In this document: piece after piece, positions 1 to 64,000 of the stretch
Numbering within the stretch: position 1 is the first letter of the stretch
How the letters are laid out: the number at the start of each line of letters is the position of its first letter
Origin: Clostridiales bacterium
GTDB lineage: Bacteria > Bacillota > Peptococcia > DRI-13 > UBA5745
Assembly: GCA_038562165.1 (NCBI GenBank)
Contig: JBCFAO010000018.1
Coordinates: 764-64,763, forward strand
Direction: 5' to 3'
Length of the DNA stretch: 64,000 bases
Position numbers and translations under genes: made by a program
The notes under the pieces: generated by a model
The model's database searches: none
What the model was told of the DNA's origin: nothing
What the model saw: only the letters and a program-made list of their open reading frames with translations

Positions 1-8
1 ATTTTGAG

Positions 9-854
9 GTGAACGCAGTGGCGGTTAACGAAAAATACTTGCCGGATGTTGAGGCAATACTATCCCACAGGCACGATAATGGGGCGGACTTTTGGACAAC
101 CCCGGATAAACGTTTGCTGAAGGGCTCTCCCTTTTCCGCCTACAATAGCGCCCTTATGCTTTTGGAATTGGGAATGGAACCGGCAGACCCCACACTTACG
201 GAAGTAGCTGAGCTGTTTTTCAGCGCCTGGCGGGAGGACGGCCGTTTTAAGCTATACCCCCAAGGCGGCATTTTACCCTGTCATACGGCTCTTGCCGCCT
301 CTTTGCTTTGCCAAATGGGATATACTCAAGATGAACGAATCCAAAAAACCCTTCGCCAGCTGCTGGATATTCAATACCATGACGGCGGTTTACGGTGCAA
401 CAAGTTTTCTTTTGGCCGGGGCCCTGAGACGGAATATTCCAATCCCGGCCCTACCCTCACCGCCTTAAACGCTTTTCGCTTCAGCGATTATCTTAATCAA
501 GAGCCTGCTTTGGACAAGGCGGTGGATTTTTTACTGGAGCATTGGGTTGTCAGAAAGCCCCTAGGCCCCTGCCATTATGGTATTGGCACCCTTTTTATGC
601 AGGTGGAGTACCCTTTCGGCAATTATAATCTATTCCAGTATGTTTATATATTGTCTTTCTACAACTATGCCAAGAAAGACAATCGATTCAGAGAGGCCTT
701 TGAAGCCCTGCAAGCAAAACTGGCAGACGAACAAGTTGTGGTTGAACGGGTTGTCCCCAAATTAGCAAAGCTGTCCTTCTGCAAGAAAGGCCAGCCCAGT
801 CAGCTTGCCACAATGCGTTATCAAGAGATTCTTGCCAACCTTGAGCATAGCTGA
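9..854 (+). CDS. prenyltransferase/terpene-cyclase-like (alpha-alpha toroid repeat) protein
   Basis: 281-aa ORF with recurring Asp-Gly-Gly/aromatic motifs (HDNGADFW, REDGRFK, YHDGGLRC) typical of prenyltransferase/squalene-cyclase repeats. GTG at 9 or 18, with GAGGTGA at 6-12. The frame is open to the window edge, so the true start could lie upstream. Confidence 0.5.
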   Translation: MNAVAVNEKYLPDVEAILSHRHDNGADFWTTPDKRLLKGSPFSAYNSALMLLELGMEPADPTLTEVAELFFSAWREDGRFKLYPQGGILPCHTALAASLLCQMGYTQDERIQKTLRQLLDIQYHDGGLRCNKFSFGRGPETEYSNPGPTLTALNAFRFSDYLNQEPALDKAVDFLLEHWVVRKPLGPCHYGIGTLFMQVEYPFGNYNLFQYVYILSFYNYAKKDNRFREAFEALQAKLADEQVVVERVVPKLAKLSFCKKGQPSQLATMRYQEILANLEHS

Positions 855-856
855 AA

Positions 857-1611
857 TGTACAAAATTTGAGGTTTTGGGGCTGTTGTTCCTTTGGAATAG
901 TAGATTCAAACTATGCCTAACACTAAGTATAGGGAGAAATCAGTGTTCAGTAGCGTAAAACTTGAAATTTTGTGCAGTTAGCCAAGGCAAATACACATAA
1001 AAACTCATTTTTTGTACACACGGCCATAACCTGGGAAGCGACTTTTTCAGTGCCCTCTAACAAACCTGCATTTTTGCTCATTTTCCGAGGAGGCAGGGTC
1101 ACTCTGCCTTGAATCTGTCTAAAAATCTCCCAGAAGAGAAGGGCTGCCACAAATTCGGCAGCCCTTTTTACCGGCGGTTTACGATGGTTCGCGACGGTTT
1201 GCAGCGGTTCGCGACGTGGGAGTCCGCAGCTCGCCGTCCGGGACTGTGCCGGTTACAGATGAGCGGTTGCTTAATAACAGCCAGCTCTGTCAGTGGCATA
1301 TTGCCGGCCTGGCGTGGGGTCACCGCTCGGCCGCTCCTTTGGAAAACGTGCAAAATTGCAGGTTTGGGGGTGTTCACAGTAGCTAACTGAGCAAAAATGC
1401 AGGTTTAAAGTGTCTGAGCACCGTCTTTGTGTTGTGGTCAGACGATTTTTTACTGTATCTAGTGTCGCGAAAAATGAATATACCCTATTGCAATGGGACA
1501 ACGCACTTTAAACTTGAAATTTTGCACAAAAACAGCGGGACAGCAGATACAAAGTTGAAATTTTGCTCAGTTAGCTTCAGCAAACGACGACAAACCTGCA
1601 ATTTTGAACAG
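857..1611. repeat. Repeat locus A: 8 copies of the CAAAAWTKCARGTTTGT-core motif in two opposed-array units
   Basis: Forward copies at 857-877, 1348-1366 and 1382-1407. Reverse copies at 957-982, 1060-1080, 1508-1528, 1549-1575 and 1590-1611. Several copies carry the extension GCTAACTG. Spacing within arrays is 40-43 bp. Confidence 0.9.
1141..1170 (+). terminator. intrinsic terminator-like hairpin
   Basis: GGGCTGCC-acaaattc-GGCAGCCC followed by TTTTTA. It lies between the two repeat units of locus A. Confidence 0.55.
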
Positions 1612-1736
1612 TGCCGCGGCCCCTACGTTAATCATTTTTTCAGCAAGAGACTTTCTTTAATCAGCAATTCGGCAATTTGTACGGCATTAGTAGCTGCACC
1701 TTTACGCAGTTGTCTATTTTGTAATATTATATCACT

Positions 1737-1764
1737 TTTACAACCGGCCATTTTATTCTATACT
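1737..1764 (+). promoter_or_regulatory. putative sigma-A promoter of helD
   Basis: TTTACA, a 16-nt spacer, then TATACT, about 35 nt upstream of the AAGGAG RBS and the ATG at 1797. Confidence 0.4.
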
Positions 1765-1796
1765 TAAAGTATAACGCACAGCGCAAAGGAGCGGCG

Positions 1797-3878
1797 ATGT
1801 ATAACCAAAAGGAAAGTGCCGAAAAAAAGCATTTAGAAGAAGTTCAAGCTAAACTCAAAACTGCCTTGGAGCAAATCATCAAGAAAGTAGACAGCTATTT
1901 CAAAGAAATATTAGAAGCGAAACGCTATATAAACGAAAACCTGGCCCAGCTTGATTCCGCCGAAAAAGCCGCCAATAGAATGATTGTTTCCGATAGCGTT
2001 ACCCTTGGGGAAAACGCCGTAAAAGAGCGGGAGCGGCTGCAAAAGCTGCTGCAATCGCCTTACTTCGGGAGAATCGATTTTGACAGCGCAAAAGGAGCAA
2101 AGGCTGAAGTATTCTATATCGGCATACATGGCTTTGCCGAGCCGCTGACTTCTCACCCCATCATTTTTGACTGGCGGGCCCCCGTCTCAAGCATGTTTTA
2201 TGATTTTGAGGTGGGTCCGGCCTTCTATGTGGCCCCCATGGGCAAAATCGACGGTGTGCTGACCTTGAAGCGTCAATATCGGATCAGGCAAGGTCAAATG
2301 GAGTATATGCTGGAAAACTCCTTAAATATTGGCGATGAAATTCTCCAAAAAGAATTGAGCCGGAATTCCGGCGATAAAATGAAAAACATTGTGGCCACAA
2401 TCCAAAGAGAGCAAAATGCCGTCATTAGAAATGAAGAGGCAAACGTATTAATTATTCAAGGAGCGGCCGGTTCCGGCAAAACCTCCATAGCCTTGCATCG
2501 GGTGGCTTTCTTATTATATCGCAACAAGGATACGCTGACCTCAAAAAACATTCTGATTTTTTCTCCCAATAAAGTGTTCGGCAACTACATCGCCAATGTT
2601 CTGCCTGAATTGGGAGAGGAACATATAGAGGAAATCGGTGTTGACGACATAGCCTCAAGCATGCTGGGTAAGAAGTATCGCTACCAAACCTTCTTTGAAC
2701 AAGTAGAAAGCTTATTAGATGGCGGCAATGCCGAAGCAATTGCCAGAATCCAATTTAAAGCAACGAATCACTTTGTCGAAGTACTGCATAGGTATTTGGA
2801 ATACATTGACGAAAATGGCTTTACTCCCGCTGATTTTCGATTGGGCAACTTCCATGTCTCCAAAGAAAAGCTGTTTTCTGTCTACCGTTCCCTCAAAAAG
2901 CTACCCATTAAAAAGCGGTTGCGAAAAATGGCAGAGGATTTAATCGAAAAACATCAAAGCGCCACAAACACAAAAATAGCCGCCGCCTTTTGCCGTCAAA
3001 TAAGAGACGCGATACAAAACATGTTCCAATTTGCCGATAGTTTTACGGTATATCAAAATTTCTACCGCTTCATCGGCCAAGATCACTTATTTCAGCTTAT
3101 CCGCAAAAATACTTTTGAATTCTGTGATGTTTACCCTTTCATCTATGTAAAAATCTATGTAGACGGAGCAGAACAGGATTTCAAAAATATCCGGCACTTG
3201 CTGGTGGATGAAATGCAGGATTATACGCCTATTCAATATGCAGTTTTATCGAAGCTGTTTTCCTGCAAAATGACTATTCTGGGGGACAGCTACCAAAGCG
3301 TAAACCCTTATAGCTCCTCCTCCGCAGAAAAGATTCGCCCTTATTTCGGCGGCTGCCACTGTATGGAATTGTCCAGGAGTTATCGTTCAACTCTTGAGAT
3401 TGTGGAATTTACCCAAAGAATATTAAAGAATGAAAAGTTGCTGCCTATGGAAAGGCATGGGGATATTCCAACAGTAACCATATGCCAAACCCCAAAAGAG
3501 CATATGGATAAAATAAAGCTGCTGCTTGAGCAATTCCACCAATCTCAATATGTCTCCTTAGGCGTCATCTGCAAATCCCAGAAACAGGCGAAGCTGCTTT
3601 TTGAAGAACTACACACCTTAGGCAACGTATTTTTGTTGAGTTCTGCGGGCAGCGAGTTTCGCAATGGTATTGTCATTACTTCCGTCCACATGTCGAAAGG
3701 CCTGGAATTTGACCAGGTGATTATTCCCGACGCCTCTGAAGAGCTTTATCAAACTTCCTTAGACCGCAGCCTGCTCTATATTGCCTGTACCAGGGCCATG
3801 CACAAATTAGATTTAACTTGTTGGGGACGGCAGACAAAGTTTATGGATTCGGCTAATCAGGCCATAATCTGCCAGTAG
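1797..3878 (+). CDS. helD: HelD-type UvrD-like helicase (helicase IV / RNA polymerase recycling factor)
   Basis: 693 aa. N-terminal coiled region, then FGRIDF..FYIGIHG..DWRAPVSSMFY. Walker A GAAGSGKTS, motif II LLVDEMQDY, and C-terminal SVHMSKGLEFD and YIACTRAMH. Confidence 0.8.
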   Translation: MYNQKESAEKKHLEEVQAKLKTALEQIIKKVDSYFKEILEAKRYINENLAQLDSAEKAANRMIVSDSVTLGENAVKERERLQKLLQSPYFGRIDFDSAKGAKAEVFYIGIHGFAEPLTSHPIIFDWRAPVSSMFYDFEVGPAFYVAPMGKIDGVLTLKRQYRIRQGQMEYMLENSLNIGDEILQKELSRNSGDKMKNIVATIQREQNAVIRNEEANVLIIQGAAGSGKTSIALHRVAFLLYRNKDTLTSKNILIFSPNKVFGNYIANVLPELGEEHIEEIGVDDIASSMLGKKYRYQTFFEQVESLLDGGNAEAIARIQFKATNHFVEVLHRYLEYIDENGFTPADFRLGNFHVSKEKLFSVYRSLKKLPIKKRLRKMAEDLIEKHQSATNTKIAAAFCRQIRDAIQNMFQFADSFTVYQNFYRFIGQDHLFQLIRKNTFEFCDVYPFIYVKIYVDGAEQDFKNIRHLLVDEMQDYTPIQYAVLSKLFSCKMTILGDSYQSVNPYSSSSAEKIRPYFGGCHCMELSRSYRSTLEIVEFTQRILKNEKLLPMERHGDIPTVTICQTPKEHMDKIKLLLEQFHQSQYVSLGVICKSQKQAKLLFEELHTLGNVFLLSSAGSEFRNGIVITSVHMSKGLEFDQVIIPDASEELYQTSLDRSLLYIACTRAMHKLDLTCWGRQTKFMDSANQAIICQ

Positions 3879-4797
3879 CATATTCCTTGCCGGATTTAGC
3901 CTCCCGCACTTTTACCACATCATCGTCGTTAAGATTGCCAAAAAGCAACGGTCCTGTTTCATGGTGGGCCGCCATATTGCGGGCAACGGTTTTTGCACTA
4001 TAGTTAGCATAGCAGTAAAGGCAGCGGTTTGCACAGGTATCATAAGCCCCGATATCTATGCTGGCAATACAGCCGCATTCCCGGCGCTGGTTAGGGTCTT
4101 TTGTTATCTTGAGATTATATCCTGACAAACGCTCCAGCCTCGCTTGCTCGATACAGCGGGCAGGCATAATGTCAAATTTCCTCAAATCCATTTCCTCCGC
4201 ACAAGTGTCGATATAAAGTCCTTCATTCCTTGCAATAGCAGAGAATTGCTCCATTAATTCTTCTTTTTCTTCCATAGATGGTTTCACGATACCCAGGGGC
4301 GAAATATTTCGCTCCGTTTTTTTGTAAAAATCCAAAAAGCTCACCGTGCACTTTTCGGTGTACCCCGCCAGCTTTGACGCCAATAGCTTGAAATATTTAA
4401 GATGATAGGCCATGGAATACTTCTCACTGAAAAAAATCGGATCGTAACGCCAAACTACTTTATCCTTGCCAATTTCTTGGGACAGCCGCTGAAAGGCAGG
4501 GATGATAACGTCGTTTTTTGCGGGCACATTGGGCTCCGCATCTATGCCATAGGCATTTAACGTAAATTGAAAGTAATAGGTATAGTCTTTAAGCTCTTCA
4601 AGCCTATTCAGCATAGGCAAAGGGTTTTTGGTCCAAAACACAATACCGTCCACCACATCCGGCAAAAGGCTGATTCGGCCAACCTGATGGGAGTTCATGG
4701 GATTGCGGACAAGCACATAACCTTCCTTCAGGCGGTTAAAGAACCAGCCGGAATAATACGCCGGGATATCCGTACGCCTGCTTGCACTTATAATCAT
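3853..4797 (-). CDS. DUF1848 family protein (radical-SAM-clan-like, C-terminal Cys cluster)
   Basis: MIISASRRTDIPAYYSGWFFNRLKEGYV..WRYDPI..NQRRECGCIASIDIGAYDTCANRCLYCYAN. I chose the start at internal Met 28 (4797), which has GTGAGGA 7 nt upstream; the long ORF reaches 4878. The 3' end overlaps helD convergently by 26 bp. Confidence 0.7.
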   Translation of the reverse strand: MIISASRRTDIPAYYSGWFFNRLKEGYVLVRNPMNSHQVGRISLLPDVVDGIVFWTKNPLPMLNRLEELKDYTYYFQFTLNAYGIDAEPNVPAKNDVIIPAFQRLSQEIGKDKVVWRYDPIFFSEKYSMAYHLKYFKLLASKLAGYTEKCTVSFLDFYKKTERNISPLGIVKPSMEEKEELMEQFSAIARNEGLYIDTCAEEMDLRKFDIMPARCIEQARLERLSGYNLKITKDPNQRRECGCIASIDIGAYDTCANRCLYCYANYSAKTVARNMAAHHETGPLLFGNLNDDDVVKVREAKSGKEYATGRLWPD

Positions 4798-4875
4798 GCC
4801 GAATTCCTCACTTCCCATCCTCCTGCCATAACATTTTAACATGGCTCCGGCGAAAGTAAAACTTAGCAATGGCAA

Positions 4876-4897
4876 CAAAAAAGGCTCCGAAGAGCCT
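4876..4897 (-). terminator. intrinsic terminator after bofA
   Basis: On the minus strand, AGGCTC-ttcg-GAGCCT followed by TTTTTT. Confidence 0.7.
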
Positions 4898-4946
4898 CAA
4901 TCCTCAAAAAACCGTTCTTTTCCCAAATAGCAATTATTCTTCTAAA

Positions 4947-5216
4947 TCATAAAAACAGAAAGGATAATACGGAAAGCAGCCCCAGACCCGGAGCCCCCAG
5001 AACGCCAACACCGATAACTGTCACCGGGTTCATGGGCAGGTGAAAGCCGGCAAAATTGCCAACTAAATTAAGAATACATAAAACGCCTAAAGCCAGGGCA
5101 CAGTTTACCACTACCCGGCTGACGGTCTTCATTGGCCCCATGACCATCCTGGTCAGCACCATCAGGATCATCAGCAACACCATTCCGGCTATAATTACAC
5201 CAATTTCAACCATCAT
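4947..5216 (-). CDS. bofA: pro-sigma-K processing inhibitor BofA
   Basis: 89-aa two-TM protein. The C-terminal ..GFHLPMNPVTVIGVGVLGAPGLGLL.. resembles B. subtilis BofA, and the synteny position downstream of recR-yaaL fits. Confidence 0.75.
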   Translation of the reverse strand: MMVEIGVIIAGMVLLMILMVLTRMVMGPMKTVSRVVVNCALALGVLCILNLVGNFAGFHLPMNPVTVIGVGVLGAPGLGLLSVLSFLFL

Positions 5217-5523
5217 AAGGCGTCCCTCCGTTTCGCAGATTTTTTTCCTTAGCTAATTTAATAAAATAATCATACCGTTTCTCTGCCGCATTTAATGTAA
5301 AAATAGCGTTGTCCACCATATCCGGCTCCACCGCCTGGTGAAAAAACCTCCAGGCCTCCTCCCAGCCCGTCCGCGCCTGCTGGGTTAAGGTATATATGTC
5401 AAGCAAATCAACAACATCCTTATTTTTTTCTATGCCGCTGCCAGCTTCGCTATCAACACTGACCCTAAATTTGGCTTTAGCCCCCTCTTTAAGCCTTTCC
5501 ATCTGGCTCATTAAGCTGATCAT
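5206..5523 (-). CDS. yaaL: YaaL family protein (DUF2508)
   Basis: 105 aa with W..A...F....PD.VD.AI....AAE.RY.Y..K.AK. Sits in the conserved slot between recR and bofA. Confidence 0.7.
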   Translation of the reverse strand: MISLMSQMERLKEGAKAKFRVSVDSEAGSGIEKNKDVVDLLDIYTLTQQARTGWEEAWRFFHQAVEPDMVDNAIFTLNAAEKRYDYFIKLAKEKNLRNGGTPYDG

Positions 5524-5587
5524 TTCTGGCCCTTCCTTTCCGGATCATCTTCCATCTCGTCTTATGGAAATTATATCCATGCAGGGA

Positions 5588-5617
5588 CAAAAAAATACCC
5601 GATATAAGCTATCGGGT
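5588..5617. terminator. bidirectional intrinsic terminator after recR
   Basis: ACCCGATA-taagc-TATCGGGT flanked by an A-run (5588-5596) and a T-rich run. Confidence 0.75.
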
Positions 5618-5653
5618 TAAATTTTTCTGAATTTAATACTCTAGTCACTTGTT

Positions 5654-6271
5654 CTAGTCAATGGTGCGCCGGCCCTCCAGGGCTTGGGCCAACGTAGCGG
5701 CGTCGGCGTGTTCCAAATTGCCGCCCACGGGGATTCCGTGGGCTATCCTGGTAGCCTTGATCCCCAAGGGTTTCAAAAGCCTGGCTAAATATAACGCCGT
5801 GGTCTCCCCTTCCACATCAGGATTGGTGGCGAGAATTACTTCCTTTATTTTGCTGCCTTCTTCACCCTCAAAACGGGCCAGAAGCTCCTTGATTTTTAGA
5901 TCTTCCGGCTGCCGCCCCTCCATAGGCGAGATAGAGCCGTGGAGCACATGGTAAAGCCCCCGGTAATCCCGGGCCCGCTCAATGGAAAATACGTCGGTAG
6001 TCTCTTCTACCACGCAAATCACCTGCCGGTCTCGCGTCTCGTCCCGGCAGACCTGGCAGGGGGTAATGTCCGTCAGAGAAAAACACACGGGACAGAGGGT
6101 CATAGTTTCTTTAGCGTTGACCAGAGCCTGGCTGAAAGCCTTGACTTCTCCCTCGGATAAGGACAACACAAAAAAGGCCAGGCGCTGGGCAGTCTTAGGA
6201 CCAATCCCCGGCAGCTTGCCGAACTGCTCCATCAATTCCTGCATCACCGGGGCATGAAATAAACCTGTCAT
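5654..6271 (-). CDS. recR: recombination protein RecR
   Basis: HhH motif KLPGIGPKTAQRLAF, Cys4 zinc finger CPVC..CQVC, and a Toprim region. The start ATG overlaps the ybaB stop. Confidence 0.95.
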   Translation of the reverse strand: MTGLFHAPVMQELMEQFGKLPGIGPKTAQRLAFFVLSLSEGEVKAFSQALVNAKETMTLCPVCFSLTDITPCQVCRDETRDRQVICVVEETTDVFSIERARDYRGLYHVLHGSISPMEGRQPEDLKIKELLARFEGEEGSKIKEVILATNPDVEGETTALYLARLLKPLGIKATRIAHGIPVGGNLEHADAATLAQALEGRRTID

Positions 6272-6588
6272 TAAAAGAGCCCCGGAACCTTCACATTACC
6301 GGTGATCTTACCCATTTCTGCCGCCGCTTTATCCTGGGACTGCCGGGAGGCTTCGTTAAAGGCCACAATCAGCAGATCCTGGAGCATTTCGATTTCCTCC
6401 GGGTCCAAAAGCTCGGGATCGATGGTCAGCTCTTTAACCTCCTGTTTGCAACTCATTACACAGCGAACGGCGCCGCCGCCGGCGGTGGCCTCTACCGTCA
6501 TATCCGCCAATTCATCCTGGAGCTTGGCCATATCGGCCTGCATTTTTTGCATCTGTTTCATTAGTTTTTGGGGATTACCAAAGCCCAT
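6271..6588 (-). CDS. ybaB: YbaB/EbfC family nucleoid-associated protein
   Basis: 105 aa, MGFGNPQKLMKQMQKMQADM..VEATAGGGAVRCVMSCKQEV. Lies in the dnaX-ybaB-recR synteny block. Confidence 0.9.
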   Translation of the reverse strand: MGFGNPQKLMKQMQKMQADMAKLQDELADMTVEATAGGGAVRCVMSCKQEVKELTIDPELLDPEEIEMLQDLLIVAFNEASRQSQDKAAAEMGKITGNVKVPGLF

Positions 6589-6594
6589 GTTTTA

Positions 6595-6756
6595 TTACCT
6601 CCTCGATTTTCTTCTATCGTCCTTCGATATTAAGGATTTGTGGTTTAGCAGATAATAGGTCTGAAAATACTTGCCATCCATGTCTACATGTCCCATACCC
6701 TGATGGCGGTAATTACCGGACAGCCAGCGCCTAAAGCCCTGCAACAATTTAGCCAT
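6595..6756 (-). CDS. hypothetical small protein (53 aa), possibly translationally coupled to ybaB
   Basis: Not in the supplied ORF track because it is shorter than 60 aa. AGGAGGTG lies 7 nt upstream of the ATG at 6756. Product: MAKLLQGFRRWLSGNYRHQGMGHVDMDGKYFQTYYLLNHKSLISKDDRRKSRR. Its last codons, AGG AGG TAA, form the ybaB Shine-Dalgarno. Confidence 0.3.
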   Translation of the reverse strand: MAKLLQGFRRWLSGNYRHQGMGHVDMDGKYFQTYYLLNHKSLISKDDRRKSRR

Positions 6757-6809
6757 GGCAAACACCTCCTATAAAACCGAACCACCCAACAGCAACTACA
6801 ATTCGCCTC

Positions 6810-6838
6810 ATTATAACGCCTCGGTGGAAAAATTTCGA
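6810..6838 (-). promoter_or_regulatory. sigma-A-type promoter module (TCGAAA-N17-TATAAT)
   Basis: Minus strand reads cTCGAAAtttttccaccgaggcgtTATAATgaggcg. Upstream of the small ORF and ybaB-recR. Confidence 0.55.
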
Positions 6839-6935
6839 GTGTAGAACTTTTTCTTTCCTCTGTGTGTTTCAATGAGGCGAAGGCAAGTGATGATTGAGAA
6901 AACGCAATGGTACAGAGAATGCTACTATCCGCCTC

Positions 6936-6964
6936 ATTATAACGCCTCAAAAGAAAAAGTTCAA
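6936..6964 (-). promoter_or_regulatory. second, duplicated promoter module (TTGAAC-N17-TATAAT)
   Basis: Shares the 19-bp block GAGGCGTTATAATGAGGCG with the module at 6810-6838. The -35 element overlaps the stop codon of the phosphatase gene. Confidence 0.5.
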
Positions 6965-7689
6965 TCGCAGATACGAAGCTGCAATTTCAGCTTATCCTCT
7001 TCCGCCAGACCCAGGCAAGCCAGATACGCATGGATCCCGCCAACCTCTTCGATGTAGTCCAGCACTGTCTCAATATATTCTCTGTCCGACCGGGCTAACC
7101 CTACCGGATAATGGCCCAGCATCCGGCGGGCCTTGGGACTTTGTTTTAAATAAGTGTAGGTGGTCTCATAATTAGCGGCAATATCTCCCCGGGGCACCCC
7201 CGCTATGCTTAGAAGTAGAGCGGCTAAAATCCCCGTTCTGTCTTTGCCCGCCGAACAGTGAAACAGCACACAGCCTTCCCGGGATTTTGCCATTTGGGAA
7301 AGTATTTGCCGGAGGGACTCGCCTTGGATACCCAGAATATCCAGGTAAAACTTACAGATAAATTTGGCCGTATCCTCCACCTGCATCTTTGTCACATCGT
7401 CCACATCATCCAACCCTAACGGCATATGATAGTAGTCTACCGCCCCTACCTGGGCAAAAGGGTCCGGATGAGCGCTGCATTCACTATGGCTGCGCAAGTC
7501 GATAACGGTTCTTACACCATAATCCAACAAAAAGCCAATCTCTTCTTCTGTCAGCAAGGACAGGTCATCCCCCCGCAAGAAAGCCCGCCATTTAGTAACA
7601 GAACCTCCTGCGCAAAGGTGTCCTCCCAAATCTCTGACATTGTCCGCATTCTTTAAAGGCAGACGTACGTAATATTTATCCGCATCCAT
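6961..7689 (-). CDS. protein-tyrosine phosphatase (Y_phosphatase3-like)
   Basis: 242 aa with the CX5R active-site signature HCSAGKDRTG. Confidence 0.75.
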   Translation of the reverse strand: MDADKYYVRLPLKNADNVRDLGGHLCAGGSVTKWRAFLRGDDLSLLTEEEIGFLLDYGVRTVIDLRSHSECSAHPDPFAQVGAVDYYHMPLGLDDVDDVTKMQVEDTAKFICKFYLDILGIQGESLRQILSQMAKSREGCVLFHCSAGKDRTGILAALLLSIAGVPRGDIAANYETTYTYLKQSPKARRMLGHYPVGLARSDREYIETVLDYIEEVGGIHAYLACLGLAEEDKLKLQLRICD

Positions 7690-7718
7690 TCTTTATCTCC
7701 CTGATTCTTTATCTTTTA

Positions 7719-9572
7719 TTATTCGTTTAACTTCACGATATCACTGCCAAAGATTTCGATAGCTTTCTCAACGGGGTCTTTATCCTCCTCTTTGGTCCAA
7801 AAACCGCATTCCACTTCAACTGGGCTGCCCAATACCTGACAGGCTGCATCCTTGATCATTTGCAAATTATCTTTTTCTACGCAACGATCCCTATGAAAAC
7901 AACCTTTGTCCGGATCAAAGAAGATACGCAGAACGCCTCCGGCCAGGTCCTGCCGCAATGCGGCCAGCAGAAAAGCGTGGAGAACAATTTTTTGCCCTTT
8001 GATGAGCTGAAGGATCTTTTCCCATTGGGCAGCAGGCAGGCTGCCGGCGGATGTTGAAGTGGAAGCTAGGCTTCGGCCGGAGCCGGCTGCAGCCTTTGGC
8101 TCTCCGGCCGCAATTGCTCCCGAGCCCGAAGCAGCTTTAGGGGCTCCTTGCTCTTTGGCAAAAGCCCCGGCAGAAGCACCAGAAGTCTTCGTTCTGGCAG
8201 CCGGAGACTCTGACCCGGCAGAGGCAGAAAAAGCTGCCGCCCGCTGACTGGCGGCCCCATCCCTTGAATTATCATTTGCCTGAGGAGAAGATTGCACCTC
8301 TTCCCAAGGCGGTCTTTCTTGCGTCTTAGTAAAGCCTTCGGCCGCCGCTGCAGCTTTAGCTTGGGCTGCCGGTCTTGGGGCTGCGGTTTGATTTGCCGGC
8401 TGTGCCGGGCCTGCTGCAGAAGCTCCAGCCTGTGCGGAGCTTCCTGTCTGCGCCACTGCCAGCCAAGCTTGTCCTTGCTGGCCCGGTTGATCAAGCAGCA
8501 ACCCGGCAAATAAAGCTTCCGCCATATAGCGGCTATTGCCCCGGTATCTGCCGCCGGCCACTCCCTGATCCAGCCGGGCTAATATCTGCTGCAGCCTGGC
8601 TGGGCCCAGTCTGCCGCTCTGATCGACCATCAGCCGCCGCTGCTCGCCCGCTGCTATAACCAGCTCCGTCCCTTGACCGCAAAGAGCCAAAAGCAGCAAG
8701 TCCCGGCAATAGCCGGCAAATTCTTTCAGTAGCTGCATAGGGTCTACACCTTGAGTGAACAGGGCTTCCAGCTCCATAAAAAGCGGGGTAGCTTCACCAT
8801 CGATCACCGCTGCCAGCAACGAAGCTAAGGCCTCCTGCCGTACCAAACCTAAAATGGCGCAGGCGTCATCGAGAGTCAGCCGGTCGGGGCTGAAGGACAG
8901 ACACTGATCCAATAAGCTGATAGCATCCCTAAGGCCGCCGTCGGCTTGGCGAATGATCAGGGATAAGGCTTCCGGGTCCACCTGCCTCTTCTGCCCGGCA
9001 ATAATCTCCTCCAGCCGGCCCTTGATCGCTTCATAAGAAATTTTGCGGAAGTCAAAACGCTGGCAGCGGGAAAGCACCGTCGGCGGCAGCTTTTGAGGAT
9101 CTGTGGTAGCCAGCACAAAAATCACATGGGCCGGCGGTTCCTCCAAGGTCTTCAGCAAGGCATTGAAGGCCTCGTTGGTCAGCATATGAACTTCGTCAAC
9201 AATATAGACTTTATACTTGCCTAAAGCCGGCAAAAAGCTGATTTTCTCTTTTAATTCCCGAATCTCCTCAATGCCCCGGTTGGAGGCGCCGTCGATCTCC
9301 AGCACATCCAGGGAGTTGCCCCGGGTGATGGTTTGGCAGCTTTCACATTCGCCGCAAGGATGGGCTCCATTGCGGTTAGAACAATTTAAGGCCTTGGCCA
9401 ATATTCTGGCGGTACTGGTCTTGCCTGTCCCTCTGGGCCCGGTAAACAGATAGGCATGGCTGATCCTATCCTGCAAAATGGCATTTTCCAAAGTCCGGCG
9501 GATATGCTCTTGCCCCGCCAGCTCTTCAAAGCCTTGCGGCCGCCAAACCCGGTATAATACTTGATAAGTCAT
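7719..9572 (-). CDS. dnaX: DNA polymerase III subunit gamma/tau
   Basis: Walker A GPRGTGKTS, zinc module CGECESCQ, DEVHML, SRCQRF. Long Ala/Gln/Pro-rich linker, then a conserved C-terminal domain. Confidence 0.95.
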   Translation of the reverse strand: MTYQVLYRVWRPQGFEELAGQEHIRRTLENAILQDRISHAYLFTGPRGTGKTSTARILAKALNCSNRNGAHPCGECESCQTITRGNSLDVLEIDGASNRGIEEIRELKEKISFLPALGKYKVYIVDEVHMLTNEAFNALLKTLEEPPAHVIFVLATTDPQKLPPTVLSRCQRFDFRKISYEAIKGRLEEIIAGQKRQVDPEALSLIIRQADGGLRDAISLLDQCLSFSPDRLTLDDACAILGLVRQEALASLLAAVIDGEATPLFMELEALFTQGVDPMQLLKEFAGYCRDLLLLALCGQGTELVIAAGEQRRLMVDQSGRLGPARLQQILARLDQGVAGGRYRGNSRYMAEALFAGLLLDQPGQQGQAWLAVAQTGSSAQAGASAAGPAQPANQTAAPRPAAQAKAAAAAEGFTKTQERPPWEEVQSSPQANDNSRDGAASQRAAAFSASAGSESPAARTKTSGASAGAFAKEQGAPKAASGSGAIAAGEPKAAAGSGRSLASTSTSAGSLPAAQWEKILQLIKGQKIVLHAFLLAALRQDLAGGVLRIFFDPDKGCFHRDRCVEKDNLQMIKDAACQVLGSPVEVECGFWTKEEDKDPVEKAIEIFGSDIVKLNE

Positions 9573-9739
9573 AAAATATTTCCTTCCCTATGCTGCGTAA
9601 AGTCCGATAAGCCTATGCTTTAAGTATAGCATTGAAGAGCCAAAACTGCCAATACCATAACTATAGAAGAGATTCACCGGAGACTTATCAGACACTTTTT
9701 CTCTTGAAGTATAAAATCCTTTATGGTAATATATAATTA

Positions 9740-9826
9740 CAAATAGGAACTGCTGCTTTTGCTGGGCGGCGGTCCCTCAGTTAGGGGTATGGCCGCCTGT
9801 TTTCAGGCGGTCATTTGTTTTTCTTA
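9740..9826 (+). ncRNA. candidate small RNA or leader: own promoter plus intrinsic terminator, function unknown
   Basis: TTGAAG (9704-9709), a 17-nt spacer, TAATAT (9727-9732), and an overlapping TATAAT (9732-9737). The terminator is GGCCGCCTG-tttt-CAGGCGGTC followed by ATTTGTTTTTC (9791-9826). One stem pair is G-U on the plus strand only. No plus-strand gene lies upstream to be terminated here. Confidence 0.35.
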
Positions 9827-10004
9827 TTGTTAGACAACAAGGAGGCTAGTGTCAGGAGAATCAGACAGAAGTTAAACAACTCCAGCCATGTCACCCATAC
9901 TTATCACCTACATCTGCGCCCCAATATCTTCGGATAGCAGATTGAGACCGTAGGTCCCCTCATTATTCACTAATGAGGGAAAACCGCCAAGCAACAGTTC
10001 CTAT
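9743..10004. repeat. 262-bp element bounded by imperfect inverted repeats
   Basis: ATAGGAACTGCTGCTT..GGCGG (9743-9769) against CCGCC-AAGCAACAGTTCCTAT (9984-10004). Internal hairpins include CCCTCATTA-ttcac-TAATGAGGG (9958-9980) and a C-UUCG-G tetraloop stem near 9926-9937. Confidence 0.8.
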
Positions 10005-10010
10005 GCTCTT

Positions 10011-10019
10011 ATTATAACA
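10011..10019 (-). promoter_or_regulatory. extended -10 promoter (TGTTATAAT) reading toward dnaX
   Basis: Minus strand reads atatgTTATAATaagagcATAGGAAC. The predicted start coincides with the right inverted-repeat arm. Confidence 0.45.
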
Positions 10020-10134
10020 TATTTCCCATAAAATTCCATAAGGATCTTTTTTATTTTATGCGTTTGCATTATTCGCCTCATTATGATAATTTATGGATTA
10101 GAATTCCACAAAATTTATTCTTAAGGAGGCTTTG

Positions 10135-11943
10135 ATGCTCCAGAATCGCACTTCTTTAAAATCCTCAATTATCATCTTCCTGCTTGCTCTATTATTATTT
10201 AGCGTAATGGACGGTATTCTATCCCTGCCGGTTTTGGCAGCCGAGGCCGACCACCATACCTCCCGGGTTTATGTAGTGGTGGATACGGCTTTAGCCGACT
10301 CCAGCGATACCGTAGAGCTGGACGTGATGCTTTTTGCCCCCGGCCACGGTTTGGTGACGGACAAAAGCGTCTACGGCGCCTCCTCCCGCAGGGATGACAG
10401 CATCTCCGTGGGCGCCAACGAAGAGGGCCTGATCAAAGTGGAAATCTCCAGTTCAAGTCCCGGCGTCTCGCAAATCGCTTTATCTCTGGTGTCTCAAGAT
10501 GCGGCAGCCAGATTCCTGCAAGGAACAACCGGCTCCTACGAAGGCAAGATTCTCCAAACCAGTACAGGTGTAGAAATCTTTTCCGTTTATTTTATTGCCG
10601 GCAGCCTGGATCCGGAATATTGCCTCATGGAATTCGATAAAGATACCATTGCCGTCACCGATCATCAGTATTCGGATAATGCCATCGGCACCATTTATCT
10701 GCGGACGGAAATTGACCAGCCCGTAGCCAACCAGCGGGTACGGATATACACCAGGAAAAGCGGCGTCCTCCTCTACCCCGCTCTCAGCTCCTCCACCAAT
10801 ACAGGCGAAGGCTCTTCCATCAGCCTGGTTACGGATAAAAACGGCACGGCCTCTTTTGTGGTCCGGGGCTATGAGGTAGGAGATGCGGAAATCTTCTGTG
10901 AGGTGGAAGGAGAGGAATTCAGCGAATTCCTCTATATAGACGTAGCGGAAAATGTTTTTGACTTGGAAGACCCCGATTGGGACGACTATGAGGACGAGGA
11001 AGAGGAAGAAGAAGAGTTGATCATCAGCCGGGAAAATACCAGGGTCAACATCTCCAAATCCATAGCCCTGGAATACGGCAGCAACGCCCGCTATAACCTT
11101 CCTACTACGGAAGCCGGCTGGGATAAAATCGTCATTGGCGGCACAGCCATGACCGCCGACGACGAGCCGGTGCGGGGCCAGCATCTGGTACAGGCTTACG
11201 CCACCGCCGGTAATCTGGACAAAAACACCACGCTGACCACCAGCAACGGCGGCGCTTTCTCCTTTAGCCTTAGTTCCAAAGAGCCTGCCCTGGGCCGCTA
11301 TGCCGTTGGTTTAGGCACCGTGGAGCAGCTAAAAGGCTATCTGGAAGGCAAGGTCAGCGCCGACGACTGCCAGCTTCTCGGTACCGGCATGTATGCCTTC
11401 ATCGGCCACGACTGGAATAAATACATGATCTGCGCCATCGGCGAAAAACAAGCGATTATCAATGGCTACCTGGAAGAAATGGATGTGGCCCCTTTCATTC
11501 AAAATGGTAGAACCATGATGATTGCCCGCCCCATAGCCAACACCATCGATGCAATCAGCAAGTGGGATCAGGCCAAGCAAACTGCCAGCTTCTATGTGGG
11601 CAGCGGCAATTATACCATTGCAATGAAAGTAGGCAGCAGCAGCATCGACCGTACGGAGACCTATGTGGCGCCTAAGCAGTTTACCAGCGACGTGCCCGCC
11701 ATGGTCAAAGACGGCCGGACTGTACTGCCCTTACGAGCTCTGTCCGAGGCCTTTGAGATGAAAACCATTTACGATGCCGGCCAGCAACTGGTGGCTGTTT
11801 ATAACACGGCCATCAAATATCCGCCCCCCTACAATCCAAAGAAAGATCCCAATCATGCCGACTATGATCCCACTATAGATCCCAACAGCGACCAGTACGA
11901 CGCCACCAAGGACCCGGACAGCGACGAATATATTGAACCGTAA
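10135..11943 (+). CDS. secreted cell-envelope protein with C-terminal copper-amine-oxidase N-terminal-like domain
   Basis: AGGAGG at 10124-10129 and ATG at 10135 (the ORF track begins at TTG 10132). Signal peptide ..LSLPVLAAEA, an acidic run DEEEEEEE, and the C-terminal motifs VAPFIQNGRTMMIARPIA.. and VKDGRTVLPLRALSEAFE typical of this domain. Confidence 0.7.
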   Translation: MLQNRTSLKSSIIIFLLALLLFSVMDGILSLPVLAAEADHHTSRVYVVVDTALADSSDTVELDVMLFAPGHGLVTDKSVYGASSRRDDSISVGANEEGLIKVEISSSSPGVSQIALSLVSQDAAARFLQGTTGSYEGKILQTSTGVEIFSVYFIAGSLDPEYCLMEFDKDTIAVTDHQYSDNAIGTIYLRTEIDQPVANQRVRIYTRKSGVLLYPALSSSTNTGEGSSISLVTDKNGTASFVVRGYEVGDAEIFCEVEGEEFSEFLYIDVAENVFDLEDPDWDDYEDEEEEEEELIISRENTRVNISKSIALEYGSNARYNLPTTEAGWDKIVIGGTAMTADDEPVRGQHLVQAYATAGNLDKNTTLTTSNGGAFSFSLSSKEPALGRYAVGLGTVEQLKGYLEGKVSADDCQLLGTGMYAFIGHDWNKYMICAIGEKQAIINGYLEEMDVAPFIQNGRTMMIARPIANTIDAISKWDQAKQTASFYVGSGNYTIAMKVGSSSIDRTETYVAPKQFTSDVPAMVKDGRTVLPLRALSEAFEMKTIYDAGQQLVAVYNTAIKYPPPYNPKKDPNHADYDPTIDPNSDQYDATKDPDSDEYIEP

Positions 11944-11950
11944 CGATACA

Positions 11951-11993
11951 AAAACCGGAGGGTGCAGCAAAATTGCTGTGTCCTCCGGTTTTG
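11951..11993. terminator. bidirectional intrinsic terminator
   Basis: AAAACCGGAGG..GCAGCA-aaat-TGCTG..CCTCCGGTTTT. Confidence 0.85.
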
Positions 11994-12011
11994 AGTTGAT
12001 ATGCGTATATG

Positions 12012-12050
12012 AAAAATGGATATACCAGATTAGGTATATCCATTCTTTTT
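12012..12050. terminator. second bidirectional intrinsic terminator
   Basis: AAAAATGGATATACC-agatta-GGTATATCCATTCTTTTT, between the convergent genes. Confidence 0.8.
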
Positions 12051-12150
12051 GTTTAATGCCGATTAATGCATTATCTCAATTTTTGTGCACCCCTGATTCC
12101 GGATCAAGTCCAAAACCGCCCTCGCTACCCTGCGGACTTGACCGGCTCCC

Positions 12151-12747
12151 CTATCTTTTCTTTATTCCCTCGAAGAAAAAGTCGGTGACCCGCTCCGCCG
12201 CCTCCTGAGGCACGTAATTCTCCCAGACGGAACTGCCCCAGGGCCGCACTAAATTCATTACGGCGCCCATCAAGGCCCCCAAAAACAACTGAGGATCCAC
12301 CGGCCGTATCTCACCGCCGGCAACGCCTGCATCGATAATTTCCTCCAGCCACCGCTGCCAGCGCAAATTCTCCTCCTGGGCCATACTCTGGAATTCCTTC
12401 ATGGCATTGCCCAGCTCTGCCGGATTAATATTCATGCTTAAATAACAGCCTTTATGATGCCGGAACATCACTGTCTCAATCAGGGCTTTCAGTTTATCCT
12501 TCACGGTGGATACCTGGTCAACCGTATTTTTTACCTGCCGGGCCATTTCCTCCATTTCATAATGGACGGCAGCCGACAGCAATTCTTCTTTGCTGCGAAA
12601 ATATTCATATACCGTGCCTTTGCCGATACCGGCAGCGGCAGCAACTTCCTCAATCCGGGTATTGTGGAAGCCTTTGTTGCCAAAGGCCCCCAGGGCTGCC
12701 CGGATAATCTCTTCCCGCCGGTTTTTCTGTGCTTTTTCCTTCTCCAT
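12151..12747 (-). CDS. TetR/AcrR family transcriptional regulator
   Basis: N-terminal HTH FGNKGFHNTRIEEVAAAAGIGKGTVYEYFRSKEELL. Last gene of the RND operon. Confidence 0.9.
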   Translation of the reverse strand: MEKEKAQKNRREEIIRAALGAFGNKGFHNTRIEEVAAAAGIGKGTVYEYFRSKEELLSAAVHYEMEEMARQVKNTVDQVSTVKDKLKALIETVMFRHHKGCYLSMNINPAELGNAMKEFQSMAQEENLRWQRWLEEIIDAGVAGGEIRPVDPQLFLGALMGAVMNLVRPWGSSVWENYVPQEAAERVTDFFFEGIKKR

Positions 12748-12792
12748 CGTAAACCTGCCTTTCTGCTCTAAACCCGGCCGTAAGCTAACGGC

Positions 12793-15700
12793 TTATGCCC
12801 GGCCCTCTTCCGCCGCCGCCTTAGGCCGCCGGCGGAAAAGCCTGCCGATGCCATTGCTGATATTTTCAGCATAAACATACATACAGGGAACGTAAACCAG
12901 GGTGATCAAGGTAGAAAAGGTCAGCCCCCCTGCCACCACCGTGCCCAGAGGCGACATCATTTCGCCGCCCTCGCCCATCCCAATAGCAATAGGCAGCATA
13001 CCCAAAATCGTGGTCAAGCTGGTCATCATAATAGGCCTGAGCCTGGTCAGGCCGGCTTCAATAATAGCGTCCTCACGGTTCATTCCTTTATTGCGCCGCA
13101 GAATATTGATATAGTCCACAAGCACGATGGCATTGTTGACCACAATACCCGCCAGCATAATCACGCCGATCAGCGAGACCACATTGATGGTTCTGCCGGT
13201 GATAAACAGGCAGAAAACCACGCCAATAAAGGTTGGGGGCAGGGAAAACATAATAACAAAGGGATAGAGCAATTGCTCAAACTGGAAAGCCATAACCATA
13301 TAAACGAGAACTACGGCCAAAAGCAAAGCCAGCATTAAGTCACCGAAGGCATCCATCATTTCCTTATTGCTGCCACCCATTTCTATTTGGATCTCAGGAG
13401 GAATGTTCATTTCCTCCAATGCCTTTTGGACATCGGCAGAGACCTCTCCCAGACTCCTGCCCACGGTAGTGCAGGATACGGACACCTGGCGGCTCTGGTT
13501 TTGCCGGACGATATTGGTGGGGCTGGTCTCGATCCGCAGCGTGGCGATATTGCCCAAAGGAATCAGATTGCCCGTAGGTGAGGTAATAGTCAGGGCTGCC
13601 AGGTCATTGAGGTTTTGCCGGTACTGTTCGTCCATGATCAGCCGGATATCCAGCTCCTTGCCTTCCTCTCGCAATTTAGTAGAGGCAGTACCGCTGACAG
13701 CCGCCGATACGGTGGCCGCTACCGTAGAGGAATTCAGCCCGTATTGGGAGGCCTTTTGCCGGTCCACGATCACGTTAACCTCCGGGTTGCCGCCCTCTAA
13801 CGAGGTGGTTACCTCCCTGGTACCGTCGATCAGCTCAATGCGGCCGGCCACCGCATCGGCGATGATCTCCAACTGGGCCAAATCATTCCCCAGCAGATTA
13901 ATGACAATATCGCTGCCGGTCATCATCATGGTGCCGCCGCTGGAGGCTACCTCCACCTCGGCTCCGGGAATATCCTTCAGCTTTTCTCTAATCTCATCCA
14001 GAATCTCCTCAATGGAACGCTGCCGCTGGCTCAAGGGCACCAGAGCGCCGCTAAAGGTGGCGCTGGCGCTGCTGCCGCCGCCGAATTCCATCATGCCGCC
14101 GCCGCCCACATTGCTGATGATGCGCTGGTTTTCCGGGATTTGCTGCAGGACGGCTTCCGCCTCCTGGGCTACCCGCAAAGTTTCCCGTAAGGCTACGCCT
14201 TTAGGCAAAGACAGAGTGACGGTGTATTCGCCGGTATCCTGGGCGGGAATGAACTCCATGCCTACCTTGGGCAGCAAGAAAGCGGAACCCACCAGGGCTG
14301 CGGTAAACAACAATACCACCACGCCTTTGCGGCGCAAAGCCAGAGCTAAAAACCGGCGGTAATACTCCTTAATTATGGAGAAAAGCCGGCCGCCGCCTTT
14401 TTTCTCTTTTTCTTTGATCAATAATTTATTTGACAGCATAGGCACCGTCAAAAAGGCTACCCCCAAGGAAGCTAAAAGGGAGCAGGTAATCGTAAGAGCC
14501 ATTTGCCGGAAAATCTGAGAAGCCAACCCTTCCACAAATACGATAGGCAAGAAAACCACAATAGTCGTAATAGTGGAAGCGATTACCGCTCCGGCCACTT
14601 CCTTGCTGCCGTTGATGGCGGCCATCAGGTTGCCTTCACCCTTCTCCTGGCGGTGGCGGAAAATATTCTCCAGCACAACGATAGAGTTGTCCACCATCAT
14701 ACCGATACCCAGAGCCAAGCCGCCTAAAGAGACCATATTTAAGGTTACGCCGGTAAAATACATCATGGCAAAGGCCGCAATTACCGACACGGGAATAGAT
14801 ATGGCAATAATCAGCGTGCTGCGCCAGCTGCGCAGGAAAAGAATGAGAATCAATATGGCCAAAGCGCCTCCTTGCAGGGCGCTGGAGGTAACATTATTAA
14901 GGGATAGATTGATATAATCGGCCTGGTCAAAAGCAATGACGATATCGTAGCCCTTAGGCAAATCTTCCCGCAAGGCGTCCAGGACTTCCCGGACCCGGGC
15001 GGAGGTCTGCACCAGATTGGCGTCGCTTTGCTTCATCAGGGAAACATTGATGCCGGGCTGGCCGTTAATATAGACGTAGCTGCTGCGGTCTTTAATGGTG
15101 CGTTCAATGCCGGCCAACGAGCTTAAAGGAATATAACCGCCGTAAGCGCTGGGCACCTGGATATTCTTGATGTCTTCCAGACTGGTAAATTCGCCTACCA
15201 CCCGGACGGCATGATCCTTCAGCCCTTCTTCCACCGTACCGGCGCTGATATTGCTGTTTTCCTGCCGCAAAAGGCCTACGATCTGGTTCATGCTGACCCC
15301 ATAGGCCTGAAGCCTTTGGGGATCGGTGACAATGCGCACCTCTTCCGTCACGGTGCCGGAAGCGTCCACGGAGGCCACGCCCTCCACCCGCTCCAGCCGG
15401 GGCCGCAGCTTATCCTCCACATAATCGGTGAGTTCCTCTAAGGTCGTATCGCCGGAAACGCCGATTTGAATGATGGGCATGGAATCCGGGTCCATTTTAA
15501 TAATCATGGGCTTCGAGGCGTCGCTGGGCAAAGCCGCGCCATAGAGATCCAGCCGGTCCCGCAATTGGTTGGTAACATAGTTTAAGTCTGAGCCCCAGGC
15601 AAACTCCACCAGCACCATGGAACTGCCCCTGGTGGAATAAGAGGTCATGCTCTGGACGCCGCTGACGGTGCCTACGGCGGCCTCTAAGGGCCTGGTGATC

Positions 15701-15885
15701 TGTTCTTCTATCTCCTGAGGGCTGACGCCGGTATAGCTGGTTTGCACCAAAAGCATGGGCAGCTCCATTTTGGGAAACAGGTCCATGCCTAATTCGCCAA
15801 AAGATACCGCGCCTAAAATGACGACGATCAAAACGATCATCGTAACGGCCACCGGCCGCTTTACGGCAAAATCAAAGATATTCAC
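12793..15885 (-). CDS. efflux RND transporter permease (AcrB/HAE1 family)
   Basis: 1030 aa with 12-TM RND architecture and two large extracytoplasmic loops. N-terminus MNIFDFAVKRPVAVTMIVL. Confidence 0.95.
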   Translation of the reverse strand: MNIFDFAVKRPVAVTMIVLIVVILGAVSFGELGMDLFPKMELPMLLVQTSYTGVSPQEIEEQITRPLEAAVGTVSGVQSMTSYSTRGSSMVLVEFAWGSDLNYVTNQLRDRLDLYGAALPSDASKPMIIKMDPDSMPIIQIGVSGDTTLEELTDYVEDKLRPRLERVEGVASVDASGTVTEEVRIVTDPQRLQAYGVSMNQIVGLLRQENSNISAGTVEEGLKDHAVRVVGEFTSLEDIKNIQVPSAYGGYIPLSSLAGIERTIKDRSSYVYINGQPGINVSLMKQSDANLVQTSARVREVLDALREDLPKGYDIVIAFDQADYINLSLNNVTSSALQGGALAILILILFLRSWRSTLIIAISIPVSVIAAFAMMYFTGVTLNMVSLGGLALGIGMMVDNSIVVLENIFRHRQEKGEGNLMAAINGSKEVAGAVIASTITTIVVFLPIVFVEGLASQIFRQMALTITCSLLASLGVAFLTVPMLSNKLLIKEKEKKGGGRLFSIIKEYYRRFLALALRRKGVVVLLFTAALVGSAFLLPKVGMEFIPAQDTGEYTVTLSLPKGVALRETLRVAQEAEAVLQQIPENQRIISNVGGGGMMEFGGGSSASATFSGALVPLSQRQRSIEEILDEIREKLKDIPGAEVEVASSGGTMMMTGSDIVINLLGNDLAQLEIIADAVAGRIELIDGTREVTTSLEGGNPEVNVIVDRQKASQYGLNSSTVAATVSAAVSGTASTKLREEGKELDIRLIMDEQYRQNLNDLAALTITSPTGNLIPLGNIATLRIETSPTNIVRQNQSRQVSVSCTTVGRSLGEVSADVQKALEEMNIPPEIQIEMGGSNKEMMDAFGDLMLALLLAVVLVYMVMAFQFEQLLYPFVIMFSLPPTFIGVVFCLFITGRTINVVSLIGVIMLAGIVVNNAIVLVDYINILRRNKGMNREDAIIEAGLTRLRPIMMTSLTTILGMLPIAIGMGEGGEMMSPLGTVVAGGLTFSTLITLVYVPCMYVYAENISNGIGRLFRRRPKAAAEEGRA

Positions 15886-16991
15886 TGGGCTTCACCTCGG
15901 CTTACCACATTAAGCTTTCTTCCTTCCGTCACCGCATACTGGCCTTCTACGATAATCCGGTCACCTTCTGCCAAACCGCTGAGAACTTCCGCTTCATTGC
16001 CCAGGGTCATGCCTATGGTCACCAGCTTTTTGTGAGCTACGCCGGATTCCTCTACAAATACTGCGGTGCCTTCCTCCAGCCGCAAAACAGCATATTGGGG
16101 TATAACCAAAGCATTTTCAATTTTCTCTACCACCAGCTTAATTTCCCCATACATACCGCCCTTGATCCCTAAATCCTGGTTATCCACCTCGATGGTAACC
16201 GTATAAGCCCTGGTTTGGGGATTAATATTGGGAGGCACGGTTTTGACCCGGCCTTTAACGGGAGTGTCGCTGAAAGAGGGAATCAGAATATCCATCTCGT
16301 CTCCCGTCTTCACTCCCATAATATAATTCTCGCCAACCTGCACATCCAGCAGCAGTTTATCGATATTGACTACCATAGCCACCGGTGTAGAGGCAGCGGC
16401 AAACTGGCCTTCCATTACCGGCAAAGCGCTGACAATGCCGTTGATGGTGGAAGTTATCGCCATTTTCTCCCGGTTTAGCCGCAAAGTCTCCAATTGCAGG
16501 TCAATCTGCTTAATTTGGTTTTCTAAGGTGGTAAGTTGGCCTTCCGCCATAGCGCCTGCCTCAAACAAGGCTTTATTCTTATCGTAACTCTCCTGGAGCT
16601 GTTCTTTATTTAAAAGCAGGTTCTGTTCCTGAATATCCAGGTCCCGCATGTCTTGGGTCAAGATAACCTGCCCTTTGCGCACAGGATCGCCTACCTTGAC
16701 AGCTACCTGCAGCACCTTGCTGCCAACGCCGCCGCCCATCAGCGTCACTTCTTCCTGGGGACGCAAAAGGCCGCCTAAGGTCAGCGTCTTATTAAGATCC
16801 CGGCGCACTGCCTCCGTTACGGTAACAGGCAAAGCTATTTCCTCCTGAACCTGGCCGGTGGTTTCGCTGCCGCCAGCCGCAGCCTGAGCCGTCTCGCCGC
16901 CTGAAGCGCAGCCTGCCAGGCTAAAGGCTAGCAAGCATAAGAAAACCAAGGTAATAAAGCCATACATATGATTACGGATTTTTTGGGACAT
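15882..16991 (-). CDS. efflux RND transporter periplasmic adaptor (MFP) lipoprotein
   Basis: Lipobox FSLAGC, a coiled-coil hairpin region and a beta-barrel C-terminus. Overlaps the RND gene by 4 bp. Confidence 0.9.
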   Translation of the reverse strand: MSQKIRNHMYGFITLVFLCLLAFSLAGCASGGETAQAAAGGSETTGQVQEEIALPVTVTEAVRRDLNKTLTLGGLLRPQEEVTLMGGGVGSKVLQVAVKVGDPVRKGQVILTQDMRDLDIQEQNLLLNKEQLQESYDKNKALFEAGAMAEGQLTTLENQIKQIDLQLETLRLNREKMAITSTINGIVSALPVMEGQFAAASTPVAMVVNIDKLLLDVQVGENYIMGVKTGDEMDILIPSFSDTPVKGRVKTVPPNINPQTRAYTVTIEVDNQDLGIKGGMYGEIKLVVEKIENALVIPQYAVLRLEEGTAVFVEESGVAHKKLVTIGMTLGNEAEVLSGLAEGDRIIVEGQYAVTEGRKLNVVSRGEAQ

Positions 16992-17031
16992 AAGTATCTT
17001 TGCTCCTTTAAATCAACCTTTTTTTCAAAAA

Positions 17032-17053
17032 ACTGACCGACCATTCGGTCAGT
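17032..17053. promoter_or_regulatory. palindromic operator, likely the site of the operon-encoded TetR
   Basis: ACTGACCGA-ccat-TCGGTCAGT, a perfect 9-bp inverted repeat 41-62 bp upstream of the adaptor gene ATG and next to an AT-rich -10-like tract. Confidence 0.6.
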
Positions 17054-17280
17054 ATATATATAATAACTTCACAAATCTTTCCTGTCAAAGGAATTTTTGA
17101 TCCCGCCCATAAACAATCCGTATAATTTAAAAGTAAAAAAACACCCTATATTAGATGCGGCTGTTTCCCGGTTATTTTCGAAGCCTTCCCGGTGCACTTC
17201 AGGCAAAAAGAATTTTAACCCTTGTTAAGCCCTTCTCTTTGATTTAAAATAAGCATCAAATATCGATTTGGAGGCTGGAA

Positions 17281-19062
17281 ATGCCAAACCGTAAGCCGGA
17301 TCTGCCCCTGGTCCTGATTACAATCGTTACCTTGCTATTGGTAATCTTGATATACGTGGGCTCCTATACTGCCGCCCTCCGTTTTTTAAGCCAGCGCAAT
17401 CATTTAAACATCCCCACCGCTATGCTGGCTTTATTTTTCAGTTTTGTTTTTGCCTCTACCTGCATCATCCTGCTGCTGGAGCACGAGGATCCCAGCCGTA
17501 CCCTGGCCTGGCTCCTGGTATTGCTGGCTTTTCCCGTAGTGGGTTTTATCTTATATTTGCTCTTTGGCCAGCGGCTGATCAAAAAGCAGAAGCTGAGCCG
17601 CCATTTGCGCCGGGCCTACGGTCAAACGGGGGTGATGGGCAAGACCACCTTAAGATTTCGCAAAGGCTTTTCTCCCGTGGCCCCGGGTAGCTGCCCCTTG
17701 ACGGAAATGAACAGATTCCCCAAAGATTCTGTACAGATGCGCATGAGCCATCTCATTTACAACAGCAGCGGCACCCGCATCACTTGCTCCAACTGGGTTC
17801 ATATTTTAAATGACGGCATCCGTATTTTTCCGGCCATGCTGACGGCTATCGCCGGGGCTAAACATCATATCCATCTGGAAAGCTATATATTAAGGGATGA
17901 CGAAGTCGGGAAATTGTTTTTCGAGGTATTGGCCGAAAAAGCTGCCGCCGGTGTGCAAGTCAGGATTATTACCGATGGCGTCGGCTCCCTTAGCTTCAAA
18001 AATAAAAGAATTACGGAATTAAAAGAACAGGGCATTCAGGTCCAGGTTTACTTTCCCTTACGTTTTACACTGTTTCGCAACAAGCTGAATTACCGCAATC
18101 ACCGTAAGATCCTGGTGGTGGACGGCAAAACCGGCTTTGTAGGCGGCGCCAATATCGGCAACGATTATCTGGGCCTTTATCCCGATATCGGCAATTGGCG
18201 GGATACCCAGCTAATGATCCACGGCCCCGCCGTAGCCGATTTGCAGCGCATCTTTTTTCAGGATTGGGTTACTCTTACGGGCCGGCTGCCCCAGGACAGC
18301 AAAGACAAGTATTACCCCGCCTTCACCGAAACCGACCGGCTGGCCGTCGCCGCCCCTGTTTTTCCCGATTATTTGGCCCACCTGGGCAAGGTGACTCTGG
18401 TCATGGCCCAGGCCATGGCCCTCAACGCGGCAGCGGCAGCGGGCAACAGCAACATAACGGTGGATCCTCTATCCTCCAATGAAGAAGGCTTGCCTCCTTT
18501 TCAGCCGGATTACAGCCAGGCCGTGCAGATTGCAGCCAGCGGTCCCGACAGCCCCTATGAATCGATTATGCAGGCTTACCATTATGCCATCGCCACGGCA
18601 AAGCATACGATTTATATTACATCCCCTTACTTCATCCCTAATCAAAGCATTCTGACGGCACTGAAAACCGCAGCTTTGGCCGGTATCGACGTCAACTTGC
18701 TGGTACCCCGCAATCCCGATCACCAGTTGGTTTATATGGCGGCTATGCCTTACATTGAAGACCTGTTGGAGGATGGCGTTAAAGTCTGGCTTTACCGCAA
18801 AGGCTTTCTTCATTCAAAAATTGTCACGGTGGACGACACCATTGCCATCGTAGGTACGGCCAATATGGATCAGCGCAGCTTTGCTCTCAATTTTGAGGTC
18901 AATGCCCTGATTTATGATAAAAAAACGGTGGAAGAGCTAAATAACGCTTTCCACCGGGATTTAGCCGACGCCGATGGCCTGGATTTAAACGTGATGAAAA
19001 AACGCCCCTTGTCCAGAAGAATACTGGAATCCACCAGCCGGCTGCTATCACCGCTTTTGTAG
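17281..19062 (+). CDS. cls: cardiolipin synthase
   Basis: N-terminal TM helices and two PLD HKD motifs (HRKILVVDGKTGFVGGANI and HSKIVTVDDTIAIVGTANMD). At 593 aa it is longer than usual because of an Ala-rich insert between the PLD halves. Confidence 0.9.
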   Translation: MPNRKPDLPLVLITIVTLLLVILIYVGSYTAALRFLSQRNHLNIPTAMLALFFSFVFASTCIILLLEHEDPSRTLAWLLVLLAFPVVGFILYLLFGQRLIKKQKLSRHLRRAYGQTGVMGKTTLRFRKGFSPVAPGSCPLTEMNRFPKDSVQMRMSHLIYNSSGTRITCSNWVHILNDGIRIFPAMLTAIAGAKHHIHLESYILRDDEVGKLFFEVLAEKAAAGVQVRIITDGVGSLSFKNKRITELKEQGIQVQVYFPLRFTLFRNKLNYRNHRKILVVDGKTGFVGGANIGNDYLGLYPDIGNWRDTQLMIHGPAVADLQRIFFQDWVTLTGRLPQDSKDKYYPAFTETDRLAVAAPVFPDYLAHLGKVTLVMAQAMALNAAAAAGNSNITVDPLSSNEEGLPPFQPDYSQAVQIAASGPDSPYESIMQAYHYAIATAKHTIYITSPYFIPNQSILTALKTAALAGIDVNLLVPRNPDHQLVYMAAMPYIEDLLEDGVKVWLYRKGFLHSKIVTVDDTIAIVGTANMDQRSFALNFEVNALIYDKKTVEELNNAFHRDLADADGLDLNVMKKRPLSRRILESTSRLLSPLL

Positions 19063-19221
19063 AGGGGGAATGAATCTTATACATACCCTCTTCCCTTTAT
19101 TAAATATAACAAACATGTGGTAAATATGGCCTATTATTATTGTTTTTGCCAAAAGATGATGTTATAGTGGAATTAAGGCGAAAAAAAGGGTTTAGCCTTA
19201 TACCCTGAAAGGAAGGTTACA

Positions 19222-20703
19222 TTGAGCTGTTATAAACCCAAGGGGCCTTCTGAAGGCCTATTTAATATATATTCCTGTAAACCAAGGTTAGCAACAGTGC
19301 GGCCGGAAAATATGGACGAGTTGGATCGCTGTTTATCCATTGTAATTAACCAAATGGTAGCCGAAGGTAGTTTGAGCCTTTATTTTCAAGATTTGCCGGC
19401 GAGCCAGGTTGACAAGCACTGGACAGACTTTATCGCCCGTCTGGCAGCTAAAGACATTCCCTATACTCCCGTCCCGCCTGTTCAAAGGAGTGAGGCTGAC
19501 GACAACCTCAGCCAAATGGATTCTTCGTTCCCTAAAACAACCGAAGGCCGGAGGGCGACAGCTAGCTTGATACCTCATCCCTCAAATTTTTCCAGGGATG
19601 ATCTGAAACGGGCCTGGCAGGATTTGCAGTCCAGACTGGCTGCCAAATCTTCTTCTGCTACGACCGGCAATCAAAGATTGGAGGCAGAGCCCATGATAAA
19701 TGTTACGATTGACGATATGGATAAGCTGTTGTCCCGCGGAATCCATTCCATGATAAATCAGAGCTACCTGAATGATGACGTTAATGCCAATGCCGATAAT
19801 AATGATCCTGACTCCTCCGCCCCTTCCGAGGAAGAGATCAATTTGCTTTGGCAGGAGCTGCAAGACAGAGTAGCTGAAAAAGTCAAAAAGGCTTCTCTGC
19901 GTCCAGATGGGCCGCCAGCCCTCGATGAGGTGACCGAGGCCAGGATGGATCAACTGCTGACCCGGGAAATCCGGAGTCTGGTGGATGATGCCGGTTTGAT
20001 CCCCAGCCTGCCTGATCTGACAGCCCAAGACATGAATAAGGCTTTAGCAGACTTTGCCAGGCGGCTGGATAAGCGCAATATCCCCGTACCGGAGAATTGG
20101 CCTGTCGCCAAGGAGAATCCCCGCCGCAGTCCTTTAAACAAGCTTTTGACGGTTATTGCGGCAGCTCTGATTCTGGCTTTGGCTCTGGGGGCCATTGGCT
20201 CCTTTATGCCCCAGGAAATTACCGCTTGGCAAAAGAAATTCCGGGCCTTAATCACCGGCCGCAGTGAATCCAGTATAGTGGTGAAAGAGGTGAAGCCCTT
20301 AGACCCGGGCATATACGAAATGGGCAGCTACGAAGAAGTCAATCAGTACGTGCCGTTCGTACCGATTTATCCCTACGATAAGCTGCCCTCGGGTTATGAA
20401 GAAAAAATGCTGAAATTAGAGAAGACTGTAGAAGGTGAGTTTATTATTGAGTGGATTTTCGCAAAAGAAGATGAGACGTTTATCCAAATCAGGCAAAGAG
20501 ATATGGACAAAGCTGCTTGGAGCATGATGTTAAATGAGCAGCAGGAACCTCAAAAGCTTGATTTAGGTAATGGCAAAACCTGCATAGTGCAAAAACATGA
20601 TTCGAATACTCTTTACTCTTTAAACGAAGGCAAAGTAACTATCACAACGAACCTTGTTGATTCTCCCGACATCATAAACCTATTAAAACAGCTAGCCTTC
20701 TAA
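19222..20703 (+). CDS. single-pass membrane protein with repeated cytoplasmic modules and DUF4367-like extracytoplasmic domain
   Basis: 493 aa. Three copies of MD(E/K/Q)L..R....I....... and four copies of W.(D/E)(L/F)..RL..K; one TM (LLTVIAAALILALALGAIGSF); C-terminal beta-rich domain. The start is uncertain: TTG at 19222, or ATG 93 nt downstream. Confidence 0.5.
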   Translation: MSCYKPKGPSEGLFNIYSCKPRLATVRPENMDELDRCLSIVINQMVAEGSLSLYFQDLPASQVDKHWTDFIARLAAKDIPYTPVPPVQRSEADDNLSQMDSSFPKTTEGRRATASLIPHPSNFSRDDLKRAWQDLQSRLAAKSSSATTGNQRLEAEPMINVTIDDMDKLLSRGIHSMINQSYLNDDVNANADNNDPDSSAPSEEEINLLWQELQDRVAEKVKKASLRPDGPPALDEVTEARMDQLLTREIRSLVDDAGLIPSLPDLTAQDMNKALADFARRLDKRNIPVPENWPVAKENPRRSPLNKLLTVIAAALILALALGAIGSFMPQEITAWQKKFRALITGRSESSIVVKEVKPLDPGIYEMGSYEEVNQYVPFVPIYPYDKLPSGYEEKMLKLEKTVEGEFIIEWIFAKEDETFIQIRQRDMDKAAWSMMLNEQQEPQKLDLGNGKTCIVQKHDSNTLYSLNEGKVTITTNLVDSPDIINLLKQLAF

Positions 20704-21096
20704 TCAGGGAATTGAGATGGCACTACAATAATTAGACAGAGTAACGCCACCGGCAGTAGCCGTTACATAAGCCCGATAATATCCAGAAGCTAGACCAGAT
20801 TTTGCAGTAGAAAGAGTATGTTCACTGCCGGCGCCATATTGATTACTATAGGTTTTGCTATCAATATTCTCATAAACACCGGAACGGACTTCCCGTTGTA
20901 AAGTTATTGTAACGTTGTAGTAGCCTAGCTGGCTAAGAACCGGAGTTCCATAGCAAGTGATATAGCTAGTACCCTTATTAATGCCAGCTCCCACTCCTGT
21001 AAGCGTTGCCGCCGCCATAGCTACCGTGGGCAAAATCGAAACCATCATCATAACAACAGCTAAAATCAGGGCAATACGTTTTCTACTCTTTTTCAT
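20704..21096 (-). CDS. small secreted hypothetical protein
   Basis: 130 aa with signal peptide MKKSRKRIALILAVVMMMVSILPTVAMAA and a GGAGG RBS. AT-rich relative to its neighbours. Confidence 0.55.
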   Translation of the reverse strand: MKKSRKRIALILAVVMMMVSILPTVAMAAATLTGVGAGINKGTSYITCYGTPVLSQLGYYNVTITLQREVRSGVYENIDSKTYSNQYGAGSEHTLSTAKSGLASGYYRAYVTATAGGVTLSNYCSAISIP

Positions 21097-21133
21097 TCTC
21101 TTTCCTCCTAAAAAATTGTTTGCGACAGTGAAT

Positions 21134-21160
21134 TGTCGAATCTTAGACCGTCATGTCGAA
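21134..21160. promoter_or_regulatory. two Spo0A-box-like sites (TGTCGAA) upstream of the small secreted protein gene
   Basis: Perfect TGTCGAA at 21134-21140 and 21154-21160, 20 bp apart and 38-64 bp from the ATG at 21096. A related GCGACA lies at 21122-21127. Confidence 0.35.
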
Positions 21161-21363
21161 AAAGCGTTTCCTTTCCCCGAAAGATATCGATAGTCCTGAG
21201 GGGTGAAACCTTTTTTTACTTAGATGGTCTAAATATTTTTTAGGATATTTTTAGTATACTTATGGATGTTTGGTTATACAAATCCTGGGATAAGTATTAG
21301 TAGCTCAACTTTCCTAAATTTCGCTATACACATGCCACTCCACACTACCGTGGGCCTCCCGTC

Positions 21364-21465
21364 TTGCTCAAAAATGCAGGTTTGTCAACCGTCGGCTTGG
21401 GAAATGTGCAAAATTGCAAGTTTGTAGTGTCCACTCACAGCGTTTTGCTCAAAATTTCAAGTTTA
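21364..21465. repeat. Repeat locus B, forward array (3 copies, 40-41 bp period)
   Basis: Copies at 21364-21385, 21405-21425 and 21445-21465: TTGCTCAAAAATGCAGGTTTGT / TGTGCAAAATTGCAAGTTTGT / TTGCTCAAAATTTCAAGTTTA. Confidence 0.9.
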
Positions 21466-21546
21466 GAGGGCGTATTCCGGCCTGAAAATAGGGTTTTCCT
21501 CCTATTTATCGGCTAAATCTGTTCCAAAGCGGTGATTTAGGCATGA

Positions 21547-21650
21547 ACAAACCTGCATTTTTGCACAGTTAGTTCAAGCTAACAACGACAAACCTGCATT
21601 TTTGCTCAGTTAGCCCCGGCGAACAACGACAAACCTGCATTTTTGAGCAG
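21547..21650. repeat. Repeat locus B, reverse array (3 copies, 41 bp period)
   Basis: Copies at 21547-21572, 21588-21614 and 21629-21650: ACAAACCTGCATTTTTGC(A/T)CAGTTAG(C). The linker AACAACG is also repeated. Confidence 0.9.
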
Positions 21651-21658
21651 ATCACAGT

Positions 21659-21771
21659 CTCCCACTACTGCCGCCTCACACTACTGCCGCCTTACACTAC
21701 TGCCGCCTTACACTACTGACGCCTTCCACTACTGACGCCTTCCACTACTGACGCCTTCCACTGCAGCCCCC
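21659..21771. repeat. 16-bp tandem repeat (about 7 units, TTMCACTACTGMCGCC)
   Basis: Units start at 21661, 21676, 21692, 21708, 21724, 21740 and 21756. The unit length is not a multiple of 3. Two sub-variants (CTGCCGCC, then CTGACGCC) occur in blocks. Confidence 0.9.
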
Positions 21772-21877
21772 CACTGCCTCCACTACCCACCCCTGACGAT
21801 TATAATTTTTCGGGCAGCCAGGATATTAAGCAAAATAACTGGCAGCTTTCGTTAATTACAGCAGAATACAATGACCC

Positions 21878-21909
21878 GGCAAAAAGGCAAAAAGGCGAAA
21901 AGGCAAAAA
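21878..21909. repeat. 8-bp A-tract tandem repeat (GGCRAAAA x4)
   Basis: GGCAAAAA GGCAAAAA GGCGAAAA GGCAAAAA. Confidence 0.85.
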
Positions 21910-21986
21910 GGTGCTGTCTCAATTGGCATCAGTCTCAGTCTGTCGTACTGCCCGCTGCCTTAGTGATTCTATCGCGGGTCCTGGCT

Positions 21987-22144
21987 GTGCAAAAATCGAG
22001 GTTGTGCACTGATTTTGTAGGCCTTCAAGCTAAACGACCGTAATTTTTTCGGTTTCACTCCAATTTTTCCTTGAATTTGCGAATTTTTTCGGTTACGCCT
22101 ATATTATCTAGTGCTAACTTCTTGCACAACCTCGATTTTTGCAC
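21987..22144. repeat. perfect 22-bp inverted-repeat pair (variant of the family motif) enclosing 114 bp
   Basis: GTGCAAAAATCGAGGTTGTGCA at 21987-22008 and its exact reverse complement at 22123-22144. The interior holds the direct repeat AATTTTTTCGGTT twice (about 22041 and 22082). Confidence 0.9.
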
Positions 22145-22150
22145 ACTTGA

Positions 22151-22213
22151 GGGGGTTACTGCCGGGGGCGGGGGCGGTGCCGGGGCGGTGCCGGGGGCGG
22201 TGCCGGGGCGGGT
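22151..22213 (+). other. G-run tandem repeat (GCCGGGGCGGT-like x4), potential G-quadruplex on the plus strand
   Basis: GGGGGttactgccGGGGGcGGGGGcGGtgccGGGGcGGtgccGGGGGcGGtgccGGGGcGGG. Confidence 0.6.
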
Positions 22214-22250
22214 CAGCGTGGTCAGCATCGTGCGGGCGAAGAGAAAACAA

Positions 22251-22305
22251 AGGAAGGGCTGTCTCGAATTGGTTTTTGAAAAACCAATTCGAGACAGCCC
22301 TTCCT
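22251..22305 (-). terminator. 55-bp perfect palindrome (27-bp arms), probable terminator of the DUF6530-like gene
   Basis: AGGAAGGGCTGTCTCGAATTGGTTTTT-g-AAAAACCAATTCGAGACAGCCCTTCCT. On the minus strand it is followed by TTGTTTTCTCTT. A partial third copy (GGTGCTGTCTCAATTGG) lies at about 21909-21927. Confidence 0.6.
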
Positions 22306-22333
22306 ATTAAACACGACCATTATATCCCTGAGA

Positions 22334-22849
22334 TCAATATCCCATTTCTTTCAGCAGTCTGGACAGCACCGCCATCCGCTCCCCCAGCAGCTCCCCGTTA
22401 TTGCTGAGAGCTTGGGAAAATAGCTTAATATCCTCGTCAATCAGCGGATTATCCTGACATACCGCCAAAGTCATAGCATCTCCCTGAAGCCCCATTCTAT
22501 CGATCAGCGGCTTCCCTTCATCATAAAACTTAGGGTAGCGGTAAGCTGTCTCCCGAAAATATTGGCTGGTGCGGCAGATCATAATCGCCAGGTCCAGCAC
22601 CCGGTGCAGAGGCAGCTCTTCCGACTGGCGGGACCATTTCTCTCCGGTGTAGCGCCAAACCTTGGCGGAAATATCCACCTTGCCCCGGTCATTCCATTGG
22701 GCAAGCCCCAGGGAAAGCCCTTTAGCATCAGTGTTGAAAGCCGCTCTGCCGTCCACCCGCTCATAATCTTCCGCTACAATTACCGGTTTGTGCTTTAGGG
22801 ACACCGGTATTTTTTTGCCGCTTTCTTTTTTGTTTTGATCATCTGTCAT
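22334..22849 (-). CDS. conserved hypothetical protein (DUF6530-like by recollection)
   Basis: 171 aa counted from Met 20 of the 190-aa ORF. Motifs: HKPVIVAEDYERVDGRAAFNTDAKGLSLGLAQWNDRGKVDISAKVWRYTGEKWSRQSEELPLHRVLDL. Same strand as the GIY-YIG-like gene and 62 bp downstream of it. Confidence 0.55.
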   Translation of the reverse strand: MTDDQNKKESGKKIPVSLKHKPVIVAEDYERVDGRAAFNTDAKGLSLGLAQWNDRGKVDISAKVWRYTGEKWSRQSEELPLHRVLDLAIMICRTSQYFRETAYRYPKFYDEGKPLIDRMGLQGDAMTLAVCQDNPLIDEDIKLFSQALSNNGELLGERMAVLSRLLKEMGY

Positions 22850-22910
22850 CAATGAACCAACCTCTCTTTTCTTTCTCAGCATCTGTCCTGCCGGCCTTTT
22901 TCTCAAAAGC

Positions 22911-23252
22911 CTATTTCACCTTCAGAGTGCCGGGATGCTTCTCCAGCCACATATCCTGTAAGACTTCCAAATCCTCTTTGTAATCGGTTTTGCTTTCGTC
23001 CTCGTCGTAATCCAGGCGCTCCACCACCTCGATGATCATATTTTCGGCTCCATATTTGTCGAAATCAGCCTGCAGCCTGGCGCCGGCATGCATACCGCCG
23101 GCTAGTCTGGCCTTGGTGCCGTTGATTACTCCCCGCAGATCGGCGGCGGAACCTACATAAACTTGCGTTCCCGGCCCAAAGCTTATGGCATACAGGCCCA
23201 TATCGGGCTTTGTTTGTTTATATAGCTCTTTTAACGCTTTTTTATCCACCAT
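22911..23252 (-). CDS. minimal GIY-YIG nuclease superfamily protein
   Basis: 113 aa. GLY(18-20)...YVG(32-34)...R(40)...GMHAGARLQADFDKYG...IEVVE matches the GIY / YIG / Arg / His-Asn / Glu layout of GIY-YIG_LuxR-like small proteins. AGGAGG RBS. Confidence 0.55.
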   Translation of the reverse strand: MVDKKALKELYKQTKPDMGLYAISFGPGTQVYVGSAADLRGVINGTKARLAGGMHAGARLQADFDKYGAENMIIEVVERLDYDEDESKTDYKEDLEVLQDMWLEKHPGTLKVK

Positions 23253-23277
23253 GGTGTTTTTCCTCCTTATTAACTTT

Positions 23278-23302
23278 GTAGTTTACTAATTTAGTAAACT
23301 AC
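23278..23302. promoter_or_regulatory. perfect 25-bp palindrome (operator-like) at the 5' end of the GIY-YIG operon transcript
   Basis: GTAGTTTACTAA-T-TTAGTAAACTAC, lying between the predicted -10 element and the RBS. Confidence 0.6.
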
Positions 23303-23308
23303 TAGAAC

Positions 23309-23337
23309 AGTATAAATAAAAAAGCCGCTTTTGTCAA
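23309..23337 (-). promoter_or_regulatory. near-consensus sigma-A promoter of the GIY-YIG/DUF6530-like operon
   Basis: Minus strand: TTGACA (23332-23337), a 17-nt spacer, TATACT (23309-23314). Confidence 0.6.
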
Positions 23338-23510
23338 ATACTTATATCAGGCATATTCAAAAGCATATTGAGGATAAGCGGCTCCATAGCTCTAAATCTG
23401 GTAATTTGCGGAAAAGTCATCTTGTATATTACTTAGCAATATGGTATGATTAATTGAATATTTTAGTAATTTTTACTGATAATCACGAGAAGATATAGAG
23501 GAGGTGTCCC

Positions 23511-24104
23511 ATGGAATTTTTGGCAGCAGTAAAAAACAGACGGTCGATTTATGGGTTAGGCAAGGACATCAACGTAAGCGAGGAACGAATCAAGGAAATT
23601 GTTAAAGAGGCTGTATTGCACACCCCTTCGGCTTTTAATATGCAGAGCGCCCGGGTTCTGCTTTTATTCGGAGAGCATCACCATAAGCTATGGAGTATCG
23701 TAAAGGAAACGTTGCGTAAAATCGTTAAACCCGAAGCCTTCTCCAAGACGGAAGAAAAGATTAATACTTTTGATGCAGCATACGGTTCATTGCTTTATTT
23801 CGACGATACTGCAGCAGTGGCTGCATTCCAGGAGCAATTCCCCAGATATAAAGAGAACTTTGCTATGTGGGCGCAGCACGCCAATGGCATGCTCCAGCAC
23901 GTGATTTGGACAGCCCTGGAGGCAGAAGGCTTAGGAGTTAATATACAGCACTATAACCCCATCATCGACGATGAAGTAAAAGCCACCTGGGGCGTTCCAG
24001 CCTCCTGGCAACTGATTGCCCAAATGCCCTTTGGTTCCATCACCGAGGCCGCCGGTGATAAAGAATTTGCTCCCATCGAAGAGAGGTTAAAGATTTATCC
24101 CTGA
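23511..24104 (+). CDS. nitroreductase family protein
   Basis: 197 aa with the N-terminal KNRRSIY..L motif and a TPSAFNMQSARV core. GAGGAGG RBS. Confidence 0.85.
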   Translation: MEFLAAVKNRRSIYGLGKDINVSEERIKEIVKEAVLHTPSAFNMQSARVLLLFGEHHHKLWSIVKETLRKIVKPEAFSKTEEKINTFDAAYGSLLYFDDTAAVAAFQEQFPRYKENFAMWAQHANGMLQHVIWTALEAEGLGVNIQHYNPIIDDEVKATWGVPASWQLIAQMPFGSITEAAGDKEFAPIEERLKIYP

Positions 24105-24135
24105 TCACTGGCTATTTAATTTCATAAATGCAATC

Positions 24136-24173
24136 AAAAAGGTACGTGTCCTTGATCCGGCACGTACCTTTTT
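24136..24173. terminator. bidirectional intrinsic terminator
   Basis: AAAAAGGTACGTG-12 nt-CACGTACCTTTTT, between the convergent nitroreductase and SH3 genes. Confidence 0.8.
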
Positions 24174-24370
24174 ATATTATCAAATAGACTATATTCAAGC
24201 TTCTCTGAATGTCTCTCAGACCACAGCGGTTGTCTTGCATGACAATCAAAGGGCCTTATCAAAAATGGCAGGTTATTCTTTATAAATAAAGAGTAACCTG
24301 CCAAAATTAACGCAATATGCTGTTATTCTGCAGACCGGTTTCTATTTGACCTGTCTCTTGCTTGCGCTCC

Positions 24371-25009
24371 TTATTTCACTTTAACCAGATAGCCGGCTAC
24401 CCAGCCTACGGTACCGTCGCTGAGCTGTACCTGGTACCAGTCTTTATCCACTTTGGTAATGGTGAAGCTGTCGCTGGGGCTCAATTTTTTCTTGATGGTA
24501 GAAGAGGTGGAAGCGGATTCTCTCAAGTTGACCACTTCGGCAGTAACGGCTCCCGTCTTGCCGATATTGGCCTGGGAGACTGCTGTACCGCTGCTGCTGC
24601 CGGTACCTGTGCCGGTACCTGTGCCGCTGCCCGTAGAGCCCGTGCCGGAAGTGCCGGAGCCGGAACCACCGGTGCCTGTCCCTGTACCCGTTCCGGTACC
24701 ACCGGTACCAGTACCCGTGCCCGTCCCTGTGCCGCCGGTACCGGTGGTGCCGACAACGCCGCCGTTAAGCAGGGACAACTCATTTTCCAGGCTTTGAATC
24801 TTGGCTTCCAGGCTGCTGATTCTGGTATCCATGGCTTGCACCTTCTGCTCAATAGAGCCGTCGGCATAGCTTTTGGTCACTAAAGGATCCTCTTTGGAAC
24901 CGGGCTCCTTCGTATCTCCGCCCAAAACGCCGGTACCGTAGAGAAAACCCACGCCTACAGAAACAATTATCCCTAAAAGCACAAACACTTTCCAATCTAT
25001 TCTTCTCAT
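24371..25009 (-). CDS. membrane-anchored SH3b domain protein with Gly/Thr-repeat linker
   Basis: N-terminal TM ([18 protein letters not shown]), a coiled segment, a (GT)n/(GTG)n linker of about 60 aa, and a C-terminal SH3_3-like ..[32 protein letters not shown]. Confidence 0.75.
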
Positions 25010-25063
25010 CTTGTTTCCTCTTTTCCCTTCATTCTCGCTTTACTGAATCAATACCGCAAAAGC

Positions 25064-26134
25064 TTAACGATGGCTTTCCGCAGCTTGAGCCTCCTGGGGT
25101 TCTGCTGTCTTATCTGCCCGCACCTTGCTGCCGATGACGCCGATCTTATCCGCACCATAGAGCACCGCCAAAGTAACCAGCACGATGGCCATCATGGCCT
25201 GTCCCGTAGGCATCAGTGCAATGCCGATAGCGGAAAGGCTTAAAAAGATACAAACGCCATACACTACCAATACCGCTTTCTTGTGGGAAAGACCCATAGC
25301 CAGGAGGCGGTGGTGAAGGTGATCCTTATCCGCCATAAAAATAGGTGTCTTATTTACCAGGCGGCGGACAATGGCCAGAAGGGTATCAAAAATAGGTACA
25401 CCCAAAACAAGGATAGGCAGGAAAATCGATACGGTGGTGGCCATTTTGGTCAGGCCCATAATGGACAGAACCGACAAAGAATAGCCCAGGAACAAAGCTC
25501 CCGTATCACCCATGAAAATCTTTGCAGGGTTGAAATTATACCGCAGAAAGGCCAGAGAAGATGCACCCAGAATTAACGCTAAAACACCGACAGGGGCAAA
25601 ACCCTCCATCCAGGCAATGACGCCGATGGATAAGGCGGCAATACCGGAAACACCGGCAGCCAATCCATCCAGGCCGTCTACCAGATTAACCGCATTCGTA
25701 AGGCCCACGATCCAGCCTAAGGTCAAAGGCCAGGCCAGCCAGCCCAAGTATGCCGGATTAGTGCCAAACAAGCTGGTAACAAAGGTAATCCGGAGACCGC
25801 CATAAAAGATGACTACGAAAGCTGCCGCCAACTGAAAAGCCAGCTTCACCACGGGACGGATATTTCTGCTGTCGTCCCAAATACCGGAAACCAAAATCAG
25901 CAGACTGCCTATACCGAAAGCAGTAATCTCTCTGGTCAAAGGCTGAGTGAGCAGAACCGTGCTCCAAAAACCAATAAAGATAGCCAGGCCGCCCATAAGG
26001 GGCATCGGCGTCTTATGAACCTTTCGCTGGTTAGGCCGGTCCACCACACCCATTTTCATGGCCAGATGGCGCACACCGGGAGTCAGCACTAATGTAATGC
26101 CAAAAGCCATCAATAAAGGCAATATCCAATTCAT
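25064..26134 (-). CDS. glycosyltransferase family 4 (MraY/WecA/TagO-type undecaprenyl-phosphate sugar-1-phosphate transferase)
   Basis: DRPNQRKVHKTPMPLMGGLAIF, NAVNLVDGLDGLAAG, and multi-TM topology. I chose the start at Met 28 (GGAGG upstream); the ORF reaches 26215. Confidence 0.85.
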   Translation of the reverse strand: MNWILPLLMAFGITLVLTPGVRHLAMKMGVVDRPNQRKVHKTPMPLMGGLAIFIGFWSTVLLTQPLTREITAFGIGSLLILVSGIWDDSRNIRPVVKLAFQLAAAFVVIFYGGLRITFVTSLFGTNPAYLGWLAWPLTLGWIVGLTNAVNLVDGLDGLAAGVSGIAALSIGVIAWMEGFAPVGVLALILGASSLAFLRYNFNPAKIFMGDTGALFLGYSLSVLSIMGLTKMATTVSIFLPILVLGVPIFDTLLAIVRRLVNKTPIFMADKDHLHHRLLAMGLSHKKAVLVVYGVCIFLSLSAIGIALMPTGQAMMAIVLVTLAVLYGADKIGVIGSKVRADKTAEPQEAQAAESHR

Positions 26135-26342
26135 AGCAAAAAAAGCCTCCACTATTTCAAGTCTAAAATCAACGTTCTTATCCGTGTACTTATTCGTGTA
26201 CTTATTCGTCTTCAATCCATGCTCTTAATCCGCCATTATTATAACAGCAAAAAAAGAAAAAGACAAACCCCCTGCAAAATTCTTACATCTAATAGTATTT
26301 TTTACCACAAAGCATTAATTGATACATAGGCTGAGAAAACCT

Positions 26343-27911
26343 TTATTTTATAAGGCCTTTTTCTGAGCCCTTCCCCTTGTTTTTGCGCAACTGGCCAATG
26401 AACAGGAATAATTCATTTTCTTTTAACAAAAAGATTACAACTATGAAACTCAAAACGCCGGCCGCTATAGCCATGGCTACTGTCAGCAGAAGCCCCATGC
26501 TGCCCTTGGCCAAAAGCAGAGAACCTGCCAAACGGTAGACGATGCTGGCTGCCGCCGCCGTTACTGCCGATCCCGCCAGCACCTTTGACAGGGTAGCCAG
26601 TATATTGCCGTAGCCTGCCCCCGAAAGCCGGCGCTGCAGCAAAATATACATTCCTACGGCATAGTATAAGCTGGCAAGACTGTTGGCCAGAGCCAGCCCC
26701 CCCTGCTTCATCAACGGCGTCAGCAGAATACTGGCGCCGATATTGACGGCAATAGAGGACAGGCCAAAGAATAAGGGGGTTTTTGTATCTTCCAGGGCGT
26801 AATAAGCCCTGGTCAGCACCTGGGTGGCAGCCATAGCCCCCATGCCCGGTCCAAACCAAAACAGGGCCTGGGCCGTCATCACCGTGGCTTCACCGGTAAA
26901 GGCCGCCCGTTCAAAAAGCAGCTTGACAATAGGCTGGCCCAAGGCCATGAGCCCCGCCGCCGCCGGCAGGGTAATCAGCAGCACCAGCTTTAAGCCCCGG
27001 TTGGCCGTTTCCCAAAGCTTACTCCTATCGGCTTCCAAGGCTTGGGCCGACAAAAGAGGAAAAATACTGGAGGATACCGCCGCCACAAAAATGCCTAAAG
27101 GCAGATTCATCAGCTTGCCGGCATAATTCAGGGCAGAGATGCTGCCTGCCGGCAGACTGGAAGCGAAAAAACGGTTGATGGCCAGATATATCTGATAGGT
27201 AGCCGTACCCAGAAAAACGGCGCCCAGATTGCTGAAAACCCCTTTGACCAGAGAGTTTTTATAGTCAAAAGAAAAAGTATAGCGAAATCCCGTGCCTTTT
27301 AGAGCCGGCAATTGCACCAGCAGCATGCAAATAAAGCTGATCAGGGACGCCGCCGGTAAAGCATAGGGGTGGCGGGATCCAAAAAAAATCACGCCCAGAA
27401 TGATAATGAAACTGGCAAAGGCCGGCGCAAAGGCCGCCACCGCAAACCGCCGGCAGGCGTTAAGAATACCGGTGATCAGCATGGCCAGGCTCATGAACAT
27501 TACCGAAGGGAACATGATGGCGGTCATGACAGCCGCCAAGCTTCTCGTCTCGGCATTGAAGCCGGGAGCCGTAATGCCCACCAAGAAATCGGCGCCAAGC
27601 ACCCCCAGAGCCGTAAAAAAAGCCATCAGCAAAAAAGTCAGGTTCATGGTAATGCTGGCCGCCTTCCAGCCCTCCTCTGCCCTGCCGCCGTCAATACAGC
27701 GAACCATCACCGGCACAATGGAGGAAACCAGAGCCACACCCAAAACCATTTGCAGAAAATAGGGGATCGTATAAGCCACCTGATAAGCATCCGTATACTG
27801 TCCGGCGCCGAAAACGGCAGCCATAGCCGTTTCCCGGACAAAGCCCAGCAACCGGGCTAAGGTATTCATCATCATCAGCACCAAGGCGGTGCCGGCTATT
27901 GTTTTTGCCAC
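26343..27911 (-). CDS. murJ: lipid II flippase MurJ
   Basis: 522 aa, 14-TM MOP-superfamily pattern. N-terminus ..NTLARLLGFVRETAMAAVFGAGQYTDAY. Confidence 0.9.
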   Translation of the reverse strand: MAKTIAGTALVLMMMNTLARLLGFVRETAMAAVFGAGQYTDAYQVAYTIPYFLQMVLGVALVSSIVPVMVRCIDGGRAEEGWKAASITMNLTFLLMAFFTALGVLGADFLVGITAPGFNAETRSLAAVMTAIMFPSVMFMSLAMLITGILNACRRFAVAAFAPAFASFIIILGVIFFGSRHPYALPAASLISFICMLLVQLPALKGTGFRYTFSFDYKNSLVKGVFSNLGAVFLGTATYQIYLAINRFFASSLPAGSISALNYAGKLMNLPLGIFVAAVSSSIFPLLSAQALEADRSKLWETANRGLKLVLLITLPAAAGLMALGQPIVKLLFERAAFTGEATVMTAQALFWFGPGMGAMAATQVLTRAYYALEDTKTPLFFGLSSIAVNIGASILLTPLMKQGGLALANSLASLYYAVGMYILLQRRLSGAGYGNILATLSKVLAGSAVTAAAASIVYRLAGSLLLAKGSMGLLLTVAMAIAAGVLSFIVVIFLLKENELFLFIGQLRKNKGKGSEKGLIK

Positions 27912-27974
27912 AACTTTCTCCTTTATTTAATCGGGGGAATTCCCCGGCTGTTTACGCATGTTCTTGTCTTAACT

Positions 27975-29096
27975 TTAGCCTAGAAGCTCAACTGCCTGCT
28001 CCGCCATCTGCCAGGCCTGCCGCTGCATTTCCCGGCGGCGGTTTTCCTGTTCCCGGCGCAGGGAGAGAGGCAGAGTTTCCATTTCCTCCAGCAGATCATT
28101 GGCTGCTTCCCAATCAAAATCCTCATAAGGCAGGCAAAAACCGGCCAGCCCCGCCTGCTCCATAAAAGCATCAACTTTAGGGTCGTAAGAAAGGCCCAGC
28201 ATCGGCGTACCCATAGCCATAGCAAAAATCAGGCCGTGGAGCCGCATGGCAAACACCTTGTCGGCATAAGCGGTCAAGGCCAGAAACTGGCGGGCCGTAA
28301 GGCTTTTGCCCAGGCAATACAAGCGCTCTGTCATCAGGTTGCTGATTTTATCAATGGCCTCCATATCCGCCGGAAAATGGGCGGGGACAAGCAGCACATC
28401 CCAGCCGCCGCTGCGGGCCTGGGCATCCAATAGCTGCGCAACGGCAGCCAGGTGCTTGTTGTCTTCCCAGCAGCGGATGACTGCCAAAAGCAAAGGTTTA
28501 TTCTTTCTTCCCTTGCCATCCAATATATCCATCTCCTGCAAGACATCCTTGATCTCCTGCCGGTTGACGTCCGCATAACTGAGGGCCATCACCGGGTCGC
28601 AAGCTACCCGGATATTCTTTTCCACCCCAAGCTCTTTCAATAATTTAGCAGACTGAACATCCCGCACCGTGATCTCATGGCAGCGGTTAAAAACCTTGGC
28701 CGCAGCCTGCCGGTTTTTCTCGTTGGTCAAGGGGCCTACTCCCTGGCCATAAATCATGGTTTTTCCAGCCAGCAGCAAAGCCAGCCGGATCACCCATAAA
28801 TAATAGCGGGGACTTCTTTCGCTGGTCACATCCTGGATCAGAGAGCCGCCGCCGCTGAGAAACAGCCGGCAGCCCACAAGAGCTTTGGCCACCGCCATAG
28901 GCTTCCAGCGGTCCACGGCCTTCACCCCATATAATTCTGCGGTCTTTTCAGGATTATTGGACAGCACGACGATTCTGACATCCGGACGCAATTGGCGCAG
29001 GCAATGAATGATTGCCAGGAGCACAGCCTCATCACCGCAATTGTCAAAGCCATAATAACCGCTAATGACGATTTTTGGCCCTTTTCTACGAAACAT
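27975..29096 (-). CDS. csaB: polysaccharide pyruvyl transferase CsaB
   Basis: ISGYYGFDNCGDEAVL N-terminal signature. GGGAGGAG lies 6 nt upstream of the ATG at 29096. Overlaps the end of the upstream gene by 11 bp. Confidence 0.85.
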   Translation of the reverse strand: MFRRKGPKIVISGYYGFDNCGDEAVLLAIIHCLRQLRPDVRIVVLSNNPEKTAELYGVKAVDRWKPMAVAKALVGCRLFLSGGGSLIQDVTSERSPRYYLWVIRLALLLAGKTMIYGQGVGPLTNEKNRQAAAKVFNRCHEITVRDVQSAKLLKELGVEKNIRVACDPVMALSYADVNRQEIKDVLQEMDILDGKGRKNKPLLLAVIRCWEDNKHLAAVAQLLDAQARSGGWDVLLVPAHFPADMEAIDKISNLMTERLYCLGKSLTARQFLALTAYADKVFAMRLHGLIFAMAMGTPMLGLSYDPKVDAFMEQAGLAGFCLPYEDFDWEAANDLLEEMETLPLSLRREQENRRREMQRQAWQMAEQAVELLG

Positions 29097-31170
29097 GAGG
29101 CTCTCCTCCCTTTTTTTGACCATCGATTATTTTCGACAATAGACGAAAAGCCAGAAGAATAACGCCGATGGCCGCCGCCCCAATCAGGATACCGATCCAC
29201 AGGCCGTGGAGGCTGCGCAGCAAAGAAACCACCAGAGGCGTATGAATATGGGCATAAGTATTGATCAGGGATATCTGACCGATCAGACCCAAAAGCAGTA
29301 CAGGATACATGCTGAAACGATAGCCGAAGTACAGCAGCACCAGCATCAGCGGATGGCCGATCAGGAATTCCTTCGTCCGGGGCCGGACCCCCAGCAGCCT
29401 GTCCAAAAGCTGCCGGAATTTCATTTCGATGCCCGAGGCGCTGAGGCTGTCATTGCCTGTCCGCAGGATGTAGACAGCCAGGCCCGCCAGTATGACCAGG
29501 CCCACGGCCAGTTGCCAGAACTGCACATTGCTTTTGGCCGTATTCGTCAGCCGGCCAAGCCAATTCTTCTCCCACAGCCAAAGAACAGCCGGCACCAATA
29601 GCAAAGGGATCAGGTGGGATACTTTGACGCCCACAAAGCTATCCAGCTTCAGCATAAAAGCAGGTTCCGCCAAAAAGGCGGACATGATCATAGCTCCCGC
29701 CAAGGTGAAGGCCGATAAAATAAGCAGACTGCCAATGGCCCGGGGCAGACTGGGCTTTTGGAGGCTAAGAGCCCGGCCGCCGGCCATATCCTGCTTCAGC
29801 ACCAAAAGGGTGCCCAGGCTGGGAAAAAGGATGGCCGCCGCCAAAGCAAAAAGCTTCCTGGATAAAACCGGCGCCTTCAAAAGCAAGACGGCCCAAATCA
29901 GACAGGCTGCTCCCAGAAGCAAGACATAAGGCAAATAAAGCTTCTTACTGGCAAAAGGCGCCGCTGCTAAAGCCAGAAGCCAGCCGCCGCCGGCTACCAC
30001 TCCCAAGCCCAGCAGAAATCTTAGCCCATAAGGAACCTGGAAGGAGGAAATCGTCTGAGGCTTGCCGATTTGGAAGCCCTCTGCCATCAGTCCCTCCCGG
30101 ACCGCAGTAATTAAGTCCGTATTGCTGGTTAGGGAAGCCGCCGGGTTTTCCAGGCCGTAAAAGCGCAGAAAAATATAGCGGATATTACGTTCCGTGGCCG
30201 CTAGGTTAAAGCGGTCCATAGCATCCCGGACATTGGCATATTTCTTCAGTTCATTTTCCGCAATAGCGTGGGCCCGCAGCACCTGGTTGTCCAAGCGCCC
30301 GGCCAGGCCGGCAAAACCGGCCTGATCATAAAATTCAAAAGAAATCAAAGGTTTGCCTAAAGGCTCAATGGCTGCCGCCAGATAGTCCTGCAGCAAAGGG
30401 TTAGTACCGCCGCCGGGAACGGAGGCATCATTGAAGCCGATGCCCGCCAGGCCGGGAATCTGGCCTACCCATTCAAATACGGTGGCCAGATTATCCTGGC
30501 GCACCGGCTCCCAGCCCCGCAGCCGGGGAATCACCTCAAAGCCTGCTTCCGCCGCTATTTGCAGCCCTTCCATGGGAAAACCCAGTCCCAAGGTAGCCCG
30601 TTCCGAAGAATGGAGCTGGGTGACTATCCCCTGATAGCCCAAAAAAGCAAAAGGCTCCGGATAACGCCGTTTAGCTTCCAGCAAGGAAAACAATTGGTCA
30701 TAAACCTGGGGGTTTCTGACTATAATGTAGGTTTTGCCGGCGTCAGGCTCAACATCGGCAGAGCTGCTAAAAAGGGGAGTTGCGGGCTGGCCGCCTTCGG
30801 CCCCTGTTTGAGAAGGAAGCTCTGACTGCAGAGCTTGATATAGCTCAAGCTGGCTGCCTTGCAGTACCACAATGTCGCCGGCGCTTTCCCAATCCGCCAG
30901 AATCCTCTCCCTGACCACCAGGCCGGTGGCTCCGGCTTTCGCCGCCTTCCTTACCATGTCGGCAAAGGTTACATCCTGGCTGCCGTCAGCCAACCGCTTC
31001 AATTCATCATAATCCACCAAAAGGCCTACCGTTTTATCCCGGGCTTCCGCCTGGGCCCGCATACCGTTAATCCATAAAGCGGCAACCAGGGAAAGAAGTA
31101 TCAAGGCGCAGGCTCCAATTACCAGGCAGCGCCGGAATTTTTGATCATTAACCTTGTTTTTGCCGGTCAT
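29086..31170 (-). CDS. large membrane protein, DUF5693-like (csaB-associated)
   Basis: 694 aa: N-terminal TM, an extracytoplasmic domain of about 350 aa, then about 8 TM helices. The family name is from memory of csaB-adjacent genes and was not searched. Confidence 0.55.
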   Translation of the reverse strand: MTGKNKVNDQKFRRCLVIGACALILLSLVAALWINGMRAQAEARDKTVGLLVDYDELKRLADGSQDVTFADMVRKAAKAGATGLVVRERILADWESAGDIVVLQGSQLELYQALQSELPSQTGAEGGQPATPLFSSSADVEPDAGKTYIIVRNPQVYDQLFSLLEAKRRYPEPFAFLGYQGIVTQLHSSERATLGLGFPMEGLQIAAEAGFEVIPRLRGWEPVRQDNLATVFEWVGQIPGLAGIGFNDASVPGGGTNPLLQDYLAAAIEPLGKPLISFEFYDQAGFAGLAGRLDNQVLRAHAIAENELKKYANVRDAMDRFNLAATERNIRYIFLRFYGLENPAASLTSNTDLITAVREGLMAEGFQIGKPQTISSFQVPYGLRFLLGLGVVAGGGWLLALAAAPFASKKLYLPYVLLLGAACLIWAVLLLKAPVLSRKLFALAAAILFPSLGTLLVLKQDMAGGRALSLQKPSLPRAIGSLLILSAFTLAGAMIMSAFLAEPAFMLKLDSFVGVKVSHLIPLLLVPAVLWLWEKNWLGRLTNTAKSNVQFWQLAVGLVILAGLAVYILRTGNDSLSASGIEMKFRQLLDRLLGVRPRTKEFLIGHPLMLVLLYFGYRFSMYPVLLLGLIGQISLINTYAHIHTPLVVSLLRSLHGLWIGILIGAAAIGVILLAFRLLSKIIDGQKKGGEPHVS

Positions 31171-31300
31171 ATTGCCCTCCGCTTCAGCAAATTTAAAGAA
31201 AGGAAAAAATTAAACAAATTAGATTAGACGTAGAAAACCGCCTGCCCCACTGTCCGGCAGCTTATGCCAGAAACGCCGGAGCAGGCGGCCTAGTATTTCT

Positions 31301-32815
<1,515 letters not shown>

Positions 32816-32829
32816 TCAAGTACAAATGG

Positions 32830-33303
32830 TTATCTTATTTCTTCCAACTGGTATTTGATGACGCCGGCAGGAACCTGCACTTCAAATACGTCGCCTTTTT
32901 TGTGGCCTAAAATAGCGGCCCCTACCGGGCTTTCGTTGGAAATCCGGTTATTCATGGGGTTGGCCTCGGCGGCGCCTACGATGGTATATTCTATAGTTTC
33001 GTTGTACTCCAAATCCTTCAGCAGCACAGTGGAACCTAAGGTCACCTGGGTCTGGCCTTCTTCGATATTTTCAATAACTTTGACGTTGCGCAGCATCTTT
33101 TCCAGGGTCAGAATCCTGCCTTCAATAAAGGCTTGCTCGTTTTTAGCATCCTCGTACTCGGAATTCTCACTGATGTCTCCGAACTCGATAGCCTGCTTAA
33201 TCCGCTCGGCAACTTCCCGGCGTCTGACGGTTTTCAAGCTCTCCAATTCCTGCTCCAGCTTGAGCAGACCCTCTTTGGTCAAGACTACTTCTTTTTCCTT
33301 CAT
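32830..33303 (-). CDS. greA: transcription elongation factor GreA
   Basis: 157 aa. Coiled-coil N-terminus with the acidic tip [13 protein letters not shown], then a globular C-terminal domain. Confidence 0.95.
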
Positions 33304-33446
33304 TTCTCCAACACACCGTCCTCCGTCAGTTCTAACGCGATAAAAACCTTACAAATTAACAATAGCACTGGATAGGCCAGTGCAGGTTATCGCCATTTAC
33401 AAAACGTTGTCGTCATCACCATAAACATCTGTAAAATCTCCCGATA

Positions 33447-33475
33447 ATTATATCCGCCGCGCCTTGGTTTGTCAA
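33447..33475 (-). promoter_or_regulatory. consensus sigma-A promoter of greA-lysS
   Basis: Minus strand: TTGACA (33470-33475), a 17-nt spacer, TATAAT (33447-33452). Confidence 0.7.
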
Positions 33476-33531
33476 GGAAAAGCCAAGGGCCCGCCGTGGC
33501 CGGTCAGGGCGTTGTTCATGAAAGGCCAGAG

Positions 33532-34431
33532 CTAGCCCACCCGGCAGCCCACCCGCTGTAAGGCCGCCGCTAAATCCAGCAGCTCTTCCCGGCATTCCCA
33601 GGTCTGCCGTTCCTGAAGCAACTGCCACAGCTTGGGAGAGCGGCAGTATAAAAGAACCTCAGCCTGGACCGGCGTGAGTCTTCGTGGTTCACCCTTGACA
33701 TAAAAGGCTGTTTCACTATAGGCGAGGCTCTGCCCCTCGGCCAGGCAGCGGCCTTGGGCCAAATCCAGCAGCATGGTCCCCGGCGTCTTTTCCTGATAAA
33801 ACTTTTCTATGGCCTCCCGGCGGTCTGCGCTTTCCGCCTGAGGCCGGTTGCCGATAATGGCGCCCGTACGGTAACCCGCCTGCTTCTGCCACAGCTCCAG
33901 CTCCGGCCAGGGATAACCCCAAAAAATCAGACTATTTGCCTGCTGGCAAAGCCAATCCAGCAAAGCCCTGGGCAGCATGCCCGCTCTCCGGCAGCCTCCC
34001 GGTAAAATCACCTGGATTTGCCGGGGATTCTGCCGTTTCACCTTCTCCATAGACCAGAAAACCAGCAGATTTTTGCCGTCGATATAGGTTTTCCCTGCCT
34101 TTTCCAGCTCCCGGCGGCACATCTCCTCGCCGCCCAAATCTTCAATGATCTGGGGAGCAAGGCCCAAAGCCCTGGCCTGAGTCAGCAAAGGCTCTTGCCA
34201 ATGGCCCGCCAAGCTTGGTTCCCTCGGCGTCCGGCGGGAATCCTGGGGCCGGGGCAGCCGGTGCCAGCAAAGCCACCACTCTACTTCTCCAAAAGCGGTA
34301 CAGTGCCGGCTGAAAGCCAGCTTTTCGGCGGCGGCGGGCAATAAAAAAGCCGGCCAATAGCGGCCCAGAGGCAGCTTGGCTCTTATGCTTTTTTCATCAT
34401 GGAGATAAGATAAGTAAATTGCCTGGCTCAT
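33532..34431 (-). CDS. hypothetical protein (Trp/Arg/Cys-rich, no family recognised)
   Basis: 299-aa ORF in a GC-rich stretch where several other frames are also open. Protein-like composition, inserted between dusB and greA. Confidence 0.45.
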   Translation of the reverse strand: MSQAIYLSYLHDEKSIRAKLPLGRYWPAFLLPAAAEKLAFSRHCTAFGEVEWWLCWHRLPRPQDSRRTPREPSLAGHWQEPLLTQARALGLAPQIIEDLGGEEMCRRELEKAGKTYIDGKNLLVFWSMEKVKRQNPRQIQVILPGGCRRAGMLPRALLDWLCQQANSLIFWGYPWPELELWQKQAGYRTGAIIGNRPQAESADRREAIEKFYQEKTPGTMLLDLAQGRCLAEGQSLAYSETAFYVKGEPRRLTPVQAEVLLYCRSPKLWQLLQERQTWECREELLDLAAALQRVGCRVG

Positions 34432-34470
34432 GGCATAGTCTATGTGGCTGCCTGATGGCCTATGCAGAAA

Positions 34471-34572
34471 AATCTCAAGAGAGTTTGCTTTGCTTCTAGA
34501 GACTCTTTTGAGAGTCTGCTATGGTTCTAAAGACTCTCAAGAGAGTCTGCTATGGCTCTAGAGACTCTCTTG
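34471..34572. repeat. about 3.5 tandem copies of a 30-31 bp unit, each containing an 18-bp palindrome
   Basis: Unit: CTAGAGACTCTYWWGAGAGTCTGCTATGGYT. Palindromes AGACTCT-tttg-AGAGTCT (34500-34517) and AGACTCTC-aa-GAGAGTCT (34531-34548), with degenerate copies at 34471-34497 and 34561-34572. Overlaps the last codons of dusB and lies 40-140 bp upstream of the hypothetical gene. Confidence 0.9.
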
Positions 34573-35557
34573 GATAGCTGCGCAAAATAGCTTCTGCCTC
34601 CGCCAAAGTACGGCAATGAAAGAGCTTCTCTTTTAATGGAGCTGTCCGGGGCAGGCCTTTGAGATACCAGGCCAGATGCTTGCGCATTTCCGGTATGCCC
34701 TTAGCCTCGCCCTTACGCTCCACCAGACGGCGGCAATGCTCCAAAGCCATGGCAATTTTCTCTTCCCTGCCGGGCTCCCGGCCTTCGTCTGCCGTCAGCA
34801 AAAACTTAGCTATACGGCCCGGCAGCCAGGGATTGCCTAAAGCCCCCCGCCCTACCATAACACCGTCGCAGCCTGTCTCCTCCAGCAGCCGCCGGGCATC
34901 CTTAGGCCCCCAAACGTCGCCGTTGCCGATGACCGGCACCTGCACAGCCTCCTTAACCCGCCGAATCTGCTGCCAATCAGCCCGGCCGCTGTAATACTGC
35001 TCCCTGGTCCGGCCATGGACGGCGATCATAGCCGCTCCCGCCGCCTCCATCCGCAAGGCAAAATCCGGCACCACCAGATGACCGCTATCCATGCCCAAGC
35101 GGATTTTCACCGTTACCGGAATGGCCACCGCCGCCGCCATAGCTTCTACAATCCGGGCTGCCAGCCCCGGATTTTCCAGCAAAGCGGAACCCTCCCCATT
35201 TTTCACTACTTTGGGAACGGGGCAGCCCATATTGACATCCACAAAAGCAGCGCCTTGAGCCGCTGCCGCCTCAGCCGCTGCCGCCATTACTTCCGGCTCG
35301 GAACCAAAAATCTGTACCGCCACCGGCCCCGGCTCGCCACTGATGTCCAAAAGGGCCTGGGTTTTAACATTATGATAAGACAGCGCTTTCGCACTGATCA
35401 TTTCCGTATAAAGCAAAACCGGCCCTTGCTCCCTGGCCAATTCCCGAAAGGTTTTATCGGTGATTCCGGCCATAGGAGCTAAGGCCACAGGATTACTTTT
35501 TAAGATAGCGGCAATATCCGCCGGACTTTTTTCTTTTTCTCGATTACCGCTCAGCAA
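34550..35557 (-). CDS. dusB: tRNA dihydrouridine synthase DusB
   Basis: APMAGITDKTFR, VDVNMGCP, HGRTR motifs. Confidence 0.9.
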   Translation of the reverse strand: MLSGNREKEKSPADIAAILKSNPVALAPMAGITDKTFRELAREQGPVLLYTEMISAKALSYHNVKTQALLDISGEPGPVAVQIFGSEPEVMAAAAEAAAAQGAAFVDVNMGCPVPKVVKNGEGSALLENPGLAARIVEAMAAAVAIPVTVKIRLGMDSGHLVVPDFALRMEAAGAAMIAVHGRTREQYYSGRADWQQIRRVKEAVQVPVIGNGDVWGPKDARRLLEETGCDGVMVGRGALGNPWLPGRIAKFLLTADEGREPGREEKIAMALEHCRRLVERKGEAKGIPEMRKHLAWYLKGLPRTAPLKEKLFHCRTLAEAEAILRSYPRESLEP

Positions 35558-35584
35558 ACGTTCTTCTCCTTTAGTATCCGCGCT

Positions 35585-36151
35585 CTAGAATTTCAGCAGG
35601 ACGCCTACCACTGCCGCAATGGCAATATAAACTATAGGATGCCATTTCAGTTTAAAATTCATTACCGTCATGATGATAAACATAACCAGAGCCGGGAAAT
35701 GAAACAGCTCCAGGAAAGAGCCGCTTTGCCGGAAAGCAGCCCAATCCACCAAGGAAATGGTCATGATTTTAAAGCCGGCGGCGGCAATCAGCCCGCAAAC
35801 CGCCGGGCGCAACCCGTAAAACACAGCCTCCACGTAAGGGCTGGCTTTAAATTTGTTCAGGAACCTGGCCACGATTGTGCCGATAATCAGGGAAGGCACC
35901 ACATAAGCGGCAGTAGCCAACACTCCGCCCAAGACGCCGGCTACCGTAAAGCCTACATAGGTGGCCATATTGATGCCTATGGGTCCGGGGGTGGACTCCG
36001 ATACGGCAATGATATTGGCTAAATCCGCATGAGTATACCAGTGGTATTTGTCAGATAATGCGTAAAGGAAAGGCAGAGCAGCCAAACCGCCGCCTATGGC
36101 AAATATGCTGATTTTGGCAAACTCCAGGCAAAGCTGCAGATAAGTATTCAT
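35585..36151 (-). CDS. chrA: chromate transporter family protein (short CHR, second half)
   Basis: IGGGLAALPFL..SESTPGPIGIN. Overlaps its partner by 4 bp. Confidence 0.85.
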   Translation of the reverse strand: MNTYLQLCLEFAKISIFAIGGGLAALPFLYALSDKYHWYTHADLANIIAVSESTPGPIGINMATYVGFTVAGVLGGVLATAAYVVPSLIIGTIVARFLNKFKASPYVEAVFYGLRPAVCGLIAAAGFKIMTISLVDWAAFRQSGSFLELFHFPALVMFIIMTVMNFKLKWHPIVYIAIAAVVGVLLKF

Positions 36152-36741
36152 CGCTTATCACCGGCCCTTTCCTCCGGTTTCTGTACGCTCTCCGGCTTTC
36201 TGCCAATTTTCCCGCTTAATAAGCTTAGAGCAAGGCCGGCTATGGCTGCTAAAACCACCAGAGGCACAGGTGTGATTTTCAGCCAGGCGGAAGCGAGGAA
36301 AGTAGCCACGGCAATAACAGCCGTAGTCAGGTTGACGACGCCCTTTTTGGCCATGGTATAAATAGCATTGGCTACTAAAGCGCAAACAGCCACCCGAATA
36401 CCGGCGAAAGCACTTTGCACCACTGCCAAATCGGAAAAATTCTGGATCAACGAAGCAATAGCCAGAATGATCAATAAAGAGGGCATCACCAGGCCCGTAG
36501 CCGCAATGGCGGCGCCCCTTCTGCCCTTTACGTTATAGCCGATAAAAATAGCGGTGTTAACGGCGATGAGCCCGGGCAGGCATTGGCCTACGGCATAATA
36601 ATCCATGACCTCTTCCTGGCTGGCCCAGTTTCTCTTTTCCACTATCTCCCTTTGCATTAAGGGCAGCACCGTATAGCCGCCGCCAAAGGTTAAAGCACCA
36701 ATACGAAAAAACGTAAAAAACATATCCCAATAAAAAGCCAT
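36148..36741 (-). CDS. chrA: chromate transporter family protein (short CHR, first half)
   Basis: FGGGYTVLPLMQREIVEKRNW. I chose the start at Met 6 (GGGAGA 7 nt upstream); the ORF reaches 36756. Confidence 0.8.
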   Translation of the reverse strand: MAFYWDMFFTFFRIGALTFGGGYTVLPLMQREIVEKRNWASQEEVMDYYAVGQCLPGLIAVNTAIFIGYNVKGRRGAAIAATGLVMPSLLIILAIASLIQNFSDLAVVQSAFAGIRVAVCALVANAIYTMAKKGVVNLTTAVIAVATFLASAWLKITPVPLVVLAAIAGLALSLLSGKIGRKPESVQKPEERAGDKR

Positions 36742-36774
36742 TTCTTCATCTCCCATGTGATATTGATCCGGTAT

Positions 36775-38388
36775 TTACCAAGCAGCAACGCAACCGTCGG
36801 TGCGGTACTCGCTGCCGCCGCAGAAAATCCCCTGTTCATCCCGCCAAATAATTTGTCCCCGGCCAAAGTTGCGGTTATGAGGAGCATAATGAATATCGTG
36901 GCCCTTGGCCGCTAAGGCCGTTACCAACTCTTGAGGAAAGCCGGGCTCCACCAGGATGGTTCTGCCTTCTGTCCATTGCCAGCGGAAACCGTCCAGGGCT
37001 TGCTGGGGATTCAGGTGGAAATCTACCGTATTCATAACTACCTGGACATGGCCCTGGGGCTGCATGAAAGCACCCATGACCCCAAAGGGCCCCACCGCCT
37101 GGCCATCCTTGGTCAGGAAGCCGGGAATAATGGTATGATAAGGCTTTTTCTCCGGTCCTACGCAGTTTTCCGATGCCGGATCCATATAGAAATTGGTGCC
37201 CCGGTTGTGCAAAGCGATGCCGGTGCCCGGCACCACCAGACCGGAACCGAAGCCCCGGTAATTGCTTTGGATGTAGGAAACCATGTTGCCCTGGCTGTCG
37301 GCGGTACAGAGATAGACTGTACCCGCTCCCTCGGGCTTGCCCGGCGCAGGATCCCGGGCCTCCCCGGTAATCAGGCGGCGGCGCTCAGCGGCAAAGGCCT
37401 CGTTTAAAAGCTGCTCCGTATTTACTTTCATGCTCCGGGGATCGGCGATGTATCTCTTGCCATCGGCAAAAGCCAGTTTCATGGCTTCCAACTGGCGGTG
37501 AATAGTTTCCGCATTATCCCGTTCAGTAAATTCCATACCTTTCAATATATTCAGAGCCATTAAGGCCACAATGCCGTGGCCATTGGGAGGAATCTCCCAA
37601 ACGTCATAGCCCCGGTAATTGACGGAAATAGGCTCCACCCATTCCGGTTGATAAGCTTCCAGGTCTTCTTTACGAATCAAGCCGCCGGTATCCAGGGAGA
37701 ATTGATGAATAGCCGACGCCAGGCTGCCTTTATAGAAAGCCTGGCCTTTTGTCCTGGCAATCTCCCGTAAAGTTCCGCCATGATAAGGGCTGCGCCAAAG
37801 CTCACCGGCCCGGGGAGCTCTGCCTTCCGGGGCAAAAACCTTAAACCACTCCTGGAATTCCGGCCCGATTCCCTCTTTTTTATACAGATGATAAGCCTCT
37901 TGCCAAAGAAGGGAAATAACCGGCGAAACGGGATAGCCTTCCTCGGCATAATTGGCGGCAGGCTCCACCACCTCTTCCAATGACAGCCGGCCAAACCTCT
38001 CGGATAAGCCGGCCCAGCCTGCCGGCAGGCCCGGGACCGTTACCGGCACCCAACCGGTGAATGGCATAGTCTGATAGCCCCGCTTCAGAACCTCTTCCCT
38101 GGTCAGCGCCTTGGGAGAAGGGCCGCTGGCGTTAAGACCGTGCAGCTTGCCGCCGGTCCAAACCAGAGCAAAGCAATCACCGCCGATGCCGTTGGAAGTA
38201 GGCTCCAGCACCGTCAAAGCCGCCGCCGTGGCAATAGCGGCGTCCACCGCATTGCCCCCCTTCTTTAGAATATCAAGGCCTGCCTGGGCCGCCAGAGGCT
38301 GGGAGGTGCAGACCATGCCTTTTTTACCGTAGACCGGCCTTTTCACCGCACCATAAACTTCCTGCAAAGCATCAAACTGCAACGCCAT
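36775..38388 (-). CDS. ggt: gamma-glutamyltransferase
   Basis: About 537 aa with the autoprocessing/nucleophile region ..GAGTVYLCTADSQGNMVS.. and GGDCFAL. The ATG at 38388 is 2 nt after the coaX stop, with GGAAGGAG upstream. Confidence 0.9.
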   Translation of the reverse strand: MALQFDALQEVYGAVKRPVYGKKGMVCTSQPLAAQAGLDILKKGGNAVDAAIATAAALTVLEPTSNGIGGDCFALVWTGGKLHGLNASGPSPKALTREEVLKRGYQTMPFTGWVPVTVPGLPAGWAGLSERFGRLSLEEVVEPAANYAEEGYPVSPVISLLWQEAYHLYKKEGIGPEFQEWFKVFAPEGRAPRAGELWRSPYHGGTLREIARTKGQAFYKGSLASAIHQFSLDTGGLIRKEDLEAYQPEWVEPISVNYRGYDVWEIPPNGHGIVALMALNILKGMEFTERDNAETIHRQLEAMKLAFADGKRYIADPRSMKVNTEQLLNEAFAAERRRLITGEARDPAPGKPEGAGTVYLCTADSQGNMVSYIQSNYRGFGSGLVVPGTGIALHNRGTNFYMDPASENCVGPEKKPYHTIIPGFLTKDGQAVGPFGVMGAFMQPQGHVQVVMNTVDFHLNPQQALDGFRWQWTEGRTILVEPGFPQELVTALAAKGHDIHYAPHNRNFGRGQIIWRDEQGIFCGGSEYRTDGCVAAW

Positions 38389-38390
38389 TC

Positions 38391-39164
38391 TTACCACTCC
38401 TTCCGGTTTCTGTTGTAAATCAATCGCAGTCCTTCTAACGTCAAATTATTGTCTACCAGGTCGATAGTCTCCGATTCCTCGGCGATTACTTCGGCCATGC
38501 CGCCGGTGGCAATAACCCGGGGCTTGGCGCCCAGCTCTTTAATCAGCCGGTGGACTATACCGTCCACCAGCCCGATATAACCATAAATCAGACCTGACTG
38601 CATGCTGACTACCGTATTGCGGCCAATAACCTGCTTAGGCTTCACCAGCTCGATTCTGGGCAGCTTAGCGGCCCGCTGAAACAAGGCTTCTGCCGAGATA
38701 CCGATACCGGGGCTGATGACGCCTCCCAGATAACGGCCTTCCTCATCAATGACACAAAAGGTAGTGGCCGTACCAAAATCAATAATGATCAAGGGGCCGC
38801 CGTGCTGTTCAAAACCGGCTACAGCATTGACGATACGGTCTGCCCCCACTTCCCTGGGGTTGTCATAAAGTATGGGCAAGCCTGTTTTGACGCCGGGTCC
38901 TACCACCAAGGGCTCGAGGTTAAAACACTGGCGTATCATTCTCTCCAAGGTGGGCATGATGGGCGGCACCACCGAGGAAATAATGACGGCAGATATGTCC
39001 CGGGGCCACATCTGGGCGCAGGATAAAAATGACCTGATCTTAATTTCGTATTCGTCGGCAGTCTGGTTGCGGTCCGTGGCCAGCCGCCAGGCGTGAAGCA
39101 AGGTCTCCTCTTTATATACGCCCATGACAATATTGGTATTCCCCACATCAAAAACTAAAAGCAT
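38391..39164 (-). CDS. coaX: type III pantothenate kinase
   Basis: [11 protein letters not shown].. and DFGTATTF motifs. Confidence 0.92.
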
Positions 39165-39195
39165 AGAGTTCCTCCTGTATACAAGATAGAGGCTG

Positions 39196-40905
39196 CTATT
39201 TTAAAGCAGTAAAAAAGCTGAGAAAAGCCAGCAGAACGCCGGTCAGGCTTTCACCGCCGAAGACGCCGGAGGCCAGAACCATACCCTTATCCTGGCTTTG
39301 GGGCCAAAGCTTATCCGTAACCCAGCGGATAACGCCGCCGATAAAGATAGCGGCCGAAAAGGCAAAAGGAAGATATAAGCCGATGCCCAAAGTGGTGGCC
39401 GGCAAACCGAAAAAGCAGAGGGCTGCGCCGGCGATGGCGCCGCTCCAAAACACCAAAGGATCAAAGGCGCTGTTGACCATGGAAAACACCAGCCGGGCCT
39501 GAGGCGCAGGTAAAGCGTCGGAAAAAACCGGGCCGAACTGGCCGATAACCACAAATAAGGTGAAACTGGCCACCACAGCCCCAAGCAGCCCCCCTACACC
39601 CTGGGCAATCAACTGCTCCTTGGGATTGGTGCCGATAATCTGGCCGGCCCGGTAGTCAAACATAGTATCGCCGGCAAAGCCGCTGGCCACCGCCACCACT
39701 GCCGCTACCATCAGGCTGGATTGCCACTGGGGTTTAAATAAGAAAGCCGCTCCCATCATGACAATTATGCCGAAAATCTCCATAGGATCGATGCCGGATT
39801 CGCCTGTTACCAGGCAAGCCATCAGCGTCATCAAGAATGTGCCTGCTATCACAAATAAGCTGAGAGAAAATCCCATACCGGCTCCAACGCAGGCCAGAGC
39901 TGCGCCTATGGCGGCAATGAGCAGCCAGGTCATGTTGCCCGGCCCGGTCCGCTCTCCGGAAAGGCTTGGTTTGCCTGAGGAGGACTTTGACCCTAAAGCA
40001 GCCCCTCCGCCCGCTTTGCCTTCCTTGAGGCCAGCCTTCTGCCGCTCCTTGATCTGGCTATGGAAAAACCGCAGTAAGGTCCCTAAGCCGGCGCCCACCA
40101 TAAGGCCCAAGCCCAGGGTGTCTTTAAATGAAGCCGCGGCGGCGGCATCGGCAAAGAATCCTCCGGCTACGCCAAAGGGCAGGATAATAAAATATGCCAG
40201 CAAGGCTCCGCCAAAAAGCACCGCCGTGTAAATACCGCCGATCATATAGCCGATGGCAGGGGCCATGGGGTAGAGCATAACGCCGGCCTGAATACCGGCG
40301 GCCCCCGGCAGCGTAAAGCTGATAAACTGGGGTATTTTGCCCAGCCAATCCCGGATAAAAGTGAATACGGCGCTGATGGCCAAGGAAACTGCCAGCAGTT
40401 TGCCTTTGCTGCCGCCGGCGTCGCCGCTCTTTATGGTTTCCGCCGCCGCCATACCGATGGGAAAAGGCAGCTTCCTTTGCTCCAGCAGCATAGGCCGCCA
40501 GTACCAGGTCAGCGCCAATCCCAGGAAAAGTCCGGCCAGGGCAATCAACAGCACCGGCAAGAAAAAAGCGGACAACTGAGGCCCTTGGCCTTCCGCCCAC
40601 AAACCGGGCAAGGTAAAGGCCATTCCGCCGGCGATCATGGCGCCTGCAGTCATGGCCGTTTGCGTCACATTAATCTCGTTTAAGTTGGTATTGCCCATCA
40701 GCTTCAAAATGCTCATAGCCGCAATCGAAGCAAAAACCGTGGGCCAGGGCAGAGCCCCCATCCGTAAGGCCACATAAAGAGAGCTGGCCGTCAATAATGC
40801 GGAGCCCAAAGCTCCCCAAATCAGAGCCCGAAGGGTAAGTCCAGAGGAAAACTGCCTTTGTTCCCCCCTTGTGAATTCCTGGTCAGTCCGTGGTTTGTTT
40901 GTCAT
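39196..40905 (-). CDS. OPT family oligopeptide transporter
   Basis: About 569 aa, polytopic, with a Gly/Ser-rich central loop. The ATG at 40905 has AAAGGA 8 nt upstream; the ORF reaches 40914. Confidence 0.8.
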
Positions 40906-41154
40906 GCAAATCATCCTTTCTGCAGGCCCAAAAAAATGGCCCCGGCTACCAAAGTTGCCGAAGGCTACTGTATTTCGGGCATCTTTGTCTCAGTCCTATC
41001 CTTAGGATCCAAGCATACCTGTAGTTGAAGGGTACCTATGAAATTGTCCGTTGCCCTCCCCGGCGGCGGCCCGGTGGCCGCGGAGCAGGCTTCTCACGAA
41101 ACCGGTATAGGATTCCTGCGGCTGCTGCCTTTCGGATATCCTTACCTTGCCCCT

Positions 41155-41658
41155 TTATTCCCCGGCAATATTCATCTTAACATCCGCCGCCGGAATTTTC
41201 AATACTATGCCCTCATGTATCCACGGCAGACCCCGTTTAGCCAGCAAGCTTATGTCCATCTCTCCTAAAGGCCCCAGAACAAAAGCCCTTTCCCCCATCC
41301 GGGGATGAGGCACCGTCAAATCCGGCAGATCAATAGTCAAGTCATCGATCAGCAAGATATCCACATCGAGAGTACGGGGCCCCCAACGCAGGATTCTTTC
41401 CCGCTTATACGCTCTTTCAGCCCGCCGGCAAACCTCCAATAATTCAAGGGGCTCAAGGTTTGTGCTGCAATGAACTGCCATATTGTAAAAGGGCGGCTGT
41501 TCCGTATAGCCTACCGGCTCCGTCTCATAAATGCCGGAGCAGTCCCGAAATTCCAGGCCATTGGCCAGCAAAAAGGTCAGCCCCCCCATTAAATTGTCAT
41601 AACGGTTGCCCAGGTTACTGCCCAAGGACAGCCAAACATCATAGATCTGACCGGACAA
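41155..41658 (-). CDS. folK: 2-amino-4-hydroxy-6-hydroxymethyldihydropteridine diphosphokinase
   Basis: LSLGSNLGNR and GPRTLDVDILL motifs. I chose the TTG start at 41658 (AAGGAGGG 7 nt upstream). The longer ORF to 41718 would overlap the inserted ATPase gene. Confidence 0.85.
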   Translation of the reverse strand: MSGQIYDVWLSLGSNLGNRYDNLMGGLTFLLANGLEFRDCSGIYETEPVGYTEQPPFYNMAVHCSTNLEPLELLEVCRRAERAYKRERILRWGPRTLDVDILLIDDLTIDLPDLTVPHPRMGERAFVLGPLGEMDISLLAKRGLPWIHEGIVLKIPAADVKMNIAGE

Positions 41659-41696
41659 GTTCTTTCCCTCCTTAATAGCCCTTATGAACCCAGCCT

Positions 41697-42986
41697 TTAG
41701 AGCCGCTCTACTGCCCAAAGAGGCAAGTTCAACAGCCAGTCCTCTTTTTTATAATCAGCCATGGATGTCCTAATAGATTGTGGAGGCTTGAATTTCCCAT
41801 GATAGGTTTTCAAACTTTTCGCCCGAAGGTTAGCCTCGGCCTTAACCTCTATAGGTATGACGGCGTTGCCGGTGTCAATAACAAAATCCACTTCGGCAGT
41901 GCCTCGCTCGGCTGTCCAATAGTAGGTTTGAATATCCTTGAGAGTCTTGAGTTGCTGCAATACGTACTGTTCCGTCAGCGCACCCTTAAACTCCCTGAAC
42001 AGATCGTTACCGTCCAAAAGGATACCCTGATGCAAGCCGACCATACAGGAAAGCAGTCCCACGTCCAGCAAAAATAATTTAAACGCCTTCAAATCCTCAT
42101 AGGCTTTCAGGGGCAAGCTCGGCGCTGTCACCCGGTGGACTTTATGGACAAGCCCGCAGTCAGTCAGCCAAAGCATAGCCAGCTCATATTCTTTTGCCCG
42201 TGCGCCTTCTTTAATAAGCCCATATATAAACTTTTTATTTTCTTTAGTGAGTTGAGCCGGGATGTTGTTCCAAAGCATACGAATACGGGGTACCGCTTCG
42301 TTAGGTGCATGTTTGGAGAAATCTTGTTCATAAGCCGCCAGAATCCGTTGCTGAATTTCCCGCACCTCATTAAAATCCTTATTTTCAGAGAAGCTCTGCA
42401 CCACCTCAGGCATACCGCCCACATAGTAATAGTGTTTCAGCAAATCAATATAATCCTGCTTAAAGGTATTAGCCATCTCGAAATCGCCTTTTTGCAGGAG
42501 CTCCACAAACTGTTCTTTGCCCATGGCTGTCATGAACTCAAAGAATGAGAGAGGATATAGATCAAGAAACTCCACTTTCCCTACCGGAAAAGACGTACCT
42601 TGATGCAGCGCCACACCCAGCATGGAGCCGGCACAGATAATCTCATATTGCGGTGCGTTTTCGTTAAAATATTTTAGTGAGGTCAGTGCCTTGGGAACCT
42701 CCTGAATTTCATCGAAAACCAGCAAAGTATTTCCGGCATTGATCTTGTGTCCGGCGTAGAGCTCCAGGCCCGTTATAATCCGCTCAATGCTGAGGTCCCC
42801 CTCAAAAAGTGCCTGCATTCGGCTATTGTTATCAAAGCTAATATAGACCGTCTCTTTATAGGCGGTCTTGCCGAATTCTTTCATAAGCCAGGTCTTGCCG
42901 ACCTGGCGCGCCCCTCTAATGATAAGGGGTTTTTTATTTTTCTTTTGTTTCCATTTGAGAAGCTGCTCCATCCCGGCTCGATACAT
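41697..42986 (-). CDS. AAA+ ATPase of the AAA_14/DUF4143 type with C-terminal PD-(D/E)xK-like motif
   Basis: Walker A GARQVGKTW, Walker B LLVFDEIQ, and C-terminal ..AEVDFVIDTGNAVIPIEVKAE (D..ExK nuclease-like signature). AT-richer than the flanking fol genes. Confidence 0.85.
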   Translation of the reverse strand: MYRAGMEQLLKWKQKKNKKPLIIRGARQVGKTWLMKEFGKTAYKETVYISFDNNSRMQALFEGDLSIERIITGLELYAGHKINAGNTLLVFDEIQEVPKALTSLKYFNENAPQYEIICAGSMLGVALHQGTSFPVGKVEFLDLYPLSFFEFMTAMGKEQFVELLQKGDFEMANTFKQDYIDLLKHYYYVGGMPEVVQSFSENKDFNEVREIQQRILAAYEQDFSKHAPNEAVPRIRMLWNNIPAQLTKENKKFIYGLIKEGARAKEYELAMLWLTDCGLVHKVHRVTAPSLPLKAYEDLKAFKLFLLDVGLLSCMVGLHQGILLDGNDLFREFKGALTEQYVLQQLKTLKDIQTYYWTAERGTAEVDFVIDTGNAVIPIEVKAEANLRAKSLKTYHGKFKPPQSIRTSMADYKKEDWLLNLPLWAVERL

Positions 42987-43016
42987 ATCACATCACCTCG
43001 GCGTTGTGTTATTACT

Positions 43017-43044
43017 ATTGTATCATGCCTTCACATAAAATCAA
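43017..43044 (-). promoter_or_regulatory. private promoter of the inserted ATPase gene
   Basis: Minus strand: TTGATT, a 16-nt spacer, then tgaTACAAT (TG-extended). GAGGTGA RBS 6 nt before the ATG at 42986. Confidence 0.5.
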
Positions 43045-43105
43045 ACGAGTTTTTGTTAGTTATTACATATTTTCAAACGTTTGCCGTCTGATTAGTCCTT
43101 TAGCC

Positions 43106-43507
43106 TCACATCTGGCTGCGATTGCGCGTAAGCTCCACCGCCGCATAATCCAGAGGCCCTCCCAAAGGAGCCTGAGGCTTTTTCAGCAAAATCTTAACGC
43201 TTTCTATTTGGCTGAAGGTAAAGCAAGCCTTAATCACTGCCTGAGCCAAAGCTTCAATAAGGGCAAAAGAAGGTCCTTCCACCACAGCCTTCACCCGTTC
43301 ATATACTTCGGCATAGCTCAAGGTATCGTCGAGGGCATCACTGGCTGCCGCCTTGGCCAGATCCATGGTCATTTCCAGATCCACCACAAACCATTGGCCC
43401 AGCTCCAATTCGGCCTTCAGGCAGCCGTGGCGGCCATAAAACCGCAGGCCCTTGAGAATAATTTTATCGCTGATTATTGTATCGCTGCTCATTGTATCGC
43501 TCATCAC
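43106..43507 (-). CDS. folB: dihydroneopterin aldolase
   Basis: ILKGLRFYGRHGCLKAELELGQWFVVDL. Start/stop overlap with folP. Confidence 0.85.
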   Translation of the reverse strand: MMSDTMSSDTIISDKIILKGLRFYGRHGCLKAELELGQWFVVDLEMTMDLAKAAASDALDDTLSYAEVYERVKAVVEGPSFALIEALAQAVIKACFTFSQIESVKILLKKPQAPLGGPLDYAAVELTRNRSQM

Positions 43508-44499
43508 TAAATCTCCCTTTTGCTGTCCGCTAAAGAATTTGTCATCAGCGCCTGCGCCATCATCAAAGCCTCCGCCGTTTCCTTCACGTCATGAACCCTT
43601 ACAAAAGCCGCGCCGCCAAGAGCCGCCCACACTGCCGCCACCAGGGAACCCGCCAAACGTCCGCCAGCCTCCGGGTTGCCGCTGGCCTTACCGATGAAGC
43701 CCTTCCTGGAGGCCCCGATGTACACCGGGCTGCCTAAAGCCTGCAACTGCCGGCAGTTGTTTAGTATAGCCAAATTCTCATCGTAGATTTTGCCAAAACC
43801 CAGTCCCGGATCTAAGGCTATATACTCTCCGGGCAAGCCGGCTTCTATATAAAGCTGCCGCAAAGCTGCCAAATCCTCCAGCACCGCCGTCAGGCTGCCC
43901 CGGTCCATGCCGGCAGGCCGGTGCATCAAAATCAAGGGCACTTGGTAGCGGGCAGCTATCCGGGCCATTTCCGGATTGCCGCCGCTTTCATCATTAAGAA
44001 TGTGAGCCAGACCCAGACCCAGCACTTTGTCAGCCAGGGCGGGCTTGTCCGTATCCAGAGAAATCAAGGGCCCGGCGGCAAATCTTGCCGCTGTTGCGTC
44101 TGCATCTTCTTGCCCAACAACCTGCCGTACCTCCTGCCCGTCCTCTTGACCAACATCCTGCCTCGCTTTTTGTATAGCCTCCTGCAAGGCCAAAAGTACC
44201 GGCAGCACCCGCTGTTCTTCCTCTTCCGCACTTATGGGCACATGGCCCGGCCGGGTTGATTGGCCCCCTACATCAATGATGCAGGCTCCGTCCCGTACCA
44301 TAGCCAAAGCCTGCTCAACCGCCGCCGCCGGCTGGAGATAGCGGCCGCCGTCAGAAAAGGAATCCGGCGTCACATTGAGAATGCCGGCAATATAAGGTTT
44401 TTCAGCCGGAAATGTCAGCGTTATCCCGGGCCAGCACCAATGCAAAATCTGTCCGCCCACTTTTTCAACATGAAAATTCATTTTATCCATAGATAGCAC
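43507..44499 (-). CDS. folP: dihydropteroate synthase
   Basis: GILNVTPDSFSDGG, DVGGQSTRPG, DPGLGFGK. Carries an acidic VGQED-repeat insert. Confidence 0.9.
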   Translation of the reverse strand: MLSMDKMNFHVEKVGGQILHWCWPGITLTFPAEKPYIAGILNVTPDSFSDGGRYLQPAAAVEQALAMVRDGACIIDVGGQSTRPGHVPISAEEEEQRVLPVLLALQEAIQKARQDVGQEDGQEVRQVVGQEDADATAARFAAGPLISLDTDKPALADKVLGLGLAHILNDESGGNPEMARIAARYQVPLILMHRPAGMDRGSLTAVLEDLAALRQLYIEAGLPGEYIALDPGLGFGKIYDENLAILNNCRQLQALGSPVYIGASRKGFIGKASGNPEAGGRLAGSLVAAVWAALGGAAFVRVHDVKETAEALMMAQALMTNSLADSKREI

Positions 44500-44595
44500 C
44501 TCTGACTTTTTCTTTGCCTTCGGTATTCAAGTCAAAAGGGCGCCTCTCCTGTACCTCTTTCAGGTCCATTGTGAGACACCCCTCTGTTGCTGTAT

Positions 44596-44994
44596 TTATT
44601 TCGTTAATTTTTTTGCCTCGGCTTTAGCCAGGAATTTTTCATTATTGATGATGAATCTTTCGTGCTTGCCGTCGCCTACCAGCTCCTTGTCGTCCCAGGC
44701 CTCCACGCTGAACAACAGCCGGCGGCCATCGACTTCTTCCAGCCGGGCTTTAGCCGTCACTGTCATGCCGATAGGGGTGGCGGCTTTATGGTTGACTTGG
44801 ATCATGGTGCCTACGCTGCCTTGCTCCGGCAAAAGAGCCGGCTCTATAGCATTAACGGCTGCCCCTTCCATTAAAGCCACAAGATAGGGTGTGGAAAATA
44901 CCGGGGCCAATCCGCTGCCAAAGGACAAAGCTGTATTGCTTTCCTTCACCTGGGCAGACCTTTCGCCGGTCAAGCCGGCAGTTAATTCCGTCAT
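44596..44994 (-). CDS. hotdog-fold thioesterase (FlK-like)
   Basis: 132 aa: ..[43 protein letters not shown]. Confidence 0.7.
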
Positions 44995-46982
44995 TCCTCG
45001 TTACCTCCCTGGCTTTGGCTCTCTTGTCCCTGAGATGAAGAGGGCTCCTGCTGCCGGGCAGCTTCCGGTTCGCCGTCTTTAGCCAGCGACTGGGCTTTTT
45101 CCAGTTCGTCTTCCTCCGCCCATTTCTTTTCCAGGGCTCCCCAGTGGGGCTCCGGTTTCTTCAGGTTGGCGGCGGCAAAGATAGCCTTAACCTCCTCGGC
45201 ATTGAGGGTTTCTTTTTCCATGAGGGATCTGGCTAAAGTATGCAGAACCTCAATATTTTCTTTTAAGATGGTTTCGGCCTCTTGATAGCATTCGTTCATC
45301 AACCGCCGGGCTTCCTTATCGATAGCTTCCGCCACCGCTTCGGAATAATCCCGGTTTTGGGAGAAATCCCGGCCCAGGAAAACCTGCTCCTGCTTGGCTC
45401 CGTAAGTCAGGGGCCCCAGAGCCTCCGACATGCCGTACTCCGTAATCATCTTGCGAATAACCTTCGAGGCCCGCTCCAAGTCGTTGGTAGCGCCGGTACT
45501 GATTTCCTCCAGCACCAGGCTTTCAGCGATACGTCCGCCCAGCAAGGTCTTGACGTCATCCAGAAGCTTGCCCCGGGGAATATAATTCGTATCCCGGTCC
45601 GGCAGCATCAGGGTATAGCCCCCGGCCCGGCCTCTGGGTACGATGGATACTTTATGGATGGGATCGGTATGAGCCAAAAGGGCGGCTACCAGAGTATGGC
45701 CGGATTCGTGGTAAGCCACCAGGCGCTGGTCATAAGCCGTGACCTTCCGGGATTTTTTTTCGGGGCCGGCGATGGTCCGCTCAATGGCCTCCTCCAATTC
45801 GGTCATGGAAACCTTTTTCTTGTTGCGGCGGGCAGCCAAAAGAGCCGCCTCGTTCATCAAATTGGCCAAATCGGCGCCGGTAAAGCCGGGGGTGCGCTTA
45901 GCCAATACTTCCAGGTCCACTCCTTCTTCCAAGGGCTTGCCCTTGCTGTGAACCTTGAGGATGGCCTTGCGTCCGTCCAGATCGGGAGCATCCACCACTA
46001 CCTGCCGGTCAAAACGGCCGGGCCGCAGCAGGGCCGGATCCAAAATATCCGGGCGGTTGGTGGCGGCAATAATAATAATGCTTTCGTTGACAGTGAAGCC
46101 GTCCATTTCCACCAGCAACTGATTTAATGTCTGCTCTCTTTCGTCATGGCCGCCGCCTAAGCCGGCGCCTCTTTGACGGCCCACAGCATCGATTTCGTCG
46201 ATAAACACGATACAGGGACTGTTTTTCTTGGCTTGGTCAAACAGGTCCCGGACCCGGGAAGCGCCCACACCTACAAACATTTCGACGAAGTCGGAACCGC
46301 TGATGCTGAAGAAGGGCACACCCGCCTCTCCGGCCAAAGCTCTGGCCAGCAAGGTTTTGCCGGTACCCGGCATACCGATGAGCAGTACGCCCTTGGGGAT
46401 TTTTGCGCCGATGGCGATAAATTTATCCGGGTTTTTCAGGAAGTCCACTACTTCCTGAAGCTCTTCTTTGACCTCGCCGATGCCGGCTACGTCGGCAAAG
46501 GTAATGCGCTTTTTGTCATAAGTCTGCAATTTAGCCCTGCTTTTGCCAAACTGCATGGCCTTGCCGCCGCTTTGGGTCTGCTGCAGCATAAAAAACATCA
46601 GAGCAACCAATAAGATCATCGGTACAAAATTCAGCAAAAAGCTGAACACCACATTTTGGGGTACCGGCTTCTGATAAAAAGGGATGTTTTTTTCTTTGAT
46701 CAGCTCGGTAAGCTGGTCATCGGAGGGCGGACCCATAAGCTCAAAAACTATGCCGCCTTCCAGGGTGCCTTTAATTTCCTTGACGTCGGATTTTTGCACC
46801 ACATCAAGAGAAGTCACCTTCCCCTGCCGCAGAGCCTGAATAAATAAATTGTAGTCACCTTTAAAAGGATCAGGGTCCGCTTCCTTAGTGCCAAAACTAT
46901 TCATAAAAGACAAAGCCAAAACAACAATCAGCGAAAATAATGCTAAATTTCTTAACGCTGCATTACGGTATGAACGATTCAC
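44991..46982 (-). CDS. ftsH: ATP-dependent zinc metalloprotease FtsH
   Basis: Walker [15 protein letters not shown] region, HESGH zinc site. GTG start at 46982 has GGAGGAGG 6 nt upstream; the ORF reaches 47036. Confidence 0.95.
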
Positions 46983-47104
46983 TCTTAGCCTCCTCCCGGC
47001 TTTATTTATGTTTGCCCATAAGCACAGATCGTGCACTTTTTTCCATTAGGAATATGCGTCTGATACAACGCATTTTATAATGATATCACGATTGTTTTTA
47101 TTTT

Positions 47105-48568
47105 TCAACTTAAGTAAAAGATATATTGTAAAGGATTCTTATTTTTTCCACAGGCTTTTTCTCCTTCATTAATTCCTTGATCAAAGGGCCCCAAAGCCTT
47201 GATTAAGCCGGGCACCCAAAGCACTTGGGAGCCCCAGGCCAAAAGAGGTAAAAACTCCCGCATTTCCCGGGGTATTTTTTTTTCATTATAAAGCTCTTTG
47301 AGTTTTTTGCGTCCGTAAGGCAGTAAAAGCCAATCGCCGGGCCGGCGGCGGCGCAGCAAAGGCCAGCCTTGATCCGGCGGCCAGCAGCAGATGTATTTGT
47401 CAAGGATTCTTTCCGGCAAAACACAACCGCTATGGCCGGGCTCCCCCCGGCGGCAAACAGCTATTGCCGCCCTGCCGCCGGCAATAGCCAAGGGTCTGCC
47501 GGGGAGGATGGACTGCTCCCGGAACCCCGGCAGCCTCTCCTTTTTCGTCTCTTCTTTTGTCTTTTCTAATATAAGGCAATCTTTTTCCCGCCTGACCCGC
47601 AAACCGCCGGCGGCCTCCGCCCGGGCCCCGTTTCTGCCGGCGGCAGCCAAATCATAGATCCGCTGGATAGCGGCATAATCCGTTTCTTTATCCAGCCATA
47701 AACGCAAAACCCGCCGGGTCAATACCGGGTCCAGCGCCAACAAAGCCTTGATATCCAGCCCCTTTTTCCTTTCAGAAGCGGGATCAAAACCTGCTAAAAG
47801 CTCCAGAATTCCCGGGTTCTCCAGAGGATGCAGCATTTTTTCCAAAGCTTGGGCCGCCAGACCGTCTAAAAAACGGTCCTCCTGGCGCACCAGCTCCGTT
47901 AGCCTGCTGACGGCAGCGCCGAACCGGGGATTGCACTCCTTCAATACAGGAATCACCTGGCGGCGCAGACGGTTGCGCAAATAGGCCTGATCTTCATTGC
48001 TGCTGTCCTGCCGGGCCACTAAGCCCAGTTCCGCCACATAATCCAGTATTTCCCGGCGGCTCACTTCCAACAATGGCCGGATATAGGGCGGCCGTACGGG
48101 CCAGATGCCCCCCAGGCCCCGCAGACCGGAACCGTTTATCATATGAATTAGTACTGTTTCCGCCTGATCATCCCGGTGGTGGCCCAGGGCGATGACCTGC
48201 CCCTCCCAATCTTGCAGCGTTTCCTCCAGAAAAATACGGCGGGCTTTGCGGGCCGCTGCCTCCGGCGACTGACCGGTTTTCACTTCTTTATGGCCGGGCC
48301 AGTAGCCCCGAAAAAAGGGCACCTCCTGCCGGCGGCAAAAATCCTCAGCCCAATCGGCATCCTGCCGGGAAGCTTCCCCCCGTAAGCCGTGATCCAGATG
48401 AGCGCAGGCCAGTTCCAGGCTCCATTCTGCTTTTATTGCTAAAAATGCGCACAACAAAGCCAGGGAATCGGGGCCTCCTGAAAAAGCCACCAATACCCGG
48501 CTGCCTTTTTTAACCATCTGATAATGCAGCAGAGTTTCTGCCATTTTTTTAGGTAAAGCTGTGGGCAA
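47105..48568 (-). CDS. tilS: tRNA lysidine(34) synthetase TilS
   Basis: PP-loop VAFSGGPDSLAL. 487 aa. Confidence 0.9.
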   Translation of the reverse strand: MPTALPKKMAETLLHYQMVKKGSRVLVAFSGGPDSLALLCAFLAIKAEWSLELACAHLDHGLRGEASRQDADWAEDFCRRQEVPFFRGYWPGHKEVKTGQSPEAAARKARRIFLEETLQDWEGQVIALGHHRDDQAETVLIHMINGSGLRGLGGIWPVRPPYIRPLLEVSRREILDYVAELGLVARQDSSNEDQAYLRNRLRRQVIPVLKECNPRFGAAVSRLTELVRQEDRFLDGLAAQALEKMLHPLENPGILELLAGFDPASERKKGLDIKALLALDPVLTRRVLRLWLDKETDYAAIQRIYDLAAAGRNGARAEAAGGLRVRREKDCLILEKTKEETKKERLPGFREQSILPGRPLAIAGGRAAIAVCRRGEPGHSGCVLPERILDKYICCWPPDQGWPLLRRRRPGDWLLLPYGRKKLKELYNEKKIPREMREFLPLLAWGSQVLWVPGLIKALGPFDQGINEGEKACGKNKNPLQYIFYLS

Positions 48569-48631
48569 ACGGTCCTCCCGGCTACGGAAGCATTTGGCGT
48601 CCGGTTGCTAAAATCCTACCAATTTCTTCAA

Positions 48632-48910
48632 CTAACGGCGGATCAGCGATCTTACCGATTCATTATAGGCTTTAGCCACATTATAATAACCGCTATTGGC
48701 CAATTCTGCTACTACAAAATAATGGATGTCTTTTGCGTGGACCTGGTCCGTATAGTACCGGCTGATCCTGTCTACTATGCCTTTAACTATAATGCGAATA
48801 TTCCCTGAGCTCATGGGCTCGCCAATTTCATCGGAGGTGGTCTCCAGAGAAGCTCGTATCTTATCTTCGTTAAATTCTTGAGTTGAACCGTCCCTCTTTA
48901 ATACAATCAC
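48632..48910 (-). CDS. stand-alone ATP-cone domain protein
   Basis: (M)IVLKRDGSTQEFNEDKIRASL...AKAYNESVRSL fits the ATP-cone pattern. The GTG at 48910 has AAGGAGG 8 nt upstream; the ORF-track start at 48928 lies inside that Shine-Dalgarno. Confidence 0.65.
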   Translation of the reverse strand: MIVLKRDGSTQEFNEDKIRASLETTSDEIGEPMSSGNIRIIVKGIVDRISRYYTDQVHAKDIHYFVVAELANSGYYNVAKAYNESVRSLIRR

Positions 48911-49069
48911 GGAAGCTGCCTCCTTCAATATCGCCTTTTGCCCTATTATAACGCCTCCCGGACAAATTTAAAAGAGGAAGTTGCCAATATCGCCATTTGA
49001 TTTCCTGGACAGCCATGATATAATTTTATGATAGATGATAGGTTAAGGCGAATATATTATCTATGAGGA

Positions 49070-49471
49070 GTGTTTGACTTGCAGCAGTTCCGAAAATTCA
49101 TGGAGGGCAGAAATGGCTCAGATCAGCTCTTGTTTGCTCTCTTAATCATTTACTGGCCCTTTTCTTTGGCGGCCCGTTTCACCGGTATCAGGATTTTTGA
49201 TTCTCTGGCCTTAGCTTGCCTGGTTTTTGCCATATTCCGTTTCTTATCAAAAAACAAAGACCGGCGCCAGGCGGAAAACCGGCAATTCCTTCAGCTTTGG
49301 CAGCCTTTTGCCCGTTGGGGCGGCCAGTACCTGCGCCGGATCAGGGAGTTCAAAACCCATCGCTACTTTAAGTGCCCCGGCTGCAACCAGACCCTGCGGT
49401 TGCCGGCAGGCAAGGGCAAAATTACCATCCGCTGCCCCAAATGCGATACTACCTTTGATAAACGAACCTAG
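49070..49471 (+). CDS. membrane protein with C-terminal zinc ribbon
   Basis: Two hydrophobic helices, then CPGC..(17)..CPKC. The start is ambiguous: GTG 49070, TTG 49079 (8 nt after GAGGAG) or ATG 49100. Confidence 0.5.
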   Translation: MFDLQQFRKFMEGRNGSDQLLFALLIIYWPFSLAARFTGIRIFDSLALACLVFAIFRFLSKNKDRRQAENRQFLQLWQPFARWGGQYLRRIREFKTHRYFKCPGCNQTLRLPAGKGKITIRCPKCDTTFDKRT

Positions 49472-49561
49472 AAGAGGTCCGGGGGCTTAATTAATACAAA
49501 ACCGTCATAGCATTATGGAGCAAACAATCAAAAGCACAGAGAAATGTAAGGAGGCTTTCCT

Positions 49562-50662
49562 ATGAATAGCAAACAAAAATGGCAGGTGGGCATCGTCGGC
49601 GCTACCGGCATGGTAGGTCAGCGACTGATTCTCTTATTAAAGGATCACCCTTGGTTCCAGCTGAGCCTTTTGGCGGCCAGCGGCCGTTCCGCCGGCAAAA
49701 CCTACATGGAAGCGGCCGGTCACCGCTGGTTTATGGATGAACCCATTCCCGAAGCCGTCAAAGACATGAAGCTTTACGACGGTGAAAAAGACATCAAAGC
49801 CATTGCCGGTCAGGTGGACTTTGTCTTTTGTGCCGTGGAAATGGACAAAAAAGCCTTACAGGTCTTGGAAGAGGCTTATGCCAAGGCGGAATGCCCCGTT
49901 CTGTCCAACAACAGCGCCCACCGCTGGACCGCCGATGTACCTATGATTATTCCGGAGCTGAATCCGGATCACGCCCAAGTAATTCCCCAGCAGCAGCAGC
50001 GCCTTGGCTCCGTTCACGGCTTCATCGCCGTTAAATCCAACTGCTCCTTGCAAAGCTACCTGCCGGCTCTCTGGCCCCTCCATGAGAAATTCGGCCTGAC
50101 GAAAGCCCTGGCCTGTACTTATCAGGCTATTTCCGGCGCCGGCAAGAACTTCCACACCTGGCCGGAGATGGTGGACAATATCAATCCTCTGATCAAAGGC
50201 GAAGAGGAAAAAAGCGAGCAGGAACCCCTGAAAATTTGGGGCAAAGTCACTCCTCAAGGCATCCTGCCGGCTGCCGGCCCTTCCCTCACCTCCCAATGCC
50301 TGCGGGTACCCGTCACCGACGGCCATATGGCGGCAGTCTTCGCCTCCTTCGAAAAGAAACCGGACATTGATGAAATCAAAAAAATCTGGTCTGATTTTGC
50401 GGGCTTGCCCCAGCAGCTCAAGCTGCCCTCGGCTCCCCGGCAATTCCTCTATTATTTTGAGGAGGAAGACCGGCCCCAGACCCGTCTGGACCGTGACCGG
50501 GAAAAAGGCATGGGCGTATCCATCGGCCGGCTCAGACCCGACAGCCAATACGACATCAAGTTCGTCTGCCTGTCCCACAATACCCTGCGGGGAGCCGCCG
50601 GCGGCAATCTGCTTTTGGCGGAGCTCCTTTGCCAGCAAGGCTACATAAGACAAAACAGATAG
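49562..50662 (+). CDS. asd: aspartate-semialdehyde dehydrogenase
   Basis: N-terminal VGIVGATGMVGQ NAD(P) fold and active-site SNCS. Confidence 0.9.
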   Translation: MNSKQKWQVGIVGATGMVGQRLILLLKDHPWFQLSLLAASGRSAGKTYMEAAGHRWFMDEPIPEAVKDMKLYDGEKDIKAIAGQVDFVFCAVEMDKKALQVLEEAYAKAECPVLSNNSAHRWTADVPMIIPELNPDHAQVIPQQQQRLGSVHGFIAVKSNCSLQSYLPALWPLHEKFGLTKALACTYQAISGAGKNFHTWPEMVDNINPLIKGEEEKSEQEPLKIWGKVTPQGILPAAGPSLTSQCLRVPVTDGHMAAVFASFEKKPDIDEIKKIWSDFAGLPQQLKLPSAPRQFLYYFEEEDRPQTRLDRDREKGMGVSIGRLRPDSQYDIKFVCLSHNTLRGAAGGNLLLAELLCQQGYIRQNR

Positions 50663-50668
50663 CATAAC

Positions 50669-50710
50669 AAGAAACGGTATAATGCCCTCAGCGAGCTTAT
50701 ACCGTTTCTT
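50669..50710. terminator. bidirectional terminator hairpin between asd and glxK
   Basis: AAGAAACGGTATAA-14 nt-TTATACCGTTTCTT. Confidence 0.75.
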
Positions 50711-50727
50711 TATGCCTTTTTATGCCC

Positions 50728-51885
50728 TTACTTGCCTGACCGGCCAAGCTGCAGGCCCAGTGCAACGGCCCGCAGCAGCCGCTGGGCGGCGGCACAGACC
50801 ATATCCTCAGCCTCGGCCATAGCCTGATCCAGAGTCATGGGAGAGCAGACCGCCGCCTCGGCGGCCGCAATTCCGGCGGCATAGACAGCTTCAAGATCCC
50901 GGGCCAGAGAACCGGCCAGAGCCACCACGGGCACACCAAGCTCTCCGGCTTTGCGGGCAATGCCCGCCGGGGTTTTGCCAAAGGCCGACTGCCCATCCAG
51001 CCTGCCCTCCCCGGTAATGACCAAGTCCGTCTGACGAAGTTTTTCTTCAAAGCCGGCGGCGGCAAGCAGAAAATCGATACCGGGATAGAGCTTGGCTTTT
51101 GTAAAAGCCATCAAGCCAAAACCCAGACCGCCGGCGGCGCCGGCGCCGGGTACTTCAGCCAAGTCCTGGCCCAGACAGTCTTTAACGAGAGCCGCCAGGC
51201 GGGCCAGGCCGGAGTCCAGCAAAATGATTTCTTCCTGGCCTGCTCCTTTCTGGGATCCGTAAACTTGAGCCGCTCCCTGCCTGCCGCAAAGGGGATTGGT
51301 CACATCGCAGAGCACTATAATTTCCGCTGCCAGAATTCTGGAATCCAAAGAGGATATGTCTATCCGGCTGATCCGGGCTAAATCCCGGCCCCCGGCCCCC
51401 GGCTCCAGCATCTGCTCCTGGGCATCAAAAAAACGGATGCCTAAAGCCTGAGCCATTCCCAGGCCGCCGTCATTGGTAGCCGAACCGCCGATGCCCACAT
51501 ATAGCCTCCGGCAGCCTTGATCCAGGGCCGCCAGCATTAGCTCTCCGGTGCCGTAGGTGCTGGCGGCCATGATGTCCAATTGATCCGCGGACAGCAGAGT
51601 AAGACCGGAAGCGGAGGCCATATCGATGACAGCGGCGCCGTCAGGCAAAACACCGTAAGCCGCCTCCACTTTTTTGCCCAAAGGGCCGCTGACTACAGCC
51701 CGGCACAGCCTGCCTTCCAAGGCCTGGGTTAAAGTCCGGGCCGTGCCTTCCCCGCCGTCGGCAATAGGCAGGCAAACAATTTCGGCGGCGGGAAATACCC
51801 GCAGCGCCCCCCGGGCTATGGCTGCCGCAGCTTCGCTGCTGCTGAGGCTGCCTTTAAAAGAATCGCAAGCAATCATGATACGCAT
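50728..51885 (-). CDS. glxK: glycerate kinase
   Basis: MRIMIACDSFKGSLSS.., IADGGEGT, GIGGSATNDGG. I chose the start at Met 49 of the long ORF. The upstream 144 nt of that ORF is the 11-bp repeat tract. Confidence 0.9.
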   Translation of the reverse strand: MRIMIACDSFKGSLSSSEAAAAIARGALRVFPAAEIVCLPIADGGEGTARTLTQALEGRLCRAVVSGPLGKKVEAAYGVLPDGAAVIDMASASGLTLLSADQLDIMAASTYGTGELMLAALDQGCRRLYVGIGGSATNDGGLGMAQALGIRFFDAQEQMLEPGAGGRDLARISRIDISSLDSRILAAEIIVLCDVTNPLCGRQGAAQVYGSQKGAGQEEIILLDSGLARLAALVKDCLGQDLAEVPGAGAAGGLGFGLMAFTKAKLYPGIDFLLAAAGFEEKLRQTDLVITGEGRLDGQSAFGKTPAGIARKAGELGVPVVALAGSLARDLEAVYAAGIAAAEAAVCSPMTLDQAMAEAEDMVCAAAQRLLRAVALGLQLGRSGK

Positions 51886-51895
51886 AGGCCTTTTA

Positions 51896-51960
51896 TCTCC
51901 TGTTTCCTGTCTTTTTCCTGTCTGTTTCCTGTCTGTTTCCTGTCTGTTTCCTATCTTTAC
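51896..51960 (-). repeat. 11-bp tandem repeat (about 6 units, mRNA sense GAAACAGACAG) in the glxK 5' leader
   Basis: mRNA sense: GAUAG GAAACAGACAG x3, GAAAAAGACAG, GAAACAGGAG, AUAAAAGGCCU, AUG. The last unit merges into the Shine-Dalgarno. Confidence 0.9.
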
Positions 51961-52058
51961 CCTTTTTTCCTCATCCTGCATCCTTAGGATACCAGAGTCA
52001 ATCTTTATTGTTAACTGCTTTCTTCGCAAAACCTATGGCAAAGCAAAGCCTTCTCAGT

Positions 52059-52093
52059 AAAAAAGATGCTGCCGCGAATTTGCGGCAGCATCT
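52059..52093 (-). terminator. intrinsic terminator after the ABC ATPase gene
   Basis: AGATGCTGCCGC-6 nt-GCGGCAGCATCT followed by TTTTTT on the minus strand. Confidence 0.85.
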
Positions 52094-52097
52094 TTAC

Positions 52098-52892
52098 TTA
52101 TGAAAGAACCAGCTTGTCCTCGGCTTCGTCGGAGCCGCTGGCCCGGCTGAAGAGCTCCAGGAGCTTTTCAACGGTGAGCTTTTCCTTCTCCTCCCCGGAG
52201 ACATCCACGACGATCTGCCCTTCATAAAGCATAATCAAACGGTTGCCGTGCATAATAGCGTCCTTCATGTTGTGGGTGATCATCAAGGTGGTGAGCTTAT
52301 CCCGGTTAACGATGAGATCCGTGGTGTCCAGCACCTTGGCCGCCGTTTTGGGATCAAGGGCTGCCGTATGCTCGTCCAGCAGCAGGAGCCGGGGCTTTTT
52401 TATGGTGGCCATCAGCAAGGTCAAAGCCTGCCGCTGACCTCCGGAAAGCAAGCCCACCTTAGTGGTCAGCCGGTCCTCCAGGCCAAGGCCCAAAGAGGCC
52501 AGCAACTGACGGTATTGCCCCCGTTCTTTCTGGGAAATGCCCCAGCGCAGGCTGCGCTTTTGCCCCCGGCGCAGGGCCAGGGCCAAATTTTCTTCAATGC
52601 CCATACTGGCGGCGGTACCCATCATGGGGTCCTGAAAAACCCGGCCGATAAAAGCGGCCCGCTTATATTCCGGCAAACGGGTTACATCGTCGCCGCCAAT
52701 AAGGATACGCCCGCCGTCTACGGGAAAAACGCCTGCTACGGCATTGAGCATAGTAGATTTACCGGCGCCGTTGCCGCCGATAACCGTGACGAATTCTCCG
52801 TCTTTCAGGACAAGGGAAAGGCCTTTTAAAGCGATTTTTTCGTTAACCGTATTATGATTAAAGGTTTTGCTGATGTTTTGTATTTCAAGCAT
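52098..52892 (-). CDS. ABC transporter ATP-binding protein (COG1101-like)
   Basis: Walker A GGNGAGKST, signature LSGGQRQ, Walker B LLLLDE. The ATG at 52892 overlaps the permease stop by 8 bp. Confidence 0.9.
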   Translation of the reverse strand: MLEIQNISKTFNHNTVNEKIALKGLSLVLKDGEFVTVIGGNGAGKSTMLNAVAGVFPVDGGRILIGGDDVTRLPEYKRAAFIGRVFQDPMMGTAASMGIEENLALALRRGQKRSLRWGISQKERGQYRQLLASLGLGLEDRLTTKVGLLSGGQRQALTLLMATIKKPRLLLLDEHTAALDPKTAAKVLDTTDLIVNRDKLTTLMITHNMKDAIMHGNRLIMLYEGQIVVDVSGEEKEKLTVEKLLELFSRASGSDEAEDKLVLS

Positions 52893-53832
52893 CGCGGCGG
52901 CCTCCTTTCCTGGCGAAAGGCGCGGCCAGGGATTTCTTCCAATGGGGCACGGCAAGGAAGACTGCCACAATCAAGGCGGAAAGCAGCTTCAGGTTGTTGG
53001 GATCCAGCTTCAGCCAAAGAACGGCTTGAATAACTACGTAATATATGATTGCGCCTATAGCAATGCCAAGGAGACGCAGGGAAAAATTCCTGAAGATCTT
53101 GGCAAAGACCACCTCGCCGATAATGACGGCGGCCAAACCGATAACGATAGCCCCCCGGCCCATGTTGATGTCGGCAAAGCCCTGATATTGAGCCAGCAAG
53201 CCGCCGGAAAGGGCTACTAAACCATTGGAAAGCATCAGCCCCAGAACCTTGTTGAAGTCTGTGTTAATGCCCTGGGCCCGGGCCATATGCAGGTTTGTCC
53301 CCGTTGCCCGGATAGAGCAGCCCAGCTCGGTACCGAAAAACCAGTAAAGCAGCCCCACGATAACCAGCACAAAAAGCCCGGTTACCAAAATAGGCGACCA
53401 ATAAAAAGGCCGGGTACCTTTTAATACCTCTTGCAGATAGCGCAGGGATACCAAAAGGTCATAGTTGTTGACGTTAATCGCTTGATTGGGCTTGCCCATA
53501 ATGTTTAGGTTCACCGACCAAAGGCCTAGCTGGGTCAAGATTCCTGCCAGGATAGCCGAAATGCCGCAAAAGGTTTGAAAAAGGCCGGTAGCCAGGCCGG
53601 TGAGCATCCCTGCCAAAAATGCACAAAGAAGCGACAAGCCCACGTTATAGCCGCTTAAAAGCATGACAACGCAAACAGCGCCCCCTGTACAAAAAGAGCC
53701 GTCCACCGTAAGGTCGGCAATATTTAAGATACGGTAAGTGATATAGACGCCAATGGCCATGATCCCCCAGATAAGGCCCTGGGCCACAGCACCCGGGAGC
53801 TGGCTAAAGAGCTCCAGTGGATTAAGTGACAA
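52885..53832 (-). CDS. ABC transporter permease (COG4120-like)
   Basis: 315 aa, about 9 TM helices, adjacent to its ATPase and binding protein. Confidence 0.85.
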   Translation of the reverse strand: MSLNPLELFSQLPGAVAQGLIWGIMAIGVYITYRILNIADLTVDGSFCTGGAVCVVMLLSGYNVGLSLLCAFLAGMLTGLATGLFQTFCGISAILAGILTQLGLWSVNLNIMGKPNQAINVNNYDLLVSLRYLQEVLKGTRPFYWSPILVTGLFVLVIVGLLYWFFGTELGCSIRATGTNLHMARAQGINTDFNKVLGLMLSNGLVALSGGLLAQYQGFADINMGRGAIVIGLAAVIIGEVVFAKIFRNFSLRLLGIAIGAIIYYVVIQAVLWLKLDPNNLKLLSALIVAVFLAVPHWKKSLAAPFARKGGRRDA

Positions 53833-53923
53833 GCGCTCATCCCCCTAAATTAGATTGGTATAAATATAACAGAAGTGGCAGAAAAAATCTAGTTCTGCCA
53901 CTTCCGCTATTTTTCTTATGGAA

Positions 53924-54934
53924 TTATTCGGTTATGGCGGTGTAGCCCTCCGGCGGAGTAATGTTCAGGTCTGCAGCGATTTCTGCGTTATACATCTTCG
54001 TAAAGTTAGGCGCATATTCAATGGGCATAGCGGAAATATCCTCCTGGCCCGTCAAGACCCGGTAAGCCATTTCACCGGTGGCATAACCAAGATCATAGTA
54101 ATCGATGGAAAGTGCGGCGACACCGGCGCCGGCGCAGATGCCTTTTTCACCTGCGATGATAGGCACGCCTGCAGGACGGCTGATGCTGTCGATGATGCCT
54201 GTGTTGGAGGCTACGGTGTTGTCTGTGGGCAGATAAATAACGTCGCTGCTTGCTACTGCGGTAGTGGTAACCGCCGCCAGATCATTGGAATCGGAGAAGG
54301 AATAGAAAGTGGCGGTATAGCCCATTTCTTCCAGGAAGTTTTTCACCGTTTCCACCTGATAGAGGGAATTAGGTTCTCCCGAGCAGTAAAGCAGACCTAC
54401 GTTCTTGGCGTCGGGGAAAAATTCCTTAATCATGGCAGCCTGCTGATCCAGGGGAGCCAGGTCTGAGGTGCCCGATACGTTGCCGCCTACGGTGCCGTTA
54501 AAGTCTTTGATATCCAGTGCAACGCTGTATTCCGTAACGGAGGTGCCCAGAATGGGGATATCGGCAGTGGCCGCAGCAGCCGCCTGTAAGGCAGGAGTAG
54601 CGTTAGCCATAATCAGATCCACATTGGCGGAAACAAAGCTGTTGGCAATGGTGGCACAAGTAGCCGGATCACCTTGGGCATTTTGTTCGTTAAAAACAAC
54701 TTTATCCCCCAGCTTCTCGGTCAGAGCGTCCCGGAAGCCCTGGGTGGCGGCGTCTAATGCGTCATGCTGAATCAACTGGGAAATACCTACGGTATAGGTT
54801 TTTTCCTCACTGGGCTGGGATCCTGCCGGCTCAGTAGGGTTAGTGGGATTAGCAGCGCCGCCGCCGCAGGCGGTCAGAGAAAAGAGCAAGGCCAGACTGG
54901 CGGCCATAGCGATCAATTGGCGAGACTTCTTCAT
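53924..54934 (-). CDS. ABC transporter substrate-binding lipoprotein (COG2984 / ABC_sub_bind type)
   Basis: Lipobox LTACGG after MKKSRQLIAMAASLALLFS. I chose the start at Met 21 of the ORF. Confidence 0.85.
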   Translation of the reverse strand: MKKSRQLIAMAASLALLFSLTACGGGAANPTNPTEPAGSQPSEEKTYTVGISQLIQHDALDAATQGFRDALTEKLGDKVVFNEQNAQGDPATCATIANSFVSANVDLIMANATPALQAAAAATADIPILGTSVTEYSVALDIKDFNGTVGGNVSGTSDLAPLDQQAAMIKEFFPDAKNVGLLYCSGEPNSLYQVETVKNFLEEMGYTATFYSFSDSNDLAAVTTTAVASSDVIYLPTDNTVASNTGIIDSISRPAGVPIIAGEKGICAGAGVAALSIDYYDLGYATGEMAYRVLTGQEDISAMPIEYAPNFTKMYNAEIAADLNITPPEGYTAITE

Positions 54935-55140
54935 TTTTCGGCTTCCTTTCCTGTAAAAAATAAATTTCCTGTAAAAAAAAGGGTGTTTTATCACCTTAAA
55001 TCAATGGGATTAATTATAATCGTATCTGTATAAAAGTCAAGTCAAAATATCTGCCATTGCGGCATCTCTTCCCATATCTCGACATGGTTAAATGAGTCTC
55101 TGCTGCGATGGGGCCCCATTGGAGGAAGGTGCCTCTGCAG

Positions 55141-55176
55141 CAGAGAAAAACAGTCCCAAAGGACTGCTTTTCTCTG
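55141..55176 (-). terminator. intrinsic terminator after the toxin gene
   Basis: CAGAGAAAAGCAGTCC-tttg-GGACTGTTTTTCTCTG (minus strand). Confidence 0.7.
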
Positions 55177-55192
55177 TATTGTTACTGCTTGT

Positions 55193-55507
55193 TTAGACTT
55201 CCTCTGAAACATTACGTCTGCTGTAAACAATTCTGCGAACTTCCATAACTTCGCCTATTACCACATAAAAAACGGTATAATTTCCGACATAAATACGGTA
55301 GTATGGGTATTGGCGTTCTTTTGCGGAATGGTATTGCTCAAATGCTTCCGCGCAAGAAAGCCGTTCTCGAATTGCTTGCTGTACATCGTCCACAAGCGCT
55401 TCCGCTGCGGTTGGATTCTTAAGCCGTCCCGTAATATAGTCCACGATGTCGTTCAAATCCTTCTCAAATAGAGGAAGAAACCGCAGTTTATAATCCTTTT
55501 TGTTCAT
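55193..55507 (-). CDS. type II toxin-antitoxin system RelE/ParE family toxin
   Basis: 104 aa: ..YRIYVGNYTVFYVVIGEVMEVRRIVYSRRN. Overlaps the antitoxin gene by 20 bp. Confidence 0.85.
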   Translation of the reverse strand: MNKKDYKLRFLPLFEKDLNDIVDYITGRLKNPTAAEALVDDVQQAIRERLSCAEAFEQYHSAKERQYPYYRIYVGNYTVFYVVIGEVMEVRRIVYSRRNVSEEV

Positions 55508-55757
55508 GGATGCGTCTCCTCACCCTGCTGAAAACTTCATCTTCCTTATAACGGATGCTATCTCCTGCTGCGGCTTTATCCGCCTCGTCCAGCTTCAATT
55601 CGATTTCATTTGTCAGCGCGGCGTATTGTTCCAGACTGAGTACAACCATAGAGCCATATCCGTTTTTGGTCAGATAGACAGGTTGGCCTTTTTTTACCGT
55701 GTCCTCAATTTCCGTAAACTTATTCCTTAAATCCGAAACAGGCCGAATGGTGATCAT
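55488..55757 (-). CDS. type II toxin-antitoxin system Phd/YefM family antitoxin
   Basis: MITIRPVSDLRNKFTEIEDTVKKGQPVYLTKNGYGSMVVLS. The ATG at 55757 has GGAAGGAGG 9 nt upstream. Confidence 0.85.
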   Translation of the reverse strand: MITIRPVSDLRNKFTEIEDTVKKGQPVYLTKNGYGSMVVLSLEQYAALTNEIELKLDEADKAAAGDSIRYKEDEVFSRVRRRIHEQKGL

Positions 55758-56007
55758 TTTGCACAACCTCCTTCCATTGAAATTAAAAGTACCTTGGCGC
55801 TATTTTATCATAATTACGCCATTTTGCCAATGGATTTTCGTGAAGTTCAAAAGATCATAATTCTTTGCTTAATATCTAAATTCCCCGCAAAATTAAACCA
55901 TACATCAAGAAAAGCCGCCAATGATCAGATTTGTCATGCCAAGGTTGACTCGGAATTCGCTTTTGTCCGGTCTGCAGGCTTTGTCCTCTGGTGGTGCGGA
56001 CGTTTTC

Positions 56008-56241
56008 TGTGCAAAAATGCAGGTTTGTATCCAGTAAGGGCGCCAGTTGAGCAAAAATGCAGGTTTGTAGACACCCCTTAGAGTTATGGCAGCTCAAAAA
56101 ATAAGTAGAAATGTATGCCTTGGATGTATTTAGTACCCTGGCAGAAATGAATTCACTACCAAACTGTAAAAAATGTTTAAGCTTTCAAACATTCCTGCTG
56201 ATAAGGGTCTCTAGACGAAGACAAACTTGCAATTTTGCACA
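56008..56241. repeat. Repeat locus C: two forward copies facing one reverse copy of the family motif
   Basis: TGTGCAAAAATGCAGGTTTGT (56008-56028), TGAGCAAAAATGCAGGTTTGT (56048-56068) and ACAAACTTGCAATTTTGCACA (56221-56241). The centre is 152 bp of unique sequence. Confidence 0.9.
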
Positions 56242-56335
56242 GAGGGGGGACCTCAATAAGCCAACCACCCCCTGCCGGTGGGGGCATGCCCATTTCTTTC
56301 CATTAGGTTAATAGACAATCATAAAAAAAGTTAGC

Positions 56336-56369
56336 AAAAGAGAGCCTGCCTCTAGAAGGGAAGCTCTCT
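56336..56369 (-). terminator. terminator after glpX
   Basis: AGAGAGC-17 nt-GCTCTCT followed on the minus strand by TTTTGCTAACTTTTTTT. Confidence 0.55.
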
Positions 56370-56412
56370 ATTATTTAAATTAAATCCTGATATTCTCTTG
56401 GGAATCAGTACC

Positions 56413-57432
56413 TTAATTGCCGCAGCCGCAACCGCTCAAGGGCTCCAGAACCTTCTTCAACCGCTCCGGCTTCCGGTCCAGGCGGTGCTGGGTTTCCAGG
56501 AAGCGGATAGTGCCGGTCTCTCCCCGCATGACCAGCGTGTGCGTGGTGGCAAAATCACCATAGAAGCGGACGCCTTTCAGCAGCTCGCCGTCGGTAACGC
56601 CGCTGGCGGAGAAAATCACGTCGTCGGTCTTCACCAGGTCATCTAAGGTCAAAAGCCGCTCTGCATTGCCGCCCAGCATCTGGCTGGCCCGGTAACGCTC
56701 CTCGTCATTTTCCGGCCATAAACGGCCCATAAACTCGCCGCCCAAAGAGCGCAAAGCCGCAGCAGCCAAAACCCCTTCCGGAGCGCCGCCGATGCCTACC
56801 ATCATATCGATACCGCTGCCTTCGATACCGGTAGCCACTGCCGGTGAAACATCGCCGTCGGTGATCAGCTTAATCCTGGCGCCGCTGGCCCGCAGCTCAT
56901 CGATAATCCTTTGGTGCCGGGGCCGGTCCAAAACCACCACCGTCACATCCCAAGGTTCTTTATCCAAAGCGGCCGCCACTGCCTTGACATTTTCCGTAAC
57001 AGACCAGTCCAAATGTATCTTGCCTTTACATTTGGGGCCGGCGGCAATCTTATCCATATACATATCGGGGGCGTGAAGCAGACAGCCTTTAGGCGCTATG
57101 GCCAAAGTTGCAATGGCTCCCGTCATGCCTTTGGCTACCAGATTAGTGCCTTCCAAGGGATCTACGGCAATATCCACCTCAAAACCGCAGCCCATGCCTA
57201 CCTTCTCGCCAATATACAGCATAGGGGCTTCGTCCATCTCGCCTTCCCCGATGACTACCGTGCCGTTGACGCTAACGGAGTCAAACATGGCCCGCATAGC
57301 CTCCACTGCGGCGCCGTCGGCGGCGTTTTTATCTCCTTTGCCCCACCAGCGGGCGGCAGCCAGGGCCGCTACTTCCGTAACCCGGGCCATCTCCAGGGAA
57401 AGCTCCCTGCCCATTGATTCATGATGAACCAT
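56413..57432 (-). CDS. glpX: class II fructose-1,6-bisphosphatase
   Basis: LSLEMARVTEVAALAAARWWGKGDKNAADGAAV.., DPLEGT, GGAPEG motifs. Confidence 0.95.
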   Translation of the reverse strand: MVHHESMGRELSLEMARVTEVAALAAARWWGKGDKNAADGAAVEAMRAMFDSVSVNGTVVIGEGEMDEAPMLYIGEKVGMGCGFEVDIAVDPLEGTNLVAKGMTGAIATLAIAPKGCLLHAPDMYMDKIAAGPKCKGKIHLDWSVTENVKAVAAALDKEPWDVTVVVLDRPRHQRIIDELRASGARIKLITDGDVSPAVATGIEGSGIDMMVGIGGAPEGVLAAAALRSLGGEFMGRLWPENDEERYRASQMLGGNAERLLTLDDLVKTDDVIFSASGVTDGELLKGVRFYGDFATTHTLVMRGETGTIRFLETQHRLDRKPERLKKVLEPLSGCGCGN

Positions 57433-57476
57433 AGCTAATCCTTCCTTTCAAGGGAAATCCATTATGCCGGCTGCCC

Positions 57477-58331
57477 TTAAGCTTTGCCGTTTGAGCCAAA
57501 AATTTGAATTTTTTCCCGGATTACCTCCACCATAGCCTGGCGGGCAGGCTTCAGGAGCTTGCGGGGATCGATTTCCCCCGGTTGTTTTGCCATCTCATCC
57601 CGGAGGGTATTGCAGAAGGCTTCCCGAATATTCGTATCGATATTAATTTTGCGGACGCCCAGGGAAATAGCGGTCCTCAGATCATCGGCAGGCACGCCGG
57701 AGGAACCGTGGAGAACGATGGGTACGGAAACCAAGCCTCTGATTTTCTCCAGACGGGCAAAATCCAGCTTGGGAGGCAGCTTGTAAGGGCCATGGGCGGT
57801 GCCGATGGCTACGGCCAGAGAATCCACACCGGTCTGCTCCACAAAGAGCTTGGCTTCCTGCGGGTCGGTCATCATAGCATCCCGTTCACTGACATTGATA
57901 TGGTCTTCAATACCTCCCAGCTTGCCCAGTTCGGCTTCTGTAGAAACCCGGGCGGCTCTGGCGATTTCCACAACTTTTTTTGTCATGGCCACATTTTCTT
58001 CAAAAGGCTTAGCGGAGCCGTCATACATCACACTGGTAAAACCGCCGGTAATGCACTGAATGACCTGCTCCATATCGGTACCGTGGTCCAGATGCAAAGC
58101 AATGGGAATGGAGGCGTTTTTTGCCGCTGCGTTGCACAGAGCCACTACGTAATCCAACCCGGCATACTTAATGGCTCCCTGACTGGCTTGAATGATCACC
58201 GGTGATTTTTCCTTTTCTGCCGCTTCCACAATGGCCTGGACAATCTCCATGTTGTTGCAGTTGAAGGCTCCTACGCCGTAGCCGCCTTTTTCTGCTGCGT
58301 CTAAAAGGGTTTTTACTGTGACTAATGCCAT
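57477..58331 (-). CDS. fba: class II fructose-bisphosphate aldolase
   Basis: GYGVGAFNCNNME, LHLDHG, VLHGSSG motifs. Confidence 0.95.
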   Translation of the reverse strand: MALVTVKTLLDAAEKGGYGVGAFNCNNMEIVQAIVEAAEKEKSPVIIQASQGAIKYAGLDYVVALCNAAAKNASIPIALHLDHGTDMEQVIQCITGGFTSVMYDGSAKPFEENVAMTKKVVEIARAARVSTEAELGKLGGIEDHINVSERDAMMTDPQEAKLFVEQTGVDSLAVAIGTAHGPYKLPPKLDFARLEKIRGLVSVPIVLHGSSGVPADDLRTAISLGVRKINIDTNIREAFCNTLRDEMAKQPGEIDPRKLLKPARQAMVEVIREKIQIFGSNGKA

Positions 58332-58385
58332 TTTAACCTGCCTCCTTTATATCAATTGATCCGCTCAGGGCGGGGTACGTTTATG

Positions 58386-58414
58386 GTAATAACGCCTCAG
58401 TAGAAAAGTTTCGA
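58386..58414 (-). promoter_or_regulatory. promoter module upstream of fba-glpX (TCGAAA-N17-TATTAC)
   Basis: Minus strand reads aTCGAAActtttctactgaggcgtTATTACcat, about 80 percent identical over 30 nt to the module at 6810-6838. Confidence 0.45.
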
Positions 58415-58437
58415 TTGCAGAAATTTTTCTTACCTGT

Positions 58438-60057
58438 TTATTTTTGCCGGTCTAAGGCCGCGCCGATGAAATCCCTGAATAAAGGATGGGCCCGGTTAGG
58501 CCGGGACTTGAACTCCGGCTGGAAAGAGCAAGCCACAAACCAGGGATGGTCAGGCAATTCTACGACCTCCACAAATTCGCCGTCGGAGGAGAGTCCCGCA
58601 AGGGCAAGACCGCCCTCAATAAAGGTCTGCCGATAAGCGTTGTTCATCTCCAGGCGGTGGCGGTGCCGCTCCCTGATCTCCTCACTGCCGTAAGCGGCGG
58701 CGGCTTTGGAGCCCCTTTTCAAGATACAGCCATAGCTGCCGATACGCAGGGTACCGTTTTTGCCGAAGCTGGAAGGATCGGACTTGTCATCTTTGCGGGC
58801 ATAATGGACCACTTTATCCCGGCTTTCGGGATGGGCTTCTTCCGAGCCGGCGTCCATGGACAATACATGGCGGCCATATTCCACCAAAGCTAGCTGCATA
58901 CCTAAACTTATGCCGAAGTAAGGGATTTTATTTTCCCTGGCATACTGAATAGCTAATATCTTACCCTCGATGCCCCGGGTACCGAAACCGCTGGGCACCA
59001 GTATGCCGTCGTAGCCTTCCAAAATCTCCTTGGCTTTTTCTTTGCTGGTAATATTGCCGGAGAAAATCAGGGAATGCTGGACTTCCGCCTCATGATGAAT
59101 ACCGGCGTGGCGCAAAGCTTCGCAAACGCTGAGGTAGGAGTCAGGCAGCTCCGTATATTTGCCTACTATGGCAATTTTGACTTTGTGCTTAGGATTTTTT
59201 GCGCGGCGTACCATGGCTTCCCATTCGTCCATCATGGCAGGACCGCATTCCAGGCGGAAATAATCCACTACGATATCGTCCAGACCCTCGGAACGCAAAA
59301 GCAGCGGTATCTCGTCCAGATTGTCCACATCGGGAGTCTGAATCACCGCTTCTTTGTCGATATCGCAGAATAAGGCAATCTTAGCCTCCGTATCCTTTGA
59401 TAAAGGCCGCTCGGAACGGCAAACGATGGCGTTGGGCTGGATGCCGATACTCCGCAGTTCCTTGACGCTGTGCTGAGTGGGCTTAGTCTTGGCCTCGGAG
59501 GAAGCGGAAAGATAAGGCACCAGCGTCACATGGATATACATAATATTTTCACTGCCCATATCCCGTTTCATCTGGCGAATGGCTTCAATAATCGGCAGGG
59601 ACTCAATATCGCCTACCGTACCTCCTATTTCTGTGATCACCACATCGGGATAGAGCCTGTCCGCCACTGTCCGGATAGAGTTTTTAATCTCATTGGTAAT
59701 GTGAGGAATAACCTGAACGGTTCCTCCCAGGTATTTGCCTTCCCGCTCATTGCGGATGACCCGGTCATAGACAGAGCCCATGGTAGTGCTGCAGCAGCCC
59801 GGCAATGTGCTGTCGGTGAAGCGCTCATAGTGGCCCAAGTCCAGGTCCGTCTCAGCGCCGTCATCAGTGACGAAAACCTCGCCGTGCTGAGTAGGACTCA
59901 TATTGGTAGGATCTACATTGATGTAAGGATCAAACTTCTGATTGACCACCTTCAGTCCCCGGTTTTTCAATAAGCGCCCTAAGGAGGCCGCGGTAATTCC
60001 TTTCCCCAATGAGGAAACTACTCCTCCGGTGATGAATACGTATTTTGTCGATGACAT
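58438..60057 (-). CDS. pyrG: CTP synthase
   Basis: [17 protein letters not shown], a C-terminal glutamine amidotransferase domain (GICLGMQ-like SLGMQLA), 539 aa. Confidence 0.97.
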
Positions 60058-60095
60058 TACCTTTTCCCTCCAAAATATATTAAAAATATATTATA

Positions 60096-61781
60096 CTACA
60101 TTCTTTCCGGGGCGCTGACGCCAATTAATTGCAGGACATTGCGAAGCACGATTCTGGTGGCATCGGATAAAAGCAGCCGGGCCTGGCGCAAAGGCATATC
60201 TTCTACCAGGCAGCGGCATTCTGTATAAAAGCTGTGATATAAAGCGGCCAAATCCATAGCATAGCGGGGCAGGCGGTGAGGCTCCCGGTCAATGGCAGCC
60301 TGAATGATCTCCTCCGGCAGGTCCGCTAATTTGCGGATCAGCTCAAGCTCCGCCGGGTGGATCAGGCGGCTGAGGTCTGCCTGGGACCATGGCTGATTGC
60401 TGCCGCCGGCGCCTTCCGAAGCCATTTTGAGCAGGCTGTGGATTCTGGCGTGAGCATATTGAACATAGTAAACGGGGTTTTCCGAGGACTGGGATTTTGC
60501 CAGATTTAAATCAAAGTCCATCTGGCTGTCGGCGCTGCGCATGACGAAGAAGAAACGGGCCGCATCCCGGCCGACCTCCTCCATCAGCTCATCCAAGGTG
60601 ATGTATTGGCCGCTGCGCTTGGACATTCTGACGAGCTCATCGCCCCGCAGCAGGCGGACCAATTGCATCAGGATCACTTCCAGGTCGTCGGGGTTGTAGC
60701 CTAAAGCGCCCATGGCCCCCTTCATCCTGGCTACGTGGCCGTGATGGTCGGCGCCCCAGATATCGATAAGGGTCTGGAAGCCTCGTTCAAATTTGTCCCG
60801 GTGGTAAGCGATATCCCCCGCAAAATAAGTAGGTACGCCGCTGGCCCGAACCATAACCTCGTCTTTTTCGTCGCCGAAAGCCGTGGCCTTTAGCCAAAGA
60901 GCGCCGTCCTTCTCACAAAGGAGATTCTTCTCCCCTAAAATATTGACGGTCTCCTGGATTTTGCCTTTGTCATGGAGGCTTTGCTCACTGAACCAGACAT
61001 CGTAATGGACGCCAAAATTCTCCAGGCTCCTGCGGATGGCGCTGAGCTTTTCCTGGAGGCCGGCCTGGATCATAAATTCCCGGCGCAGGCTGGATTCTAT
61101 ATGCAGGAAGCGGTCTCCCTCCCTCTCCAGAATCAGCTTGGCCGTCTCGGTAATATCCTCACCCTGATAGCCATCCTCGGGGAAAACAACCTTCTCCCCC
61201 AAAAGCTCCAGATATCTGGCTTCCAAGGACTTGCCGAAGTTTTCAATCTGGTTGCCGGCGTCATTAATGTAATACTCCCGGCTGACGAAAAAACCGGCGG
61301 CGCTGAGCACATTGCCCAGGCTATCGCCTAAAGCCGCGCCCCTGGCATTGCCCATATGAAGCAGGCCTGTGGGATTGGCGCTGACAAACTCAATCTGGAC
61401 TTTGCGGCCGCCGCCGAAATCGCTGCTGCCGTAAGCTTGATCCTCAGCCAAAATCGCTGTCAGCACCGGATGGAAATAGCCGGGAGTCAGATAAAAATTG
61501 AGAAAACCGGGACCGGCAATCTCCAGCTTGTCCAGCCAGTCCAATTCTTTAGCAAAATGGTCCAGGATAATCTGGGCAATCACCCGGGGGGCTTTGCCGG
61601 CTGCTTTTGCCATGATCATGGCAATATTAACAGCAAAATCCCCGTGGTTTTTATCACGGGGGGCATCTATCGCAAAAGCCGGCGGCTCTCCGGCAGGCAG
61701 TTGGCCGGCCTTTTCCGCCCTGCTCAGGGCTGCCAAAACCTCCTGCCGGATCAATTCTTTAATTTCTTTCACTCTATTCAT
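60096..61781 (-). CDS. argS: arginine--tRNA ligase
   Basis: ANPTGLLHMGNARG (HIGH region) and MSKRSG (KMSKS). 561 aa. Confidence 0.97.
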   Translation of the reverse strand: MNRVKEIKELIRQEVLAALSRAEKAGQLPAGEPPAFAIDAPRDKNHGDFAVNIAMIMAKAAGKAPRVIAQIILDHFAKELDWLDKLEIAGPGFLNFYLTPGYFHPVLTAILAEDQAYGSSDFGGGRKVQIEFVSANPTGLLHMGNARGAALGDSLGNVLSAAGFFVSREYYINDAGNQIENFGKSLEARYLELLGEKVVFPEDGYQGEDITETAKLILEREGDRFLHIESSLRREFMIQAGLQEKLSAIRRSLENFGVHYDVWFSEQSLHDKGKIQETVNILGEKNLLCEKDGALWLKATAFGDEKDEVMVRASGVPTYFAGDIAYHRDKFERGFQTLIDIWGADHHGHVARMKGAMGALGYNPDDLEVILMQLVRLLRGDELVRMSKRSGQYITLDELMEEVGRDAARFFFVMRSADSQMDFDLNLAKSQSSENPVYYVQYAHARIHSLLKMASEGAGGSNQPWSQADLSRLIHPAELELIRKLADLPEEIIQAAIDREPHRLPRYAMDLAALYHSFYTECRCLVEDMPLRQARLLLSDATRIVLRNVLQLIGVSAPERM

Positions 61782-61857
61782 AATACTTCCTCCATCATCA
61801 TGCTTTTATTATAGCTAAGTGGTAACGGGCCTGTCAACCGACAGGCCCGGTTTTCTG

Positions 61858-63498
61858 CTAAAGGCGAATGATTTTTTCTTCGGCTCCGGTGGTGCAATTA
61901 TAATATAACGAGAAGCGTTCTGTTCCCACAATAGCTCTGACTTCCCAAGTCAAAATTTCTTTTCCCCAATCGTCCTGAATCAGGGCCAGATTTGTTTCCT
62001 CCACCCGCAGATAAGGGCTGATAAAAGTCATCAATTTACCCCGGGTAACCAGCACTTCTTCCAAAACCCTCTCTTTATGATTGCGGTAGAAAGGGGAACC
62101 CTCATAGCCGGTGATTTTCATCTCCTGGAGATCAACCTGAACCTTAACTTGATCTGAGTAAAGCCGGACCCCTTCCTGCAGCGGCGTTAACGTATATACG
62201 CCGTAGCCCCCTTCTTCCTGGCTGTAAGCCAGTACCATATCGGGGAAATTGCGCTGGGCCAAAAAGTCAAGGGCCCGGTGGCCTCCCTGCAAAAGCCGCT
62301 CTTCAGAAGCCGCCGGCGGGCTCATCATGCCCGTTTGGCTGCCTGCATCCCGTTCGGGATCCGGTATGGCCATAGCCCACAAAACATGGCCGTCCCGCTT
62401 CACCACATCCACCTCGGCAAAGGGTATGGTGATGTTGTTTTGGACCATGGAAAGCTCTACGCTGTAAGTGGGTGTGTCCCCAACGCTTTCATAAGCTACC
62501 CGGCCTTGAAAACCGGCGGCGTTTTCGCCCAGCCAAAAGTCTTTCGCAATTTGAATGGCCAGTTCTGCCCCAATATCTTTTTCCAGTTCTTGTACCTGGT
62601 CACTGGCCGGACCCTCTGCCTGCGTTTGACCCGGTTGAGTTTCTTCTGGCTGAGTTTCGCCTGGTTGAGTTTCGCCTGGCTGAGTTTCCCTTGGCTGGGT
62701 TTCGTCCGGTTGGCCCTGCCCTTGCTGTCCCTCTGCCCCTTGGATTTCTGCCAAGGGCTTAGGCGCCCCGGTATATTCGGACGAGGGCCCTGTCAAGGCT
62801 TTCAGATCCCCGCTTATATTGATTTCCGGATACTCTGCCAGCCCCGTTTCCATAAGACTTAGCCCGTCAATAACGGCATTGGCCTCGTCTGCCTCCGGAC
62901 GCCAGAGCAATTGCTGTACATCCACCAGCTTCAAATCCTGCTCCACTACCTGGGTGGATATCTCATCCATGCTGTCTCTTAAATGCCTGGCCTGCTGATA
63001 CAGCTTCAGAACGTGCTCTTTTTCCTGAGTGACCAGCAGGTTGTCCTCCCTGGCCGTGCGCCAGAGTAAATAATAGGCGGTGTCCGCCGTGGCTCCCAAA
63101 AAATTCTCCGTTTGCTCTAAAGGCATAAAGGAAAGGGGCAGCCCCCCCAGGTTGGCTTGGGCGGCAAAGGATTGACGCCACAAGGCTGACAGGGACAAAA
63201 CCAACTGTTCCCGGGAGCTGCAGGATAATACCTGGGCCAATTGGCCTGTAATATCATCCAAATTTTGGGTTAGGTCATGAAAATCCCGCTGATAATTGTT
63301 TTCGGCTAAAGTAATCAGGCTTTCCCGCTCCCGCATCCGCATAGCGCCTTGATATACGGCGGCCACCAAAGCCGCCGCCAGACAAAGGGAAAGCAGCATC
63401 AGCCAGCGGCTCTGGCTTTTTCTCGGCGGAGCTCCTCTGCTTTCTGTGCCATTGCCATTTTGCTGCTCGGCAAATTCGTTATAACTCTTTTCACTCAT
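61858..63498 (-). CDS. ypeB: germination protein YpeB (PepSY domains)
   Basis: N-terminal TM, C-terminal PepSY-like repeats, and position immediately downstream of sleB. The ATG at 63498 has GGAAGGGAAGGG upstream; the ORF reaches 63576. Contains an (ETQPG)n insert. Confidence 0.8.
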   Translation of the reverse strand: MSEKSYNEFAEQQNGNGTESRGAPPRKSQSRWLMLLSLCLAAALVAAVYQGAMRMRERESLITLAENNYQRDFHDLTQNLDDITGQLAQVLSCSSREQLVLSLSALWRQSFAAQANLGGLPLSFMPLEQTENFLGATADTAYYLLWRTAREDNLLVTQEKEHVLKLYQQARHLRDSMDEISTQVVEQDLKLVDVQQLLWRPEADEANAVIDGLSLMETGLAEYPEINISGDLKALTGPSSEYTGAPKPLAEIQGAEGQQGQGQPDETQPRETQPGETQPGETQPEETQPGQTQAEGPASDQVQELEKDIGAELAIQIAKDFWLGENAAGFQGRVAYESVGDTPTYSVELSMVQNNITIPFAEVDVVKRDGHVLWAMAIPDPERDAGSQTGMMSPPAASEERLLQGGHRALDFLAQRNFPDMVLAYSQEEGGYGVYTLTPLQEGVRLYSDQVKVQVDLQEMKITGYEGSPFYRNHKERVLEEVLVTRGKLMTFISPYLRVEETNLALIQDDWGKEILTWEVRAIVGTERFSLYYNCTTGAEEKIIRL

Positions 63499-63518
63499 CT
63501 TTATACCCTTCCCTTCCG

Positions 63519-64000
63519 TCATTTGGCAAACACATGGTTGCCGATTCGGGCGATAATAGGACGGGACCATATCCATTTAGAAGTAGCCGTAACGGGGTTC
63601 CAATAATAGATGGCTCCGTTGCTGGGATCCCAGCCGCCTAAGGCTGCCTTGGCTGCTTTGACCGCCGATTCCGTGGGCTCCTGGTAATATTGGCCGTCTT
63701 TTACGGCGTCAAAAGCGCCGGGCTCAAAAATTACACCGTAAACTGAATTAGGGAAGTTGGGATGCTTGCAGCGGTTAATGATTACTGCCCCAACCGCCAC
63801 CTGGCCTATATAAGGTTCTCCCCGGGCTTCACCGCTGATCACTTTGGCCAGAACTGTTGTATCTTTGCTGCTGGCCGTGCCTACGCCTCTGGTTACTACC
63901 GTCAGGCTTTGTTCTTGCTCCTGATTTTCAGCCTGCAGCCACAGCCCCACTGCAAATAAGCTGGCAAAGGCAAAAAGAAAGCCCGCCAGCCATAGCGCTC
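63519..64000 (-). CDS. sleB: spore cortex-lytic cell wall hydrolase SleB (5' end outside window)
   Basis: GEARGEPYIGQVAVGAVIINR..FPNSVYGVIFEPGAFDAV..WYW hydrolase_2 motifs. The reading frame stays open through 63998 (..ALWLAGFLFAFASLFAV..), so the start lies beyond the window. Confidence 0.8.
   Translation of the reverse strand, partial: ALWLAGFLFAFASLFAVGLWLQAENQEQEQSLTVVTRGVGTASSKDTTVLAKVISGEARGEPYIGQVAVGAVIINRCKHPNFPNSVYGVIFEPGAFDAVKDGQYYQEPTESAVKAAKAALGGWDPSNGAIYYWNPVTATSKWIWSRPIIARIGNHVFAK

Follow-up and report, generated by a model that had tools for sequence, protein, structure and literature searches.

Bacterial MITEs derived from insertion sequences, such as Correia/NEMIS, RUP and MITEAba12, are small, non-coding, multi-copy intergenic elements with inverted ends. 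The REP/BIME repeats of enterobacteria and pseudomonads, including the RAYT-mobilised REPINs, are high-copy intergenic mosaics of opposed short modules that lack target duplications, often lie at gene 3' ends and are preferred targets of certain insertion sequences. The pneumococcal BOX elements (boxA-boxBn-boxC) are modular intergenic repeats with a variable number of an internal module of ~45 bp. Several direct sites of ~20 bp, bound in these transposons by the transposase, at each of two inverted ends, with 5'-TG...CA-3' termini, are found in Tn7 (the TnsB sites), Mu (L1-3/R1-3), IS21 and Tn402/Tn5053. Long inverted arms made of tandem sub-repeats, which in their case bind transposase, are a feature of eukaryotic foldback (FB) transposons and of transposons with subterminal repeats (CACTA, P).

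The array-bearing elements described here share the features just listed with these systems, but differ from each of them. Unlike in IS-derived MITEs, the arms of the elements at unit 2 and locus B (see below) consist of one site in two to four phased copies, not of a single terminal repeat, and we found neither a target duplication nor a cognate insertion sequence. In contrast to REP/BIME, the 20-nt core is non-palindromic, the period is 40/41 bp, a forward block faces a reverse block, no RAYT gene was seen near the sampled arrays, and the sequence is unrelated. BOX modules all point in one direction and end in different modules, whereas the present elements have one module in two opposed blocks. 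The Tn7, Mu, IS21 and Tn402 class of elements makes duplications of 4-8 bp and carries transposase genes; the present arrays are 230-600 bp long and have neither. The likeness to FB, CACTA and P elements, which are eukaryotic and generate target duplications, is an architectural analogy only.

The repeats came to attention in a 64,000-nucleotide stretch of clostridial DNA (the window), where an earlier note had described two consecutive facing-array units in the 940-base gap before the helicase gene helD (locus A) and had raised the question whether they come and go with helD and the neighbouring DUF1848 gene. We find that the gap contains no genes and is a patchwork of small, multi-copy relics of mobile DNA, the two units of which are of different kinds.

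Results

Repeat motif and its arrangement

A core of ~20 nt, TG(W)GCAAAAWTKCARGTTTGT, occurs in 19 copies in the window, where ~1 would be expected. Searching with GCAAAATTTCAAGTTT at up to three mismatches gave 18 matches in the window (1.4 expected; at most five in 100 shuffles), grouped at locus A (857-1615), locus B (21360-21654) and locus C (56003-56246). Trained on the motif copies, a position-weight matrix with the consensus CTAACTG(T/A)GCAAAA(T/A)TGCAGGTTTGT found 333 matches in the window and the fetched loci together, 19 of them within the window, against one in shuffled sequence. Nearly every motif cluster consists of a forward block followed by a reverse block that faces it, with two to four copies per arm in the array elements. 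Neighbouring copies on the same strand are spaced by 40 bp in 72 cases and by 41 bp in 79 cases. The core TGWGCAAAAWTKCARGTTTGT is not self-complementary and so lacks the short imperfect palindrome of the REP type; weak palindromy is limited to some of the linkers (GTTAGC...GCTAAC). There are several classes of linker, and the same linkers reappear between loci. When 20 copies of the main array family are compared in pairs, identity is 0.84-0.90 for the inner cores, against 0.33-0.67 for the linkers, 0.58 for the centre and 0.20 for the flanks. Conservation of the cores far above the linkers marks the core as the constrained part of the element and points to a phased protein-binding site.

Better conserved cores would also be expected if a host protein bound the cores. 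The boxes recognised by CodY, Rex, CRP and Spo0A presumably resemble the motif only in part. A sigma-54 promoter was ruled out by inspection, the GG/GC spacing being unsuitable. A CRISPR array was ruled out by the facing blocks and by the reappearance of linkers between loci in few classes, the period here being 40/41 bp.

Composition of locus A

The features of locus A and of related loci are collected in Table 1. All eight motif copies listed in the earlier note were recovered by matrix scan and repeat finding; the first does start directly behind the upstream gene (stop codon at 852-854, copy from 857), and repeat finding added a degenerate reverse copy at 999-1018 that had been overlooked. 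That the gap is non-coding repeat DNA, and that the open reading frames listed in it are not genes, is borne out: no Pfam match was found for any of them, and the DNA that carries frames 1109-1390 and 1429-1767 has no counterpart at the orthologous locus in the sister metagenome-assembled genome (MAG), Clostridia bacterium R1-B15.2 (JAHDMJ01; 92-98% nucleotide identity over orthologous DNA). The peptides RRQTCNFEQ (frame 1429-1767) and RRQTCNFAQ (frame 56111-56311), which had been noticed as a recurrence, are both the translated reverse-strand motif. The upstream prenyltransferase-like gene had no Pfam match either. The strong hairpin terminator seen earlier is real, is kept in the sister MAG and probably terminates the prenyltransferase-like gene. 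The promoter-like region upstream of helD is also conserved with the sister MAG. At gathering thresholds Rfam gave no match in the whole window, and no tRNA was found there; a relaxed Rfam scan of 700-1900 gave three chance-level matches far under gathering, namely ctRNA_p42d at 24.8 versus 50 bits (a generic hairpin) and two weaker ones. Independent Logan assemblies of the window's own species confirm positions 1-908 and 1577 onward and break inside the repeats, as expected of short-read contigs in multi-copy DNA. The stretch 909-1576 rests on the window record, joined up to 1166 by the sister-MAG orthologue.

Table 1. Positions of features in the window; strand is given as + or -, with a point where a feature has no single strand.
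Feature	Position	Strand	Remarks
Prenyltransferase-like gene	9-854	+	100% identical to a protein named 'prenyltransferase' by NCBI
Unit 1, truncated IS1182-type MITE	857-1057	-	~36 nt missing at the far end, one terminal inverted repeat (TIR) among them
Motif-like copies inside the unit 1 MITE	857-876(+), 954-981(-), 999-1018(-)		
MITE TIR GAGGGCACTGAAAAAGTC	1040-1057	-	18/18 exact match to the end of an IS1182-family insertion sequence, 0.03 expected
Solo terminal motif copy of older array element	1058-1085	-	orthologous to the terminal reverse copy of the intact array in strain L079
Intrinsic-terminator-like hairpin	1136-1175	+	13-bp stem then UUUUUA, dG -23.9 kcal/mol, z -4.7
Unit 2 at full extent, discrete ~455-bp array-bearing element	1167-1623	.	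specific to the window lineage at this site
10-bp minisatellite (CGACGGTTCG)x3.5, outer left end of unit 2	1175-1216	+	Tandem Repeats Finder
Unit 2 forward arm	1342-1410	+	two motif copies 41 bp apart; matrix 27.3 and 36.1 bits
Unit 2 reverse arm	1506-1615	-	three motif copies 41 bp apart; matrix 31-35 bits
The eight motif copies as placed by the matrix	852-879(+), 954-981(-), 1058-1085(-), 1342-1369(+), 1383-1410(+), 1506-1533(-), 1547-1574(-), 1588-1615(-)		
3' remnant of asd-like gene, 89 bp	1624-1712	-	end of the 339-aa Semialdhyde_dh gene of the sister MAG
Promoter-like site upstream of helD	1737-1764	+	TTTACA, 16-nt spacer, TATACT; consensus scan only
UvrD/HelD-like helicase gene	1797-3878		followed by DUF1848, bofA, recR, ybaB, dnaX
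Alignment to sister MAG, L066 9984-11144	1-1166		92.3% identity
Alignment to sister MAG, L066 12081-12169	1624-1712		96.6% identity
Alignment to sister MAG, L066 13126 onward	1713 onward		93.5% identity
Locus B, type example of the main array family	21366-21650	.	3 forward + 3 reverse copies; ends TGCTCAAAA...TTTTGAGCA
16-bp minisatellite (CACTACTGACGCCTTA)x6.2 directly beside the alpha end of locus B	21663-21762	+	Tandem Repeats Finder; GCAGT core in complement
Facing pair of variant motif (TGTGCAAAAATCGAGGTTGTGCA)	21981-22150	.	weak matrix matches; arms 23 nt, 100% complementary
Locus C, short version of a ~600-bp family	55876-56310	.	~30-bp TIR CCTRASTTCCCGCAAAATTAAACC; from alignments and flanks

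Unit 1 is a truncated IS1182-type MITE next to the one copy that survives from an older array element, an arrangement found in the sister MAG too. Over its whole length the MITE aligns with full-length, TIR-bounded MITEs of ~235 bp at four fetched loci (L026, L032, L050 and L060). An insertion sequence ending in GAGGGCACTGAAAAAGTC is present in a metagenome contig (L073) and at a MAG locus (L054), where it encodes a transposase of the IS1182 type with DUF772 and DDE_Tnp_1 domains. Full-length members of the MITE family have target duplications of 8-9 bp (TACAAACC, AGACAAACC, CTGAGCAC and GATAGTGCA); in the window copy a single target copy survives (TAACAAACC at 1058-1066), because the element is truncated. 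As a family, these MITEs have the features that define an IS-derived MITE, and unit 1 would be classed as an ordinary addition to a known kind of element. In strain L079, whose upstream gene shows 89% identity, the MITE is absent from this place and an intact array element follows the stop codon. The MITE, present in the window and the sister MAG and absent from L079, is thus an insertion polymorphism between relatives. IS1182-type terminal repeats abut GGTTTGTNN, the tail of the array motif, or its complement in 12-15 of 26 cases, and for the IS1182-type insertion sequence itself the site is GCA^GGTTTGT.

Unit 2 is a separate element, and the two units can no longer be regarded as equivalent. 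Its paralogue homology spans 1176-1612 (L015 2238-2770, 79-81% in two pieces; L010, 88%; L058, 81%), the limits of this homology coincide with those of the unit, and a sharp right edge is evident where paralogue depth drops from ~85 to 0 at 1612-1616. The sister-MAG orthologue does not contain 1167-1623, which is therefore specific to the window lineage; at this position the MAG has a MerR/GyrI-like gene and an asd-like (aspartate-semialdehyde-dehydrogenase-like) gene. Apart from the remnant at 1624-1712, the asd-like gene has been deleted in the window lineage. Relatives do have coding genes within 900-1750, as the earlier note had considered they might if its repeat reading were wrong; in the window lineage these genes have been displaced or deleted and are not hidden in the repeats. 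Since unit 2 replaces a gene and leaves no clean empty site, its arrival needs at least two events. An independent assembly (L001) bears out its right junction, and its left junction, 1166/1167, is seen in the window record alone. The direct repeat GGTTCGCGACG x2 reported earlier is real and forms part of the (CGACGGTTCG)x3.5 minisatellite, which falls inside the segment homologous to L015 2770-2564. It had been placed between the units; given the extent of unit 2, it lies within that unit.

Other array elements and their distribution

Array elements are small (230-600 bp), non-coding and multi-copy, with inverted ends and with paralogues at unlinked loci. Locus B has 25 paralogues of 68-80% identity, and the depth of homology falls to 0 within ~5 nt at both ends. 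In this main family the homologous stretch is bounded by TG(N)(N)CAAAA and, at its other end, by TTTTG(N)(N)CA, giving termini of the form 5'-TG...CA-3' without target duplication. The two arms have a common core and different linkers: the alpha arm (...GTCGTYGTTNGC...GGCTAACTGW) has a 41-bp period, the beta arm (...GTTTCCAGGGTCGTGGCATTTTGA) a 40-bp period. The central hairpin is conserved in the family. GCAGTR motifs are found in 31% of the outer flanks of alpha arms (background, 3.4%), and minisatellites with GCAGTG-like motifs often adjoin the alpha end. Locus B is absent from the orthologous site of JAHDLZ01, a relative at 80-86% identity whose intergenic DNA is too diverged for a precise empty site to be defined. 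The variant motif of the facing pair near locus B recurs in L008, L011, L012 and L048.

Locus C is present in the sister MAG. Full-length copies of its family, ~600 bp long, have a ~30-bp TIR with a GCAAAATTA core that stands in exact 41-bp phase with the inner copies (55888 + 3x41 = 56011). At 15 of 16 ends a TA is found 0-3 nt further out, a weak 'TA' signal. The youngest pair, reported alongside this family, is 97.5% identical over 487 bp. A diversity-generating retroelement at locus C was rejected, as the centre differences (21/66) are mostly transitions of all kinds and are not adenine-specific.

The sister MAG carries at least 70 facing arrays, all of them intergenic. Scanning 185,579 species-representative genomes for a two-copy pattern, a genome-wide census of the sort proposed in the earlier note, returned at least 64 stretches; among the matches listed all come from R1-B15.2, so the family does recur in a related genome as well as at loci B and C. 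The same pattern was found in only two contigs of the JGI metagenomes, both from a near relative, and in none of the viral contigs. No good motif copy was found in ~84 kb sampled from relatives at ~80% identity. With many copies in near relatives and no good one in this sample, the family is abundant but lineage-restricted. Arrays are over-represented between convergent genes (18/51 versus 78/466). One insertion found only in the MAG, between DUF1848 and bofA, is a fully palindromic element of 423 bp with 2 + 2 facing copies of a variant motif at 41-bp spacing; it lies inside a terminator hairpin, is flanked by CCGAAG(AG)CC, and has its empty site in the window at 4878-4947.

We looked for target duplications of the array elements in several ways. 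None was found at fixed offsets (left and right -2 to 39, k from 3 to 9) or at the palindrome boundaries, and direct repeats in the 60-nt flanks, scored as the longest shared k-mer, were in no excess over a control with shuffled partners. Lacking a duplication, the elements do not fit the DDE transposons that have multi-site ends (Tn7, Mu, IS21). Copies of the main family, at 68-80% identity, are however old enough for short duplications to have been lost to erosion; the younger family C, on the other hand, gives no more than its weak 'TA' signal. In ~580 kb of sampled sequence we found no transposase or candidate binding protein next to arrays, no arm pair that encloses a gene, and no cognate autonomous element with the same ends. 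No transposases are among the multi-copy families of reading frames near arrays, which encode chemoreceptors, periplasmic binding proteins and sigma-54 activators. Reading frames between nearby arrays look by eye like a dehydrogenase, a metallo-hydrolase and a MarR-like protein, and the sampled loci contain no RAYT. One frame that the MAG lacks encodes a glycerate kinase and is no insertion sequence. Searches of the literature for similar elements in bacteria gave nothing useful.

Discussion

We favour the view, with a probability of roughly 0.6, that locus A was built up in layers from non-autonomous, non-coding mobile-element DNA and includes no functional unit tied to helD. The common ancestor had an array-bearing element just 3' of the prenyltransferase-like gene, as one strain still has in intact form. 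An IS1182-type MITE inserted into the GGTTTGTNN tail of the terminal copy of that element, and a later deletion left the truncated MITE at 857-1057 and the solo copy at 1058-1085. In the window lineage a second array element, of ~455 bp (1167-1623), stands where the MerR/GyrI-like gene would be, with the neighbouring asd-like gene cut to 89 bp.

The idea that the motif copies are operators, binding sites of a regulator of helD and DUF1848 that come and go with those genes, finds some encouragement in the position of unit 2, 180 bp upstream of helD. It is hardly tenable, being already contradicted by the sister MAG, which has helD, DUF1848 and the same promoter region together with unit 1 and without unit 2; the coupling raised in the earlier note is not seen there. 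Moreover, at least 70 arrays adjoin unrelated genes, and more distant relatives have neither arrays nor helD beside the prenyltransferase-like gene. Somewhat better, yet still improbable, is the proposal that the units are transcribed and that their long hairpins act as RNA-level regulators or processing sites. Unit 1 would lie in a 3' UTR, between stop codon and terminator, folding energies are far under those of shuffled sequence, and the central hairpin has a few compensatory pairs. However, the low folding energies are fully accounted for by the inverted repeats, and RNAalifold on 12 copies gave a covariation term of +0.78, which is no support, with nearly all paired columns invariant. No Rfam family is recovered at gathering or relaxed thresholds, and the elements occur in both orientations and in every intergenic context.

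More serious competition comes from resident repeats of the REP/BIME type, maintained by the host and bound by a chromosomal protein such as a nucleoid protein or gyrase. Such arrays would serve as bidirectional terminators, mRNA-stabilising hairpins or supercoiling barriers, and would spread rarely, by an HUH (RAYT-like) enzyme or by recombination, and without target duplication. Much of what we observe would suit this proposal: the array elements have no target duplication, are mosaics of modules with several linker classes, are strictly intergenic with an enrichment between convergent genes, and have cores conserved far above the linkers, a conserved central hairpin and a strong foldback potential (z -5.5 to -8.6). 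They are also targeted specifically by an insertion sequence, to judge from the 12-15 of 26 IS1182-type repeats at the motif tail, much as REPs are targeted by IS1397 and IS621. We nevertheless regard it as rather unlikely. Unlike REPs, the 20-nt core is not palindromic and the copies form same-direction blocks rather than alternating in orientation; no Y1/RAYT gene lies between or beside the arrays in our sample; and the ~84 kb from relatives at ~80% identity that hold no good motif copy are more in keeping with a recent invader than with an old host feature.

If locus A is a deposit of mobile-element DNA, as we favour, the architecture of the arrays suggests how they may have moved. The core would be a sequence-specific, non-palindromic site for a putative binding protein, and a phase of 40/41 bp, about four helical turns, would place the bound proteins on roughly one face of the DNA. 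The inverted arms may act like multi-site transposon ends, to be drawn together by a putative recombinase supplied in trans. In family C the TIR is the outermost in-phase array copy, in keeping with a model in which cleavage occurs at a single terminal site and binding at several subterminal ones. A bolder extension, which we put forward as possible but doubtful, is that the array elements are an undescribed bacterial foldback transposon, with phased 40/41-bp ends and TG...CA termini, which a putative recombinase moves without duplication, and that the arrays are a dedicated landing pad for an IS1182-family element inserting at GCA^GGTTTGTNN.

The repeats are real and lineage-specific, yet belong to a broadly familiar class, that of bacterial MITE-like and REP-like repeats, within which the phased-array elements are a new form of interspersed repeat. 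For annotation, it would be right to remove the open reading frames called between 900 and 1770 and to mark this interval as repeat or mobile-element DNA; repeats of this kind also break short-read assemblies. The combination of phased, conserved, non-palindromic sites with no target duplication and with targeting by an IS1182-family element is unusual and, given a complete genome of this lineage, could bring to light a new DNA-binding or recombinase partner. At this one place three close strains differ by a MITE insertion, the gain of an element and the loss of two genes (MerR/GyrI-like and asd-like), and thus the repeats mark a rearrangement hot spot. If the arrays did prove to be foldback transposons, they and the elements that land in them would amount to a small, self-nesting ecosystem within one lineage of Clostridia.

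Targeting of the array motif by an IS1182-family element

The array motif, a core of about 20 nt repeated in forward and reverse blocks that face each other, defines a separate repeat family that serves an insertion sequence as its landing site. An IS1182-family insertion sequence and its MITEs specifically target the motif, at GCA^GGTTTGTNN, and their insertions into it are accompanied by duplications of 8-9 bp. Full coordinates are listed in the table.

Coordinates of the features discussed
Feature	Sequence	Coordinates	Strand	Remark
IS1182-family insertion sequence (DUF772 + DDE_Tnp_1)	L073 (metagenome contig)	1-1321		
Same	L054 (sister MAG)	1655 onward		
End of the IS1182-type MITE with its target site	window	1040-1066		at array motif
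DUF1848 ORF	window	3853-4878	minus	
Palindromic insertion, 423 bp	L066 (sister MAG)	16315-16738		MAG-only; orthologous to window 4878-4947
Minisatellite, 16-bp x6	window	21663-21762		locus B
Minisatellite, GGCAAAAA x4	window	21878-21911		locus B
Minisatellite, GGGGCGGTGCC x3.6	window	22169-22211		locus B
Family C terminal inverted repeat, degenerate copy	window	21800-21830	minus	inside locus B
Glycerate-kinase gene	window	ORF 50728-52029	minus	region 50840-52099
ParE toxin / Phd-YefM antitoxin pair	window	55193-55507 and 55488-55766	minus	within 55181-55889

Surroundings of the array elements

Three different minisatellites adjoin the array elements of locus B, which typifies the main array family. 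Across the sister MAG (Clostridia bacterium R1-B15.2), an array end often gives way to locus-specific tandem repeats whose units are based on GCAGTG-like motifs. The degenerate family C repeat in locus B and the copy at locus C (window 55865-55895), where a family C element resides, have the same 12 nt, TTGCTTAATATC, immediately beyond the terminal repeat.

The ParE / Phd-YefM pair, which the sister MAG lacks, directly adjoins the locus C element on its left; at this site the MAG has a 38-bp segment inverted, and its element is missing the first ~13 nt. Window and MAG are ~99.5% identical over 1.4 kb around the centre of the element, and within the centre (window 56090-56155) 21 of 66 positions differ, mostly by transitions. 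The window version is matched by other paralogues. The divergent centre possibly reflects gene conversion from another copy, or else an artefact of the MAG consensus.

The palindromic insertion of the MAG lies inside a terminator hairpin in the DUF1848-bofA interval, is flanked by CCGAAG(AG)CC, and carries 2 + 2 facing copies of a variant motif, TGTKCAWTTTTTTCGGTTGTG. For the outermost ~100 bp on either side of this insertion, our sample contains no paralogues. As called, the DUF1848 ORF and the convergent helD-like ORF (ending at 3878) have 26 bp in common at the 3' end of each (window 3853-3878). The glycerate-kinase gene is present in the window but deleted in the sister MAG (L047), save for its last ~110 bp.

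Spacing between facing arms

In the arrays of the fetched loci (L002-L065), the distance that separates the innermost copies of the two facing arms takes discrete values, with classes at 74-76, 85, 95, 114, 138 and 148 bp, several of which differ by about 10 bp. These classes may represent subfamilies, or they may result from a constraint on the helical phase of one arm relative to the other.

Follow-up and report, generated by a model that had tools for sequence, protein, structure and literature searches.

In enterobacteria, REP and BIME sequences form extragenic mosaics in which a short motif recurs in alternating orientation with variable linkers, and they are hot spots of rearrangement. 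In pneumococci, the interspersed repeats BOX, RUP and SPRITE are modular, occur in clusters with one another and differ in their number of modules (PMC3049150). Arrays of ~20-bp inverted sites at both ends are the hallmark of the transposons Tn7, Tn5090, Tn5053 and Tn552 (PMC8649781).

We analyzed an island of 1237 bp (21097-22333) in the window, by which we mean the whole 64-kb stretch of DNA under study. The island lies downstream of a DUF6530 gene and upstream of a small secreted-protein gene, both on the minus strand. We class the elements that it contains as MITE/BOX-like interspersed repeats. The features of the island and its two flanking genes are as follows.

20704-21096, minus strand: small secreted-protein gene, 130 aa, with a signal-peptide-like N-terminus (ORF list)
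21097 to ~21260, minus strand: conserved promoter/5' leader of the small gene (four-genome alignment)
21104-21109: RBS of the small gene, CCTCCT on the plus strand
21134-21140 and 21154-21160: two exact TGTCGAA (Spo0A-box-like) sites, 20 bp apart
21365-21649, no strand: A-type facing-array element, 285 bp (repeat families D3, D5 and D7, pairs I4-I8)
21661-21794, no strand: 16-bp minisatellite, unit CACTACTGMCGCCTTM (TRF score 151-167; families D1/D2)
21878-21911, no strand: 8-bp repeat GGCRAAAA, 4.2 copies (TRF score 61)
21905-21927, no strand: partial copy of one terminator-palindrome arm, AAGGTGCTGTCTCAATTGG versus AAGGGCTGTCTCGAATTGG (read from the sequence)
21986-22145, no strand: B-type element, 160 bp (pair I3, family D11)
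22163-22211, no strand: G-rich 11/12-bp tandem repeat, GCCGGGGGCGGT, 3.5 copies (TRF score 73)
22251-22305, minus strand: perfect palindrome, 27+1+27 (pair I1; terminator scan)
22334-22906, minus strand: DUF6530 gene (Pfam PF20140, E = 8e-82)

Composition of the island and its two edges

The preliminary description had portrayed the island as free of credible ORFs and far denser in repeats than the rest of the window, and both statements held. No island ORF in the ORF list is longer than 98 aa, and the three that were tested (53, 79 and 98 aa) had no match in Pfam. Tandem repeats cover 24.2% of the island versus 1.47% of the remaining 62.8 kb, which ranks it first among all 1237-bp windows of the stretch. 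Each of the seven repeat features listed earlier was present, with the inverted repeat measuring 23 bp instead of 22 bp. What did not stand was the count of six unrelated repeat types: the 41-bp arrays and the 23-bp inverted-repeat pair have a related core and belong to dispersed families that are related to each other, with three short tandem arrays at the edges of these elements. The earlier reading also overlooked a conserved promoter/leader of ~165 bp within the island and the identity of the palindrome as the predicted terminator of the DUF6530 gene.

Conservation across all four aligned genomes was confined to 21097 to ~21260 and was seen nowhere else in the island. By blast, the conserved leader extends over 21097-21243 in distant relatives and 21097-21300 in the MAG R1-B15.2, a related Clostridia genome. 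The alignment contains two invariant blocks, TTGCGACAGTGAATTGTCGAATCTTAGACC and GAAACCTTTTTTTACTTAGATGGTCTAAATATTTTT. The Spo0A-box-like sites reported earlier proved to be exact TGTCGAA copies; both are kept in three of four relatives, and the fourth (L108) has one of them as TGTCGGA. This motif is not enriched in the window (6 observed versus ~4 expected). The small secreted protein downstream had no Pfam match, and an exact copy of it lies on two Logan contigs, both 100% identical to the window.

At the opposite edge, the likely true start of the DUF6530 gene gives a product of 171 aa, identical to NCBI MEL7623457.1. The palindrome lies 28 nt past its stop codon and is followed by TTTGTTTTCTCT on the minus strand. 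Its stem has 20 counted pairs, 10 of them G-C, and a T-rich tail (TTTGTTTTCT) on the minus, or gene, strand; judged by these sequence criteria, it is the intrinsic (rho-independent) terminator of the DUF6530 gene. The palindrome is unique within the window; an independent sequence, Logan contig L107, also has it and breaks off within it. At this site, R1-B15.2 and strain L104 have another, ordinary terminator hairpin. Template-switch mutagenesis of quasipalindromes is a known route from imperfect to perfect inverted repeats (PMC7202029), and it would account for a perfect 27+27 palindrome at a site that has an ordinary terminator in relatives. Sequence resemblance suggests that the perfect form may have arisen from an ordinary hairpin by such a correction, with no intermediate form observed. 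Only these two edges, the promoter/leader and the intrinsic terminator, look host functional.

The short tandem arrays lie between the edges. The well-preserved part of the 16-bp minisatellite (21663-21762) comprises 6.2 copies with 96% matches, and a decayed tail runs to ~21794. The array directly abuts the right end of the A-type element and was absent, by sequence search, from all 108 collected loci. A seed resembling its unit, GCAG(A)GTAGT, adjoins a core unit once in L101 (the R1-B15.2 island) and twice in L104. At the site of the 8-bp repeat, the relatives have similar GGCAAAA/GCCTTTT sequence: L101 has GGCAAAATAG twice, at a distance of ~21 bp, and L104 has it once. Seeds resembling the 16-bp and 8-bp units thus occur in one or two copies in relatives. 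The palindrome-arm copy at 21905-21927 contains indels, since only the arms at 22256-22300 match at three or fewer mismatches. The G-rich tandem repeat abuts the right end of the B-type element, and G-runs or CTGCCGGTGGGGG-like sequence come after the terminal units of other copies (C-type alignment and L024). To judge from these resemblances, the tandem arrays may have grown from short seeds by replication slippage.

A dispersed family of facing core arrays

The A-type element has three inward-facing units on each side of a centre of ~78 bp, with a period of 40 to 41 bp. The plus-strand units are located at 21365-21386, 21405-21426 and 21446-21467 (the last degenerate) and the minus-strand units at 21546-21567, 21587-21608 and 21628-21649; the element is bounded by a perfect inverted repeat of 22 bp. 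Homologous copies were found at at least eight loci of R1-B15.2, with 75 to 80% identity. The B-type element is bounded by perfect 23-bp terminal inverted repeats (TGTGCAAAAATCGAGGTTGTGCA, at 21986-22008 and 22123-22145), has AATTTTTTCGGTT as a direct repeat in its interior (at 22042 and 22082) and carries a variant of the ~20-bp A-type core. Its homologous copy at locus L024 (2350-2513, 74% identity) also adjoins an A-type element, and GC-rich tandem repeats come after it. A 2+2 array version of the B-type is present in the L101 island. An apparent inversion of the B-type interior in L024 relative to the window was discarded: with symmetric inverted repeats and non-orthologous loci, the orientation is uninformative.

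Both element types are therefore non-coding and related, being built on the core ACAAACYTGCAWTTTTGC. As a 22-mer, the core was found 9 times in the window, compared to 0 expected. At five or fewer mismatches there are 14 core units in four intergenic clusters, that is, the island and three further intergenic sites:

851-1080, no strand: D-type family member, with one plus-strand and three minus-strand degenerate units
1347-1610, no strand: facing-array element of 2+2 units, in place of which R1-B15.2 has a MerR-family gene
55884-56310, no strand: C-type member of ~430 bp, with 2+1 core units and extra outer modules (eight-copy alignment)

The D-type also occurs within the R1-B15.2 version of the island (L101 island 410-632 versus window 851-1077, 85% identity by blast). 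In R1-B15.2 the core is present in at least 25 8-kb blocks. There, the elements consist of a run of units, a gap of ~100 to 180 bp and a run in the opposite orientation, with a period of 40 to 41 bp throughout. Copy numbers are lower bounds, as the scan covered one genome per species, and the loci are fixed 8-kb blocks, some of which reach true contig ends. The remaining core matches, at least ~70, are single and in unrelated taxa, about the number estimated by chance for a 17-mer in 596 Gb. JGI metagenomes yielded no two-unit arrays and one 22-mer match (L109), which is a C-type copy of the same clade; IMG/VR yielded no match to the core family. Nothing matching the repeat family was found in Rfam, in the phage and plasmid collections or in the literature searched. 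In a separate observation, an unrelated gut Clostridia MAG (L023) has a similar core array with a period of 33 to 34 bp upstream of a patatin-like gene.

The family members are dispersed, lie strictly between genes and are modular in their number of units, with conservation limited to the cores. Across the 94 distinct units among the matches listed, most core positions exceed 90% conservation, and the spacers are near random. Complementarity between opposite arms was 87% for the cores and 32% for the spacers (40 unit pairs). Conserved cores with near-random spacers point to phased protein-binding sites rather than hairpin RNA, and the fixed 40- to 41-bp phase of the cores in facing arrays predicts a dedicated DNA-binding protein. 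A candidate hairpin in the R-type spacer (GTTAGCnnnnGCGAAC) was rejected, as only a 3-bp GTT/AAC stem is kept and there are no consistent compensatory changes. All clade elements listed are intergenic and occur in every gene-orientation context, convergent more often than divergent, and the number of units per element varies freely. At least five MAG contig ends fall inside these repeats, and the Logan contigs of the window organism stop there too.

We compared this family with the known systems. Like MITEs (Correia, Nezha and RUP), the elements are small (160 to 430 bp), ORF-free, dispersed and intergenic, fold strongly as single strands and break assemblies. Their terminal inverted repeats are perfect in the window copies (22 bp for the 285-bp A-type and 23 bp for the 160-bp B-type), and the dispersed copies are many, given the four clusters in the window and the R1-B15.2 blocks. 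However, they have two to four phased subterminal sites per arm instead of a single terminal inverted repeat, and their ends are fuzzy, some subfamilies having additional outer modules. Inspection of the flanks of A-, B- and C-type copies revealed no target-site duplication, of 5 bp or otherwise, and orthologous sites displayed sequence replacements instead of clean presence or absence. A search of the window and of ~200 kb of R1-B15.2 blocks gave no autonomous IS or other parent whose ends match. A half element at L073 was considered as lying beside a parent transposase; the latter, the sole transposase encountered, is IS256-like, brings inverted repeats of its own and has inserted within an element, and the candidate was rejected.

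BOX of Streptococcus pneumoniae is likewise small, non-coding, intergenic and multi-copy, with a tandem-module number that varies between strains, and, as with BOX, RUP and SPRITE, different families pile up here in the same intergenic regions. In BOX the variable modules form one central tandem array, whereas here they lie on both opposed arms. BOX and RUP make target-site duplications, and none was seen for the elements described here. The host class differs as well; the likeness is one of architecture, and a sequence relationship is not expected. REP/BIME sequences share with our elements the extragenic mosaic of a short conserved motif and the rearrangement hot spots, but the REP unit is an imperfect palindrome of 20 to 40 nt, whereas our core is non-palindromic and its units are in tandem within an arm.

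The ends of Tn7, Tn5090 (Tn402), Tn5053 and Tn552 offer another likeness: ~20-bp sites, two to four per end, direct within an end and inverted between ends, in intergenic DNA, and the outermost L-type units here start with TGT. In contrast to these transposons, the elements carry no cargo, are regularly spaced at 40 to 41 bp and reach high copy numbers, whereas Tn7-class transposons are target specific. These transposons are associated with a DDE transposase (TnsB/TniA) and an AAA+ partner; none of the 27 window proteins scanned has a transposase domain, and no tnsB/tniA-like gene was found in any sampled locus. A CRISPR array was rejected, as the units face each other, spacers recur between loci (such as the GTTAGCnnnnGCGAAC consensus), repeat plus spacer is just 41 bp and there are no cas genes among the neighbours. 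Architecture and dispersal also spoke against plasmid iterons or centromeres and DNA-uptake sequences, which were rejected.

Turnover of the spacer among relatives

The gene order around the island is the same in the relatives, and, as far as sequence comparison goes, the site has been rebuilt differently in each related genome examined. In R1-B15.2 (flank identity, 93.7%), the spacer is 1191 bp and its interior consists of the D-type element, the 2+2 B-type array and a solo unit. L104 (93.8%) has a third interior arrangement. GCA_018434325.1 (80.5%) has a spacer of 524 bp with a diverged 2+1 facing array, and GCA_018436295.1 (83.5%) has one of 414 bp with no element. The expectation that repeat content and copy number differ from strain to strain was thereby supported. 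The relatives differ by replacement of one sequence with another and not by clean presence or absence of an insertion, so that mobility is inferred rather than demonstrated.

Independent assemblies are 100% or nearly identical to the window at 21097-21463 and from 22264 onward. The interval 21463-22264, including the B-type element and the G-run part, has no second witness because short-read contigs stop at 21463, within the A-type element, and inside the palindrome.

Origin of the spacer and alternative explanations

Our analysis indicates that the island is real yet no unique device: it is a spacer holding genome-wide non-coding repeat elements and mini-repeats attributable to slippage. We give a probability of roughly 0.7 to the reading that it is a long intergenic spacer with functional edges and a lineage-specific filler of ~1 kb, made up of A- and B-type elements and tandem arrays. 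Of the earlier proposal of an insertion or recombination scar or a decayed mobile element, the part that stands is that the bulk derives from insertion or recombination and consists of non-autonomous repeat elements. An origin as a prophage, ICE or plasmid end was not supported. Given a layout like that of Tn7/Tn552/Tn5053-class ends, the phased cores may be binding sites of a transposase- or recombinase-like protein, and copies would have spread or been exchanged by transposition in trans and/or by ectopic recombination between cores.

A more specific version of this reading is possible but doubtful. The facing arrays would then represent an undescribed class of interspersed element, either cargo-less paired ends of an arrayed-site (Tn7/Tn552/IS21-like) system or platforms of a domesticated transposase, with a protein recruited by the core driving both their spread and local hyper-recombination and slippage.

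It is unlikely that the core arrays are instead immobile host sites, on which a regulator or a DNA-binding or architectural protein of the chromosome would land and which would be retained for organizing DNA or regulating their neighbours. Retention of the cores while spacers drift would fit such a role, as would a strict phase equal to about four helical turns, the missing target duplications and parent transposase, and the L023 array upstream of a patatin-like gene. However, close relatives do not share the elements present at an orthologous site, which argues against a locus-specific role, and their occurrence in all gene orientations, with convergent exceeding divergent, and their freely varying unit numbers also speak against it.

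We see little chance that the segments 21387-21627 and/or 22009-22122 are invertible switches that phase-vary the small secreted protein. Perfect inverted repeats of 22 to 23 bp suit the architecture of an inverton, the B-type element contains a weak promoter-like site, and the elements lie upstream of the secreted-protein gene. Yet these inverted-repeat elements also occur at many unrelated loci, the closest relative does not have them at this position but keeps the conserved native promoter, and no recombinase gene is found among the neighbours.

Repeat-induced chimeric joins in a metagenome-assembled contig are a very improbable source of the island, even though the short-read contigs of the same organism stop at the two points given above. 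The agreement of independent assemblies on both sides counts against an artefact. So does strain L104, in which the order of terminator, GGCAAAA, GCAGAGTAGT seed and core unit is the same, as well as the similar adjacency of A- and B-type elements in L024. At 285 and 160 bp, moreover, the two elements are within the span of typical paired-end inserts.

The suggestion of a locus for structured non-coding RNA, such as a long hairpin precursor, is hard to credit. Single strands of the A- and B-type elements do fold strongly (z-scores of -7.9 and -6.9, respectively), but this folding comes from the repeated cores only, and the spacers are not complementary. Rfam returned no match across the window at gathering thresholds, and in E-value mode over 20900-22500 it gave only sub-threshold microRNA-hairpin look-alikes, which were spurious. 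In addition, the interior is unconserved at ~94% flank identity, and the terminator precedes it in the direction of transcription. Least probable is an origin from a prophage, ICE or integrated plasmid, as its scar or its end, since, although the DNA is repeat rich and differs between strains, sensitive blastn of the island (the check proposed earlier) gave no match in either the phage collection (50,697 records) or the plasmid collection (72,556 records), the window has no tRNA and carries housekeeping genes (dnaX, recR, glpX, fba and pyrG), flanking gene order is kept, and no transposase or integrase domain was detected among the 27 window proteins scanned, which include all close neighbours of the elements.

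These results document a repeat family in an uncultured Clostridia lineage. They tell ~220 bp of probably functional DNA, the promoter/leader and the terminator, apart from ~1 kb of fast-turnover filler, and the repeat elements explain the three longest intergenic gaps of the window and the break points of short-read assemblies. If the facing arrays are indeed paired transposon ends or platforms of a domesticated transposase, host spacers would become programmed hypervariable zones. Should the core-binding protein and the mechanism of mobilization be found, the family would provide a compact model of how arrayed-site transposon ends become high-copy miniature elements and would show how such elements render intergenic regions hypervariable.

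The island and its repeats

The gene-free spacer at 21097-22333 (hereafter the island) is bordered by two genes on the minus strand. Relative to transcription, this places it downstream of the DUF6530 gene and upstream of the small secreted-protein gene. In NCBI, the DUF6530 protein has an identical entry, MEL7623457.1, with the annotation "Clostridiales bacterium."

Features of the island and its borders
20704-21096, minus strand: small secreted-protein gene, 130 aa; its start borders the island
21134 and 21154: two exact TGTCGAA sites
21365-21649: facing arrays (A-type element), 3+3 units at a 40-41 bp period, with perfect complementarity over the outer 22 bp
21663-21762: 16-bp repeat, 6.2 copies
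21878-21911: GGCRAAAA repeat, 4.2 copies
21986-22008 and 22123-22145: perfect 23-bp inverted-repeat pair
22163-22211: G-rich 11/12-bp repeat, 3.5 copies
22251-22305: perfect palindrome (27+1+27)
22334-22906, minus strand: DUF6530 gene (Pfam E = 8e-82); its stop borders the island

All repeats listed in a preliminary description of this DNA were present, and the stretch lacks a credible ORF, as stated there: none is longer than 98 aa, and Pfam searches of three island ORFs gave no match. Tandem repeats cover 24.2% of the island versus 1.47% of the rest of the window, where no 1237-bp stretch scores higher, which bears out the claim of an exceptional repeat density. The inverted-repeat pair is perfect as described, with a length of 23 bp rather than 22. 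The repeats had also been called unrelated, which is incorrect, as the arrays and the 23-bp pair share variants of one core. The TGTCGAA heptamer occurs 6 times in the window, with about 4 expected.

Three further tandem repeats were seen in the window. A 31-bp repeat (34479-34572, 3 copies), with a palindrome in each unit (GAGAGTCT...AGAGACTCTC), falls largely into the small interval separating two minus-strand ORFs and overlaps the end of 34550-35557 by about 20 bp. An 11-bp repeat (CTGTTTCCTGT, 5.2 copies, 51900-51956) is located inside a long minus-strand ORF (50728-52029); because 11 is not a multiple of three, changes in copy number would shift the frame. A 15/30-bp repeat (3 to 4.6 copies, 62615-62706) is inside another long minus-strand ORF (61858-63576).

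A dispersed family of phased core units

The island arrays belong to a dispersed family. Allowing up to 3 mismatches, the window contains the 22-mer of their unit 9 times, versus 0 expected; under looser criteria it contains 14 units, grouped in four intergenic clusters at ~851-1080, 1347-1610, 55884-56310, and in the island. When one genome per species (596 Gb) was scanned for an exact 17-mer, at least 96 blocks matched, at least 25 of them from a single MAG, "Clostridia bacterium R1-B15.2" (GCA_018436095.1). This MAG is closely related to the organism of the window, their shared flanks being 92-96% identical. The other matches listed were single ones from unrelated phyla, by our estimate roughly what chance would give for a 17-mer in that amount of sequence.

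Wherever an element is complete in R1-B15.2, it has units in one direction at a 40-41 bp period, a gap of ~80 or ~150 bp between the inner units, and then units in the opposite direction (1+2, 2+2, 2+3, 3+2, and 3+4, among others). Subfamilies vary in their centre and spacers, and some have extra outer modules; the C-type (~430 bp) carries CTGCAGGTTTTGTCCYCT in 1 to 3 tandem copies. The 23-bp pair of the island bounds a second, 160-bp element (B-type), whose inverted repeat TGTGCAAAAATCGAGGTTGTGCA is a variant of the family core. Its homologue in another fetched locus (L024) also adjoins an A-type element and is followed by GC-rich short tandem repeats. All elements of the clade are intergenic, between convergent (6), tandem (11), or divergent (2) genes. 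At least five R1-B15.2 contigs have a terminus no more than a few hundred bases away from family elements. In the organism of the window, Logan short-read contigs break off at two points, at 21463 in the A-type element and within the palindrome. Between 21463 and 22264 the structure comes from the window's assembly alone, with no second assembly spanning it.

Among 94 distinct units, the core ACAAACYTGCAWTTTTGC is more than 90% conserved at most positions, and the 19-22 bp between cores are near random across subfamilies. In 40 unit pairs, complementarity between left and right arms was 87% for cores and 32% for spacers. Single-strand folding is strong (z = -7.9 for A-type and -6.9 for B-type); as the cores are complementary and the spacers are not, it stems from the repeated cores alone. 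No Rfam family matches the island, and the earlier proposal of a structured non-coding RNA locus finds no support. The selected feature is a phased site of ~20 bp and not a long hairpin, and the phased cores are putative protein-binding sites.

Several observations concern the surroundings of family members. At window 1166-1713, the place of a MerR/GyrI-like regulator gene (270 aa) is taken by a facing-array element together with a tandem repeat of 10/20 bp (1175-1216). R1-B15.2 carries this regulator gene with asd (aspartate-semialdehyde dehydrogenase, 339 aa) at the counterpart locus (L057 5377-7359); only the last 89 bp of asd are left in the window. A ParE-family toxin gene (55193-55507, Pfam E = 2e-10) lies ~380 bp from the C-type element. 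In an unrelated gut Clostridia MAG (CALCEY010000007.1, block 56001-64000; positions 1-100 of the fetched locus L023), three tandem cores closely resembling that of the family (GACAAACCTGCATTTT), with a period of 33-34 bp, lie upstream of a patatin-like gene. This array may be either a chance likeness or a sign that the core extends beyond the present clade.

Replacement of the spacer interior among relatives

The orthologous locus was recovered from several genomes via cluster members of the DUF6530 protein.

Orthologous spacers
R1-B15.2 (L101): flank identity 93.7%, spacer 1191 bp
L104: flank identity 93.8%, spacer partial
GCA_018434325.1 (L108): flank identity 80.5%, spacer 524 bp
GCA_018436295.1 (L099): flank identity 83.5%, spacer 414 bp

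Only ~165 bp adjoining the small gene are conserved across all four genomes. This segment contains the RBS, two invariant blocks, and the two TGTCGAA sites, of which L108 has one in altered form. The blocks of this leader (21097-21260), invariant across genomes only ~80% identical overall, include an inverted repeat (TTAGAtggTCTAA) and a repeated GGTCTAAG motif; the leader had no Rfam match. A segment so conserved may serve the small secreted-protein gene as an operator or RNA leader.

Homology to R1-B15.2 ends near 21300 and picks up again at 22318. The R1-B15.2 interior is built from the same kit of parts in an unrelated order: a D-type element matching window 851-1077 at 85% identity, a B-type array (2+2), and a solo core unit. 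L104 has a third arrangement. L108 has a diverged 2+1 facing array (GCTCAAAAAAGTGAGTTGTGTG) where L099, whose spacer lacks any array, has ~110 bp of unrelated sequence. The differences between relatives are replacements and not clean insertions. In L101 and L104, core units of different subtypes occupy the same position beside the same flank, which suggests exchange by recombination at cores.

The short tandem repeats would stem from slippage during replication, with seeds of one copy as the starting point. Just outside a core unit, L101 has a single GCAG(A)GTAGT seed and L104 a tandem pair, and at this relative position the window has at least six 16-bp units containing GGCAGTAGTG; the 16-bp repeat was absent from all fetched loci searched. 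GGCRAAAA matches a short GGCAAAA/GCCTTTT motif in relatives, beside homologous TTTTGCCGGG. Terminal units in other copies are followed by G-runs or CTGCCGGTGGGGG-like sequence, and the G-rich repeat may be an expansion of this module. Small expansions beside units occur elsewhere too, e.g., three copies of CAGTGCCCTTTTT in L010.

The palindrome begins 28 nt past the DUF6530 stop, is followed by TTTGTTTTCTCT on the minus strand, and qualified as an intrinsic terminator in a terminator scan. At its place, R1-B15.2 and L104 carry a terminator of ordinary, imperfect form, and the palindrome arm was found in only one fetched locus, from a near-identical strain (L107). Since a degenerate copy of one arm lies at 21905-21927, ~320 bp away beyond the B-type element and G-run, the terminator region was probably duplicated or rebuilt when that segment arrived. 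Template switching at quasipalindromes yields flawless palindromes such as 27+27 (PMC7202029) and could have made this one.

A second variable spot lies at 24105-24370, between a nitroreductase gene (23511-24104) and an SH3-domain gene (24371-25009). The window has no cargo there; L099 has a 361-aa gene, L101 an 83-aa ORF, L104 an SLFN_AlbA_2/HATPase_c_4 protein (444 aa), and L108 a DNA methylase with an EcoO109I-type restriction enzyme. It looks like a small integration hot spot for defence or accessory genes.

Relation to known repeats and mobile elements

The preliminary description had suggested that the island is a recombination or insertion scar or a decayed mobile element. The evidence supports its interpretation in part: interspersed repeats fill the spacer, and its interior is replaced between relatives. 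None of the 27 window proteins scanned has a transposase domain, no copy inspected shows a target-site duplication, and the window, which includes the housekeeping genes dnaX, ybaB, recR, glpX, fba, and pyrG, has no tRNA. The BLASTN comparison proposed earlier was run, and no record in the phage and plasmid collections is similar to the island. IMG/VR contained no arrays, and JGI metagenomes contained a single copy, from the same clade. The only transposase encountered, from an IS256-like gene, was rejected as the parent, as its inverted repeats are its own and the gene disrupts an element. It lies at the start of R1-B15.2 contig JAHDMJ010000007.1 (L073 1-1340), inserted with its inverted repeat GGTTATGTCCGTATAATGGTGTAAATT in an A-type element, which it splits within a spacer; from its N-terminal sequence and inverted repeat, we take it to be of the IS256 family.

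In pneumococci, the BOX, RUP, and SPRITE repeats consist of modules whose number differs from strain to strain, and they group together in intergenic DNA (PMC3049150); the window family behaves like these small interspersed repeats. It also resembles MITEs in its size, its inverted repeats, its dispersed copies, and the absence of coding sequence. The closest likeness in internal layout is to the ends of Tn7, Tn5090, Tn5053, and Tn552, with several ~20-bp sites, repeated directly along each arm and facing the opposite way on the other (PMC8649781). However, membership in either the MITEs or the Tn7 class fails, as neither target duplications nor a cognate transposase were found, and we therefore file the elements under a general kind. 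It is doubtful that the facing arrays form an undescribed class of arrayed-site elements with a dedicated protein.

The window elements are non-autonomous interspersed repeats with a putative mobilising or binding protein, and comparison among relatives suggests that they may be mobile. The island is a hypervariable spacer, made of lineage-specific interspersed repeats and satellite expansions, between a conserved promoter/leader and a terminator.

Follow-up and report, generated by a model that had tools for sequence, protein, structure and literature searches.

The sites at the ends of Tn7 and Mu are about 22 bp long and lie in irregular or contiguous spacing, not at 40/41 bp. In the F-plasmid centromere sopC, a 16-bp palindrome is repeated in phase every 43 bp, and the boxB unit of the BOX repeats, 45 bp in length, is repeated 0-8 times. 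The terminal inverted repeats (TIRs) of IS21 consist of two roughly 27-bp repeats, with bipartite, cooperatively bound sites and a target-site duplication (TSD) of 5 bp (PMC10122671). For the IS607 family, a filament of TnpA on phased subterminal motifs and the lack of a TSD have been reported, with cooperative coating and end pairing proposed (PMC6188088).

The DNA considered here (hereafter, the window) is a stretch of 64,000 nucleotides from a Clostridiales bacterium (GenBank assembly GCA_038562165.1, contig JBCFAO010000018.1, positions 764 to 64,763), in which a preliminary description had pointed out facing arrays of an unassigned repeat bordering accessory genes. The latter is true in part only, the window being a housekeeping region with dnaX, recR, ftsH, tilS, lysS, fol genes, pyrG, argS, glpX and fba. 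The best example, at 21365-21649, is read here as one copy of a lineage-specific, high-copy non-coding repeat, a non-autonomous foldback or MITE-like element with helically phased arrays of predicted protein-binding sites, and the case for this reading is about evenly balanced.

Catalogue searches

Rfam at the gathering threshold gave no family over the whole window and, at E <= 1, only spurious sub-threshold matches to miRNA hairpins, in line with sites at the DNA level rather than an RNA helix. A scan of the DNA for tRNA and tmRNA was negative, as was blastn against plasmid and phage collections; the scan of viral contigs returned one unrelated 29-bp tandem repeat, and that of metagenomes only two contigs of the same family (VSSQ01), the rest being unrelated tandem repeats. 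Matches of the genome scan outside Clostridia (Nostoc, Pelatocladus, Myxococcota, Caldilineaceae, Actinomycetota) were rejected as unrelated repeats, and the literature search for the motif strings and MAG accessions produced nothing relevant. The initial impression that this is not a described element agrees with the empty Rfam, plasmid, phage and literature searches.

Anatomy of the array element and other elements of the window

The element of 285 bp comprises three forward and three reverse copies of TGnGCAAAAWTGCARGTTTGT at 40/41-bp spacing (Table 1), with the 17-nt cores at 21369, 21409 and 21450 (+) and at 21547, 21588 and 21629 (-), and with the successive spacings inside the arms of 40, 41, 41 and 41 bp. 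The three-against-three arrangement had been recognised at 21364-21650, with a unique centre of 81 bp that is in fact one of 80 bp. The outermost sites build a perfect 22-bp terminal inverted repeat, TGCTCAAAAATGCAGGTTTGTC (21365-21386 and 21628-21649), and the centre is predicted to fold into an imperfect hairpin, GGCCTGAAAATAGGG...CCTATTTATCGGC, with a covariation term of about 0. The motif CAAAAWTKCARGTTTGT was matched 16 times in the window at <=2 mismatches against 0.12 expected, a count reached in none of 100 shuffles, and a looser pattern 17 times against 0.20 expected. The GTTTGT end points inward in every window copy and TG stands at -4/-3 in most of them, as implied by the outer ends TG...CA of the preliminary description, while the longer string said to precede five copies, GCTAACTG, is exact before four copies and near-exact before one.

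Table 1. Features of the array element and of related repeats in the window (positions of the window)
Feature	Position	Strand	Remarks
Left-arm outer (terminal) site L1, TGCT-CAAAAATGCAGGTTTGT	21365..21385	+	In the perfect 22-bp terminal inverted repeat
Left-arm site L2, TGTG-CAAAATTGCAAGTTTGT	21405..21425	+	40 bp from L1
Left-arm inner site L3, TGCT-CAAAATTTCAAGTTTAG, inner-type variant ending GTTTAR	21446..21466	+	41 bp from L2
80-bp centre, '79-bp-centre' subfamily	21467..21546	.	19 homologous centres; length class 78-80
Right-arm inner site R3	21547..21567	-	
Right-arm site R2, preceded by the GGCTAACTG spacer motif	21588..21608	-	
Right-arm outer (terminal) site R1; element ends directly after ...TTTTTGAGCA	21629..21649	-	Right boundary common to paralogous copies
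Sister-family ('TCGA' or B-type) element, 1+1 sites TGTGCAAAAATCGAGGTTGTGCA, without TIR	21986..22145	.	
C-type T element (MITE) without left TIR	857..1057	+	Aligned to four full copies with TIRs
Solo site, core 1060-1076	1058..1080	-	Insertion target of the adjoining T-type MITE
Second array element, same family, 2+3 sites, 99-bp centre	1347..1610	.	Cores 1351+, 1392+, 1508-, 1549-, 1590-
Third array element, 2+1 sites, 152-bp centre	56008..56241	.	Of a 13-member subfamily; cores 56012+, 56052+, 56221-
Longer repeat enclosing the third array element; truncated 'U-type' element	55884..56310	.	

Two further loci, 857-1611 and 56008-56241, had been listed with the same motif, and true array elements are present at 1347-1610 and at 56008-56241. 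The former is 88% identical to locus L011 over the full length, and the latter also occurs at the orthologous site of the MAG R1-B15.2 (L064). The locus 857-1611 is, however, not of one element type, for its part at 857-1057 is a truncated, TIR-bearing C-type MITE, whose right TIR, GCGACTTTTTCAGTGCCCTC at 1038-1057 with 0 mismatches, abuts the solo site, and in which variant sites occur (857-877; about 1000-1022) together with an A-like one (956-972). The array at 56008-56241 needed the correction that it is embedded in a longer repeat, of which full copies measure 555-631 bp and have a 24-bp TIR, ACCTGAGTTCCCGCAAAATTAAACC. An apparent insertion at 50839-52100 relative to L064 was considered as an IS and rejected, being a glycerate kinase gene. 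The variant pair reported near 21987/22123 is a perfect 23-bp inverted repeat (21986-22008 / 22123-22145) of a sister family, the full copies of which have 2+2 sites at an in-arm period of 61-62 bp, i.e., six helical turns, and are bounded by a 20-bp TIR and a 9-bp TSD. The Pfam scan of about 50 ORFs of the window revealed no transposase, Rep or Par gene.

The family in related genomes

The tandem pattern was found in the genome scan at no fewer than 65 loci, of which at least 58 belong to the sister MAG, Clostridia bacterium R1-B15.2, which shares 96-98% identity with the window. At least 50 elements of this family (A elements) were recovered there, always in the order +...- and with 1-5 sites per arm, so the motif is not confined to the three loci of the window; such a confinement would, by the preliminary description's own terms, have refuted it. 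All the 53 elements examined consist of facing arms (+...-) and are intergenic, outside long ORFs. The in-arm spacing is 40 or 41 bp in 137 of 140 cases, a range narrower than the initial 40-43 bp but still of about four helical turns, and the elements measure 150-320 bp. Among the outer copies, 84-92% have TG at -4/-3; the core is an imperfect 16-bp pseudo-palindrome with a conserved A5/G12 asymmetry, and C1, T7, C9 and T13-15 of the site do not vary. Positions between convergent genes are enriched (17 of 41 against a baseline of 21%); there is no bias directed to promoters, and both orientations relative to the flanking genes occur.

The centres, which share no sequence inside the window as was first stated, do cluster across the related MAG into subfamilies of 19, 13, 3, 3 and so on, the two largest each including a window copy. 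The window elements align to the paralogous copies along the full length with 78-93% identity. Left and right arms have differing spacers, different copies have spacers in common (e.g., CAGTTAGCCnnnGCGAACGAnGAC), and the sites vary by position (inner GTTTAR, outer TGCTC). Since the centres are shared within the subfamilies, whole units were dispersed, which bears out the earlier proposal of miniature non-coding elements. Within one subfamily, the mean column identity is 85-94% at the sites versus 45-72% in the spacers and centre.

At the syntenic locus of a sister species, 276 bp stand in place of 1094 bp and the family is not represented; it is likewise missing from 12.5 kb of the syntenic sister species and from 7.8 kb of a further relative. 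Between close strains, no insertion polymorphism has been documented, the sole orthologous comparison (locus C versus L064) having the element in both. Locus L110 was rejected as the ortholog of window locus A, being non-orthologous. The intergenic DNA of the sister-species loci L090, L100 and L102 is too diverged for exact empty-site junctions, and the same-strain short-read contigs end inside the repeats.

A structured RNA encoded by the foldback, such as an sRNA, terminator or attenuator, is extremely improbable, even though the single strand folds at -67 kcal/mol (z = -7.65), far better than the shuffles, and the centre contains the predicted hairpin. The arms pair at the sites only, the spacers being non-complementary; 1 of 15 pairs is compensatory, with a covariation term close to 0; Rfam has no family at the gathering threshold and only spurious miRNA at E <= 1; the orientation relative to the flanking genes is free, and the strict 40/41-bp phasing of DNA is without an RNA rationale. 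A structured RNA in the centre was likewise rejected because covariation is missing. As the preliminary description had supposed, conserved sites amid unconserved spacers, the missing covariation and the empty Rfam search favour putative protein-binding sites over an RNA helix, and the A element probably acts at the DNA level.

Two other array types were rejected. CRISPR is a long one-directional array of identical repeats and unique spacers with cas genes, whereas the A elements have at most 5 units per arm, facing pairs and spacers common to copies. The iteron or centromere-like array of a plasmid, phage or other replicon, one of the initial candidates, is unlikely in view of at least 50 chromosomal loci, a window without Rep or Par genes and the lack of a plasmid or phage match.

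Helical phasing of the centres and absence of target-site duplications

The lengths of the centres are quantised at about 10.5 bp, also within single subfamilies (69/79/90; 141.5/152; 89/98). Over 21 distinct (subfamily, length) classes, the best period is 10.25-10.75 bp with R = 0.75, from which, together with n, a Rayleigh p of about 1e-5 was calculated. This is evidence that the two arms have to be in helical register.

No TSD of n = 4-9 at offsets 0-8 was found in any of 48 elements, the highest count among the offset pairs from 0 to 15 does not differ from the permutation null, and the generic search for an inverted repeat with a TSD in the 170-bp flanks returned only L004 and L057, both enclosed by other TIR families. 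About 45 of the 53 A elements, including all three of the window, have neither an outer TIR nor a TSD. The absence of a TSD at any offset contradicts an origin, at these boundaries, by classical DDE transposition, whether cut-and-paste or copy-in.

This bears on the Tn7/Mu-type ends suggested at first, i.e., on a miniature transposon of the Tn7/Mu/IS21 type cut at TG...CA by a multi-site-binding DDE transposase of the rve family. Such an origin would account for the TG...CA termini, for several oriented sites per end and for spacers that differ left versus right, as in the Tn7 and Mu ends. It is nevertheless very improbable, since the elements show no 5-bp or other TSD of 4-8 bp, although at the measured divergence about half of the copies should keep at least 7/9 or most of 5 bases and the observed counts are those of the permutation null. 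The strict 40/41-bp phasing is also unlike the ends of Tn7, Mu or IS21, no rve-type gene lies near any copy examined, and no transposase of this family (TnsB, MuA or IstA) was detected in the window Pfam scan or beside the solo arms.

The lack of a TSD, the helically phased repeated motifs and the arms in register would, on the other hand, suit an IS607-like transposition by a serine or tyrosine recombinase, in which several dimers cover phased subterminal repeats and bring the ends together for an integration that duplicates no target, as with the TnpA filament (PMC6188088). The motifs of IS607 are, however, of 9 bp at a 10-11-bp spacing, between ends that are not inverted and have GG termini (PMC6188088), while the A sites are of 21 bp at 40/41 bp, in inverted arms with the termini TG/CA. 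With no serine recombinase gene in the sampled loci either, this kind of transposition is given a slim chance.

Association with T elements, U elements and IS256-family IS

The T elements are MITEs with a 20-bp TIR, GAGGGCACTGAAAAAGTCGC, and TSDs of 8-9 bp, which are 9/9 in L038, L054 and L065, as well as in L004 (with the right TIR end corrected by hand) and L031 (with a 1-nt shift), and 8/9 in L020 and L051. They enclose 1+1 A sites (L054, L060) or 2+2 sister sites and, in L004 and L036, a whole A element of the same subfamily as 21365-21649. Among some 20 T elements, about 11 have their insertion point precisely at GGTTTGTNN, the GTTTGT end of an A site, as exemplified in the window by the TIR at 1038-1057 beside the core 1060-1076. 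An IS256-family IS also lands inside A elements, the arrays being its target in at least 6 of 7 distinct flanks, and itself carries no A sites; a relation of the A elements to the IS256 transposase is speculative.

The full-length element with the same ends and a transposase, proposed as a check, was not found, nor was any other autonomous copy or cognate protein, in the about 600 kb sampled (58 MAG blocks, the window and other loci), and the all-against-all comparison showed no multi-copy long repeat. The solo arms in L052, L039 and L061 were rejected as ends of autonomous copies: they lie next to ordinary genes or to an IS256-family IS by which an element was simply interrupted.

Proposed mechanism and possible host function

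In the foldback or MITE-like reading, each arm would be made of 1-5 oriented 21-bp sites, directional pseudo-palindromes at 40/41 bp, a distance of four helical turns that would place every site on one face of the helix. Each arm would be coated cooperatively by a DNA-binding protein that recognises this sequence and whose gene lies at another place in the genome, and the facing arms would be brought together across the short centre, which for this reason would have to hold them in register. The protein would most likely be the DNA-binding component of a transposase or recombinase, because the same sites are subterminal or internal in the MITEs with TIR and TSD, which home to the GTTTGT end. 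The chemistry that spread the TIR-less copies would have to create no TSD. Against the foldback or MITE-like reading stand the near-palindromic site, of a kind more usual for dimeric regulators or ParB-like proteins than for ends bound by a transposase, the missing TIR and TSD of most A elements, the sampled sequence without an autonomous copy or cognate protein, the lack of a documented insertion polymorphism, and the stronger conservation of the sites within subfamilies, which could reflect selection for a host function.

Such a host function would be that of domesticated or BIME/REP-like sites, kept by selection as genome-wide phased platforms for a nucleoid-organising, ParB/Noc-like or regulatory protein; this is tentative, being the less probable account. 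It would be equally tentative to let the sites spread passively by hitch-hiking in T/U MITEs and by recombination, and to suppose that the bound protein or DNA structure attracts transposons, as REP/BIME attract certain IS. The much higher conservation, within subfamilies, of sites than of spacers or centres, the 16-bp pseudo-palindromic core, the absent TSD, the element kept at an orthologous locus in two strains, and the resemblance to the sopC array known from the F plasmid are all consistent with host sites, and so is the targeting of the arrays by two unrelated mobile elements (the T MITEs, at a fixed position, and the IS256-family IS). However, subfamilies with shared centres and precise boundaries indicate whole-unit copying rather than independent evolution of sites, and the inner GTTTAR and outer TGCTC variants seem to descend from master copies. 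Were the function a core one of the host, the family would probably be more widely conserved, yet it is missing from the 12.5 kb and 7.8 kb of the relatives, and no positional bias towards promoters is seen.

It is unlikely that the arrays are genome-wide landing and assembly platforms of a new bacterial DNA-binding protein that polymerises on one helix face every four turns (six in the sister family) and pairs the facing arms. Two forms of this are possible. The A elements may be the bacterial counterpart of the eukaryotic Foldback/MULE elements, with TIR-less copies spread without target duplication, or they may be domesticated, with about 200 phased arrays per chromosome that have a host function and also guide the homing of transposons of at least two unrelated types, the T MITEs and an IS256-family IS.

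Intergenic repeats of high copy number that contain protein-binding modules belong to an already known kind, and no new principle of biology follows on the present evidence. If the foldback or MITE-like reading is right, the family would offer a compact system for phased protein-DNA filaments pairing two arms over only 70-150 bp, and one for the homing of transposons to a protein-DNA structure, with the T elements inserted at one fixed site position. It would also show short repeats shaping the intergenic 'islands' of an uncultured Peptococcaceae-like lineage. The repeats break every short-read assembly of the organism, which is contained in the runs SRR28122454, SRR19806292 and SRR28386955-60, and thus limit the contiguity of MAGs from this lineage.

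Comparison with known systems

As in MITEs, the A elements are short (<~600 bp), non-coding, present in many copies and ended by terminal inverted repeats. With MITE, Foldback and MULE elements they further share the inverted arms of tandem sub-repeats, the variable centre, the subfamilies and the nesting of copies into 'repeat islands'; they differ in the lack of TSD and of any TIR besides the sites, in the strict 40/41-bp phasing and in having no autonomous partner in the about 600 kb sampled. A likeness to IS256/Mutator lies in the T elements around them, with TIR and 9-bp TSD, and in the IS256-family IS of the lineage. The TG...CA termini, several oriented sites per end and the left/right asymmetry recall Tn7/Mu/IS21, with which the A elements contrast by having no TSD instead of one of 4-8 bp (typically 5 bp) and up to 5 sites per arm at 40/41 bp instead of a spacing of about 22-27 bp or an irregular one. 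IS607 shares the missing TSD and the helically phased motifs, but its ends are not inverted and have GG termini, with 9-bp motifs at 10-11 bp, in contrast to inverted arms, TG/CA and 21-bp sites at four turns.

The REP/BIME of E. coli and the BOX of pneumococcus are likewise modular intergenic repeats of high copy number whose tandem units vary in number, and which are enriched downstream of genes and preferred as targets by specific IS; they have no sequence similarity to the A elements. The REPs are GC-rich hairpin palindromes of alternating orientation mobilised by RAYT, while the A sites are direct repeats within an arm and weak palindromes. The sopC array comes close in its tandem period of four turns and its roughly 16-bp near-palindromic core per unit; sopC and iterons, however, occupy a single locus beside par or rep genes, whereas the A elements occupy at least 50 chromosomal loci and are built of facing arms.

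Architecture of the A element

Direct reading of 21200-22300, together with repeat detection, confirmed the three forward motif copies that face three reverse copies around a central stretch, with the core CAAAAWTKCARGTTTGT. Of the layout given in the preliminary description, the tandem spacing of 40 or 41 bp stood, while the centre measured 80 bp instead of 81 bp; the outermost copies are perfect inverted repeats of each other over 22 bp, TGCTCAAAAATGCAGGTTTGTC. The motif occurs 16 times in the window at no more than two mismatches (0.12 expected), and 17 times with a looser pattern (0.20 expected). With all window copies aligned in one orientation, the site grows to 21 bp, TGnG plus the core, and the spacer motif GCTAACTG is frequent beside it. 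The variant pair, previously placed at 21987/22123 with 22 bp, is indeed a paired repeat, found by repeat detection as a perfect 23-bp inverted repeat at 21986/22123.

Across 53 elements, with one to five sites per arm, the orientation is always + to -, with the GTTTGT end inward, and all elements are intergenic, as had been proposed; convergent gaps are enriched and divergent ones depleted. The accessory neighbours assumed for these loci were only partly borne out, the window being a chromosomal region of a spore-forming Firmicute with housekeeping genes (dnaX, recR, ftsH, tilS, lysS, greA, folBKP, coaX, pyrG, argS, ypeB, glpX, fba), and it indeed carries no transposase, Rep or Par gene. The site is a 16-bp pseudo-palindrome, CAAAAWTG-CARGTTTG, whose asymmetry (A at position 5 versus G at position 12) is strictly kept, with TG four bases outside it; the outermost right copy reads TGCTC, and the innermost copies often finish GTTTAR. 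The arms are asymmetric, their spacers being conserved on the right (CAGTTAGCCnnnGCGAACGAnGAC) and not on the left. Whole units have been dispersed: the window copies match paralogues over the full length at 78-93% identity, with a common right boundary after ...TTTTTGAGCA. The centres, earlier thought to have no common sequence, cluster into subfamilies of 19 (including the 21365-21649 element), 13 (including 56008-56241) and smaller groups, one with 1347-1610. The sites are selectively conserved, the mean column identity in the 19-member subfamily being 85-94% in sites, 72% in the centre and 45-71% in spacers.

A structured RNA was rejected as a reading, since the Rfam search gave no match to any family, the centre hairpin showed no covariation and the arms are complementary at the sites alone, which upholds the earlier preference for protein-binding sites; the ability of a single strand to fold back (z = -7.65) is a trivial consequence of the inverted sites.

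Coordinates and sizes of the array sites and associated elements (L numbers, related loci and contigs examined)
Feature	Position or size	Strand	Detail
Cores, left arm	21369, 21409, 21450	+	motif match
Cores, right arm	21547, 21588, 21629	-	motif match
T class 1	191-192 bp		encloses 1+1 A-type site pair, 99-bp centre
T class 2 (C type)	233-234 bp		TGTACAAAA... sites
T class 3	319-327 bp		2+2 sister family
T class 4	426-438 bp (L004, L036)		whole A element of the 21365-21649 subfamily inside
U copies	L057 4882-5436; L023 1623-2253; L019 5929-6515		
IS256-family IS	L039 1-1331; L001 1-146; L110-L117		

Helical register

Same-face phasing is strict, with same-strand neighbours 40 bp apart in 60 of 140 cases, 41 bp in 77 and otherwise in only 3, and the centre is helically quantised, its lengths falling into classes of 69, 78-80, 89-90, 98-100, 111, 118-122, 141-142 and 151-152 bp. 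When periods of 5-25 bp were scanned over 21 distinct (subfamily, length) classes, the best was 10.25-10.75 bp (R = 0.75), for which a Rayleigh p of ~1e-5 was calculated from n = 21 and R = 0.75, the classes being not fully independent, since common ancestry links some of them and a 41-bp unit separates others. Length variants within single subfamilies lie one turn apart (69/79/90, 141.5/152, 89/98). The sister family, with the core CAAAAATCGARGTTGTG, has 2+2 sites, an in-arm period of 61-62 bp (six turns) and a constant inner distance of 73-74 bp; in the window it is represented at 21986-22145 by a 1+1 form (135 = 74 + 61). Taken together, these classes, variants and periods speak for a reading of the sites from a single face of the DNA and for an interaction between the two arms.

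Distribution and strain differences

The A element is an abundant, lineage-restricted repeat. The two-site tandem pattern, sought in one genome per species, occurs at no fewer than 65 loci; among the matches listed, 58 are in the single MAG 'Clostridia bacterium R1-B15.2' and one in the MAG SM1-B15.1, so that the motif is not limited to three window loci. Matches listed from other phyla are unrelated tandem repeats outside the family. The JGI metagenome scan gave just two contigs of the family, and the viral, plasmid and phage collections no member. The window comes from a close relative of R1-B15.2, since the R1-B15.2 locus L064 is 96-98% identical to 47380-57314; the closest named GlpX relatives are Peptococcaceae MAGs. 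Same-strain short-read contigs, 100% identical to the window, all end inside A-family repeats, which fragment assemblies of the lineage; every Logan/NCBI contig nearing one of the three window loci does so (L067, L068, L093-L099, L101, L105).

At the syntenic locus of the MAG JAHDLZ01 (80-86% identity) the whole 1.1-kb island is absent, 276 bp standing against 1094 bp of repeats in the window (21243-22337), and no A site was found in 12.5 kb of that MAG or in 7.8 kb of a Peptococcaceae MAG. In SM1-B15.1 (81-90% identity) a 1+1 element stands between bofA and a DUF1848 gene; the window lacks one at this place, and the junctions have diverged too far to be read. The presence/absence check advised earlier covers one close-strain orthologous locus, 56008-56241 against L064, with the element in both. 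Compared with L064, the window has an additional glycerate kinase gene (50728-52029, at the difference 50839-52100) and, immediately next to the repeat element, an additional cassette of ~700 bp (55181-55889) that contains a ParE-family toxin (55193-55507). An AAA_14/DUF4143 ATPase gene (41697-42986) interrupts an otherwise folate-biosynthesis run between folK (41155-41718) and folB (43106-43507). A nucleotidyltransferase/HepT toxin-antitoxin pair between TetR and Big_1 genes in SM1-B15.1 (L102, 1491-2130) is missing at the window counterpart, 11943-12151.

Target-site duplications and nested elements

Target-site duplication (TSD) is absent from the A elements: counts equalled the null for direct repeats of 2-9 bp at offsets 0-8, for duplications at every pair of offsets 0-15 on the two sides, checked against permutations, and for inverted repeats of any kind with a 9-bp duplication behind them in 170-bp flanks. 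Given the centre divergence, a 9-bp duplication, had one been made, would be expected to survive at 7/9 or better in about half of the copies, and the null counts therefore contradict an origin of the Tn7/Mu/IS21 type at the boundaries as they now stand, so that the Tn7/Mu-type ends favoured earlier find no support.

Duplications were found at transposons around the sites. When the alignment was extended outward, a 20-bp terminal inverted repeat (TIR), GAGGGCACTGAAAAAGTCGC ... GCGACTTTTTCAGTGCCCTC, appeared ~65 bp outside the sister-family sites, and its pairs bound T elements in four size classes, whose flanks bear 8-9-bp duplications: 9/9 in L038, L054 and L065, in L004 with the right TIR end corrected by hand (confirmed by the generic search) and in L031 with a 1-nt shift, 8/9 in L020 and L051, and 7/9 in L060. 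In ~11 of ~20 T elements the insertion point is an A site, at its GGTTTGTNN end, the hexamer occupying only 0.06% of background positions; this MITE family, with its preference for that end, is represented in L038, L054, L065, L004, L020, L051 and L031 and at window 1038-1057. There a perfect right TIR adjoins a solo A site (1060-1076), and 857-1057, earlier read as part of a further locus of the motif (857-1611), is a C-type T element that lost its left TIR.

U elements, with a second TIR family, ACCTGAGTTCCCGCAAAATTAAACC (555-631 bp), enclose the 152-bp-centre subfamily and show duplications of 7/9 in two of three pairs; window 55884-56310 is a U copy truncated on both sides. An IS256-family IS of 1405 bp, encoding a 412-aa Mutator-type transposase (Transposase_mut, E = 3e-110) and containing no A site, sits within A-family elements in no fewer than six of seven distinct flanks, at several different positions; its flanks in L039 and L001 suggest a 9-bp duplication, CAGTTAGCC. 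A sites are thus linked physically and positionally to TSD-making MITEs and an IS, and the intergenic islands are nested elements sharing or targeting one kind of site.

GCAGTG/CACTGA words are ~7-fold enriched in element flanks, and short tandem repeats are enriched there too. Seven tandem 16-bp units (CACTACTGCCGCCTTA-like) directly follow the right end of the 21365-21649 element (21659-21787), and a related 21-bp ACTGCC tandem stands behind a truncated paralogue (L052, 2165-2250). The same 1.1-kb island holds micro-tandems of an 8-bp GGCAAAAA unit (21878-21909) and an 11-12-bp CGGGGGCGGTGC unit (22163-22208). A perfect hairpin with a 22-bp stem and 1-nt loop (22256-22300), scoring as a terminator on both strands, lies just downstream of a DUF6530 gene (22334-22906, minus strand).

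Interpretation and comparison with known systems

The sites may bind a putative protein cooperatively, with the facing arms paired, and this protein would be part of a transposition or recombination system. The main competing reading is a BIME-like platform of binding sites, used by the host and merely targeted by transposons. Such a site-binding protein and the TSD-less spread of the TIR-less copies are points worth following. The A family is real, well-structured and apparently undescribed. Among its closest mechanistic analogues are the 43-bp sopC centromere array and eukaryotic Foldback/MULE arms. To these belong also multi-site transposon ends, as in IS21 (PMC10122671), and the IS607 filament, which forms on phased motifs without TSD (PMC6188088). 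The A family departs from each of these in at least one tested defining feature and is best classed with the MITE/foldback kind, with an unusually strict helical design.
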